Assembly: GCF_001949145.1 (NCBI RefSeq)
Contig: NW_019091356.1
Span: 3,950,934-4,014,933 of the forward strand
Source of the DNA: Acanthaster planci
Taxonomy: Eukaryota
Direction of reading: 5' to 3'
Length of the DNA: 64,000 nucleotides
The notes below the pieces were generated by a model. That model did no database searches. It was not told the DNA's origin and saw only the letters and a list, made by a program, of their open reading frames with translations. The position numbers and the translations under genes are program-made. How positions within the stretch are numbered: the stretch's first letter is position 1; the number at the start of each line of letters is the position of its first letter. Of the stretch, positions 1 through 64,000 are shown piece after piece.

Positions 1-126
1 AAATCATTTGACTGAAAAACCTCTATACGTCATTCAAGGAGTGTATGATTTCAAACGGCACAGTGAGAAGTACAGAGTTTGGGCGGTGCAGGGAGTAAAC
101 ACTAGTTTTTTATCTCCCAACAAAAG

Positions 127-972
127 GCTGCCATGGATGAATCCTTCTACCTTTCCAACATCGTCCCCCAGGACGTCAACAATAACGGGAACTTCTGGCA
201 CCGTATTGAGATCTACTGCCGCAGCCTAGCAAAGAGGTACAAGGATGTATGGGTCATAACAGGCCCCCTGGCGTTACCCACCTTAGAGGAAGGAGGCAAG
301 AAATATGTCAAGTATGAGGTGAGGGAGGATTGGAGTTAGGCAGATTGGAGTGGGGCAAATGAAATGACAGATTCCAAAAAAAAGAAAGAAATTGCATATT
401 CATATATTCAAAATATTTCATGAATAATTGTATGATTTGATGTTTCCTTCATTTCACCACCTCTTCACTGTGTTATTTCTCAGGTCATTGGAAAGAACAA
501 TGTTGCCGTGCCAACGCATCTGTACAAGCTCATCACTGTCGTTCTCCCTCCAGTGGACGGCAACAAAAGTGACACTTCCAGCACTAATGAGACTGTTGCC
601 GTTGGTGCTTTTGTTGTGCCCAATGAACCCATCCCAGTTGAACGTCACCTTAAGGACTTCCAAGTTTCCCTGGAGAACCTCACGGAAAGTGCCGGGCTGC
701 ACTTTCTCTCCAACCTCCAGCCGAGCGTCACGGTCCGGAACCTCTGCGATGTAGACTCGTGTAAGCTGATAACACAGCAACAGCTGCAGCTGCACATCAT
801 CGGTAGACGTCTGGAGGGTGCAACAACGTTACCAAAGCTGGAGGACAGCTGGAGACAACTTGAGGAGTGGCACCTGGAACCGGATGACAATCTCTGGCAG
901 TTGTATCAAAGAAGGAGGGTGGAACTGGAGGAAACGTCAAAACAGAAACCTAACCGGACCGACTCGATTTGA
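127..972 (+). CDS. EXOG: Mitochondrial nuclease EXOG (endonuclease G-like), last two coding exons; 5' part lies outside the window
   Basis: Exons 127-318 (aag|GCT...GAG|gtgagg) and 484-972 (cag|GTC...TGA) join in frame: AAMDESFYLSNIVPQDVNNNGNFWHRIEIYCR...VIGKNNVAVPTHLYK...GAFVVPNEPI...RNLCDVDSCKL...LEPDD. This matches the EndoG/EXOG nuclease core plus the EXOG-type C-terminal extension. Confidence 0.93.
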
Positions 973-1116
973 GATCAAGAGCTGGAGACAACTTGAGGAG
1001 TGGCACCTGGAACCGGATGACAATCTCTGGCAGTTGTATCAAAGAAGGAGGGTGGAACTGGAGGAAACGTCAAAACAGAAACCTAACCGGACCGACTCGA
1101 TTTGAGATCAAGAGCT
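847..1116 (+). repeat. Perfect 133-bp tandem duplication of the EXOG 3' coding end and stop codon
   Basis: 847-979 is repeated at 980-1112; AGCT occurs at 847, 980 and 1113. Confidence 0.95.
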
Positions 1117-1349
1117 TGCACAACTCCCCTCCCTTTGTTTATGATCTTCAATGCACTGGAAACAAACTTAAAACAGTGAAACCCAAACAGAACTTTGGTT
1201 GGGGTGGTGTTTTGCATGTGGGAAACCGACCAATTACTGTCGACATATTTATTCTGGTTGTAGATATTATTTTATTCTGGTATTTCACCAACAAACTCAG
1301 TATTCCGTTTCTGATTAAGAACTTTACTTAAAAAGACTGTCCTTTAAAG

Positions 1350-1548
1350 AAAGAGTTCCATACACGGACAACACCTGAGGCCCTGTTCACAAACCTAATA
1401 GGACTTATCTTAAAAATCTGAGTGTTTTCTAAGTAAATGCTTTGGAATTTTCTGAGCTAAATTCCACTTTTTAGGACATGTTATCACTTTCTGACGGGTG
1501 TTTTAACATTTTAAAGGGAAACTTTGTTGTCCGCATATGGAACTCTTT
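1350..1548. mobile_element. MITE, family A (copy 1)
   Basis: Imperfect terminal inverted repeats aaagagttccatacacggacaaca / tgttgtccgcatatggaactcttt; colinear diverged copy at 36289-36478. Confidence 0.7.
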
Positions 1549-3278
1549 CCGATTTGAAACCTTAAAAACGAGAGGGTTAAAGGCGAAACAATGTGTTGCA
1601 CTTTTGACGATTTTTACCAGCTGGCTGCCAACTTACATTGACGAGTGACGATTGGGGAGGGGCACATGCCCCCAGCCCCCCCGGCTACGCCACTGCAAAT
1701 AACGATTAGAATCTTTGGTTCATGGCTGTTGGCCATCTTCCAGCGCTATGCCATAATAAATAAAGGCACCATCTTCATTTGATAGTTGCTTGCATGGTTG
1801 CCCAATGCCAGTAAAAGGACGGAGCCCCGTGAATACTTGTCAGAAAAGCTTTTAGAGACGATAGCACAGCCAGCTTGTCGCTGAGTTCAGCCGCTGCTAA
1901 CAAAAAGCCAAAATCTTGATGGCATTTGAATTGCATAAATTATTCCTCCCTGCAAATGCACTCCATGTAATTACGTCGAGAAATATACGTGGGGTGAAGA
2001 ATAGCCTCCATTCTTGTGGCCGTTTTTGAAAAACTTCAGGCTTTAAAAAAAAATAAACCACATACCCTTGTATTTGTGTGCATAAATTGTAGAATTAGAA
2101 ACAGTGTAGAGAAAGACATAATTGGCACTATTCTAGACATTGAAAATAAAACATGCAAATAAATTGGAAAGATAAACAGTTTCCTTTTTGACAATTTATT
2201 TCGTTATTAAAAAAAATCACAGCAAAAGGAGTGGAAAAAGTTTGATTTGAGGAAAAACTTTCCTTCATTGAATTGTATATCGAGGTACCACTGCGAAAAA
2301 AATGTCAGATTAACGCTTGTTTAATGCAGACATGACTTAATATTCTGTCTTTGTAAGTGTTCATTGGATTTTTTCCTGGGTAAAGCCGCCGAAACATAAT
2401 ATCTAAACTAATGGATGTAATATTATTGATGTAAGTGTACATTGATTTTGTCTCAAGATTCGAACTTCTCTTAAAACAAACGGTTTCTATTTTAAAACAA
2501 TTATCGAAAGTAAGCAGCAAAATATTTTTCTTTTCTTTTTTTATCACAATAAAAGTCTATACGGTACAAATGTCAATAATGCATGTTTTTATTTATAAAA
2601 ACGTTCGTCAGAAATCAGGATTTAGTCAGCTACATTTTATAGGTAGCTGCACAAGGCCTAAATGCATTTTGGTAAGTTGAATAGGGAAATCTGTGTACAG
2701 TGTTTAAAAACAGTATTCAGTGACGAGAATTTAATTAAAGAAACTACTCTTCTCAAAGAATTTATAGTCGATGAAAGTGGTTCATGTACAACATGATGTC
2801 AGGCTTCAACGAATTCACTTTCCGGGGCAGAAAGTTAGCGCAAATGAGCCTAGAGCCAGAGATCCGTAGAGATATCAGAAAATTTGTCCACAAGAAAGTC
2901 TTGTAACGAAGTAAAGGTAGACAGTGTTGTCCCCGGATTTGCTGGGTCTTGTTTCTTGAGCTAAGCCTCCTGTCCCCGTAGCTTGGGATTACATTTTAGC
3001 CATCATTTAGTTGCTACGCTCAGCCCCTCCAAGGCTATGAATCACCCAAGATTCCCGTCGCAACGTTCGGTATCTTAGACTCCTTCACCATAAGTGAAAA
3101 AAAAGGCAGTCGAGAAAAGTGCAAAGTTTCAATTGATATTTACATGGCAACAGGAGATCCGGAGCGATATTAAAATCTCGAAAGTTAGAAGGTGACATTT
3201 CCATTTAGCTGTCGCGGAGTCTTCCGCGCCGTTTTCAAAGAGAGTTCACTGTTTTAATTGTTGAATAAAAGATGGCGT

Positions 3279-4883
3279 CTATTCGCGTGCAATCGAAGCA
3301 CTAGCGGGCCCCTCCCATTCCTGCAAAGGAAGAAAGAGTAAAAAGGGGAAAATCATCAATACATCGTGACATGTACTTGTACAACATGCACCACGCATGG
3401 GCCCATTCAGAATAGGCTTTGCACGCTCAGTGGATGAAGGGCGATGCTGCGGTAAGATGGAACAGTATGAGCGGAAAAGCGTTGCTAACCTGGCGTGATT
3501 TGCCAAAATGTTCACAATGTACGAGTGCAAGAATGCCAATATTCCTTGCATTTTATGAACGGATGCCCTCTCGACCGATTGATTGAATCACTTGTCATGG
3601 CGGGGCACGAAGTCCTCTCCAAACTTAATCTGCGATCATCGGCTTACCTGAGCCTCCTGGACAAGTGCACACAACGTGCAGAAGAGAATCATGAGCAGAT
3701 CGTTTGTGTAGGTTCCCTGGAGAAAAAAAAAAGGAAAAGGAAAAATGATTTCAGAGCTAACAGAATACACTTGATTCCAAGCAACTTCTGAATTTCGTGT
3801 TTGTGGGCATGTTCGTTTGAGGAATACATGTACCAGTACATGGTTAAATTGGAAGGAGCAACATTGTACTGAGTGAGAAAAAATGGCAGAGTTTTATTAT
3901 AAATTCTTATAAGGCACCAAATAAAGTCTGCTGATACAAAATGGACATTACGATACGAAGATCGAATATACAGCGGGAAGGGGAAAATTACTGGTTTACT
4001 CAAGTACAGATGTACCAAGACAAAGTACAGATCGATATGTTTGGTTTCGTTGTTATTGACCACCCTTGGAAAAACAAGTTGGGAAAAGAACCAAGGAGAT
4101 GTTGTGTTCAGTGAAAAGAGCTGTTATGTAATCGTTCCCCCAACCGCTCAATATTCAAATTAGATTTTTAGACCCAACGACAACTGTTGACTTTCGACAA
4201 GACTGCTTGAGGCTATACTTTCTACACGGGAGGGGTACCGTTTACAAAAGACATAGTGACGGAAAAATACACGAAGAAATCGGTCTGAGCAAAACACTTT
4301 GTACAAGGAATGAAGTAAGACATACGGTTCAGGGTAATCGGCTGTATGGCCAAGTTATGGAGTAGCTGTTTGGCCAATTGGAACGCGGGAAATCGTTGTC
4401 AGGCGTGACAGTGTTTGGTAAACTTGATCGCATGAACGTTGAAGCTAATTGCAAATGGAACCTTATTTTTAGGAGAGTTTCAATCGCTGTCTTCAAATGA
4501 AAGTTCGGTTTAATACATCTGTATTAAGGAGTCTTTTACGTCTCAGTTATTTGAAGGGACGTTGGTTTGGTTTCACGTCTGTCCGGTCTTGGGAAAAAGA
4601 CAAACATTAATGTGTAACAAGAAGTAAATTCTTATGAGGGAAGTCAGAAATGTAAGAGAGATGAACTTACGTCGATCCCTTTTGCCGCTCTTGTCTGTCC
4701 GCGGATTTTAGTCATGGACCAGAGTCCGACACAGCCCAGAACAGAGAACAGACCGTACAGCAAACAGTCCTCTCCGTTTTTCTCGGCGTTCTTGCCGGCG
4801 ACGTAACACGGCGCCACGTATGTGATCAGGCATAACCCGATGTTGCTGAAGCAGCCGAAGAGACCGTTGGACCATTCACCCAT
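3279..4883 (-). CDS. PLAC8 / cornifelin-family cysteine-rich protein, 107 aa, 3 coding exons
   Basis: Exons 4883-4671, 3716-3648 and 3320-3279, all GT-AG and phase 0: MGEWSNGLFGCFSNIGLCLITYVAPCYVAGKNAE...KIRGQTRAAKGID|GTYTNDLLMILFCTLCALVQEAQ|EWEGPASASIARE*. The WSxGLxxC start and CxxCALxQE end are PLAC8-family hallmarks. Confidence 0.9.
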
Positions 4884-7800
4884 CTTTGGACGATATTTTG
4901 ATCACAACCCGGGAGTGATAATATTTCTTCCACAGAGAAGCTGTGCGCGAGTGATGTTGCTTTACGGCGGACCTGTTGAAAACAGCGCGCGTTTCTAACT
5001 CCAACTGAACTGAGCGCGGTCGGTGTTGCTTGGTTTGCGTACCTGCACGCACAGGCCCGGTGACTGAGGCGCACACCTTCAATGAGCGTAGCCATAGCGA
5101 CGTCCTTTTGGTGTACGCGTTGCCGTTGGTCGCGCTGCTTGGTAATCGAGTCTTGTTGTGGTGATACTTCGCAACAGTTTTGCTGATTGGTCTTGCAGCT
5201 TTTGTTATAAATGCAGGGAAAATAATCGCTTGGGTGAGAGTGAATGGAGTATAGAGTACATTTGAAAGGTCTGCATGAACCCAGGCACGGTCATCGCATA
5301 CACGCATATATATTTTTAGAACAGTTGATTGGTAACTAGTTTTAAATTGTGACATTGTGTATTGTTCATTGCAGGAAAATTTTAGATGGGAGGGATGTGC
5401 AACTCTTTAATTGACGGAAAATTATTGTAGCAGATTCGTAGCATTAAAATTTGGATGAATGTTCTTGTCATAATGCCCTACTTATTCATATTTTGTTGAA
5501 AAGACGTTTGCATCTGCATTTTATTATGCCTTTCATGCAAATTAGTTCTCAAACCGGTCAGTTCTGTGCAACTACCGAAAGTTTCGTGAAAAAAAAAACA
5601 CGCACAATGACAGTGACTGTTCATGTTTGGGACTGAAATAAAACTTCACCAACACATTTTGGTGCGGTGACTGGCTCGGGTAAAGGACGCAGGAATTGAG
5701 AGCAAACTTTCACAAGAATGTCTCAAGCATTTGTGAATTATGTCCAGGGCTTTGTGTAGCGTTTGCATACATCTCTAGTCGATGTCACCTGATCGGTCGA
5801 GTCTCATCATCAGTTCGTAAAACACCCTTTGAGTAACGCAGATATTTACTGGACAAAGAACTGTTTTATCTTTCGGTTTACCAGCTAAAAGGTCGTGTGG
5901 TTATTGTGCTTCTCACGGGTACTCCTTGTAATTCATCCGATTTGAAAAGCAGTATAACTCCCAATCCTTCTGTAACTATTATCGGTGATGCTTTTCTCTT
6001 TCTTGTACCACTTTGTATGCATCTCAGTCCTGCCCGGATGTCTCCACTAGTTGGGTCAACGCAGTGCAAACTTTACTTGATACGTGACCTACACACGAAA
6101 TTAAATTAACCGTGCAATTTCTACTTGAGTTTCCAAACTAACTTCTCATTGCGATATTGCCTGTTACTATTCCATTACTCTCCAGCCCGTATCAAGCTAA
6201 ATTCATGTACATGTACATTCCTGATATACATCCATCGTTCCCCCTGTAAAGAGTCTTATTGGCTGGTGTCATTTACGGTGAGAGAACTAGAATGGAGGCT
6301 TTTTTCAGGGAGGCCATACCACGAAAACTTGGTTATAGATCCTGGATACCTTCGGTTTACAAAACCAAACGTGTCTCCCTGATCTTCTAGCGTAAAACAG
6401 ACACATGATGGATGGCAAAGCGCCCACACAGTGTATTTTAACTGTGGGAATATATCACACAATAGGAGGATTTAGAAATGGGTGAAAGGCCATTTACCAC
6501 ACATAGAGCGCAATTGATGGGCGTTGAAATAGAGTTGGTGTGCTTGGAGATGTCAGAAAAAATTGCCCTGCCTGGTTGAAGAGACAGAAATGTGATTTCT
6601 GGCCAAGTGCAATTTTAGATGTCTAAACAGATGGGGAAATATTGTGAAGCTTGCACGACTTGAGAAGTTTGCCCCTTTGTCATGGAGTTCAGTGATCGAT
6701 TCGTATACATACACATCGTATAAAACATAGGGCAAGTTATCATGGCACACGGCCAGCGGCCTTGACACTTTTTATTTCACTCTATTCAAGCTTTGCGAAT
6801 GGGCATCGCCAGGATTTCTGGGGGCGGCAACGTCTTTTTCGGGGGATTGGTTGGGGAGGGGGACTACGCAGTTGTCAGCTACGGTGCAGTTTACAGTTGG
6901 AGTGGCCAATTTTGATTTTGTTTTTTATGAAATGTGAACCTGAAATAACTCAAGGAATAAGGTGTAGAAGAGCTGACACAAATGCTTTTCTAGAAAAAAA
7001 CCTTGTTTCTGCAGGAAAGGATAAGATTGTCTCATCACTAACATGAATAGCAACTTTTGTTACTGAACCGAACAATCAAAGCACTTTTATTGTTTCATTG
7101 TTCACTGACTCTTGTCCATGTGTCATCTCAGTAAATTTCCCTAACAAAGCACAGAGCTTTTACACTTGTTTTTAAAATCCTAGGTCATAGACCTCTCGGG
7201 CGCCGCAAACCAGGCAGGCTCCTGTCGATGTGGCAGACACGAGAAAATTACAAGATCGACGAGTCATCAAATCAGGTGAGAAAAATAAAAAAAGGGCACC
7301 TCGATTTCCTGTAGAAGAGTTATCCGGGGTGTATATTGTAAAGGAGGCAGGCAGATTCATCATCGGTTGTGAATTTGTCTTAGCTAGGGGCGGAGCCTTG
7401 GTGGCCGGGAGGGGGAGAAATACACCGATCAAAATGGATGGAGATCAAAATGCTATAAAAGGATTAGTTGATTTTTGTTTAAATTTAATTTTCCTATGAA
7501 CTTCGGAATCACACACGCAGAAAGCAGCATGTTAATTACAGTTTTAGCCTCTTTAATTATATTGTCGTCTACACAGTACAAAAATCTATAAAATACGAAA
7601 TGGCAAGTTTTAAATGATCAATTAAAGCTATTTAAACTACTGTAGAATTGTAAAGGATTAGAAATTAAGCATGTGTATTGATAAATATGTACTTATCCAA
7701 GTATAAGTTAAAACTCAGCACTAGAAAGTGAATGATACAACAAAATAATCGCCTATCTCAATTTTTGTCTTTTTCGCTTTGCAACTGAAAGCCGCATCTC

Positions 7801-8744
7801 TTCATCAACGACGACTACTATGCAAATATTTCAATCCAGCTCATCAATTACCATCACGCTTCCTCCATGAGGGTATCTCGTCGCCTTTGTTCGTTTCACA
7901 CACAAAGTCCACCACTAAAACACGACATTAACCCTCTGTGCAGAACACAAATTATGAATCAATGAAATAGACCCTTTTTAGTCACGTGACTGTAACCGGC
8001 TGTCTTTTGGGCATTTACGATTTTGCAGACACATCACTGGCTCATGAAACACTTATCCATTTTTCTGGAAAATCCCTGCATATCACACAAGGCAGCTAAT
8101 TTCACATAATCAGCCTTTAAACACAAGATCAGAAAGAAAGACAAAAACAGACACTCAGATCAAAGAAACGATAAAACAACCTGCACACACGAGCACATTA
8201 AACTCTCGTCGTTAGAAAGTCCCAACTTTTAAAAGTTTAAAAGCAAGTTTGGCATTTTAATGTCAATTATTTACATCGACACATCGATTCCGTGCCTAGA
8301 ACTATAGACTATCTTATTCAGCCTTGTGATTCTGACGACATACCGTAGCCGGAAACGACGGAGTGGGTTTAGAAGAGACGTTAAAATCTTCTCCATTTCG
8401 CAATTTATGTATGCGTATCCTCGTTGCCATGTGCCAAAATTTGACCGCCAAGGAGTACGACGAAGGCAATGTTCCCATTCCCTGCCCGCCCGCCCCCAAG
8501 GTTCACAAGGAGACTGCACTCCTCGAACTACCAGAGAGTGCAAGATGGTGCATCGCTCACAATGATCACGGCACGTGGCCACATTTAATTCCGGATAATC
8601 CGTCTGAAAATACTGACGTCATTATTAGGTGTTCGGTGTAAGAAATTATCATACATCTGCGTTTATCTACACTTGAATTTCATATTCAAAATATATAGCA
8701 TTCAGCACTTTGGTCGACTCTGTCTAAAGCTATTTACAATCACA

Positions 8745-8931
8745 TGGTGCGTTCGCACGGTTACTCCTGTCAACACAAGTAAGATGCGTGCGCATTACAC
8801 GTGGGTGCATGAGTGCAAACTCCCTCTCTAACGAAAGAATATACTCTTGCTGACCTGCAGGTCATACTCCAGCCGTTCGAGCGCTCGTGAGTATACTCCT
8901 GTTAACACGAGTAGCTCGCTCGAACGCACCA
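8745..8931. mobile_element. Small MITE in the probable integrin beta 3' UTR region
   Basis: 11-bp perfect TIR tggtgcgttcg / cgaacgcacca with an internal repeat tactcctgt(c/t)aacac. Confidence 0.55.
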
Positions 8932-9588
8932 CGGCGTCCCCTGCTAATATCACAGTTCTGGCAATTACAAGAACTGATTAATCGAGTTATTTAGTCGGCC
9001 GCCTCTCTCCAATCCACTCCAATTATCAGTTATTTTTTTTGTGCACAGCGTTCTTGCTCGGCTTGACAGAGGGCGTCATAACTTAAAAGATGCAATAGCA
9101 TCTGGAAACAAATACAGCCCAGATCATAGGATTACGTTTACAATGCCTACTGATCGCACGATACATACTACTGCTAAACAAAAGAGGGCGGTATTGATTT
9201 AAGAACAACATAAATTGTCATCGAGGTATAGAACACAAGCAAAGGACAAACTGCAGTTTCAAAGTACTGTACGAATGAATTTCGAAAACCAGAGGCAAAA
9301 ACACTTACTTTAATTTATTGAATAAAATAGTTGTTGGATATTTAGATATCAGTATTACTCGCGCTGTGTCACATGACTTTAATGGATGACCTCACATTGG
9401 AAAACGCGCACTAGTTGACAAACTTTGCGTTTTCTCAGGTAGGAAAAGCAGACCCACCAATGAGAGACTTAAAGATGCATTCAGATTGCTTCATCTTACT
9501 TGGACACCAAAGGCTTCTAAATAAGCTGAAGTCGAACTCGAGACGAAGCCGATGAGTTTGGAAATGACCATCTCTCCCTTGACTGGTG

Positions 9589-12500
9589 CTACTTTCCGTA
9601 GGTTGGGTTGATGAAGGTCGACGTTGCTTGTTTGTAGATGGGATTTTGCGCCTGAAGAAAACGAAATGAAAAGAATACAGATAGTCCGAGGGGACAGATG
9701 CAAACCAAGGAAGCCGTTTGCTTAGACGGATATGTTTATCTTATTTCTAGGAAAGCCTCTAAATTCAGCCACGGGCTTTTTCTCTCCTTACCTGCTCCCA
9801 GACGGCGTTTTTTTGCTCCTTCTGGAAGCGATCGTACTCCCTTTTGTCCCGCACGACATTGACGGCTTTGAGAAGAGCCAAGAGAAGAATGCCGATCAAG
9901 ACAATGACAGCTACGGTACTGACGACGAAGATTAAAATCTCGCTTCCGGAAGCATCTTTCTCTATGATAGGACCTTTGCCATCTGTGCCGCTGCCACCAC
10001 CGTCACCTCCGGTACACTCTGGCAATGGAAAAAAAAACGAGGGTACAAAACCATTTCTGAACTATTTCCTACAATGCGTTCATTATAAACATGTTGGAAT
10101 CAAAAGCGAATAAAGAATATACAGGCTATCCGAAGACCTAAACTGTGAGTAATAGCCTACGAAGTGAAAATGCAAAAACTTGTACAATTGTGCGACAGAA
10201 AGTTTTTCTCGTCAGATTGTTACCTTTGGGTTCTTCGAAGTGGACAAGTATGGTGCCGTTGTTGAGAGTCTCGTACACGAAGCTGTACGTCAAAGAACAG
10301 TTGTTGCTCCCTTCGGGCACAGGAAACACACACGGACTGGACCCGTTTACTGTAGGAGTAGGGACAACACTTTGTTAACACAAACGAGCTCTTCTCTCCA
10401 TACACCCATAAATATGCCAAATCCTGAACGAGGAACCACGACCTACCCGTTGGTAATTCTTTCTCGATCACCACAGCCACATTACACTTGCTGCATTCCG
10501 CGGGAGAGATGTCCACGCCGTAGACCTGGCACTCAACACAGGGTCGGTAGGACGAGCACTTCCCGATACACGTCTGTAGAAACGATACATACAATACTTC
10601 AGTTTCCGTAATCGAGTCTGCATACACTCTCCACCGTCAGTCAACCAGAGAGATGTGTTTCGGAAATGTTGGATAGAATTATCTGCACGAGGGCTGCTCG
10701 AGTTGCTTTCATTTTGAAACATAGAAGCTAATGTATGTAACTGAGTAGAAGTAGTTTCCTGTGTTTTGACAATCGGCGTTCTTATGTTCGAAAATGAACG
10801 GTGACACTTCATGATGAGACCACCAACACTTAAGATGAGAGAAGACAGACGGGCCCACCCACCTTACACACTTCACACGTATCTCCTTGGAAGGGCGAGT
10901 CACATGTACATTCGTTGCAATTGCAACGTCCTCTCCCGTTGCAAATAAGCTGGAAAAAAAACAACAGGAGGATCGTAGGCACGAAACCGAGTTGGTTAGG
11001 AACAAGACTGGGGCAACTGGAACTCTCATCGAGAAGTCACCTCCATGAATAACTATGGTAACTGAGTAGAAACTTCAAGAAGTTTTACATCCCTGAAGAA
11101 CATTTCCAGGTTGGGAACCAAATCCAGGCATATTAAATGACAAAAGATACCAAAAGATGGTAAATATTGCAGTCATAGATCAACTCCAATTTTTGAAAAA
11201 AAAAACCCTAAACATGGACTGATCCAAGCCATGTCTTTAGAATTCAGTCATGCAAGAAGCCAACTACACAACTGGGCCAACAGTCACCAGTCAATCAGGA
11301 AATAGGTAAGTTGAAGTACTGGTCAATCAGTGCACTAGTCATTCAGAGTACCAGTCTACAGGGCACCAATCAACCCCATCAACCAATCAACGAAACCATC
11401 AACAAAGTTAGGGTATATTTTGTCGAACGCACTGTCTTGCCAATGAAATACTCACCCCATTGGACGCCAGACAGGCAGTTGTGGACGTGGAGCAGCCGCA
11501 AGCGTTACCAACGTAGCCTGGTCGACACTTGCAGGCACTGCGACGCCTCTTTTCATCGCATACGCACTCACCTCGATCTAGTCCTGTAAAAATTGGCGGG
11601 AAATATCAGATGATGAAGACCTACATAATTACAAACACACTGTGCGGGGACCCGTACGTGAAATATGCTAAAGGATGCTTGTGGTAATCTTTGGTAAATA
11701 ATACTTCACCTTGTGTCGCAAAGCTTACTTACCTCCACATAATTCTGAATTGTGTCTTTCGCATGAAAAATTGTCGCATTCGCAGTGCCGCCCTGAAATG
11801 ATTTCGTTTGCATTCTGCAAAGAGGAGATATGATAACAGTAACTTGAGTAAGAAATGAACTGAATCCTGTCATTGTGCTCCTATAGCTGGTGAGGGCGTA
11901 CCATACCAGCTCATATACAGCTGCAAGCTGATGGATTCATAAGAACGAACGATGAAACAGAGCGACAGTCGTTGAAATGGATTGCTATAAAACTTACTTG
12001 CCGCTCAAAACAGACACATTCTCCACATATGCACTCCCCTCGGCCCGAGCAGACGACCGAGGAGGTCGCATTGGCGTTCCTGCGAAGAACCAAACGAATG
12101 TTCTGAGATAAGAAACAGCCGAAACTGCGACCATGTTTCATATCGCTGAGGCGGTTGTACATAATTATAAAGAACCCATTAAAGCGAAGATATAGCCTTA
12201 CGCTCTGCACGAGGCGGTGTTTTCGTTCTTATCTCTGAAGAACGTTCCCGCGTCCTCCATGCCACTACACTCGCACAACTTGCCGTAGCGGCCGGCATTG
12301 CACGCGCACTGGCCACACGAAAGCGTCCCATTACCGTTGGTACAGTACTCGCTGTTGGGTATCTGTAGACAAGGTAGACAGTTTGAGCTTTGAGTTGTCA
12401 GTGATTGGAATTCTACAGACAAACTGCATTATATAAAATCGACTGTGGAAGTTGAAACCGTACTGGGTTCCTGTCTGTTACTTTGCTTACCCCAAATGCC

Positions 12501-15500
12501 TCACACTCGCAGTTGCATGCAACCTCAACTATAATCTCAACAGATTCGTCGAATCCAATTGGGCGAATGGAGAACCTAATTAGGAATAAATGCGACCAAA
12601 TGAGAAAATACATGTACATTTTTATTCTAATCTCCTACATACAGTCTGAAAGGTAAAAAAGATATCTTCAAATAAAAAAAGAAAGTGTGTAACAGCAGCA
12701 CTCGTGACATTTTGATTAAGAATCAATTCTCGACATATTGAGCAGTCCAATAATAAAGATGAAATTTGCGGCGTACTTTTGGATTTCGGTTTCCGGGCAA
12801 CCCGTGGCCTCCACGCTGACATCAAAGCTAACCGTCTCACCAAGCCGTAGCCCGGTACACACTCTGGAGTCCGGACGTGGTGCCTCGTTCAGACACCGGG
12901 AGACGTACCTCACGGCGAGGTTCTCCGGCGCATTGTCCACAATCTCCACTCGCGAGGTGATTGTCTGTGGGGATACATCAGTCATTACCTATTGGTATAA
13001 ACTTATGCCGCGTTGTATCTTTATGTAGCAGTGGGTGCGAATATTGAGATCTTAACTGAGCTGGTCTGCAGTCCACCATTCCTTAGATTAAAAATCATAT
13101 TTCTTCCAAATTCCTAGAGATTATGGTCTTATTACTGTTTGTCATTTTTACCGCGTAGTTATCCTTGATCAGGTCGACGACATTTGAAGAATCGACGGCC
13201 AGTGTCCCAACTGTGGACCCCTCGATAAAATGAGCCAGATTCTGAGGAATCAAAATGAAAAGAAATATCATTCGAGTGAGCCTGGAAAGTGGAGTCGTTT
13301 TTAGTGGAGCCCCAACTTCAGGGCAACTTGTTATTCCACGAAGAATAGATAATAAGAAGATAATCATGTGATTGCGATTTTAGCTGTTTCTAGAAGCGCA
13401 AAGGAGATGAGACATACCTGGTATAAATGGACATTAGTGGATGTTACTGCAAAAATCGGGATGACGTTTTGCTCTCGCATCCTGAAGTTGAGATGCCCAA
13501 TTGAAGGGTAATCCTGCCATATCACAGAAAGGGTGAAACCTTTACATTATCAGTTACACCCAAATGAATATATTTGATCATAACAAAGCTATATGCTGCC
13601 AGAGTGCACGCGTCAAAGTGAGAATCTATTGACCAATGGAAATCGAAAGTTCAATTTACATAATGAAACGTGAGGTCTTACATATTCATTAGCTTTGGTG
13701 TTGTAGCCCGTGACTGGATCGAGGTGACACTCCCCGTTGTTTGGTTGGACTACGCCGCCGAGCTGTATCAAGAAGGAGCGAGTTTATGTCAAATTCCACA
13801 TGTGAAAATCAAAGCTTATACATTTGTGGCAGAATGATTTCATCCGTCATGATTTTTTTCTATCCAGTTAGCTCATCTTGCTTTATCTTAGTATTTTTGT
13901 TACTGTATTCGTCCTTTTACTTATTCTTCGGTCTTCTCGGTTGAGCTAGTGCCTTGAATCTAGACTTCTCTTTTCACGGGCTAAAAGTTTTTTTCAGTGG
14001 CTTATTAAATTTATCGCATTTCTTTCGATATCCCATGATTCCTAGCAGTGCAACATGGGCTATTTTCTGTGCATGGTCTCAAATCAGTACATGCAGTGTT
14101 TTTGCCCCGTACCTTTCCATCACCTGCAAAATGGAAGGCGTCATCGCTGGTGTAGACTACGATATGCCTAGCTCTGGGCAGCCAACCAATCTGATCCTGA
14201 GAAGGAAATGACAGCGGATGACGGCATCAGATATGATTTGGTTTAATAGTGCTACTTTGTATTTCAGTTGCTTTTCAATACTATTTCGTTACTGACAATA
14301 CCAGTACATTGTATATAAACTTTAATTTAGATATTGGTTGACGTCACCTACTTTGCATACTGTGACCTGCATGAGGGCGTCAAGGCCAGCCTCGGGGCGA
14401 TCCAAGTTACCAGAGACAGATGTCTCGTTGACTTTTACCTGCACAGACAATAAAGAGTGATTGTGAGTGCATGGTCCTTTCTCATTTATTCCTCAAAACT
14501 CCAGAAAAATCCTACTTAGCAAATGACATAGTCCCAGCCAAAGGGCTCAAAGTATTAGTACCAAGGTGGTTGAGGCTCTACTAAGAAATATTTCCCTTCC
14601 GCATATGAAAATCTTAGCTTTTCCTCGAGCAACTTGCCCGTGAAGACCATACTTTTCGTTTGCCATGGCCAGTTTTCTTACCGAGAATAAGTCCGTGTTC
14701 ACGTCCAAAGGAAGATGATTTCTGAAGTTATAGGGAGCCTCACATCCAGGACATGGCTGCTGAAGACTGTTTAAATATAAGTATTAAGGAAAGAGAGTTT
14801 AGTTTGTTGAGAAAGCTTCACCAGTACGCCACTCTTTGCGACGATTCTCGATTCGATTCTCATCGCATCCGACAATTTTTATCAAACACCCGGCAGACCC
14901 ATCCATATACTGACTTTGCGGGATCACGTGTTCGTGTTTACCTTTCTGGTGCTGTGTTGATGAAAGGCGCCACCGTTTTCTCGACGAAGGAGCCGAAACC
15001 CAGACGAAAATTCCTCGTAATGTTCCCCATTTCTTGCGCTGGAATGTTTCAAATGTTGAAAATAATCAGGGCAGGCTGGTATAACCATTCAACTGTGATT
15101 TCATTACTGACATGTTGAAAGGTTACAACCTAACCACAACACTTCATAGCAAAGTGCTATATGCAGCACACCATATTTTGTTAAATAGCTTGAATGCTGA
15201 TCAACATGTTGACAAATGTTTTTATCATTTGGTATTTGTGTTTCCGTTGTGACATGCACGGGTTTCCTGCATGCATCCCACTCTGCTGCATGTTCACAAG
15301 AGTCAAAGTACATGCCATAGGCTAGCAGTGTTTCGCCGGTGTAAATGGCGTGGGGCGCATGAACATTGTTCAACTGAATGCGCACAAACCCGCACTCTTT
15401 AGCGTAGTAGGAATTCACATGAGTGCGAGCTCACGATGAAAACGGCAGGAACGTGTCAGTGAATAATGATGTGACCGGATATAATGGTTATGGCCGAATA

Positions 15501-18500
15501 TAACACAGGTGCCTATGACAGTCCCTGCTAGCGGCTGCAGTTAGTTCCCTTAGATGCTCGCGTTACTCCTAGCCGCAGCCGGTTGATTCAGATACAACCC
15601 AACAAGATTTCCCAATCTTAACGAGGGCGTAGTAATTATGAACCGAATACCTACCTAAAATTTTGGCCAGGTCTTTCAGGTTATCCAAGTCATCTTGCAT
15701 AGACCGGCTCAGATCCATGACGTAGTATAGATCCACAGGATAGTCTCGTGCTTGTCGAACAGATACTCTCAGATTGGCTGTTTCCTCTGCAAGAAAAGTC
15801 AGAACCGAATACCTGAAACGATCGTAGAGCAGTCGAACANNNNNNNNNNNNNNNNNNNNNNNNNNNNNNNNNNNNNNNNNNNNNNNNNNNNNNNNNNNNN
15901 NNNNNNNNNNNNNNNNNNNNNNNNNNNNNNNNNNNNNNNNNNNNNNNNNNNNNNNNNNNNNNNNNNNNNNNNNNNNNNNNNNNNNNNNNNNNNNNNNNNN
16001 NNNNNNNNNNNNNNNNNNNNNNNNNNNNNNNNNNNNNNNNNNNNNNNNNNNNNNNNNNNNNNNNNNNNNNNNNNNNNNNNNNNNNNNNNNNNNNNNNNNN
16101 NNNNNNNNNNNNNNNNNNNNNNNNNNNNNNNNNNNNNNNNNNNNNNNNNNNNNNNNNNNNNNNNNNNNNNNNNNNNNNNNNNNNNNNNNNNNNNNNNNNN
16201 NNNNNNNNNNNNNNNNNNNNNNNNNNNNNNNNNNNNNNNNNNNNNNNNNNNNNNNNNNNNNNNNNNNNNNNNNNNNNNNNNNNNNNNNNNNNNNNNNNNN
16301 NNNTAGAGGAGTCGAACAGTCGAAACATGCGTGTCGGTGTCACAACGTAACTCAATAAAGTTCACACTAAACATTCCAACCTTGAGATTTCAACCATACA
16401 GACCTCACATAAATGTAAATCTGACATGATCTCACAGGAATAGTACCGCAAAATAAACGTCACTGATACTTGAAAAAAATTCAAACCAACTAATTGATTT
16501 ACAGCTGATCCACCCAATGAAAAACATCGAATGAAAATATCACGTCATGAATCAGGTACAGATGGAACGCGTCAGGTGAAACCGTCTTTTATCATGGGCC
16601 AAATTTCTGTATGCCCTTCTCCTTCTTTTGCATTTTGTTCTATGCGAAAAGCACACTATGGACATTTAAACTGGGAACCACAAAGCCATACCATGTAGAG
16701 AATTTCTCAAATACCCTCTGATAAACAAACAACTCAGCGTTGTATGCCATCTCCTTTTTCCCTCGCTTTAGTACTCCTTTACTCCCGTGAACTGCGATAA
16801 AGATTCTGATTGGTTCGTATTCCCTCCTTGGGTGGATTAGATTTAGGCCCCGACTGAAGGTCTATGTCGCGTCAGTTTGCGTCTGTCGGTCGGGGTAGGG
16901 CTCAACTTACTCGGTCGTAATTTCAACTTTATCCTCTGGGGCGCTACTTGCACGGCCTCCGTTGACGGACCTTCCCCAGCGTCGCTCAAAGGATCGTTCT
17001 ACGAGATAAATAAAGGCTACATTGTAGAACAAGAAAACCTATGATTGCTTCGTAAGATAAAGTTTAATCGAAGTCGCCATGCAATTAAACTCTGCGATTG
17101 AATAAAAAATGGCGATAAAACAAGCAAACTAAGTAACAAAACAAGTGGTGCTAAATGGAAACATATTTGGCATGTTTATTGTACAATATTAAGCACACGA
17201 TGTTTATTTAAAACCAGGGTTTTGCACCGTATGTGTGTCGGTAGAAGAGAGGGTTGACCGGGAGAAAGACAGATTCTTGCCCGATGGTCTTATGTCTGGA
17301 TAGATTTTTGTTGTGTGACCAAAGTCTGTTACACATATACCTGTTCTACCGCTACAGCGGTTTGTGGGAATGCTATATCTTGGCACAGACTGTTGTTCGT
17401 CAAGCTGGTGATTAAATCGCACCTCGGATAATTGGTCTCCTCCGCATAGCCCTGAAAAAGAAAACAAGTTACACACGATGAATTCAGACAGAGATTCCCA
17501 GTCGTCGCTGATTTATATGACGAGTAGGGACTTTCCCGTCCACTTTTAGATACGAAACAGTCCTGCACACTTCGCGCCACGCGCGTGTGAACCAGTGCGC
17601 GCATACGGCAATTTCATGATAACACTCGTGACAGTTCTCTTGTTGTATCGCTTGCGCCACCTACCCGTTCGTGTACAAAATCACCACTGTACCAAATCAC
17701 CATACAGTTGGATTCAGTTAACCTTCATGAAAATCTACTAAGTAGTGCGACAGAAACTAAGAATAGAAACCAGGAAAAAAAAAAGACTAACCACGCTGCA
17801 AAAGCTGGCAGCATAAACACCACGTGGTACAGCTGTATAAACGTCCGAGTGCACAAAATGAAGTTCAATTTTGGTATGAACTTAACACCACGCTAAATAG
17901 GCAGTCACACACCTGATCCTCACACCAGGCACACCTTGGATCCAATGAGATGCAGTCGCCGCAACTGCTTGCCTCCGAGCATGGATTGTCATCTAAATTT
18001 TGGGCATCTTGGGCAGAGGCTGTATCAGCCGAGAAAAACACCAAAACAGAATCAAAACTAAATCAAAAAAGGACGAAATTAAACTGCCGGGGAAGCATAA
18101 AAAATGCTAAGTTTTCCAGTCGTGTTCACCATAATTACAGGCTGTCTGGAATTGTAAGTAAAAAGACACGGGTCGACAGATGAGTCAGAAATACAGTCGA
18201 AACATTTTTGGACATAAACCAAATAGGAACTACACTGGATAAATTGAAATTGGTTTTCCGTGTTTTTAAAGCACGTTGACACATAGTGAAAGCTTTAAGC
18301 TTGTCTAGAATAAGGAACAATTTTATGGCTTTCGAGAGGAAAACAGGAAATGAAGTGTATGTAAAATGTAATTTGATCTTCGGGGTAAGTCCTTAATGAA
18401 CTCAAAAATATATCGGACGAATGCAAGATTCTATACCCTTCAAATTCAAACATTACGTATTCCTTGACATGCCCTTTGCAGTGGCAATGCAAAATCGGTA

Positions 18501-18753
18501 AGATTATACTCTCGCACATGTCCTGTCATACTCCTCGAAATAAGGAGTCAAGTTACAGATAAACTCTTCACAGTACAACATTTTGTTTCAAATCCACACT
18601 CTGACACACACCGACCCGGTTTTATTAACCTGAGTGGAAAACAGAAACGCAACCAAATACTGCGATCTCACCTTGCATAGTGCACATCGTTGATAGTAAA
18701 CTTAGCGTTATCCCTACCCACATCCATTGTCTGTATCTCGTCATCTTGTCCAT
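9589..18753 (-). CDS. Integrin beta subunit, complete, about 831 aa, 23 coding exons
   Basis: Exons: 18753-18672 (signal peptide [27 protein letters not shown]), 18019-17913 ([14 protein letters not shown]), 17451-17341, 16998-16911, 15786-15655 ([23 protein letters not shown]), 15038-14942 ([11 protein letters not shown]), 14766-14682, 14438-14352 ([10 protein letters not shown]), 14196-14113 (FHFAGDGK), 13762-13682, 13513-13418 (DYPS), 13241-13152, 12964-12777, 12575-12491, 12362-12202, 12079-11998, 11814-11733, 11583-11456, 10949-10863 (four I-EGF repeats in this stretch), 10573-10447, 10349-10224, 10018-9792 (TM), 9651-9589 ([20 protein letters not shown], two NPxY). All GT-AG with compatible phases; total 2496 nt. 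Confidence 0.96.
15840..16303. other. Assembly gap inside an integrin beta intron
   Basis: Run of N. The flanking exons join in frame (LKLRP-K-ETANLRV), so no constitutive exon appears to be missing. Confidence 0.95.
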
Positions 18754-21700
18754 GTCTACTGCCAGTACAGGCGATATTCTCCCTTTGGCCTGCCGAATAA
18801 TCACAGGAAAGGATCACCAATGCCTGCCCAGCTTTACTTCATCTGCTCAGTTAAATAAAGATCCACATACAATGATGAAAGGATTCGGATACTTCTATCG
18901 CCATTCCGACCCTTACACTTTGCAGTTTGAAGAACCTAGGAACACTCGGTAAATCATGATTTGTCTGATTGCAGTGAAATGCGATTTCCGTTCAGTCATC
19001 CTATTGGGAACTAGGTCGTTTCTTTCTCGATTTCAAGGAGGAAGATGTGACAGCCAATAATGGTTTTTCCACATTGTGTTCTCGTTTAAAAGCCGTTTAT
19101 CACTGATAAATGGTCCTGTTTTTAACCGACGATTGCACATCAATTTATTTGGAGTGCGTGGACACGATTCCTAAACTCGTAGTAGTAAAACAGGCCACTG
19201 CAGACTCGGAATAAAATATATTCAAGTTTTGCTATACAGTTCTGTCCAACTTCAGATATATTTCAAACATATTGAACACTGTCAATCAGTGATGCAGTTT
19301 TTTGCTGTCCTTGTGTTTAATTTTGCAGCAGCTATAAATGGCGTGCTCTGTATGGTAAAACTAGTAAATTCCGAAATCACGATACAAATACAGATGTAAC
19401 GTATTATGAATGAAGCAAGTTGAAGTCGAAGCATCTTGCATCAATCACAATGGACAGAGTGATCGAGGCTTTTAAAAGCCGTGTCCAAATTACCTGGCTG
19501 CGGCTTGATATTACATACCAATCTATCAGAGTGACTTCAGCCACCTCTCGTAATTTAGTGGTATGTATTTCAATCCACAGCCAAATAATTCGGACACGGC
19601 CAACAATTTAGCTTGACAGTTGCAGGCAACATAGGATGTGGAGCAGAGAAGTCACTATAAGGGCGTGGTCTCTCTAAGTCCAGTGCGAAAGCAGGGATTC
19701 TGCTCCGTGGATTATCAATGCCAGACATGGAATAGGAAGCCACTACTTACCTTGTTAAACCTTGATTATATTGTATTATAAACAGCTTCAACCGGTGTGC
19801 TGTATCATTCACCCTAATAAATCCTCCAATCAAAGAAGCCTTTTTTTTTTTACCGTTGGCCCTTCCTTATTAAGGTCATGCTTTCTAGCTCTTTTTACCT
19901 TACGATGATCGATGAAATAAAAGTACATGCGTGTTATGATATAAAGATGGTATTCTCTCTTTTAGAAAATAATTCGCCTGTGCTTATAGCAATTCTGCCA
20001 TATTCATCTGCAAAGGTTTGATTTTGTGTTTGTAATTCACAGCCTGCTATCAGGGTTTGTGAGAACACGCGGGAACGTTATTTATACTGAATGAATGATG
20101 GTATGAAACACCCCAGTGCAGCACTCTAAATTAGAGCTGTGAAATTAATTAAAATTTGTCTATAAGGTCGGCGTATCTTAAACAGTCTCGTGATTACGCT
20201 TCCAAATAAACTATGCAAATGTGCATCTACAATTTTCCAGATGTGCCGCAAGAGCAAACATCGAGAGAGCGGCTTTTCTTGAAGATTTAATCATGACCAT
20301 CGAGGTCGATTTGGACACTGACCTACCTGCCGATGTCTTCTTTAGTAATGATGTAAAAGACGTGCAGGTACACGCAGTATTGTTTTGGATGTGACAGAGG
20401 TGGCAATCTTTTATGAAGACTCGTTCTCTTTGTTGTAAAAGTGCGAAACAGAAACCGAGACATATTAGAGCACTGGATTAAAATGTCGGCGTGCTGCTCG
20501 TCTCTTCTGAATACTTCAGTAGATAAAACCTTTTTTATCATTCATTTTCCATGGAAAAAAAAGAAAAAAATCCAATGCGAGAAAGGAGGCATTTACCTTT
20601 CGCGAGTCGCCGATCCTCAATCGTTGAGTGCAAAATGAGTTAGTCAAGGCAGTATAGAACTCGACACGCGTTCAGCTTTGGTTTTGTGTGACCAAAAACA
20701 CGGAAGGAAACCTGTAAATTCCGGTGGTGTGAACCACGTCGTGAATAGGCTGCAGTCCCATGTCAAGGACCCCATACAGCGCACCAAAGAGCAAACAGAA
20801 GGAACATGGTGACGTTTCCGCAGTGGTTGAAAAAAACATAAAAATGCTGCATGGGCTGTGTTGTCGTGACAAACAATCAGTAAGAATTTAGGTTTAGCTG
20901 ATTACTTTGGTAAGAATGATCCTTAAGTTTGCCTGGGAGTGATGAAATGCACTTGCATCCACCAATGTGGTCAGCAGACACTCGTGAGATTTCACAAGAC
21001 AGTGACGTGATCGCGCGAGAATAAACTTCTGTGACCTACACGTACATGACGAATCACTCATTGTAACAGGCTGATGAACTCTGCTCGTGTTGATTCGAAA
21101 TGTCCATGCATCACAAAGCGCTGTTGGTTGAAACATACACGGACAGTATACCCCACCCATGCATTATTACTTTTTAATCTACAGTCACATTTCCCCCAAT
21201 TCTGCGAATTTGAATTTGATGGGCATACAGCATTTCGCCACTGACGTCACAGACTACACACATGGCTGCCGATGCTTCATCTTAGAAGTGTAGAGTAAAT
21301 GCCACGTGAATATTAAACGCGCATCAGTGGTGTTACGTTCCGTGTCAGGCGAAATAACAGTGTACATGCAGCGTGTTACAAAATTATAGATTTATAAAAG
21401 GCAAAGTATTCGAAGGAATGAAGAGATTTCTACACAAGCGTACCCCCTGATCATTTTGTGGAAAACGACTTTAGACATTAATATTTAAAAATCTTGATGA
21501 GGTATTTTATCGCTCAGTGTGTGAACAGAAAAAAATATAAAGTAAGATGAAAAATCTTTAAAATCCTTTAGTTTAAAAATATTGTTTACTTTTGTACTCA
21601 TTTTCTACGGTGAACAAACGTCAGGTCTGAGAATGAAAAGACACATTTTTGAAGCTTTTTTTCTTCCTTACATCAATTTCCTAAATATACACATTGCATT

Positions 21701-24167
21701 CACATAAAAAACGTTTGAAGTAAAGTTGGCGTTGAACACAGCCAGCTGAAAAATATACGAAGCCATAGGAAAACCTGTTTAGGCAATAGTGACCGCGCAG
21801 AAGGGCGGTGAACGATGTTTCCCGACGCGGTTACACCTCGGTCTCTTCTTTTCGTTGAGGCACATCCGTAAGCAAATCTCCCAGTTATTCAACCGCCGTC
21901 GAATACCCGAACGAGCGAATCTAAAAATAACTCCTCTTAGCGGTTTCCAACGTCTGTCTCCATTCGTATTCTTTAAGGCCTACCTGTTGTTATGAATGTG
22001 CACCTGCCGAAATGCGAGACGGACTGTCATGTCTGTTCCATGCAGCTTGCAATCCACACCGTTCTTTCCGTTACAGTGCTCCTTCCTTATAGGTTTGATT
22101 CTATTTTGTGAAAACAGAATCATTCTAGTTTGGGAGGGATATATTTTATGTAACCACTTCATCATCTGTGCCACGTGATGAAAACTAACTAACTCCTATT
22201 CAACCAAATAGCGTCAGCGAAACAAAATAGGAAGTGCGATATATTGGTAACGTCAGTTTGCTCATACCGATCAAAACATGGGCAAAAATAAATATGACTT
22301 ACAGCGAAAATAGAAGCTCTTTCAATCATGAAGTATTCAACCTCTCAAGTAAATAAAATCTATTTTACTATGATTGTCTAAAGCTCGAAATGTGTCTAAT
22401 TGTAATGATCAGGTATTTATGTTTTTGGGCCTGGTTAAATATTTAGAATTTAGTAAAACGAGATACAATGCCACAAATTTTACGGCTGCTGCTATTGTGC
22501 AAGAAAGGTTCAACGTAGCTAAGGTCATTTATTTTCTGAGGTTAAGTCTTTGTGAGGAAATAAAAAAAGGACTAATTATTGGTTGATCTCGACGAGAAAG
22601 GAAATATCCATTTATAAGACGACATCCTAGTAATCAAGGGTAGGAAGAAGGTATTTCCCGTTTGAGCTCCTATGGCGACAGAATTGGCTTCTCTGTCACC
22701 GCTAGAGGTCATGCTGACCCTTCATTCTGTGACAGATGAATCCAAACAACAGTACGTTACGTCCAGCAAGGCTTAGCGATAGGATTATAATGAAATATCT
22801 CTGTATTAACGTGGGTTTATTCAATTAGAGACGACTCTTCTTCCAGATGCCTATAAGGCATCAAAGTATAAGAACTACAATAAACATAGCATTGTGTGGA
22901 TTCTCTATGGAGATATTTTTAAAAATCCTTTTCTTTGCAACAGGTATACACCATTTTGTGTCTACTGTATTAAATTTCTTCTCGTTTTTGTTCGATTGTC
23001 CCTTCAAGTGGATTGTTTAAAAATCACTTTTGCGGATTCTGCAAAGAGACTAACCTTGGACGTTTCTGTTAACTCCGTGATAAGCCGGGAAAATAAAAAT
23101 CTATGTTCACGTGTTTTCCTGGTAGAACTTTAAATCTAATTTGACGATAATATGTATGTTTTATGTTTAGACTCTCGACGAACTAGTTGTTTTATTTTTA
23201 GACTCTCGACGAACTAGTTGCATGTCTATAACTTACAAGTCTTATTCCAAGTCTCCGGGTTCTTGGTAAAAATATCCAGTGAAAACTTACACAAATCAAG
23301 TTCGTCACAACTTAGCCTTTGGAGTTTCATTTCACGTCGAACCATTATCAATTTATTGATAGCCTCGTCGTCTTTTCTTTTTAAAGGCTGAGGCAAAAGA
23401 TGAAGAAATTGCACGGTTCGAAGAACAAGACAAGTGTAGCATTGACCTCTTTGTTGGTTGAACGACCGATTCCGCCTGCCCACCCATCCAGGATATACCG
23501 AACGACAAGCCGGTTTATCCTGCTTCCGCAAGAAAAAAAAAATCATCGATGCGTTTTATTCACAGAGCACGGTGAGTTGAAACATAACGAAGTCACGAAG
23601 CGTAGATCACAATTCATGTTATCGAGTACTTGTTTATCGCGAGTCGTCTGTTTCCTTACATTTCTAGTTACCATTCACTCAGAAGTTAACATCTCGATAC
23701 AGTATTACTAAGGCCGATGACGAGACAAACTATCAAACATGTCAGTGTTAAAATGTCCAAGACTCGTCTAATTATTTATGCGTTAAAGGGGCTCTCTCTG
23801 CGCGTTGTTTAAAAATATCAAAGTTATAAGAATCCAGAGCGGCTTGACTGTACTTTTAATCGCTGCATTTTCGCGTTCCTATTTCACGGGTCAAAGAGCT
23901 CAGTGTGAAGTCTCCAAAAAGCCCCCTTCTCATTCATCCACTCCAGGGCCCCTATGATCTAAATGAAGTGCAGAACGCAGTATGAGTAAAAAATCTTGAC
24001 GAAGATTAACGCCGCTCGCATCTGTTTACAACGTTTCACTACTGCACTTCAGTGAACGCTCTCCATATACCTTACGAAGCATTCCTTAAACGCGTTTATG
24101 ATAAAACGCCTTGATGCATTCTAGATACCGTCTTCTAGTATTTGACGGCTGAACCGTCTATTGGCAG

Positions 24168-24280
24168 TATAGGTTCCGCTCAACTGTGGTTTTGCCAAGA
24201 ACCATAGTTGAGTGGAACCTACTGCCGATAGCCATACGACAAGTAACTACGGCTGACAGGCTGCAGACAAAAATAATCAA
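24168..24280 (+). mobile_element. 3' remnant of a non-LTR retrotransposon (CR1/L2-group-like ORF2 end)
   Basis: Translates as LPRTIVEWNLLP, resembling the FFPRTIxEWNxLP motif at the end of ORF2 in these LINEs. Confidence 0.55.
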
Positions 24281-25410
24281 CATGGATCTAACTACTTTTA
24301 GTTGGGGGGGCACTATTAGTGTACACTGGCAACGGCACACTTGCAATAGTATATCCCGTTTGAGGAGTATGTTTGCAGTACTGAGAAGAAAAAGAAGAAG
24401 AAAAAACATATTTACCCCTTAGACAGCTTTCCAAAGGATATTCCAAAGGTAAGGTTCACCCCGTCCCAAGACACGATCACCAGAGATCCTGCGCGGTGCC
24501 ATGTGATGGATTACCGCCGGTTTTCACTTAATGCATTCCCCATCGTGCACGAAACACAGTGTTTACAAAGGTGCCGTCAATGGCATTCCGCCATCTTGAA
24601 ATGGCGTCAACAGACATGGTCATGCATTTCTCGTTTCAAAGTCATCGATATTACAGCCAGTGTTTAAACGATGCTAAGTCAATTTCCATGGTGTTTGCAA
24701 CCTTCTTCTTTATCCACGTCCCTTTAAATAGTACCGGCTACGTGTGTCGCAATTCTATTGTAGCAGGCACAAAATATCTTAAAAAGCTATTTTACACAAT
24801 TTGAAAACACAATTTGCTGCCAACTTGTGCACTGTGGACTTGTTGGCTCTCACGTTTTCCAATTACAAGGATAAGTATCCACCTGCACCTAGTTCAGTCT
24901 GTTTTCAAACACACTATAGATTGCTGGTTCACTGAAAACACTAGTAAATCAGGTTCACCGTAAAATATGATCCTAGCCTCTGATCCAAAGGGGAATAAAA
25001 TTCAGTGTAACATGACTCACAATATTGGAGTAAAAGCATAGGAGGAATTTGTGACCTGCTACATGTATCTCTGTGGTTACCCTTGTCACCAAACACCGTA
25101 TCTGCGCCTACCAGTTCCGGACACAAATCAACAGTAGGAAAAACAGGAATCATTTCTCGAAAAGGCAGATGATCAACAGGGTAGTTTGGGACTAAGTTCA
25201 GGTTTGTTTATCCCACATTCACAATGGGCCTATAAGAGGCCTTCCCAGAAACGGACATAATAATTGTGACGAGTGTGAATGGGTGGCTCTTTATGAGGCA
25301 ACATCACGTGACCCACTAAATTCCAAAACCAGACTGAAGTCGGTAATTAGAATGTTTTCCTATTCCTCTCCCCTGCCGTTAAAGTTCATATTCTTCAAAA
25401 TAAACTATAT

Positions 25411-25517
25411 GGGGTTTGCATGCCTGCCATCTTGCAGGCCACTGCCTTTGTTCCTAAGGGTCTGCACAAAGGAGGTTTCCCTGTAGAACAAAGGAACTGC
25501 CCTGCAAAATGGCTACC
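25411..25517. repeat. Short palindromic interspersed repeat, family B (copy 1)
   Basis: Inverted arms gccatcttgcaggcca...gaactgccctgcaaaatggc; related copy at 54008-54090. Confidence 0.6.
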
Positions 25518-28026
25518 ACGCAAAGCCTCTATAGTGCAAATGTTGCCTGCAGAAAGCTTTGGTATATGGCAGTGAAGTCATGGACTGTGCATTGTTCATG
25601 TGTGAATACTGGTGTCATTTTTCGGATAACAGCTCTCCAGCCTGCTTGGAATGGAGGGTCATCCAAAGTTGAGCAGCGTGTTCTTGGAAACCACAAGTTA
25701 AATTCAAACCTTTCGTTGGCAACGGAAAACTGAAAATCGATAATCCCTTCTACGTAAACCTCCCCATCTAACCGTAGAGAAAGGAAATGACAGCTCCAAC
25801 TAAAAACATTCATTCGGTTTTTTCTAGAGGTGACAATGCATAGTCACTGTAGCGTGACAGGATTCTTTGTATGAAAGTGAATGGTGATGAAGTTCATAAG
25901 TGGAAGCATTTTTTATGGTTCTACTTTGTTGTCAACACTCGAGCAGATCGCAATTCCACATTTTGTTGGCATTTCAGGTTTCCTGAAAGTATTCCAAGTA
26001 TAATAATCATTGTTTGAACAGATGGTACCATTCAAACAAGCTGCAAACAGCCGATACGGTAGTGGTCGCAGATCATTGCATGATATTCAAGATGCCCAGC
26101 AAGAAATATTGCATGGATTGAGATCAAGCGTATTGGACGACTGGATTTTTACAAGCGTATATGCAACACATACAGCCGGTGAAACATTTTAGTTATGGTT
26201 CAGAATTAACTTTCATAACCACTATAATCGGTATATTTACATTTCACTTTCTCTTTGAAAGGGATATTGCTGCAAAAGTCATAAGAAACCGACCTAAAAT
26301 AAAAATGATAATTTACAGAAATGAATTCAAACGCTCGGTTTCCCTGAAAATTCCCCTATTAGTACATGCCTATGTTTTCAAAATGGGATACACGGAACTC
26401 TCCAGTTTGGAAAATGAAATAATTCTGTACTTGACCACGGTCATATATGGAGGCAAAATCGTAAATTGTCATCCATTGAATCGATGTCTGCTTGAACGAA
26501 TGAATACAATCCTTACACGTGTCATTGGAATGTTCTAGACATAATTGGTCATCCAAATCCAACCATGTACATTGCGCGCTCATTTCGGTGTCAGTGACAT
26601 TGAACGTGGCGACAAAACTTCCCTACTTCAAAATTTTTGATATATCAAAAAAAGTAAGCACCCAAGCAACACTTTGTGTACATATGGAATGAGAATACAC
26701 TGTAGGCCTACACATCATTTATAATACATGGAAGGCGGGTTTGTGGAGACCATGGGAACTAATCTCTGTTTTGAGCTGTATGATTCTTAGAAGAACCAAT
26801 ACCACAACTCAACTCCACAACTACCACAACTCGGTGCTACCGCAAACCTTCCATACGGTGCTCAGGTTCACCCGTGTAAATCTTGAAGTTACACTCAACT
26901 TTCTCTGGAAAGGGTTAAAGGGGCTCCATACCTCTAGATGCTTGGATGATGCACGATCAAGATCGAAACCTTGTGGGATGTGCAAGACAAGTTTCAGCGG
27001 GCCAACTTCCTTGTTAATCCACACATTCTCAGTGACCAGAGCGGAACAAGCTAGTAGCGTGCTCGGTCAAGAGAGCTCTCTGCGAGACCAGATTGCCGGT
27101 ATGTGTTACACGCGAGTGCGAAACCCGAGTTCATGGACGTTGATGAAATATCAAATGTTATTTCCGTTGAAAAGAACTTTCTGGGAATTCCAAGCAGAGA
27201 TGTGCTTCTTTACAGAGCTTTTTTCCAGATGGATGTCGGAATTTTATTGTATCACTGGCATTTGGCTTGTGTCAGAGTTTGGATATTTCCAGCGAAGTTT
27301 GTGACTGAACTTTATAGGCTGAAACACAACAGTGATGGAAATCTCATTTCGACATCACAATGATTATAGAAAATCTTTCTTGATCCGTAACTTGAAGAGG
27401 AACAACAGGAAATCGGAAATTCAAATGGACATCTGAAGCGACCATGACATTGACGAGCGATCTGTCCCAGCTTGACGGAACTCCTGCCTTGAAATCGCAC
27501 GTCCCGTGCGTATAGCTTTATGTACTGTGCACCTCCACGCCCAGCTTACATTCTAAGTTCAAGGAACTGACATTTCGGGACATTCAAGGGCACCTTTTAT
27601 AAATAAGGTTTGGCGTGAACCATGCAAGAATTTCCTAAGGGGCACCACCACCGACGCATTGTAAGAAAACATCAGCGCTGAATTACCACCATGTGGCATT
27701 TCATGGTGTATGATGACCATGGCTGTGTCCAAAACTCATGGCTGCGGCTGCAGATAACACGTGCGTCAATAGGGGCCACTGGATAGCCACTTCCCGTAGC
27801 CGTGCGTGTAAATCCCATTCGCTGCCAGTTGATATGGCCTCTTGCCGAACCAGATCCCAGAGTATCAATTCAACATAGCAGTTGATTCATTTCTACGGTT
27901 CATGGCTTGCACACGGGCTATCCCATGGATTATGGTTTCTGATTATCCCATGGGTTATGGTTTCTGATTATCCCATGGATTATGATCTGTCGCGCCACAT
28001 TATAGGCCTAGTAAGAGGTGCTCTAT

Positions 28027-28282
28027 GGGTAATTCCAGAAATTAGGGGTCCATTTATTTCGTGTCCCTGTCACATCTGACATGATTTTGATTATGATTTT
28101 ATAGGTTCAAAACACATTTTCTAATTTTCAAGAGTGATGAATTAATGGAAAATTACCTGCCAAACAAATAGCAACAGTCTGAAATCAATTCCAGTGATAT
28201 TTCCACGTCAAATATCAAAGGTCAGATGTAACAGGGACACGAAAATGTCACACATTTGGACCCCTAATTTCTGGAATTACCC
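28027..28282. mobile_element. MITE, family C (copy 1)
   Basis: 26-bp perfect TIR gggtaattccagaaattaggggtcca / tggacccctaatttctggaattaccc plus subterminal inverted arms; second copy at 51719-51927. Confidence 0.85.
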
Positions 28283-30402
28283 CTTTATGATAATTTTTCA
28301 ATTTCTTTTTACATTTAAGAATGGTGTAACAGTGCCACACTTCCAGATTCCTTACATCGACGAAGTAGCTCAAAATTAAGGCGTTGGAAATCTGGCAGTT
28401 TGCAAATTTTATTCGAGTAATTTTTATTGCAGTGTACAATTTGTTTTCAGGAAGTAGGTCCAGCAATCCTGCCATCTCAAGTCATTCGGACCTCCATAAA
28501 AATGTGTGAGAATACTAAAAACACGTGCATGCACAGAAAAAGTAATGTGGACATTGTTGCAGTAGTAAACCGCGCGCATCTCTCATCTGCGGATAATTGG
28601 GTGGCCCCTTAGGAACCCTCGGGCCGCTGCATTCACTCTGTACGCAGGACAATACCCCAGTCACAAGAACACCTGCATTACGCATTTAAAGTCGGGGCCT
28701 TCAAAGGGCAAACCAGGATTTCACTATACTTCCACGATTCGGTTGGTAAGAGACACCTGATCCAACCAGTGTTATCACCATGCTATAACTATCGACGTAT
28801 CGGTGTATCCTTGAAATTTTTTTTCCGGTATTTGCTTACTGAATGACAGTCTTAGTCTTGTTCTAAAGGAAACTTATTAAGCTGACCTAAGTCAATCTGT
28901 AAGCTCAATTAGGCACTTGCCACAATGGGTGATTATAATGAATTAAAATTTACGCAGTTCTTAATCTCGTATACACATTCACAGGGTACCTGTACTGTAC
29001 ATGTACAATGTTTAAAAGTAAACTATTCTGGGTTAGTACAGTGTACTGTTTTTAAAACAGGGTTCATTGTGCATACACCGAACAATAATACATGTGCAAG
29101 TTATTTTGAATATTTAATGAAGGCAACTTGAAAAACGCTCACCGTCGACTGCACTGTCGTGTTGCTGGCGAGGTTGTCTTTCGCCGATGCTGGGAAGTCG
29201 GTAATGTCGTATCGTCAAGGGAGTATTTTTACAGCGTGCCCAGCCGTTTATCCCATTCAGGTGAAACGTGCGCTGTCTGAGACGAACGTTTCCAGCCGTT
29301 ACACAGCGGGCCTCTGAATATGTAATTCATAAACGGTGTGTTCACCAAGAGAATTTTTAGTGTCGAGTTGGCCCCACATGTATAACGCAGCTGCCTCTCA
29401 CACGCAAGCTAATTGAGCGTCTATCATCAGTTGCTGTATAACCCGTTCCTCATAACACCCCCTTTCCACGAGCGTGCAGAGCTCCTGAGCAGCAGAAGTG
29501 GCTTACGGCAACATCCACTTCAACACAGAACGTCCTCTCACTCTCAGAATCCAAATATTGTGGTTCCATTAATTAAGGGAAGCGTAGGTTATCTTTATCA
29601 GCGTACTTGCTTTCTTTCTCGGTTACAATGTCAGCCACGTCCGTATTGATATACGTGTATTTACAAAGAAAGACCATTACAAGATGGAACGACTTCCTCC
29701 ATCCGTTCGTTTCCTGTGCTTCCCCGCACGTTATCTGACCAGCAGCGACTGCTCTCCGCGGGATTGTGATAGCTTATCATGCTTGCATATGCACTGCGTG
29801 AACCTTCTGTTATCAGTAATGTACTGCCATAGAGTCGAATGGGAGCCGTGCGTTTGTAGTCGGATTACCCATTTCCTCTGTCGTGCTGTGAGTAGGCAGA
29901 GGCGACAGCCACCAGACAATAACATTTCCTTTGTTTCAAAGTGGGATTGGCGTCTGCGGTAGTAAAGATGCACAGCGTTAGACGATCGTAGGACATCTGT
30001 GCCTGTGTTGGGATTATTAATATATGCACGCCATTGTGTAACACTATCCATCCCCGGATTCCCTTTGTTCCTTCGCTTGGCCTCTCCAAGGAGTATAAAT
30101 TTACCGTTTACAAAAAATAAAAACAACGTGAATAAGAAATTATCATTTCATGGATAAAAACACCACTTTCGGAATAGGCTTATTCAACTTTTTTTGGGAT
30201 TTTTGGGATTTTTTTTGTCTGTCAAGCGAAACAAACGATGTCCGATAATTAATATTCGTATTGCAGCGCCCTCTGTCGGCAGTCTATTCATTTCAGCACA
30301 AAAAAATCCTTAAGTTAATTTTCCTCAGAGGCTGCTAGTTTAGATTGTTGACGGCAATGAGAACTGCAAGAATTGGCTGATATGAGATGATGCAGGTACA
30401 CT

Positions 30403-30898
30403 ATAGGGCACAGTCCACTAATTCAAGCCCCATTGAAAACAGTGTAAAATCAGGACCGTTCAGGGCCCAATAGCATGCATGCCAACATCCCTGAGATTTC
30501 TGAAACACAAATGAAATGATTGTCTGGTCCCTCGTCTTTCAGTTTCTTTTCAGATTATTTGTTTAACCAATTACATTTTTAAATATTCTCACAAAATGAA
30601 ATCCCCCCGAAAAGTGATTTGTTTCCGAGGTCTGATTGCAGCCATTTTTCAAGTGGCAACCCTCAACTTTCTCTGGTACTTTAGGACCAATTTTTCAATT
30701 TTTCAACCGTACTTTTGAGCCAATCTGCTCTCATATGAAAGCTCAAAGACCCAGGGAGTTTATCCTGGCAACCATTTACACAATCCCATCATTTTGGGGC
30801 CAAACAATCTCTTCTTTCAAAAGATACTGTGGGGGCACTTTTAATGCTAATGAGCTGGCCAGAAATTCTCACTTGAGCAAATGGACTGCACCCTTTAA
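30403..30898. mobile_element. Degenerate non-autonomous DNA transposon (Kolobok-like ends)
   Basis: Imperfect TIRs agggcacagtccactaattcaag / cttgagcaaatggactgcaccctt followed by taa. Confidence 0.4.
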
Positions 30899-32356
30899 TG
30901 TCATCTGATGCAACAGACATGTTGACCGAAAGTTTTGAAATCTGCCTATTAATGGTAGAGGGCGCCACAGATTCACACCACCCACGATAAAATCATCATT
31001 ATTATAGACGAATCCGGACCCGCGGTAACTGTCACGTGTTGCAGGAAGTCCAACTAATAAAATAATGGCAAATGCATTGTACCGGCTATTTGACAACGTA
31101 ACCACCAACAACGAGGACTATTCTGAAAAGTCCAAGTTAAAGCAGCGACTATTATTAGTCAACCGTGCATTGGTCGATTTTACCTGGTAATTTTGATGTG
31201 GATAGCGGCAAAATCGACGAATGGGTTGATGTTATGGTCGCTGGTCAAACTTGGCCATAGTTGGGCACCACGCTTTTCCGCCATTACTGGGGATGGTTGG
31301 TTTAGACAGTTCGGGTCTTCTCCTACAGAGTACCGTGTTCACGTCATCGGAGATTCCTCTGCATCATGGATGGCCCATAATAATATCCGCTCTTGACTGT
31401 AGTCTCTAAATGATTTGATTCCTGATCCTTTATGTCATCTCGTGTCCCTACAACGAAGACGTGCGTCATGATGCATAGAAGCAAGACACGGCCAGAGTGC
31501 ACCATAGCACGAAACCAATATCCAATTTACTCAACCGAGGCACACCAATCACAAACTTCTTTAATTATTAGTTTTTTTGTGATCAAGTTCGAATGTACGG
31601 GCGTCTGACGGAGTAAGTCCGCGTTGTAGGTTGAGCAGCTAGCTTGATCTTAAGAATATTCAGCATATACGGGAAGCAATCTATGATGATCTTGAAATAA
31701 AACACAAAACAAGATAAATTGGCACAATTATAGTAGACCAAGATTTTCTTCTAATTATCATATGCTATGGGAAGACACTCGTAGCGGAAACATGTTGGAT
31801 CTACATTTCCTACTCTTATTCGTTTCTTTTTCTTTCTCTTTTTTTTAAATTTAGCTGGATGGATAATTTATTGATATTTACTGAGACGTGCAGGTCATGT
31901 TGGGAGCACCAGCCGCGTCGTCAACGGTCCACACGGGGTGATCATTGGTGACGCATAGCCCGTCGGACTTAGAACGACACTTCGCTGATGAATGTCTCGC
32001 TGTGGACATCTCGTGTTTCGAACGCTCTCGTGTAAACAGAACACGATCAGGCGAGATGAAAACCTTGATTATTAGCGAGGGACATGGATGGTTTCCGAAG
32101 GATGAACCACAGACAAGCGCAGTTCTAAATTGCATGCGTTAAAGACGGCGTCTTTGAATAAAATGGTAAAGTTCTTTAATTTGCGCCTCCCATGGACTTC
32201 TGTCTTGTTTCTTAAGCGTTTAGTAACCTTGTGTGTGCTAATTAATCTGACAACATTTGATCTGAATAGACACTCAACTTGGCCCTCAGATTGTCATGGA
32301 GGGCGCATATACGTTGGCAATTTGAATGACTGACAATCCTTTGTGGGACAACGCCT

Positions 32357-32567
32357 TTAAAGAGCATCTCTAAGGAAAACATGTTTTCTCTGATTTCATC
32401 TGTTCAAATAAACACGGAAGCATCCAAATTGAACCCAGTGTATTTTGTCTTCAGAGCTCAACTATATCAAGTTAAAAAGGGTTTTTTCTGATACTGCGTT
32501 CGATTTGGATGCTTCCATATTTATCTGAACAGATAAAATCCGTGTTTTCCTTAGAGATACTCTTTAA
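32357..32567. mobile_element. Foldback MITE flanked by TTAA
   Basis: TTAA at 32357-32360 and 32564-32567 flank long imperfect inverted arms (agagcatctctaaggaaaaca...ggaagcatccaaa / tttggatgcttcc...tgttttccttagagatactct). Confidence 0.7.
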
Positions 32568-35114
32568 AAAGAAAGGCGGTTCGTTCATGAGATAGATCCA
32601 TTCTGTCTAGACACTGCCCTGGATTGGAATTTACTAGGGGTGGGCGTGCACATAAAGGAAACAGTTCAAAAAGTGGCGTGGGAGAGCCAACCGCATCAAA
32701 GTCTGAAAATTGATCTCGGGACTTGGACTGAGTATGCATGATGGTTGAGTTCGGGTGGCCTGTTAATGTTCTTGACACAGATTTCTTCGGTTCCCGAACT
32801 CGAACTCGAACGGCGGGAACTTGTGACGACCCAGGAACACTGTTCTCGGAACAGGATCACACAACACCTCCTCGTCAGGGTTTTACGGGAACACACGAAA
32901 AAACTCCTGAAATTTCAAACAAATTTTTGACTACCGTAAGAAATAGCGAGATGGCTTACAAAGCCGGAGACAATAAGAAATTTTGCAAAATGAACACTTT
33001 TAATTTTCCTTAACACAGGAATGAATGAAAGAATTCAGCCCAGTTATCCAAGCATTAACTCCTCGAAGAAGTGACAGACGTCGCCATTTTTCTTGTAGTG
33101 CTACTTCCAGCAATAACCAGTTTTATGTTCCCGGTGTTCGAGTGACCGACCCACGAACAACATATTGAGCTGTTCATGAACCTACGAGAACAAGCCTCCC
33201 GAGCTGAGCCATAAAGTGGGTATTTATCGCATGCGAGAGTGTACGGACCGTTTGGTACACAGCCCGAGTTTCCTTCTCCCGCCTTTAAAATCAAAAGAAA
33301 CTGACGGTGACGCTTCCAGATTATTGGTGGTGGATATTGCTGAAAACACTGGGTTCGAACTCGAAGGCGTGCTTGACAAGAATTCAAACTCTGTTGTGAT
33401 GTCAACACCTTCAGCTTATGTTTCTGGCCACCCAATCTCTTTATCGTAGAGAAACAAAAAAAATCCCCTCGTAAATCAAGAGATGGATGCATATTTTGGC
33501 AATGACGTAGCGTGTTCATGATCGTTGACTGATCATGACCATATGTGATATGGGCAAACACAACTCTGGCACCGTGGCAACCTATCCCATTATGCATATA
33601 TTTCGAGACTGGTGGAGACTGGTGGTGAGGGCATAATCTGTCCTGATCATGCCTACAAAAACTGTCGCATTTGGGTCACGGGGCACGCTGCAAGAGGGCG
33701 CAGTGCCAGCATGCCAGCGTTGATCCTTGTTAAAAATGCTCAGAGGACGCTGAAATGAATTGTGTACACTGTCATGCCTTGTTAGGGTCTTTCATAAGTT
33801 TTAAGAATTTCAGAGGGTTTGTTAGTTTATTCATTTGCTAAGTTGTCGCCAGTCATCGATGGACGGAGAACTTGTAAAACCTAAATGTTCTTTTTCGTTC
33901 AACACTGCACTAATATAAAGGCTGACAGGGATTACTGTCTTAAAGTTGACTATAGAGGGCGCCGCAACTTTTCGCCCTACCATCATCCATCGTCTTGAGC
34001 ATGGCACTCGACCCGTACATCATATTTTGTGTCTTGTGAAGCCGCAGACTGTAAGGAATGCTGTGTTTGTGTTTGCTCGGTCAAGTGTCATATGAGAATT
34101 TCAAAACATCCCAATGAAAGATCAGGATGTTATACGGTGATTTCGCTTTTTGTTAGCTAAGCCCCACCCCTTTTGGGAGGAGGTAGGGGGATGGGGCTCC
34201 CTGGTTTGCCTATGACTCGGCTATGATATAAATATTCCAGGCAGGAAATTCTCATAAAGAGGTATCCAATAAAATTACCCCAACTTAGAAGTACATTAGC
34301 CGAATATGAATCATTCACTGTGTACACTCAGACACGTCCTCCATCAGTCGGGAACTTGAAACGTACTTGACAAGAAGACTTGAAAACGAAGTTGACTCAT
34401 AAAAATAACATCAGTGACATCAAGAGTAACTTTTTAATTACTGTAGTTCTGCTGTTGACAACTTAGAAAAGGGTGCCTTCCATCAAATTAATGGTTGCAT
34501 TAGCTCATTAATATTTTGTGATCCCACAGGGATTTGAAAAGAAGACGTGCCATAACCAGGAGGGACCACAGAGATATTTCTATAAATCCCGAATTCAGGA
34601 CTGATAGTTTCCAGTTCGGCGTATTTCTTTCACAATTAAAGCCCCAAATTGCGGGCCTATTTTGGATGGAGGCGGGCAGCTACATTCAGAACTGAGCGCA
34701 TAGTTTTACTACTATTTTGGGGGTGTCTTCGGGGAAAAGGCGAATTAAAATAAAATCGTGGCTAACCCCCATAAAATTGAAACGAAAAGTGATCTTTTGG
34801 CCATAATGTTGAATTTCCAGTGAAAAAACGGAGGCCGACTTCTTCCCGAGAGTCACCAGGCGGCGCCGTTTCGGTCTGATTTTGGAACTGTTTTCTATGG
34901 GCGGCGCATATTTGGTGCAGTGCAGCCAGAAGGCGATCAGAAGCTTACATAAACGCAGTTGAAGCAAAGTGATCTCTCGACATGAAAAAGTAGCATTTTA
35001 AATAACCGAATAAACTTGCCAGAAACTTTGTTATCACAATATAATAACATGTACAGCGTCAAGTATCGAACACGTGGCGTGAGTGGTTCCCATGTTGTCC
35101 CCCAGGTCAATCTT

Positions 35115-35270
35115 GCGTGACGTGACGCGTGACGTGGTGGTCCAATCCGCTAGGTTGACGACGTGGTTAGACTGATGACATTGACAAGGATCGCCTGGTC
35201 TGAGTGATAGGAAAAAGTCGCCTTTTATTCCCTGCTAGGTCTGCACAGTCGCGGAAGTTCTATTTAAAAT
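35115..35270 (+). promoter_or_regulatory. Candidate proximal promoter of the integrin alpha gene
   Basis: CpG-rich stretch with tandem TGACG (CRE/ATF-like) motifs at 35118-35135, CCAAT at 35142, ETS-like CGGAAGT at 35252 and TATA-like TATTTAAAA at 35261, all within about 265 bp of the ATG. Motif-based only. Confidence 0.45.
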
Positions 35271-35379
35271 GCCGCGGGTAAACTGAGCTGTGTATTAGAG
35301 AACTTGGTGTGACTACTAGTTGAGCTGTTCTGGTAGAGTCAAGTCACGTTTTGTGCTCCAGTTTTTGGAAGTTGGAACA

Positions 35380-38300
35380 ATGTTTACACGAGAAAAGTCC
35401 GTGAGGAATAGCAGGGAGCAGTGCGTGGACGGGGGTGCGCTGGGGGCAGAGGGTCGTGTGGCCCCGTCATTCTTGAGGACGGTGCACGCCTGTGTATGTT
35501 GGAGGCTGGCTGTGTCATTGGGATTATGGCACTGCCTGTTGTTGGGTGTAGTCCAGCCCTTTAATCTGGATACAAGTGCCCCTGTGTCCTACGAAGGACC
35601 CACTGACAGCTACTTCGGATATTCTGTTCTCTTGCACGAGAACTCGGCAGGGAAATCGTGAGTATTTTGTCATGTTTTGTGCTTCGATGGAGTCATTGTC
35701 TTGTATTTGTTGACCTACACTGTCGTACTGTTACTGTACTTTGGCCACTCATTCCTGATTGAGGTTGAGATGATATCTCAACCTCAATCGGAGTTACAAT
35801 ATAATATTACTACCGCTCTACATGTACGTCTACGTGTGAGTTGCTGGTAGGTTTGAATAGAGCACAGCTCCTAGATCAATTTCTTCTACCATTGCAGTCG
35901 CTGCTGTCACAATGACTACTTCTGATCATATTCGTAGCCATGAAATTAACTTAACCTTTTCTTTTCATAGTCCATCTTCAACAATCACTCTATAATTGTT
36001 TAGAGCTACAATGATTTGTTGTTTCTTATAGTAATATGTATGTATGTTTTGTGTAAGGGCATGCCTAACACAGGGTTTGCTTTTAAGGTGTTGCCACCTC
36101 TTCTGGCATATATATGCCTTTTAGACTTGTCTTTTTATTATTATTTCTGCCACGGGAGGAAATAAATGTGTTTGTGATACCTCCTTGGTAATGCTTAGCC
36201 TAATGGCTGTTCTAGATTTCCAGCGTCAGATTTCATGGTTGTCAACAGGGGTAGGTCAGTTTGTAGATTTATTACAACAAAGTTTGGGAAAGAGTTCCAT
36301 ACATAGGACGTGACATAATACCCTGTGCACAAACCCTGTGAGATTGGTCAGAAAATTTCTAAGTGAATCCTTCGATATTTTCCCAGCAAAATTCGACTTT
36401 TTAGGGCAGGTTATCACCTTCTGATGGCTTATAAATCATTGCAAGGGAAACTCAGTGATGTCCGTGCATGAAACTCTTACCGATGTGCTTGGGAAAGTTT
36501 TGAGTATGATGCACGTACATGTAGGCCCACTGCAGGTCTTTACAAGAATGTAGTTCTGTTTAGACATTAGGATTGAAGTTTTCTTAAAAAACAACAATAA
36601 TGATGATTTCCTGGTTGTGTTAAATATCTTTTGAAAAACCAGATTTTGAAAAAGGTACAAATTTTTCAAATACATACACTGTATGGTATCTGGTGCACTT
36701 GTAGAATTTACATGTACAGTGTGCACTAGAATCACGACGTATATGTTTTCAATGCATCGTATAACGCAGTAACTCTTGTAGAATTAACAATTAGAGAATT
36801 ATTAAAATTGTGTATTTGTAGCATTATCCTTCCCTTTATAATTATCCTCAGTATTGTCTATACTTTTCTTGAAGAAATCATGGAAATGTCCATTGTAAAC
36901 ATGACCTACACTTTTCACTTGTGTCTTTTGGGCTGTCTACAGTGCTTCCATATCCATTACTCAAACACCCCCCACCCCACATGACAGTCTGACGAGCCCT
37001 GGTCCACTCAGTCAAGAGGAAGAGTGCCTCTGACAGGAATTACTCAGTTCAGTGATTCAGACCCGACTTTGCCTACTGTAGGTCGTCGGCTATAAATATC
37101 GGCACGCGGAGTCACTTCCTAATGACTTTACTCCCAAGTGTAGCATGCGTGCATTTATGGACGAGTCCTAAAGTTCACTGTGTTTTGTGCAAACTATGGA
37201 AAATGTTTGCTGAGGGAAGAAAGTAGAAATTACAAATGCCAGAAAACTGTCCAAATATGTGTTTGTGATGCATAAGGGCACACTGTCTTTGGTGTCCGAC
37301 AGCAATCAGTTGATGCACCATATCAACAGCACAGTACATGTATACAGCCGAGCGCTAAATTTAGATAGTCAGTACTTAAAAAGTTACTTCCTGTTAGGAT
37401 TGGTTTCCTTACCCAACGTTTGTGTAGGAGAAGTTGATCCAGCTAGTTTTAAGTGTCTAATTCTGTGTCTAGTCATTTTAAATGCTTCTAATGTACCCTC
37501 ACTCCTCTGAAGGTTTGTTTGAAACAATTTTGTAAACAATCAATTGCTGATAACACTTATAGTGTGCCTAATGGATTAATTTCAGCTCTGGGGTGTTTAC
37601 ATGGACATCTGAATGGTTGTTAAGGCATCCATGCGCGTATAACTGGACACAAAGTTACCGTTGGGGGAGAAATATCCCTGTGCTGTTTTGGAAAATTTGC
37701 CTAATCCATCTTGGCATCGCATAATTTCAGCAGGGCTTTCTTGTAAACTTGCTTTAACCCGAGTTGATGCTTACAGTTACCGTTCACATAGAAAGCGAGA
37801 CTTCCTGTTGCCAAATTTAACAGGGTTCTGAATTGCAAACAAGCAGAAAAGAGTTTTGCTTGGTTTCTCAACCTTGTGAATGTAATATTTGCAAGAGATT
37901 TCATGAATGATATCTCCTTTCCCGCTCTCCTTTCTTTAAGGGTGTTAGCCGGGGCCCCCACGGCAAACTCAGTATACCAGCGATTGTTGCGAAGGCCAGG
38001 AGCATTATATCAATGCGGACTCTCCTCACAACGTATTGGAATACGATGTCAGCAGGTTAAATTAGATGACAAAGGTAAGACAGGATACCGTGCTAGAAAC
38101 AAAGCATTTTTTCCATGTGGCCTGCAGTGTCATTTGTTTGAGGTTTTTGAATTTACCTTGAATGCATTCCTGACAAGAACAAATAAACGAGAGGTACATA
38201 CCGTCTGGCTTCGGCCAGGCAAGCACTGACTGAAAGTATATCTTATGTTTTTCTCTGCTTCCAAAACTTCAAATGTGCAAATATTGTTGTGAACCCCATT

Positions 38301-41300
38301 CCTAAAGTCTCGACGTACTTTGTCACTCACTTGCTTGGTTATATTTAAGTGTTCTTATGCACTGTATAATTTGTACAACTGAATTTTCCACTTCTAAATG
38401 TGTGCAATTCAGTGTGTTATGAAATGTTAGGCTGTAATCAATTTATGCATTTCTTATTTTGGACAATTGATTTTCCATCTTCAGGAAATGAACGCAGTGT
38501 GCCCGGCTCTAGACCGCGCTTCCTTGATGCCAAAGACAACCAGTGGTTAGGGGTGTCACTAACTCGTCAAAACATTGGAACAACGGGGAGAGTCACCGTG
38601 AGTAGATAATGTCTGACTTACCTGAGCTGCAAAACCGCTGCAGAGTATATGCTGAAATTAGGCCCTATTGTGAGACTGGACAGAGAAAAGGCATCGTACA
38701 ATATTGCTCCAGATTGCTTGGACATAGAATTGAATAACACGATGGCAATGCAAGCTCTTGTTGATGAGCACATAAATTTCCTTAATAACATTTGAGAAGT
38801 GGCCCAGCTATGTTTCCCAGATTTCTTCCTTCCTAAATGTCCCTCATAAGCCCTCATCAGCTATAACTTGTAATCCTTAGTTGATAGAATGTTAATCCTG
38901 CAGAAATGATGCTGCTGCCTGTAGGCTCTACGTTCAGGACCATTTCTTCAAAAGTCAAAGCCCATGCGAAGTCGAAAATTTGAAATACAGTGTTACCTGC
39001 ATGTAATATAAATAGGAGCATCTTATGAGGAATACCAGGCTCCGTCAGAAATGATGCGAAAGCCAGCTGAAAGCAACTCAGAGAAAGATTACTGATTGCG
39101 TTTGCACATGCTGTCGGGCCCATCTGGGATATGAAAGCCATAGGGCTTTGAAGTGGTGAAAGCCGATGCTTGTTCAAGTTCTGTAATTGGGAGGGATATA
39201 AGTCAGCCAAAGTGCTGATGAGAATTCTGGAAGCAATACCTCAAAGGTTATCGGTACCGGGCATTAGTTTTGTCTTGGTTGTGGGGTTCATACTGATAAA
39301 AATGGGCCTCAGCCTTGACAAGCTTCCTCTTCCAGATGGCCACCTTATTAAAAAAAAATCAGTCAAATTCAGGCTTGAGCAACATGTGTAGCCCCCATTA
39401 GATACAGTAGTAAAATTCCATTCAGCAGTTGGTGTTACTCCAGCCAGATAACTTGTTAGACAGGATTGGCCTTGACAATGGTGCTAATCCTGCTCAGGTA
39501 CACAATTCAGGTCAGGGGTCAATCAAGTTTTGTTCACCCTCAAATGTGGGATTGTTCATAAGCTGAGTATTTTGTCAAATATGACAAACTGAAGCCCGAG
39601 TCGTGATATGACTGATTCAGACCCGAATTCGCTCTGCACTGAACCATACTTATCCCTCTCCTGCATTGACACCTTACTTTTAACTTCTGATCCCATGACC
39701 TTTAACCCTGAGATGAGTCATGTTACTCACATCCACATGCTCCCCCTCCCTTCCACCCCTCTCCTTGTTCGGGTCCTCTCCTTGTTCGGGTCCTCTCCTT
39801 GTTCGGGTCCTCTCCTGCATGTTCTCACCTTACCCCCTCCCAGGTGTGTGGCCACAGGTGGTCTAATGACTATTATGCAGACGCCATCTTGCCTAACGGT
39901 GTCTGCTACTCCATCAACGCCATGTTTGACTTTACCAGCGTGGTCAAGGCCCGGCCGTGTCTGAACGGTAAGTGGCTGGCAGGACAGAGTGATGCCTGCA
40001 CGGGTTGACAGAGTGCCCACTAAAAGAAAAATCATGTAACATTAATTTTGCAGCATTTAGAAATGCTGACACTTCTGCTGGCTGAGAATGTCATTGCAAT
40101 TTTTTCTTAACTTGCTAATGGTTCCTTGCACCCACCTGCTAACAGATTGACCAAACTACATGTACTGTCCCCACTGTAATTGTTACCTCACTAATCAGCA
40201 TTGCATTTTGTCTCTAACTTCAACCCATTACACACGTGCTTCCCTCCATTATTTCTACATTGGACCATTTTCTGTTCTATTCACTGTACCCTCTGATAGC
40301 CTGCTACATCTTTTGTGGGCTTACCTAAACAGTTTATGCTAATGTTTTTGAAAAACCTCCTATGTGTCCCTTCTGATATTTACATACCGGTATGTTGAAC
40401 CACTGAACATTGTTAACACAGAAAGTTATTTTACGACAGTATTAGAAACAGATATGGATATCGCATTCATAGCCAGTGTTTTAGTGGAGACAATTACCAG
40501 AACAGTCACAAGACCAATCATAAGACCAGTCACAAGACCAGTCACAAGAACAGTAACAAGACCAGTCACAAGACCAGTCACAAGACCAGTCACAAGACCA
40601 ATCACAAGACCAGTCACAAGACCAGTCACAAGACCAGTCACNNNNNNNNNNNNNNNNNNNNNNNNNNNNNNNNNNNNNNNNNNNNNNNNNNNNNNNNNNN
40701 NNNNNNNNNNNNNNNNNNNNNNNNNNNNNNNNNNNNNNNNNNNNNNNNNNNNNNNNNNNNNNNNNNNNNNNNNNNNNNNNNNNNNNNNNNNNNNNNNNNN
40801 NNNNNNNNNNNNNNNNNNNNNNNNNNNNNNNNNNNNNNNNNNNNNNNNNNNNNNNNNNNNNNNNNNNNNNNNNNNNNNNNNNNNNNNNNNNNNNNNNNNN
40901 NNNNNNNNNNNNNNNNNNNNNNNNNNNNNNNNNNNNNNNNNNNAGACCAGTCACAAGACCAGTCACAAGTCCAGTCACTAGTAACAGGGAAAACAGTGAC
41001 AAAGGAATGGCTTTGTTGAAGTTCATTTTAATAGCTTGCGAGTTGAATTTGTGCTGTAATGAGGAGCTCTGCTTGATTTTTCATTTGCATTATGTTTACT
41101 CTCTGCCGGGTCCCTTCCCTTCCCTTCCCTGCTGTCTTTTCTTTTGTCTTGGTTATTATTGGGGGCTCCTACTTGATAGACCTGCGCTCATCGATGGGCC
41201 AATGCGTACTTTGAGAGTATCGCCGAGGTGGTGATGCCCAATGGCGTGTGCTTCACCATGGACAGCGACTTGCAAATTCTCAACAAGAGCATTCCGTGTA

Positions 41301-44300
41301 TCCATGGTAAGTTGTCCTCGGTCCCTCAGCCCCTGACCCCGACCCCTGACCCTTAACCCCCAAGGCACTACAGTTTTCATTTTGCAAACTCTCACTGCAG
41401 GCCAGCTTTTGCCACTGCTCTGTGTTGAGTTTCATCTGCTTCTCTGTTTAGTTTTGAAATGGCGTCAGTATAATTTGCTTGTATGGCACTGTTTTGTGCA
41501 TGTCTGTGCACAGGTACCCAGCTCATGCAATAGTTATAACTCTTCAGGTAAACTTGTAGAGAAAAGACCAATTTTTTAGACAATACCAGTTATCGTCAGG
41601 GTATGCCATATTATATTTTATCGCAGTTTCGATCTCTCCACCGCTACATTTTGTTTAAACAACACTCTTATGTGGTAGACTTGCCCCTTTGTGCTGCTCT
41701 CTGACTGGTATTCATATAATAAGGTCAGGTGTGAAATTCCAGTGGAGAGGTCACCCCTGCACCCCCTAAGGAGACAGTGGGTCTCCTGGGAGGCCACAGT
41801 GCGTCTCCTGGGAGGCCACAGTGCGTCTCCTGGGAGGCCACAGTGGGTCTCCTGGGAGGCCACAGTGGGTCTCCTGGGAGGCCACAGTGGGTCTCCTGGG
41901 ATGCCACAGTGNNNNNNNNNNNNNNNNNNNNNNNNNNNNNNNNNNNNNNNNNNNNNNNNNNNNNNNNNNNNNNNNNNNNNNNNNNNNNNNNNNNNNNNNN
42001 NNNNNNNNNNNNNNNNNNNNNNNNNNNNNNNNNNNNNNNNNNNNNNNNNNNNNNNNNNNNNNNNNNNNNNNNNNNNNNNNNNNNNNNNNNNNNNNNNNNN
42101 NNNNNNNNNNNNNNNNNNNNNNNNNNNNNNNNNNNNNNNNNNNNNNNNNNNNNNNNNNNNNNNNNNNNNNNNNNNNNNNNNNNNNNNNNNNNNNNNNNNN
42201 NNNNNNNNNNNNNNNNNNNNNNNNNNNNNNNNNNNNNNNNNNNNNNNNNNNNNNNNNNNNNNNNNNNNNNNNNNNNNGCTGTAGGCTGACGTACATGTTC
42301 CATCTCCAGTTAGTATCTTCTTCATAAAAAGACAAGAGTTTGTCTCCATTTGTTCTTTTTTTGGGGGGGGGACTTGTCTACATTCTTTGACACCCTCCAA
42401 TTTTTTTTTCCAATCCATACGGAGACTTGTGAGTGAAAACTTGTAGCTGAGCTCGTCATGGCAGCTTTGGCTTCTGCTCCCAAGCTTTGAGATTTTTTTC
42501 CGCCTGATTTTGACAGATTCAGGTCATTTTGTGCGTGTTCATCACATCCTGTACTTATGGTTCCAAGCTTAAGTTTTTTATTGCTCCATTTGGTTTGTGC
42601 ATTAAACATGGTACGAATGGTTCAGCAATTTGTTTTCTGCTAGCGTGCAACTTAGTGCTGTTTTCCATATGTAACAGTGTTGTGAAAATGTTCAATAGAG
42701 CACTTTCTGCAGATGGAGAATAAACAGATCTCTCTTTGTTTTTTCTGATGTAACCAAGGCCCTTACACTATTACTCACGTTTTGCCTTTTGATGAATTTG
42801 TTACTTTTACATGTAATTTAAAGTCCAGCTCAAAAGGCTTTTAGCAGTACAAACTTTGTACAGGAGTCATCTTTGAAAGGTTTGACCAGGTACATGTGCA
42901 TTTCAGTCCGCTGTTGAGATCTAGTGTGTTCACGTAGGTTGGTTTGTTGCTTTCAAGAAACAAACCTTATTCTTCAGTTGTGGAGGGATTTTTTGTGTGT
43001 GGTGTATTAGTTCATCTAGGTTGGAGCGATTCATGGACTGACTTTCCGATTTCTTGCTTGATTGTTCATTGAGTGACTTGGTAATTCAGTGGGAAAGGAC
43101 AAGACTTGCAAAGCTCTTAAAACTGATAGCCTACACTGCACATGTATAAATTGATGCATAACTGTGTCCCGCTAAGTCTGTATGCCAGTTTAAAATGTGC
43201 GAGCCTGTTCCTTTTGTGTGTCAGTGAATTGAATTGATTGTAGTTTCAAAGGTACGAGTACACAGCGGAGGTGACTGTTACCTCTGTTGATCGAAGCATT
43301 GGCACCTCGGCATTGGACCTGTGCCAATGTGTATCCTAGGGGTACCGGGAGCGGTGGGGACGAAGGGGCTTTGTGTCCTGGGCAAAGGTGCCGGAAGTTT
43401 TCTCCTGCATCTGTGTTTCCCGGATGGATGCCTGTGAAGATTTTTTATTACTAAATCATGCCAGCCCGTCAGTGTTGACTTCATTCAGATTTGCAAAGAG
43501 GCTGCTTTCATGCACTGGGAAAAAGAAAATTGAAAAGTAAGAAAGGAGAAAGGGGAAATAATTGGAAGAATTAAAAAAGAGAGATGAAAGTGTATGGAAA
43601 TTACCAATTTGCGTGAAAAAACCTCAAAATTGATATTCGCCTACTGTACTGTTAATTTTATCTTGTAAGGGGATGAGTGCTTTGCCCACCGAGGGAAATT
43701 CTCCCACCCCAGAAAAGATTCAAATGGTTTACCCCTCCCCCTCCAAAAAATAATCCTGATGAGGTCTGCCATGGTTCAAAACCCTGTTATCTCAGATGCC
43801 TTTTGTTTCTAAGAGGTTGCTATTGCTTGAAAAAAGTACGACAGGAATATCGTGAACCCAACCCACATCTGACACTGACTTGTAACCGCTTGCCAAGTGA
43901 ACAAACTTTATAGCTTTCCTGTCTAATCTCAGGAAAAAAACACCAACTCACCTGTGTTTACATACTGAAGCATTTTTCCAACATACCAACCCATCACCGT
44001 AGAAAAGGTGTGGGATGTTGTTGATCCATGTGTATATAATTATTGAATAATAATCCCTGGAATATTCGTCTGCAATCCCCTGAAGGCAGAAAGGTTGTGA
44101 GACATGGGCCAACGGTGAAGTGACAGGTGTGTACCCACACTCGAGTGTGAAGTCTCCCAGGTTTTGGGGTTGTGGCCCCCCATCCTTTCAGTGGTGAGGG
44201 GCAAAGTACGAGGGTTGTAAAAACGCTCTCCCTGTCACTCAATGCTGACTTCTTCTTTGTCAAGGGGAAATGGAGCACTTGTACTGGAATTAACTGCTCT

Positions 44301-47300
44301 GGTGTCAAGGCAGATGGTTTGGGTGAAGGTCACTGTGGATGGGCTGCCTGTGACTACTCCGTGAGGGAAAAAAATTGTGCTGGGGAAATGTTTGCATGCA
44401 AAGTGGGGGGGGGGCTCGGTTTCAGAGATGCCAATCAAATGTCTGCGTGCTGTGCGGGGTATTTTATTTTAAAGTGGCCTCTTTTTGCATTCTGTTTGGA
44501 CAGAATCTGACATCAGCTGGGGCCAATTTCATAGAGCTGCTTAAGCACAAAATTTGCTTAAGCAGGAAAAAACTTTGCTTAACAAACAAAGGTTACCAGC
44601 TCAAACTCTATCTAATTGTCATGCTAACCCAAAAAAGCTAAATATGATCCCAAAACAATATACATCACATGGAGTTTTGGCTGGTTACCTGATTTATGAA
44701 GTAAGGTTTTTTCGCGCTTAAGCAAATTTTGTGCTTAAGCAGCTCTATGAAATTGGCCCCAGAGACTGTAATACAATATTACATTGATATGTACAGAGTG
44801 TTGTACAAGTACCGTATATATATGAAATTGTATTCTTCATACTGAGCACTGTCATGACTGTAGGGCCGTTGGACCATGGGGAAATGATGTCATTGTTGTT
44901 GTGGCATAACTAGGAAGAAATTTCTTAGAGGGGCAGATGTTCCCCAGTGCCACCCCCTTGGTTATGCCGGCTGAGGGTAACACCTTGTACTTGGGTTTCC
45001 TCTCTGTGGACTTTGTCATTGATGGCATTTAGGCAAGTTCGTCAACCGAGGTCTCAATGGCAAATTGATTATTTTGTAATACTTTCTTGAGTTCCAGTGT
45101 CTGGAAATTCAATAGCCCAGGATGGAGGTGTGACGTTAATTCCTTGACATGGGAATTTTCTCGTGCTGGGCCTAACTGCATGTATCAGATATTATTAAGG
45201 TTGAGGTGTCCATGTATGTTGTGGGTTTAATATATTAATACTGTTGGTAAGTTTAGCTCAGCAGGAAGTACATTACAAATAAAGGGCTTGACGCGCTCTG
45301 TTTCCGCAAATTTCGGAACTGCTTTTCTGTGCAGCTTGAGGTGTTTCCGTTTTCCATTCCTAACATCTTTTATTTTTAGACAAAATGATATATGTTTATG
45401 TGTTGTTCTTAACATGACATGATGTCAACTGATTCTGTCCTGTGTGCAGGGGCGTAGCTAAGGGCGGGCGGGGGGGGATGGGGCAGGTAACCCCCCACTA
45501 AAAAACAAAATGAATGGATATTGACCAAGGCTAACAAAAAGCTTGCCCCCAAAAACCACTCCACTGAAAACTGGTACCCCGCATAAGATGCTGGTGTCCC
45601 CTTGTGCCCCCCTCTAGTAAAATCCTAGCTCCCCCACTGCTTATAGGATATGAACATTGGAAGTTTAAAAAGTTCACGTCCTTCAAATTAAGATAGTTCG
45701 GAAAATGTGCTAATTTGTGCAAAATTTGTCATGTTCCTACACATGCATCAGGAATGTATCCGTAGTGGTGAGAGTAATTTCATGAGGATGGAACATACCA
45801 TCGCATGGAAGTCGTGATTTTGGACTTCGTATGGATATGAAGTATTCATTATTTGTTTTCTGCAGATTCTGAATGTATCCTTGCATTGAAACGATACAGC
45901 CTGTCATGTGACTCATCTGTCACGTGATGGGGTTTATTCATTTGCATAAACACTTGTAATTGAAACATCTACTATGTTCTTACAAGTTGTCATCCTGGTC
46001 TTGCGCTCATTGAAGAGATTTTGGAGCAGTGTATTCTCATCTGGTATTTTTTAGTCCTGGAAAGTCGCCAACTTCTAAAGCGTAATGTGCATTGATTGAG
46101 TTCATAAAGCCCTCATGACTGAACGCTGTCACAGCGTGCTACTGCCATCCACCTGTCGGAGTTGTCTGGCAGCAGATCTGGGCTTGTGACCTGAGGCTGC
46201 CCTCACAGCTAGTCCAGCATCCTGCCAGGTTTCCAGACTAGCCTGACTGTCTGTACACCATGACCAGAGGGGTCAATTCTGGACCTTTCCTTCCCCCGTG
46301 TCACTAGGGAGTAGAATGGGCAAACCAGACTCAGTCAAGGTTTGGTTTCAGCTTTGCTGCTGAGATAAGGGAAGGAGGGAGGGAGGGGGGGCGAATACAT
46401 GGAGGAACGGTGAATCTTAGAGGCTAGTTGGTATCTTGCTAGAGTACAGGCACAGGTTATGTTTTGTGTCCTGTTATAGGAAGCCTCCTCTCTGTTTGAA
46501 ACCAGTTACACTGCAGTGTGACTCACTGGCAGCACCTTGGTGACCGCTTCGCGGAACACTTGCGCAGTGTGCCAACAAACACCTGGTGTCACTGTTGCGC
46601 AGCACTTTTGCGTGCCGCCACATACCCTCGGTGACGTAAGCGTCTGCATCCTGCGGAAAGCGTCATCTGATGTACAGCGTAAGGAACTGGAGTAGCATGT
46701 CATTTTTTAACTTGGGATGTTGCATCCAGGTGGGATGAACATGAATTTTTCCGCGTTCATTCAGAACTGAATCTGCTGGTTCTGAAGAAGGTACTCAGTT
46801 ACCGACAGCTCGGCAATTACATGTTTCAAAGCATTGATTTTATATTATTTTCTTGTCAATATTTTGATCATAGTGCTACGCAGCCCTTCCATATTTTTCA
46901 TGAAATCATTTTGTACCTGGAAGAAGGACTTAAGCGCTTATGATCTTTTGCCGGGAAGCACGATCACTCCAAAAACAACTTTCCCGGCAAAAAGACGTAT
47001 GTATGCAACTGTTTTATTTTAATGAAATATAAGATTTCTTTGCAAATAGTTACAAAAAATTTTCCCAAGTCGTTTGATAAGTTGTTCAAAGGTTGCTTTT
47101 TGCACAGCCTGTGTTGATTTTGTAGTAAATTTTACCCGTTTTTACGAAATAGAGAGTGTTCTTAAGCCCTTTTGCTGGGAACTTTTTTTTCTGTTGTAAT
47201 CATGTATTTCATCGTGTGCCCGGCAAAAGGGTGTGAGTGTTTTTCCGCCCTTTTGCTGGGTACACAATGAAGTACAGTAGGTCAGCGCTCATCTTTGTAC

Positions 47301-50300
47301 TCGTACTCGATCCCAATTCACTGTTTTGACCCACTATCCATCATTGCACTCTTGGTAATGTTTTTAAGTTAGATACTGTAGTTGTGCAACTTTGTATTAC
47401 CAAAGATTTCCCTATCCATAGATTTGCGTTTATGCTTGTATTAAAAAAATGATGGAAAGTAGAGTTCCTCTGTAAAAGGATAAATTAAAAGTAGAGCTCT
47501 AATAATATAATTTGCAGACTTTAAGATTGAACTAGTGAACTTCTGTCCATTTTAAAAGCTAACCTCGCCAGTTTCCTTCAATGATTTTTCAAATTCCCTT
47601 CCCTTTCTTCCATGAGATCTTGTCAATTATCGGCGCCTGCAGTTGTAGTTCAGTTGCTAATTCACTTTGTGAGTGAAGCAACTGAGGAACACTGAATATG
47701 GATATGGTCAAGTGGTAAAAAATACCGAATTGATGTCTTGATATTTGTGGCCAAGTTCTATTTCCACCGTTGCAAGTTAAATGAACAGCTCAGCAGTCAG
47801 GGGCACAGAAATTATCCAGATAAATTGAGATTTTTTTTTTACAACGAACAGACTGTCTGTGCCAGTACTAATTGACCCTGCAGGACTCGCCGAGAAGGCC
47901 AGGAAGTGAAAATGGAAATAAACAACTTCGGAAATCTCACATCCTACCCTCCAGCTTGTTGTCATCCACGTTGCCCTGTCACCAAACCTATTCATGGCCA
48001 CTGCTGGCCTTTATTTTTAGTCTGTGATCTTTGTGAACACATTCTCTTGAGATTTGATGATTCTCTGGCTTCCCTTCAACGCAGCCTCCCCCCCTTGCCC
48101 CAACAGTTCTTCTGACCTTCGCCTCTCTGTCCCCCATGCCATCAGCTGCGGTCTTTTCCTGCGATAAGGACAGACTTCATAGGCGTGAAATGTTTTTGTG
48201 ATAGGGCTGTTTTGGGGGGTGGGAACTTGGAAAAAGGTGAATACACAGGGTTACTCCCAAGTACCTGTGCAGAGACAGGCAAGGTTGTCTTGAAAGATCC
48301 GAAACGGGTCACTGCTTTTTCCCGGAGTTGTCCTTGATTCTTGTTAAAATATATTGCAAACAAAATCAAATTATGTCACACTGGAAACAAGTCTTGTCAG
48401 TAAAGCCACAATCACCTCTGGAAATGACTGGTCCTGCCTAAATGAATAAATGCAAGGTCGCCATGCCAAGGGGCTGATGTGTATGGCCATTTTTTTTTTC
48501 AGCAACACTCTTTCTATTGAGTTTCCCCTTCCAGAGGGAAACAAGCCTTTTGTGGGTGAGTTGGACAAGGGCATGGCTTTTGAATAGCCTCCCCCCACAG
48601 CACCCAGTTTGTTACACTGGTGGCCCATTGACCTTAAAAATCCATTGTGATTTAGGAAGGATATATGTGCCTAGCCACAAAAAAGGTTTTGATGGTTCCT
48701 ATGGAGGGCTCTATAGTGGAAAGTTTTGTGTCTGTTGGCATCTATTATTTATTTTCCCTTTCTGTCATAAAGTGTGTTGCTAAAGAAGTGTTGAGTTAGT
48801 TGGTACATGAGCGAGTGAATTTTTCCTTGACTCTTTATGAAATGGATTTTGTAAAGGATGGTGTACAGAAGGAAACCCTAGGAAAGCCGAACCAGACAAT
48901 CGAAATTCAGAATCCTCGATGGCAGCACACAAGCTTGTAAGACTGCATACATGTATTTTATTGTATGCTAATTACTAGTATTGTTGCTTTTATCAACAAA
49001 GTCTTTGTTTTTTGTCCAGCATTTCTGCTTCCTTGATCCTGAAGTCAGCTTCTGTTCCCCTTGTCTTTTTGCAGTGAACTTGGAAGATCATTGAACGTTG
49101 AGATAACATGCTTTGCCCAAGTTAGAAACGAAAGAAAAGCTGCGAGTGTCGTTCCAATCCTGGGCGCCAATGTGCCAACCAAACTTCCTAGACAAACAGA
49201 GCTCCGTTCCAAGACTTGCAGACTCTACATATTTTGTACATGAACCATCCGATGCCGTTAAGTCCTTGCCCCGTACACAAGTGGCTACAAAACTGCATGA
49301 TTTTTCCTCCGCTTGGGAAAAAGGACAGATTTTCATCAGACGAACCTGCCTTCAAATGAAAAACTTCTGCATCTGAATTGGCACTAGAGCACTTGGGGGC
49401 TGGGGGTCATGAACTGGGAGAAAGAAATCGTGATAGCAACCGGTGTGAATGCCCAGTTGCTGTCAACTTGCTGTGCAGCTTGACCTAGTAAGACTTTGAA
49501 GAACAACTCCAGAAGAGCTCCATCACATCTGACAACAGTGGCACGGTGATCTCTCAAATCTTCTCCTAATGGGTTGAGCTGTGGTACTACACTTGTCAAG
49601 CTGCCGTCAATAACGTGGTTTTGTGAAAGAAAAAGAAGCATTTCTAGATGGGTTGTAATTCACAAGTTTTGAAGATGTGGCAGACAGATGACATGAAAAG
49701 CTTGAGGAGTGCATCATAAGGCCCTGACTAGCACACTTCTTGCCAACGATGAACCAAGTTTGAAACTTTCCAGGTATCGAAAAAAAGTTTTCATACAAGC
49801 CTTGTGCATAGCGCTGTTACGACCTGACCGTCCAATTCCCGAAACTTGAACCCTGTCCTGCCCTTCATCATTGCTACCAGTCTGTAAAACACCTCCTTTC
49901 TTCAGTAATGCCAAACACATGTGCACTAGTATTGTGACTTTGGTATTGATATGGGATTTCAGCAATCATATTTTGCTTCAAGTAAATATGTCAGGTAATG
50001 TTTACATCGGGTTGAAATGATTGACATGCTTCATGTGCATGTCAACACAATTACAGCATAATTTTCAACCCCTGAGGGTATTGAATGCCTCGTGGGGGCC
50101 TGCTAAAAAGTCAGTCAACTTCATTCGGTCCGGGAAAGAAAGTAATAACATTTATCAAGAACTAAGCTAAAAAGTAAAACAAAAACTATGCAACAAAACT
50201 ATGCTCCAAACAAGCAATTCACAAAAGAAAAACAGCAAGTAATTTTTGTGTGTGTATGGATGCATCAAAAATGCATGACTTGTCGTCTGTAATTAATGAA

Positions 50301-53300
50301 ATGGCAAATAGATAACGCAATTTGAATAAAGGCAAAAGAATTTTGTTATTTAAAACCACATACATGTAGGATTGTCTGGAACTTGATATCAGATAATAAG
50401 ACCCTTTCTTGATAACTAAACTTACTGTTTGATCAACTGGACTTTTACAAATGTGGCGAGTGTTTGAATCCAGGACTGATCCCCAATGTTGTCATTTAGT
50501 AACTTTTCACAATCTATTTAGGAGTGCTGGTCATTTCAGTGGTGAGTAATTGTGATGTTGCCTGGTTTTACTCTGAATTACGGAAACACATTCAACTGGG
50601 GACGGTCTTTTCCTTGTCTCGCTGTGTGTCACATGTCATTTATTTCTCACTCCTGATTCATGTTGGTGGCATTCAGGGGATGGAAGGGATGGGACAGCAT
50701 CCTTGGTTGAGGTTTTGCTACTCCTGTGGGGAAATAGAGATTCATTCCCCAACCTCAGTGGCGTCAGGGTTTAAAAAGGAAAGATGGGCTTAATAGGGAA
50801 AAATGGCGGATCAGTTGGTCTGAGCTACAGGCTGTGGTTTGATTGAGGGTGGCCTTGATAAATTTTGTACTCTGTGCCGCTGAAATTGTTCTGTGCTGCT
50901 TGAAGCTGTTGTCTTTGGTAACTCTGGAAGGGGATCCTTCTCCCTCCTCGTGGTCATCATTTCTACAATTTCACTTTAAAATATTCTTTCACTTCTATTC
51001 TAAATCCTTACGTACCTTGGCGCGGTAGAAAGACCTTGTGCATATTATGTAACAGCTGTGTGCTCATCCATTCTTTTTTTTGAGCGAGTTTCATTTGATT
51101 AAAGATCTTGCTTCCATTTTTCAATCGTTTGTTTTCAGAACGCGCTTTCATCTCTCCGTTCCCTTGTTTAATACCGCTTCCTCTTTCTTGTTTCCTTAAA
51201 CATTTTTTGCTGGAAACTGCATCCCTCACCTTCACGATGCAGTTTCTGACTGATGTTTCCTGTGTGGTGCATTTTCTTGTCTTTGGCAGAAATCCAAATT
51301 AAGTCCGATGCCAACGGCAGAGGCATCGCTTGGCACGGATGGTGCCAGGCTGGTTTCAGCGCCGAGTACACCGCAGACGGAGAAACCCTGATGGTAGGAG
51401 CAGTGGGATCCCTCGCTTGGCGAGGTAGGTTTGAGTTTTGACTCAGAGGAAGAATTCATGCCAACAGCACATTTTGGCCCACTTACATTGAAAGTGCGCA
51501 CCCACGTTATTCTGCACTGCGAAATACGCAAAGTGACCTCAAGCTTGTATCCATCACCGTATCTGCCTTGAGCATAAGCACCCCCTCATGGGTTTGAGTA
51601 GAGGCATGCTTGTTGGCAGTGTTCACTTTGTTGATAGTGATGTGACCGTAAGATGTGCATTTAATAGTCGTTCGTGAACCAGCGCAATTGAGTTCCGACT
51701 AAAGGAGCCTCTGTTGATGGGTAATTCCAGAAATTAGGGGTCCATGTTTTTTCATATCCCTGTCACATCTTACATGTGATTTTGTGAGTTCAGAACACAT
51801 TTTCTAATTTCCAAGATGATAAATTAATGCAAATTACCTGCCAGACAAATAATAATAGTTTGAAGTCAATTCCGGTGATATTTCCATATCAAATAATAAA
51901 GGTCAGATATAATTTCTGGAATGACCCGGCTAAGAAATTGCACCATCTCTTGGTCCAACTTCAGGCATGTAGGGTTTGGTTATTGCTGTTGAAGAGCTTG
52001 GAGCTTGACAGCTAATTTTGGTTTTGGGGGTGGGGGAGGGGACCAATTACCTCAGAGATAAAATTGAGTGCAACGTGATTCAGGAGTTCCCTTTTATATT
52101 AGGCACACCTTGAGGGTTTGGCATTTGGCTTAAGGTGAGGTCAGAAGAAGGCATGCTTCCTTTGTTGGCGAAGTTTCAGAGAGTGACACACCAGCCATGA
52201 TTTGCCAAAAAAACAAAGAAAGAGAAAAAAGAAAAGATCACCAGAAAACCTTGAGGTTGTGTGGCTGGCTGAAATAAAACAATGACTCCTCTTTCATCTA
52301 CAAGTATTTGTCATGCACTTCTGACTGTAACACCAAACTTGGCATTTTCCACAAACCAATAAATGACACAACAATCTCCCTTGCATTGCCTGTCATTTGA
52401 GTAGGATCTCATTTTCTCTTAAAATCTTTGTTTTGTAGGAAGTGTTGTGTCTATTGATAACACAAACGCTATGAGGATGTCTGATGTGACTACTTGGTAC
52501 CCGACTGGGGAGGAGGATGAAAGTTACATAGGTATGATGTAAGATAGGGAAAGAGGTTGAGAGTTGTAGATGGGTATGATGAAAGAATATGTACGTGTAT
52601 GCCACATGGACTTAAGGAGTACAATGGTGTATGCGAGCTCTTGTTTGTTAACCCTAACAGTCTCGAATCCTCCAATTTCACTATGATTTTACATACACCC
52701 TAGGGGGTTAGGAATCTATGCTTTCTAAAAATTGCAAATAGTACCTTTTCCCCCAAATGTGTCTGATTGAGCTTTCGTTTCCATTTTCTCTTAAAAACTT
52801 CCCCAAATTTCATATTTTGGGTGAAAATTCGTATTGCAGCTTTAGACTTGAATGTTTACTCGAACCTTTCTCACGAGTGACTTTTAAATGCGATGGTCTG
52901 GGTACATGTGCTATTTGCTGCTGTTTTTTGGCGTATATGTGTGCCTTACAGTTTCTGAAGAGAGTCACAGAAGTTGTTTTGTTGCCAAATTTTTTACCAG
53001 CTCAGCCCAAGAGAAGTGCAGTAAACCCGGTTTTTGTCTGCTTATCCTGATAAGGTCAAATACCTTCTACATGTACATTTAAGCGACGTGTTGCTAATCG
53101 CAAAGACAGGAAACATTCTCACGATTCCACCCAGCCCTGGTTGGGGGGGGGGAGTGACTGTATAAGCACAGGCAGGATATAGGAGGCAGCCAGATAGTCA
53201 ACTCCTCTTAGGTACTTGGAAATCTGTGCTTGGCGATAAGAAACAAACTGAAGACCAGTGTTCAGGATAGAAAAAATGCAATCTGATTATTGTTCACTTA

Positions 53301-56300
53301 AAAGGATGCAACATTCCATCCGATCTCAGCTTACAGTTCTTCGAGCACGGACCTCTATTTTTGTCTTGATTTGCCCACAATTGTTGACACTCCTGGTTAA
53401 TATCAAGTTTTACTCTTGTATAAATAGATCTTTTCTTTCTTTCGTAAGCAACAGTCGCACAAAAGTAATGATGCCCGTCAATTTCCAGAAGGGATGGCCT
53501 TAATAAAACTTTTGTACAAATTTGTTGGATATTATTCTTTTTCTTTGGTCTAGGTTATGCTGTAACGTCGGGTAACTTTGTGTCGAAGTCAACAACCCAA
53601 GGTGCCGCGGGGGCTCCCAGAGCTTATCAGAAGGGCAAGGTGTATATCTATGATCTACAGGACTTTACACTTCTGTCGCAGGTGGTCGGCGAAATGGTAA
53701 ATCTCTGATTAGACATGCACATAGTTGGAGCTTTGATGCAAAATTGCATGTACCTGCAGCTGTGATAGCTGTTGCTAGAATGTATCATGTGGCCAATCTT
53801 CCTGCCTGAGTTACTGTCTCATCTGGCAGAGTCACTTAGGAGTGGCTGAAACTGGTTTTGAGTTAAAACGAACCACACAGTCAGCTGCCCTACCCATGAT
53901 AGCTTCAGTGTCATACTGGCCAGAGTTGCCAAGTAAAGTAGCATGAATCACAGACAGGCTGTCAGCAGTGTGAAACAAAAAGGATACACATTCCAAAGCC
54001 CCAATAGAGGGTTTGCATTACTGCCATCTTGCAGGCCAGTGCTTTTGGAGTTTTCCCTGTGGAACAAAAGAACTGCCCTGCAAGATGTAGTGTCAAGGTT
54101 CTTGTGGTCATGGAGAGAGGTGACATCCTGGAATCATGTTGTCGGAAAGAAAAGTTCATGAATGATGTAACGGAAAACTTATGTAAATCAAGATCATGCA
54201 TGGGTTATTTTTGATGGGCTGCTTTGAGATAAAGAACTTTTTTATAAATACTACTGATGACACCACATTTGCTTGTTGAAGGGTTCCCACGGCCCGGAAA
54301 AATCATGAAAAAGTTATGGAAATTGTGTTCGTTTTCCAGGCCTGGAAAAGACGTTGAACTTTGTCAAAAAGACTAAAGTCATGGAACTTCTCAAACACTG
54401 TGTGATTTCTATCATCAGAAAAAGTGCACAAAATGTGTGATTTTATTTTCTAATTTGAAAGTCTGAATAGTCCAAGAAACTGCATTATTGCGTCATGTAC
54501 CAGTATTTTCTTAATTTGGTCATTTAAAAGTCATGGAATTGTCCTTTAGGTGCAGGAATCCTGTTATTGGCAGAGCATAGGATATTTCAACAATTCAGGA
54601 TTTTGATAGACAAATTTGACATGCACTGTCATTGTCCAGCTGCCCACCTTCAAACCACCTCAGTTTGCAATTCAGTAAAGCACCTTCCACAATTCTTTTG
54701 ATGCATTCATGAATGGTTTTGTTAAAATTAAATTTCTTTTCCTAATAGAGTTCTCAGATCTCGGTTTTTAAGCACACTAGTTGGAGCCAGTTTGCATCTG
54801 GATCACAGCTTTGAATCTTTACTGATTAGCATTGCAGCTGGTGCAGAACATTTCTTCCATCACGTGTCTCCGTAGAATATGGACATGTTTCTGTCAAAAT
54901 AACATGAAGAATAAGCTCTTGAAATTAATGGCCTTTCCTGAAGTAGTTTATAAGTCTTGACTCAATCACTTTAGTGAAAGCCTCTTTTCGTGTATCTGGG
55001 TTCCTAATTTTGAGGTCTATGTTCCTCTAATGTACTTTACCGTTGGCACACAATGTGCCATTGATTTCCCAGCACCAGCCTTGGCGGTATCCAGACTTTC
55101 AAGCACTTTTCGTTAACCGATCAGAGGCTGGTGATTTATGCACATGCTCGACTGAGATGCCGAGATAGGAATCATGTGGCCTGCTAGCAATATGTTGTCA
55201 CTGCCTTGTAAATTTGAAAATTACTCTGTGAGACTTGGATCCCATCATTTTGCCTGGAGTGGGATCTGAACCTGTGATCTCTTGGACCCTGTACCGGTGC
55301 TCCACCGACGGAGCCTCCTAGCCCCATGTTGCTTGTCATCCTGATTTGTCCCTGTTTTTATCCACGAGCTGGTTATCTCCCTTGGTTGAACATCGCTCTG
55401 GTATTACACAGGTTCTAGGTTCGAATCCTGCTTCAATCAATTTCTCTTTCCGATGTCCATTCCCCACCATGCTTTGATTAGTCGATCCCGTCTGTCGTTT
55501 CAGATGGGTACCTATTTTGGTGCAGCTGTGAGAGGGATGGATCTAAACAATGATGGTTTGACTGACCTTCTTGTAGGAGCACCGCTCTACTCTGTAACGC
55601 AGGATGAAGGCAGAGTGTACATATACATTAACGATGGTAATGTAAGTATGGGGCTCTACATTATCTAAAGTTTTTTGTTGACGCCTTGCCAATTTCGACA
55701 AAAAAAATAACAGTGGTTACATTTCCTGTGATGGTGTATACATTCAACTGTGATATTTTTAGGAAAATTGAAATTCAATGCATTTTAAATTTTGGAAAGC
55801 AGGGAAAATACCTGGAAAATCCAAATATTGCCCATGAGCCAAAAGTTATGAAAGATTATAATTTCCTAGTGTGAAAGCCACAAATTCAGGCAGGGTTTTT
55901 CCTCAAAAAATCACTTAACTTTTCTTTGAATTATTTAAAATCACAGCAAGATTAGATTGAAAAATTCAGTCTTCCCCAAATTTTTCTTGATTTTTTTCTG
56001 TGAAAAAAGGATTGAACAAGAAATATTGAATTGGACCAATGGAAGAACTAAAAATAAAAAAAATCTTTGAATCGTTGCAGGCCATCATGCGAAAGTTGCC
56101 CGACCTACTGTCAGGCTCCAATGCTGCGAACGCCAGGTTTGGGTCTGCCATTGCTGACTGCGGCGATCTAAACAGAGATGGCTTCAACGGTGAGATCATG
56201 TCAGGTTTTAATTGGCTCGGCAGTTGTCTGGATTGTTGCACTGACTACCTAGACAAAGTTTGTCATGAGTTGAAGTTGGGTGGAAGGTTTTCACAGGTTG

Positions 56301-59300
56301 ATTTTTTTTTTCATGTTGTTGTGGTGGAGGGGTTAAGAAATTGGGTTTCCAGCCATTGGCCCTTGGGTTTGGGAGAGGGCACTTGGATATACAATATAAA
56401 TAGTATTCGTTCTCCTAGAGTTAGGGTGCATATGCCTATTGATTTGGCGTAATGATATCATGTAGAGTACTGCCAAACAAATGATATTGAGATTTCTGTG
56501 TTTCTTTTTTTTTTTATTTTCCTTCTTGAGGGTGGCAATTTCCCTGCCGTAGCCCATAGACTTCAAATCTGGTGTCCTAAGTCAGAATCCTCATTATGTG
56601 TTACAGATGTTGTAGTCGGTGCACCCTTTGAAGATGACACCAGCGGTGCAGTGTACATCTATCATGGTGGGGAGATGGGGCTCAAGACCACCTATGCTCA
56701 GGTGTGTGCAGATGTGACCTAGTTTTATAAACTGACCCCTTTCCAGAAATAGCTACATGTAAATAGTGCAGCTTCTTTGACAGAAATGCCAACATTCTTT
56801 CATAGATTGTTGTTGTTTTGCGTGTGATTTACATTGTAAATGCACAGAGAATCCATTAGATTGTTAGAGTTACAATGTAGTAGAATTTTGTGCATTATTT
56901 TGGTTACACTTTAAAAAATTCCGTGTTTCCTCTGTGTCCTTCAGAAGCATTAATCTAAGTACTTTTCTTTTTGACACCTGACCTGACCTTACAGAGGCTG
57001 TCTGGGCATTCCTTCATCCCACACCTCAAATCGTTTGGCAGTGCGATATCGGGCGGGGTAGACATGGATGGCAACAGCTACCCGGATCTGGTAATTGGAG
57101 CCCATCAGAGCAACAAGGCTGTGCTGTACCTGTAAGTGTGTCCGTGATTATTGTATCAAGTCCAGCAATGTACGCTTGATCTTCCAACCGAGTCCGATTT
57201 GTGGTAAGCGGCGAAGGTTGCTTAGCAGAGAAGTATACGCTCAGCACACAATCTGGTTGCCAGTCAAGTTCGGATGCAATGCATTGTTGACATTAACTGG
57301 TTTCCAGCAAATTTGTGATAAGCAAGAACATTGACAAGCTATATTTTTCTGGAACTGCTGATCCAAACAACAAATCCAATCAGCAACCTACCTACTTGGA
57401 CCCTTGTACCTCATTGAAATTGTAAGACGCTCCACTTTTCTTGTTTCACTTCATGTGGACCAGGACCACACGGTGCCGAAGAGCCGAATAGTTTGGCTCT
57501 TTTTGTACCCTTCCGAAACGTTGGGTCAAACCCTGGCACTTTTGCTATCTAGTGACAGCTTAGCTGAGTCCGGTTTTCTTGAAATTCTCATTTTATTTTC
57601 GTTTGATAAAATGCACAGAAGCAGACCGGTCATTAAGATGGAGGCGTCCGTTGTCGTGCAAGGCACACCCATTGATCTCAACCGCACTGCGTGTCTGTTT
57701 CAGGGCCGACCGGTACCCTGTGTTTGGGTTCAACCTTGCTTCATGTATAGTGGCGTAGGTTTACCGAAAAATGTCGGTAAGTCAAACAATTGGAGTCACA
57801 CCTTAATAGAGAATATTCATGATTTCAGATTTCAGTGTATTACTTAATTGGTGCGTGTTTACATGTCTGGTTTTCCACCTCCTCAGCCATAAATTTCACT
57901 CTGGAGGCTGATGGACTCAAGAGACAGACTGGTCTTCCGGGCCGGGTCACTTTTGTTGAGAACGGCATCCGTCGTGGGAGCACCATCTCCCACAACTTAG
58001 AGCTGCGACCGAATCTGCCCACGTGTTTGCCCAGGGAGGCTCATATTGATGTGAGTTCTCAGACATTGTTAACATCAAGAAGATGACGTTGGCATGTTTG
58101 CTCATGTACTGTGGATATCAAACAAGGTCACATTTAAGGAGAGGGCTTGCGTTGACACCATGTGGATGAATCTCTTTTAGAAGAGGTATGGTTCTGATAG
58201 GAACCAGTGAGTGGGTACTCAATGTTTCGAGCAGTGTGCTGTGGTCATCCGCTATCCACATGGTATCTCCACATGCCCTCTCCTTAGACTGTTCTCCACT
58301 GTACAAAGCTTCAGACTTTATAAAGGTCGAATTTCTTCAAGCCAAGATTCTGGGCCTACAGTGATACAATAACAACTTCGTTTGTTGTTTCCTCACAAAA
58401 CTGTTACTGTCAACTCTAAACCTCACCAAGCATTAAGCACTTGTTAGCCAGCCAAGATGCCATTTGTATCATACTGACCCGTAGCTGGTGTCCCGATGCG
58501 CGGATGCTTTTGCCTGTGAATTTTGCCAGTAGCCAGAGATAATTGGAGAGTGCTGAGGCAAGCAACAAATTCCACTTAGCAACAAAAGTCGTCGGAGGAC
58601 CAGTCAGCAACCAAACAAACAGCTTCGCTCACTTGTCCGCAACATTTTCTTGCTAAGCCAAACTTAGCTGCTTGTGTTTTTATATTAAAACATAAAATCA
58701 TTTTCAACATTTTCTCCCCTGTTTTCTAGGTCAACATGAAAGACTACCTCAGCTCTCTGCCTTTCCGTTTGACCTTTGACATCAGGACAGCAGAAAACTC
58801 AGATGGTCCGCCGATAACTCAGTGTAGTGGATTATGCCCCATTCTTGATATGTATTCGCCCAGTAAGATTGTAGAACAGGTGAGATACGTGAAGATCTAA
58901 ATCCACACGTTATCCCTGTATCGCTGGCAGATATCAAGTCAGAGTACAGAGTACAGTTATTCTCTGCTAGTTTTGGAAATTTGTTTCCTGCCGTGATGAT
59001 CAAAGTTTGAATCCTGCCTGGTGTGTAATGTTTTCAGTTCCTACCTGATTCTAGAGTTTTCCCAAGAATATTTGTTACTTTCCAAAACTCAACAAGTCAT
59101 CTGCTTTCTGCTGAAAGCCATTAAGACTCAGAATACCCGGTCTCTTCACCAGGATACAGAAACCAGAATGTTATTGGAGATGCTCCTCCTGTTGGGATTT
59201 CAAAGCCCTTGTTCGTATTACCATTTTATTTTTGTTCGCTTTCAGGTTGGTTTCATTTTCAACTGTGGTGAGGACTCTATCTGTGAGACGGACCTTCGCT

Positions 59301-62300
59301 TGCAAGCAGCGTTACATCCCGCAAGGTATGACGTACCTGCAACCTTTATTCATAAATTCGGAAGACAGTCTCCCTGTTCAGCAACGTGCAACTTGACCGT
59401 GTAATAACATTTGATGATGCCCGCTGAGAAGCGATAATGCCTGCTGCATAAATCACGAGGTGGCACCTGGATACAAGACAATTCAAAAAAATGGGATCTG
59501 ATTGGTCAAGAGTCTGTAAGCACACGGCTCGCCACACGCGCACCGATTGGACAATTTGCACAAAGAATAAACCATAAAATAGCTGGAAACTGAACGTAAA
59601 ATTCGTGAACAAAATTGCTGAAAAACCATCATATATTGACATCTTTTGACTCTGACTAAAAAAGGTATTTATCAGAGCAGCTCAGGAGACTGAATGCTGA
59701 TAATGCCCTTGGCTTTGGCTCAGGCATTCGCATCCATTCTCCGGAGCCAGTCTTAAGCGCACGTTTAAGACCAGCCAAGCACAGATGGATTCCCCCAGAA
59801 ACACATACCACTAATGAATGAATTCCTGTACAGTAAAAAGACTCTTTAATTTTTGTCAATAAATTTGTGAACTATTTGTTGACTGTTTTGTAGGGGTACG
59901 TCTTACATATCCTACGGCAATGAGGAGAACCTGTTTGTTGATATTACGCTGACCAATCACGGTGAAGAAGCCCATTTGGCGCAGGTCATCATCACACATC
60001 CCGAAGACATCACTTTCGTCCGTGTGGAAAGTAACAGGGTGAGTCAGTACACGTATTTCTCCTCCATGAACAAAGCTTCCCAGAAACAAAGTCCGCTAGA
60101 CTACGTTACTAAACATTAGACTACTTACTTTCACCTTCATTCAGTGTCTGTATTTTAATTGTTTTGTGAGATCAAGTTAAAGTTGTCCTTTTGAGTTACC
60201 TTACTGAACTTTTTTTCCCTCCAATTTTAGAGGAAGGAAACGATAGTGCTCTGCGGGCCAGAAAAAGGAGAAAACATGACAGCCATGGTGGTGTGTGATG
60301 TGGACAACCCTATGAAAGCTTTTTCCAAGGTGAAAGATGAAGTTTGGTTTTTAAATCATCACTCTAAAGCTGTCTCTAAAAACTAATGAAGTATGTTGTA
60401 AGTGGAGGGATGTTTATGGTGTGCAGTACTGAAGTAGCTCCCGGTTCAAATTGTAGAACAATCTCTGATGTTTGTTTTTCACAGAGTTCATTCAGAGTGA
60501 AGCTCTTTATTCCGTCTTTGACGTATGAGACCACCAATGTCCAGATCACGGTAGAGGCCCGAACGACAAGTACGGAGGCCAACAGCACACTGCATGATAA
60601 CAAGAAGGAGATGAGCCTGCCTGTCAAAGTCGAGGGAGACGTCACCATATCTGGGTAGGTGGTGTTTTTTGTTCTTAATTGACTGGATGGTTGGAGGTGC
60701 TGTTCAAAGTCCCAGGCACCGAGTTCTGGATTTTTTTGACATTATGATAGCATTTCTTCGTAGTGAAGTGCTGTGCTGAAGCATTATACAGTGGTGGCTG
60801 CCAGTTTACAACAGAATGTGCACAAAGGCTCTGTTGCAGTTTATTTCCCTTTGTACTCACTTTGATTAGAGTGTACTTGATTAGAGTGTACTTGATTAGA
60901 GTGTGAGGGTTAGTTCATATGTAGGCCAAAACAAAAAGCAAGGCAGAAAGTGATCAGGGCAAACGTTGGCAAACTGCCAAATTCACGGTAACATTTGCTG
61001 TTACCCGACAAGTGTAGTGCTCTTGGTATTCGTGGGACATAAAAATCAAAATTAATTCAGGGCCGTAATGCTAACCCCCAATGTACAGTATTCCTGACTT
61101 GTACAAATTTTGGTGGGTGCCAAATTACATGTAGCAGTCTGTAGAGAACAAGGTTCCAGGGCTAATTATAGAGGTTTCGTCACTCCTGAAAAAAAAAAGA
61201 AGCCAGACTACACTGGAGTGTGAGATGACCCATGTGGCCTCCAGCGTAACACAGGAAGTGATTGACTTCCTTCACGTCTTCCTTTGTCATCTACTTCCGT
61301 TGCTGTCCTGGCTGCGGTTGAAGATTAAAGCCTGAACCCGTTGTTTTCATTGAAAGAATTGTCTTTTTTTACATTTTCTTTTTATAGTAAATGCAATATT
61401 GCAAGATGGTATGATAAAGACATTTGTAAAAAGGGAAATTTGAAAGACTGGTTTAGTCACAATTGTAGTTTTTCTGAATGAAATTTGAAATTACCCTTAA
61501 CACTGCCTCGGGTGTTTTGCTCGGAACTTCTCTAAAACTTTCAAAGAACATCAAGGAGCATGTCAAGTAACAGGCTGGCTGGACAGTCCCAGGTCCATCA
61601 CAGTCGAGCAACATTTATTGGATCATAGATCTGAGAGGATTAAAGGGGAAGATAAAATGAGCCCGAAGGTTGCAATTAGGAATGGAGGGCACTTAAACTT
61701 GTGTCAGGCTATGAGTCAGAACAAAGGAAGTGCAGTGGTTGGATTGATATCATAGACATTGTCAGATTGTTTTGTATTTGTCTGAAATAACAAATGAAAG
61801 TCAGACACATTACAATGGGTGGAAACCAGTTTGATGATAAAGAATTGGTCTATCTTAAAGATGCTATATTGTGGATTCAGTCGAGGTGCCTTTTGACATT
61901 TTTCAAATAGTGCCATCCAGCAACACCAAGGAAGTCCCAGGAGGTGGTAATTGTGCTGTCTTGTCCATGATTGATTAACGGTGGTAGGGGTCCGTTGCAA
62001 TGACCTGACATGAGGTCAGGGGTGACATGTGCATTACGGTGCAATAAGAGTGCCTCTTTAAGGCATTGTTCTGTCTTTTGTTCATGTAATTCGCTGGATA
62101 TGCCAAATGTTAGAAATAACAAGGATTTCTAGTTTGGTCCAGCCTTCACATCCTTGAGGTTTTTGCGGGATTAGAAACAATAGGGCTGGAGGAGGAAGAT
62201 ATCAGTCATCGACCTTGGTTGACCTTGGCTGACCTTGGTTGACCTTGGCTGACCTTGGTTGACCTTGGCTGACCTTTTAACGAAACCCAGTGAATCTTCA

Positions 62301-63923
62301 TCGACATAACTTTGCAATCATGTGGCAGTACATGTGAAATTTTGGGGCTGATGTTAAAGGGGGATTTGGAAAATTGGATGATGGAAATGCATTTTGTGTT
62401 CAAGTTGAAATTTTTCAAGTATGAGAAATAATTTTTTAAATGTAGCAGCTCGTTCTTGAAAAGTTCACTTACTAAATATTGGTAAACCGAAATATCTTCC
62501 AAACATTTTGTTTTCTGGAATTGGTTGGTCCTGAGCCCTCGTTCCTTGCATTTCATTGGATAGAGGTTTTCCACATTATGTAACACAGTGGGAAGGGGCA
62601 TTTCAGGAAGTGTACCATGTTTGTGGAGGCATGTGCCAATGTTGGCAATTTCATGTACTCCAGAATATTGAAAGACTTCAAAGGCGCGCGTGTTTCTGCG
62701 CACATCTGCGTAAATTGAATGCTAGACCGTCAAAAGTCATGTGACTGAAAATCCTGTATCAGTAGTGTCCTTATGTTTTTGGCCATCAGGGTGACCCATC
62801 CGGCTGAAGTCATATTTGGTGAGAAAAAGAGGAAAAATCCAATCAGTGCTGAGAGGACTGGAGCAGTGGATGGGATCGCTGTCAACCTAGTGGCAAACTC
62901 AACAGGGTTGATTCAAAACGGAACCGACGAAGCCAGCATTGGCCCCAAGTTCAAACACATTTATGATGTGAGTGGTAGTTGGCTTTAGTACCTTTTGGAA
63001 ATCCAAGAGAGTGAGATTAAAGATGTTATTGTATTCCTTTCTGTGCATTGCAGTCAAGCTTCATTGCTATCCCTGATCATGATGCCAATAAAACAGTTCC
63101 CATGCACGGCCTAACTTGGTGCCAAGAACTAGTGTAAATGCAGTAGTCTATTTGAGGTATGGCAGACACAAAAGAGGGGGCTATTCAGTTTGGGTGAAAT
63201 CTTTTGTGTTCACTCCAAATTTAATAACCCACTTTAAATAGCGCCCTCTTTTTGTGACTGCCATGCTTCACACTCAATTATGATTACCCCTTTGGTACAG
63301 GTGTCTACATGTGCTACACGATCTCTGTCGATGTTTTGCTGAAGGACGTATGGATTACATTTCTGTTTGAATGCCTCTTGAATTTGACAACATATATATA
63401 TGAAATTTCTGCTGTTTGAAAGAGACCAATGACTTGATTTCCTGCAGGCACGGAACTTGGGCCCCAGCACAATCCCTTACCTGACAACAGTCAACATCAC
63501 CCTTCCTTGGAAGACGAAAGAGGGCGACTGGTTGCTGTACTTCACTCACATTGAGGTGAGGGAGAAGACTTGGGTTGACTTAGGGCACCACTCTATGTTA
63601 GAACCTCTCTTACAATTGCTCGAAATGACGTTTTTCCTGCCACGTTTAGCTTTGCTCTAGAACCGGTCACTACAAGGTTCAAGTGTGATTGGACAAACTT
63701 TCAGAAATGAACAAGTAATGAATCAGGTTGTCATAGCAATGATACATTTCAGGGTGATGGTCGATAACTTCATTGACTTTTATTTTTGTATTTGCAGTTA
63801 GAGGGCACAGGGAGATGTGAATACCAGCACATATTACAACAGCAGCATCAGCAGCTGGAGACGTACCGATCCAGTGAGGTCACCTCCAAGGGGAGCCCCC
63901 TGTCATTTTTTAGCTCGGGAGAG
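35380..63923 (+). CDS. ITGA9: Integrin alpha subunit, alpha-4/alpha-9-like, no alpha-I domain; 3' end lies beyond the window
   Basis: Exons: 35380-35657 (leader, FNLD...DSYFGYSV), 37941-38074, 38485-38597 (DNQWLGVSL), alternative 39844-39967 or 41180-41306, 51290-51424 (CQAGFS), 52439-52531, 53554-53696 (GYAVTSGNF...GAP), 55504-55641 ([15 protein letters not shown]), 56081-56189 (DLNRDGFND), 56607-56701, 56995-57131 (DMDGNSYPD), 57619-57776, 57887-58050, 58730-58879, 59246-59325 ([11 protein letters not shown]), 59894-60038, 60231-60329, 60485-60654, 62790-62967, 63448-63555, 63798-63923. All GT-AG with compatible phases. CGHRW, three cation-binding loops and the blade 4-5 sequence resemble vertebrate alpha-4/alpha-9; the symbol denotes clade resemblance, not tested orthology. 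Confidence 0.93.
36289..36478. mobile_element. MITE, family A (copy 2), integrin alpha intron 1
   Basis: aaagagttccatac...catgaaactctt; internal sequence colinear with 1350-1548. Confidence 0.65.
39759..39816 (+). repeat. 17-bp tandem repeat (about 3.4 copies) in the pyrimidine tract before exon 4A
   Basis: (ctctccttgttcgggtc)x3 + ctctcct. Confidence 0.9.
39844..39967 (+). CDS. Integrin alpha exon 4A (mutually exclusive variant)
   Basis: cccag|GTG...AAC G|gtaagt, 124 nt, phase 0 to 1: [41 protein letters not shown]. Confidence 0.9.
40497..40979. repeat. 12-bp minisatellite between exons 4A and 4B, containing gap 40642-40943
   Basis: Unit ccagtcacaaga on both sides of the N run. Confidence 0.92.
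41180..41306 (+). CDS. Integrin alpha exon 4B (mutually exclusive variant)
   Basis: gatag|ACC...CAT G|gtaagt, 127 nt, phase 0 to 1: [42 protein letters not shown]. Not present in the supplied ORF track. Confidence 0.87.
41775..41911. repeat. 22-bp minisatellite running into gap 41912-42277
   Basis: Unit cagtg(g/c)gtctcctgggaggcca, about 6 visible copies. Confidence 0.92.
44517..44762. mobile_element. Young MITE with 47-bp perfect TIRs
   Basis: ctggggccaatttcatagagctgcttaagcacaaaatttgcttaagc (44517-44563) is the exact reverse complement of 44716-44762. Confidence 0.9.
45447..45639. mobile_element. Degenerate hAT-like MITE (CAG...CTG ends, G-rich and C-rich arms)
   Basis: caggggcgtagcta / tagctcccccactg; a similar right end is seen near 1650-1695. 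Confidence 0.45.
46530..46815 (+). mobile_element. Penelope-like element 3' remnant (pseudogenised GIY-YIG endonuclease C-terminus plus decayed hammerhead motif)
   Basis: [14 protein letters not shown], frameshift, then [15 protein letters not shown]...[19 protein letters not shown], the typical Penelope endonuclease tail; followed by CTGAAGA-stem-GACA at 46782-46811. Confidence 0.75.
51719..51927. mobile_element. MITE, family C (copy 2, internally deleted)
   Basis: Starts gggtaattccagaaattaggggtcca, ends taatttctggaatgaccc; colinear with 28027-28282. Confidence 0.8.
54008..54090. repeat. Short palindromic interspersed repeat, family B (copy 2)
   Basis: gggtttgca...gccatcttgcaggcca...gaactgccctgcaagatg, matching 25411-25517. 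Confidence 0.6.
54280..54563. mobile_element. Degenerate MITE
   Basis: agggttcccac / gcaggaatcctg ends with internal repeated (g)tcatg(g)aa motifs. Confidence 0.35.
55252..55330 (-). mobile_element. tRNA-derived SINE head (degenerate)
   Basis: Minus strand reads ggctccgtcggtggagcacc (A-box-like) ... ggttcagatccc (B-box-like). Confidence 0.55.
55366..55450 (+). mobile_element. tRNA-derived SINE head (degenerate)
   Basis: Decayed A box tatctcccttggttgaaca and perfect B box GGTTCGAATCC at 55418-55428; no clean cloverleaf. Confidence 0.5.
62211..62276. repeat. 10-bp tandem repeat with 20-bp higher-order unit
   Basis: (gaccttggtt gaccttggct)x3 + gacctt. Confidence 0.92.
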
Positions 63924-64000
63924 GTTGGTTAGGTTTCCAGTTTGTTTTTTCTGGTCAAATTTCAAGTTCAGACTTCTTTGTGGTTTCAGAACTAGGCTTA

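Follow-up and report, generated by a model that had tools for sequence, protein, structure and literature searches.

Can a single integrin alpha gene of Acanthaster planci yield two receptors through a choice between two adjacent exons? The question arises from an integrin alpha-9-like gene (RefSeq XP_022084385.1) within the 64,000-nucleotide stretch of contig NW_019091356.1 analysed here (the window), beyond the end of which the gene continues. XP_022084385.1 was identical to the exon chain of the window over 959 of 1118 aa. All exons lie on the forward (+) strand. Comparison of the exon chain with this protein placed the ATG, a predicted signal helix and the start of blade 1 in exon 1 (35380..35657), followed by exon 2 (37941..38074), whose joint to exon 3 was seen in RNA runs X16 and X19. 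Exon 3 (38485..38597; RNA reads and exon chain) is constitutive and ends in phase 0; exon 5 (51290..51424; sequence, RNA reads and frame check) is constitutive and starts in phase 1. Exons 7-21 (53554..63925; exon chain and Pfam) encode the remaining propeller and the thigh and calf domains. Using Pfam, a structure model and a fold search, we found an FG-GAP propeller, three Ig-like leg domains and a TM helix with GFFxR, which reads GFFRR in the protein alignment. The same three approaches revealed no inserted VWA/alpha-I domain, as is also the case for human alpha-4 and alpha-9.

The sequence-only reading had called the gene alpha-4/9-like, and this assignment was supported. The named vertebrate matches among the best 120 of 795 were all alpha-4 or alpha-9, and the top PDB sequence match was human alpha-4 (E 4.5e-126, versus 1.9e-109 for alpha-5). 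The human alpha-4 and alpha-9 structures 3v4p and 9p95 were used for comparison. In a gene tree built without exon 4, eleven echinoderm genes grouped as orthologues (SH-aLRT 93), and the echinoderm genes grouped with ITGA4/9 against the protostome rows (96), in a tree with no RGD- or laminin-binding outgroup.

Between exons 3 and 5 lie two versions of exon 4. Exon 4A (39844..39967, 124 nt, RefSeq isoform X2) encodes 41 aa without a sequon, and exon 4B (41180..41306, 127 nt, RefSeq isoform X1) encodes 42 aa with a longer beta2-beta3 loop and an NKS sequon. Checked in the sequence, the following points read from the letters all held: the coordinates and peptides, the AG acceptors and G|gtaagt donors, the 0-to-1 phase and a frame free of stops. 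Homology between the two exons was above chance (tblastn E 6e-9, compared with 0.62 for the next-best place in the window). It had been estimated at about 14 of 42 residues by eye; the homology stands, and the count is corrected to 16 identical columns, about 36-37% identity. Alignment confirmed three Cys in both exons and NKS in 4B alone. 4A and 4B thus lie side by side as tandem-duplicated homologues that agree in phase and are close in length. Both lengths are 3n+1, and either exon alone keeps the frame, as had been claimed, with no stop through exon 6. With both included, a stop arises in 4B, 92 nt before its end; with both skipped, one arises inside exon 5. The 4A-4B intron is 1212 nt long, of which at least 910 nt are sequenced. 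It holds a 12-nt tandem repeat (40487..40981, no strand assigned) containing a 302-N assembly gap (40642-40943). A second N gap (41912-42277) lies 3' of 4B, and both gaps adjoin tandem repeats. No third copy of exon 4 was detected by tblastn in the sequenced letters of the window, within which the two N gaps could hide one.

To determine how the exons are joined, we examined raw RNA from six of 24 listed runs, reading 18-24% of each run and placing reads at 97% likeness on a narrow stretch; counts were low, and joints with fewer than 3 reads were left unlisted. All four single-exon junctions (38597/39844, 38597/41180, 39967/51290 and 41306/51290) were backed by reads. Counts for the 3-4A, 3-4B, 4A-5 and 4B-5 joints, in that order, were 3, 10, 2 and 11 in X16; 18, 3, 31 and 2 in X19; and 9, 4, 9 and 5 in X20. 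X17 gave 5, 0, 1 and 0, with 4A joints only. The 4B share across the four runs ranged from 0 to 81%, the highest being X16. The ratio differed between X16 and X19, two runs of study P8 (Fisher p=1e-6, distinct read starts). Since the tissue, stage and individual of the runs are coded, genotype or treatment, instead of cell type, may underlie these differences. The reads bear out the proposal that 4A and 4B are spliced as alternatives, and they show a ratio that varies between runs. When reads were placed at 92% likeness on a wider stretch, repeat reads crowded in and only the 4A-5 joint of the four was visible.

The exons had also been described as mutually exclusive, and this held in part. 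Only single-exon joints were seen in the reads, and no 4A-4B or 3-5 joint was listed in the four runs at the threshold of 3 reads. However, models containing both 4A and 4B recur in RefSeq, so splicing itself probably does not enforce full exclusivity; transcripts with both exons appear to be rare, not absent. The N-termini of the Apostichopus X3 and X4 proteins matched the +1 frame of the exons through 4A at 80/80 and 61/61 residues, with a maximum of 6 in 10,000 shuffles. A number of the gene's short 'X3/X4' proteins in RefSeq probably stem from double-inclusion transcripts that were misread. Judging from the reading frames, inclusion or loss of both exons shifts the frame, and nonsense-mediated decay likely clears such transcripts, which would keep the protein output exclusive despite leaky splicing.

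What the exchange would alter depends on where exon 4 lies in the protein. It aligns to human alpha-4 residues ~110-152 in blade 2, a span that takes in the W2 beta2-beta3 loop. This loop holds the change in length as well as most of the class-specific residues. In an AlphaFold model, made for the B form only, the B insertion sits at the loop tip between strands 174-178 and 198-202, with pLDDT <50 at residues 186-191 of the tip. The pocket loops of alpha-4 include W2 beta2-beta3 and beta4-beta1, and when W2 beta2-beta3 was exchanged with alpha-5, binding of VCAM-1 and fibronectin IIICS was reportedly blocked (PMC3255974). These data agree with the earlier suggestion that the exon contributes to the blade 2 ligand surface, as the loop it specifies sits at the ligand groove. 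Because the exon swap replaces a loop beside this groove, the two forms likely differ in what they let the cell adhere to. We favour, with reasonable though not high confidence, a reading in which 4A and 4B are spliced singly in sample-dependent ratios and the swapped blade-2 loop likely produces two receptors of different ligand preference or affinity. One gene would yield both via a loop predicted at the ligand groove's head end.

It is also conceivable, though unlikely, that the switch is functional but tunes another trait: the beta partner, activation, folding or trafficking via the B N-glycan, or escape from pathogen binding. The sequon is the most consistent B-only feature, present as NK[S/T] in 9/9 B exons and 0/9 A exons, and in the model it lies at N210 on a predicted outer strand (208-212), away from the loop tip. 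The pocket loops sit on a face to which the beta-I domain binds as well (PMC3255974), and the ITGA6 X1 and X1X2 forms are reported to have similar ligand specificity and different beta pairing (PMC12564407). On the other hand, the changes cluster in the very loop whose exchange in alpha-4 abolished ligand binding, and the precedent of ITGA7 is a ligand switch, its X1/X2 exons being mutually exclusive, developmentally regulated and able to alter laminin preference (PMC8860092, PMC12564407).

The exon pair had been proposed to be old, and gene models and an exon tree place it in four echinoderm classes. A and B versions occurred in automated protein models of eight species: four sea stars, the brittle star Amphiura, the sea cucumber Apostichopus, and the sea urchins S. 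purpuratus and L. variegatus. The claim of two versions held for A. planci; in two sea urchins a third one (C) was present as well. The S. purpuratus and L. pictus clusters showed a single version in newer models. Crinoid and hemichordate models had a 4A-like form only. No informative B-type exon was found among crinoid fragments (4 matches among 169 candidates), and a search of representatives (20 matches) recognised no crinoid-type B exon; it yielded one B-type and one A-type genomic fragment, both like the Amphiura exons. In the exon tree (44 columns; A. amurensis B, which equals A. rubens B, repeated models, echinoderm paralogues and vertebrates left out), 9/9 B exons formed one clade with support of 100/99, and the A exons formed no resolved group (3 changes). 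All nine A exons encode 41 aa, the same as the crinoid, hemichordate and protostome rows. This pattern suggests that 4A retained the ancestral 41-residue form, that 4B acquired a 3-residue loop insertion and the N-glycan sequon, and that urchins gained a third exon copy.

Conservation also bears on whether the two exons are near-equivalent, each simply the default in some cell types through subfunctionalised splicing, with receptor diversity unchanged. Variable ratios between runs would fit this, as would the faster evolution of sea star B exons, which have long branches, and the A-B identity of 0.36 in Acanthaster. Yet the B insertion and sequon are conserved across the four classes, identity within type (A 0.69, B 0.60) exceeds that between A and B (0.50) among the exon tree rows, and urchins added and retained a third form, so near-equivalence appears improbable. 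That 4B is a decaying or poison-type regulatory copy or a two-haplotype assembly artefact, as the N gap between the exons and the recurring double-inclusion models might suggest, is very improbable and largely refuted by the junction reads (4B-only junctions made up 81% of X16 reads) and the exon tree, given intact B frames in ten species' models and an identity of 37%, far too diverged for alleles.

How a functional switch of ligand-binding loops would be controlled is suggested by the flanks of the two exons. Each is preceded by a long AG-free zone, of 126 nt before 4A (39718..39843) and 113 nt before 4B (41067..41179), compared with at most 62 nt at the other 19 acceptors. Cell-type splicing factors would act on these zones, a putative regulatory role. 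The zone before 4A holds a tandem repeat of three 17-nt units (39758-39816), with a TGCATG at 39816. Another TGCATG (41497..41502), 191 nt 3' of 4B, is a candidate RBFOX-type site and a lead only. Docking-selector RNA pairing was not convincing in the seven flanks compared. Six of seven flanks were no better than 8 shuffles, and the remaining one (41330-41380; -47.5 versus -43.3 for the best shuffle) had its partner near 45438, where repeat-type reads pile up. Steric exclusion by a very short intron was ruled out by the sequenced distance between the exons, and U2/U12 exclusion by splice sites that are all GT-AG.

Alternative exons in the alpha beta-propeller are shared with ITGA7 and ITGA6, but X1/X2 belong to the laminin-binding clade. 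The slot of X1/X2 presumably follows the blade-3 'WxG', near exon 6 here (52439..52531), of which a single copy was seen; exon 5 maps weakly to alpha-6 154-191 (E 0.69), which lends this placement weak support. The blade 2 mapping and the alpha-4/9-like identity of the gene rule out exon 4 as the X1/X2 slot. Double inclusion also differs in outcome, giving an X1X2 protein isoform in ITGA6 (PMC12564407) and a frameshift here. Among invertebrates, the abalone Haliotis gigantea 'ITGA8' has a mutually exclusive exon 5 in the propeller (PMC13170236), in a gene annotated as alpha-8-like rather than alpha-4/9-like. The abalone isoform-2 oligos translate to PCRREVD / YCQSGFSATV / WYWQGQ, a sequence comparison that points to a slot just downstream of exon 4; as the primer extends over the border, the abalone exon may also share the slot of exon 4. 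FGFR IIIb/IIIc, conserved across chordates, are likewise exons duplicated in tandem, and the choice between them exchanges part of the surface with which a receptor binds its ligand (PMC5703972); the protein is unrelated and the function proven, whereas for 4A/4B function is inferred. Genomic fragments of alpha-4/alpha-9 type share the exon 4 borders. None of three fish isoform pairs differed at this slot, and no vertebrate switch there was described in the literature searched; to our knowledge, ITGA4/ITGA9 have none. In Drosophila, splicing of alphaPS2 exon 8 (of the cassette kind, within a PS2-type alpha) and betaPS exons 4A/4B (a duplicated exon in a beta subunit) tunes integrin ligand binding. 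Neither lies at the A. planci exon 4 slot.

The two isoforms are already present in automated RefSeq models, and no description of the switch was found in the literature searched, which lay mostly outside subscription journals. We tentatively propose, at somewhat less than even confidence, that non-crinoid echinoderms evolved their own ligand switch, in which a two- to three-way exon cassette swaps, from one cell type to another, the specificity loop of blade 2 together with an N-glycan in a single alpha-4/9 integrin. If so, this would be a third independent exon duplication alongside ITGA7 X1/X2 and abalone, in a different loop on the same ligand face, and splicing would supply diversity that vertebrates gained by duplicating ITGA4 and ITGA9. 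The locus offers a natural, long-conserved loop swap at a site where mutagenesis had pointed to a critical role in ligand binding by alpha-4, and the A, B and C variants, matched across ten-odd species, would form a resource on how integrin specificity is encoded. The isoforms may also serve as a marker for echinoderm development, immunity and regeneration, as gene-level expression misses the 4A/4B switch.

The two tandem exons of the integrin alpha-9-like gene, 4A (39844-39967, plus strand, 124 nt) and 4B (41180-41306, plus strand, 127 nt), each have an AG acceptor, a G|gtaagt donor and a 0-to-1 phase, as the sequence-only reading had placed them. A sequence search within the window matched 4A to 4B at E 6e-9 with 37% identity, the best other match to these exons being no better than E 0.62. 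The proposed homology therefore stood; the alignment holds 16 identical columns rather than the about 14 matches first counted. Computed stop positions confirmed that the frame depends on including exactly one exon. With 4A alone or 4B alone there is no stop through exon 6, whereas with both included the frame closes 92 nt short of the 4B donor end, and with both skipped it closes within exon 5. The flanking introns hold two N gaps, each adjoining tandem repeats. Tandem repeats with 12-nt and 22-nt units beside the gaps, plus dispersed repeats (40487-40981, 41747 to beyond 41900, 44500-47200, 51700-51920 and 52640-52715), draw many RNA reads that match only in part.

A profile of 4A and 4B matched three clusters, all of them sea-star 'integrin alpha-9-like'. 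Up to the window's end, 21 exons give 959 of the 1118 residues of XP_022084385.1 (Acanthaster planci) without a mismatch; 4A is in RefSeq isoform X2 and 4B in isoform X1. In the encoded protein Pfam identified FG-GAP repeats together with three Ig-like leg domains; a VWA domain was absent. The protein's top PDB sequence match is human alpha-4. Head-to-head with this gene lies an integrin beta gene, a candidate partner (9592-18062, minus strand). The exons recognised in the beta gene encode PSI-like, beta-I (Pfam PF00362, E 1e-10) and EGF-like parts, the TM segment and a tail with NPIY; the first exon could not be pinpointed. At 436-972 and 954-1331 (plus strand; PF01223, PF18026) lies the end of the coding region of an EXOG-like nuclease gene, whose tail peptide (WRQLEEWHLEPDD...PNRTDSI) is present twice in tandem in different frames; this may reflect a duplication at this site or an artefact of the assembly.

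RNA reads were taken from six of 24 runs, with 18-24% of each run sampled and junctions listed at a threshold of 3 reads from 2 starts. All four predicted junctions (3-4A, 3-4B, 4A-5 and 4B-5, in that order below) were read in coded runs X16 (3, 10, 2 and 11 reads), X19 (18, 3, 31 and 2) and X20 (9, 4, 9 and 5); X17 gave 5, 0, 1 and 0. The 4B share was thus 0.81 in X16, 0.09 in X19, 0.33 in X20 and 0.00 in X17, the tissue identity of the runs being coded. X16 and X19, both from study P8, differed by distinct read starts (Fisher p = 1e-6) and on each junction side alone (p 0.008 and 7e-5); the exon ratio showed no difference between X19 and X17, nor between X20 and X17. Among the matches listed, the 4A-5 junction had 1 read in X12 and 2 in X15. 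Low, patchy intronic depth over 38741-51088 in X16 and X19 would fit either unspliced pre-mRNA or a degree of DNA carry-over in these two libraries.

Mutual exclusivity is probably not absolute at the splicing step. No 4A-4B or 3-5 junction was among those listed for X16, X17, X19 and X20 (at least 3 reads, 2 starts), but short protein models point to leaky transcripts containing both exons. The N-termini of Apostichopus isoforms X3 and X4 equal the upstream exons plus 4A in the +1 frame (80 of 80 and 61 of 61 residues; maximum 6 in 10,000 shuffles) and run on into the B version. Models from Patiria, both Asterias, Amphiura and Holothuria (GenBank) start M-TCAHRW, which fits an ATG built from the last 4A bases (an N, H or D codon plus G). 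In keeping with the ACG that closes 4A in the window, Acanthaster isoform X3 begins with the following Met, which lies within 4B. The eight short models (RefSeq P0005, P0008, P0012, P0013, P0132, P0027 and P0152; GenBank P0143) probably stem from 4A+4B transcripts that are frameshifted, the longest downstream frame having been annotated. From the frame fits of the RefSeq models, transcripts with both exons probably exist in small amounts and contain a premature stop. Such transcripts are the usual substrate of nonsense-mediated decay, and splicing leak combined with this decay probably keeps the output exclusive. Steric clash was ruled out by intron length and mixed splice-site classes by the GT-AG sites, and a search for competing RNA duplexes around the exons in the window yielded no convincing candidate. 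The AG-free zones before 4A (126 nt, containing a short tandem repeat) and 4B (113 nt) are the longest in the gene, against 21-62 nt at the other 19 acceptors, a contrast noticed post hoc. According to PMC1431707, AG-free zones of at least 100 nt go with distant branch points and with exons that are alternatively spliced. Of 42 exon flanks, three hold a TGCATG, and two of the three lie just before 4A and after 4B. By the RBFOX position rule, TGCATG at both sites would favour 4B; we treat this as a lead only.

Otherwise matching proteins with versions like 4A (A) and like 4B (B) were found in eight species: four sea stars, the brittle star Amphiura, the sea cucumber Apostichopus and the urchins S. 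purpuratus (older models) and L. variegatus. Both of these urchins also have a third version, C. The Holothuria cluster has A in six Logan proteins and B in the GenBank model; Diadema setosum showed B, and D. antillarum and L. pictus showed C. Crinoid models (three from Anneissia, one from Antedon) were of A type only, and three hemichordate models had one form apiece. In a 28-row exon tree, nine B exons formed one clade (support 100/99) and C a weaker group (81/84), with A without resolved grouping. All nine A exons have 41 residues, the length of the crinoid, hemichordate, annelid and spider rows. In the first loop, B has a 3-residue insertion (sea-star B is also short of 2 residues further on) and C a 4-residue insertion. 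An NK[S/T] sequon is present in 9 of 9 B and 0 of 9 A exons, and NRT in one of four C. A gene tree built without the exon grouped 11 echinoderm genes together, with crinoids branching first. The simplest reading is that the exon was duplicated once, in the stem lineage shared by the four classes other than crinoids, presumably about 480 million years ago or before that; the A-only state of crinoids may be a loss, or B may be unannotated there. The Apostichopus paralogue P0031/P0158 has cytoplasmic tails that differ between its isoforms X1 and X2, resembling the A/B tails of vertebrate alpha-3/6/7.

The exon spans about residues 110-152 of human alpha-4 (alignment to 3v4p). AlphaFold modelled the B form at a mean pLDDT of 78, and a fold search returned integrin alphas. 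The model predicts strand 174-178, hairpin loop 182-195 and strands 198-202 and 208-212. Numbered by repeat pattern, these would be blade-2 beta2, the beta2-beta3 loop, beta3 and beta4. The B insertion sits at the low-confidence loop tip (186-191) and N210 of the sequon on strand 208-212. PMC3255974 counts the W2 beta2-beta3 and beta4-beta1 loops among those of the ligand pocket. Swapping the W2 beta2-beta3 loop of alpha-4 for that of alpha-5 blocked binding to VCAM-1 and fibronectin IIICS (Irie 1997, as reported in PMC3255974). We infer that the echinoderm A and B forms differ in ligand binding.

According to PMC8860092 and PMC12564407, the vertebrate ITGA7 exons X1/X2 (distinct from the RefSeq isoforms) are mutually exclusive propeller exons that alter laminin preference, and they provide a functional model for the 4A/4B switch. 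They sit further downstream, as the sequence-only reading had said, and in another integrin clade; 4A/4B is therefore not a member of that system. For the mutually exclusive exon 5 of abalone 'ITGA8' (PMC13170236), oligo translations suggest the next slot downstream. Vertebrate Itga6 is the sole integrin case mentioned in the portion of PMC5703972 available to us, and three fish alpha-4/alpha-9 isoform pairs showed no difference at the exon-4 slot. Our literature search, which did not extend to earlier subscription-journal work on echinoderm integrins, turned up no account of the switch.

A functional switch that tunes something other than the ligand is possible but unlikely, and near-equivalence of 4A and 4B in function is distinctly improbable. 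The pair is a genuine feature: it is expressed, its use varies from sample to sample, and it has been conserved in four echinoderm classes. That it is an artefact is scarcely credible. In a paralogous group of echinoderm alpha-4/9-like proteins (P0028, P0029, P0030, P0031, P0034, P0035 and P0041), this blade-2 loop holds insertions that are long and variable, which suggests that the loop may be a general diversification site. The slot is new and the kind of receptor switch already known, with the isoforms already implicit in automated annotations. On balance, we favour the reading that the 4A/4B switch tunes ligand binding.
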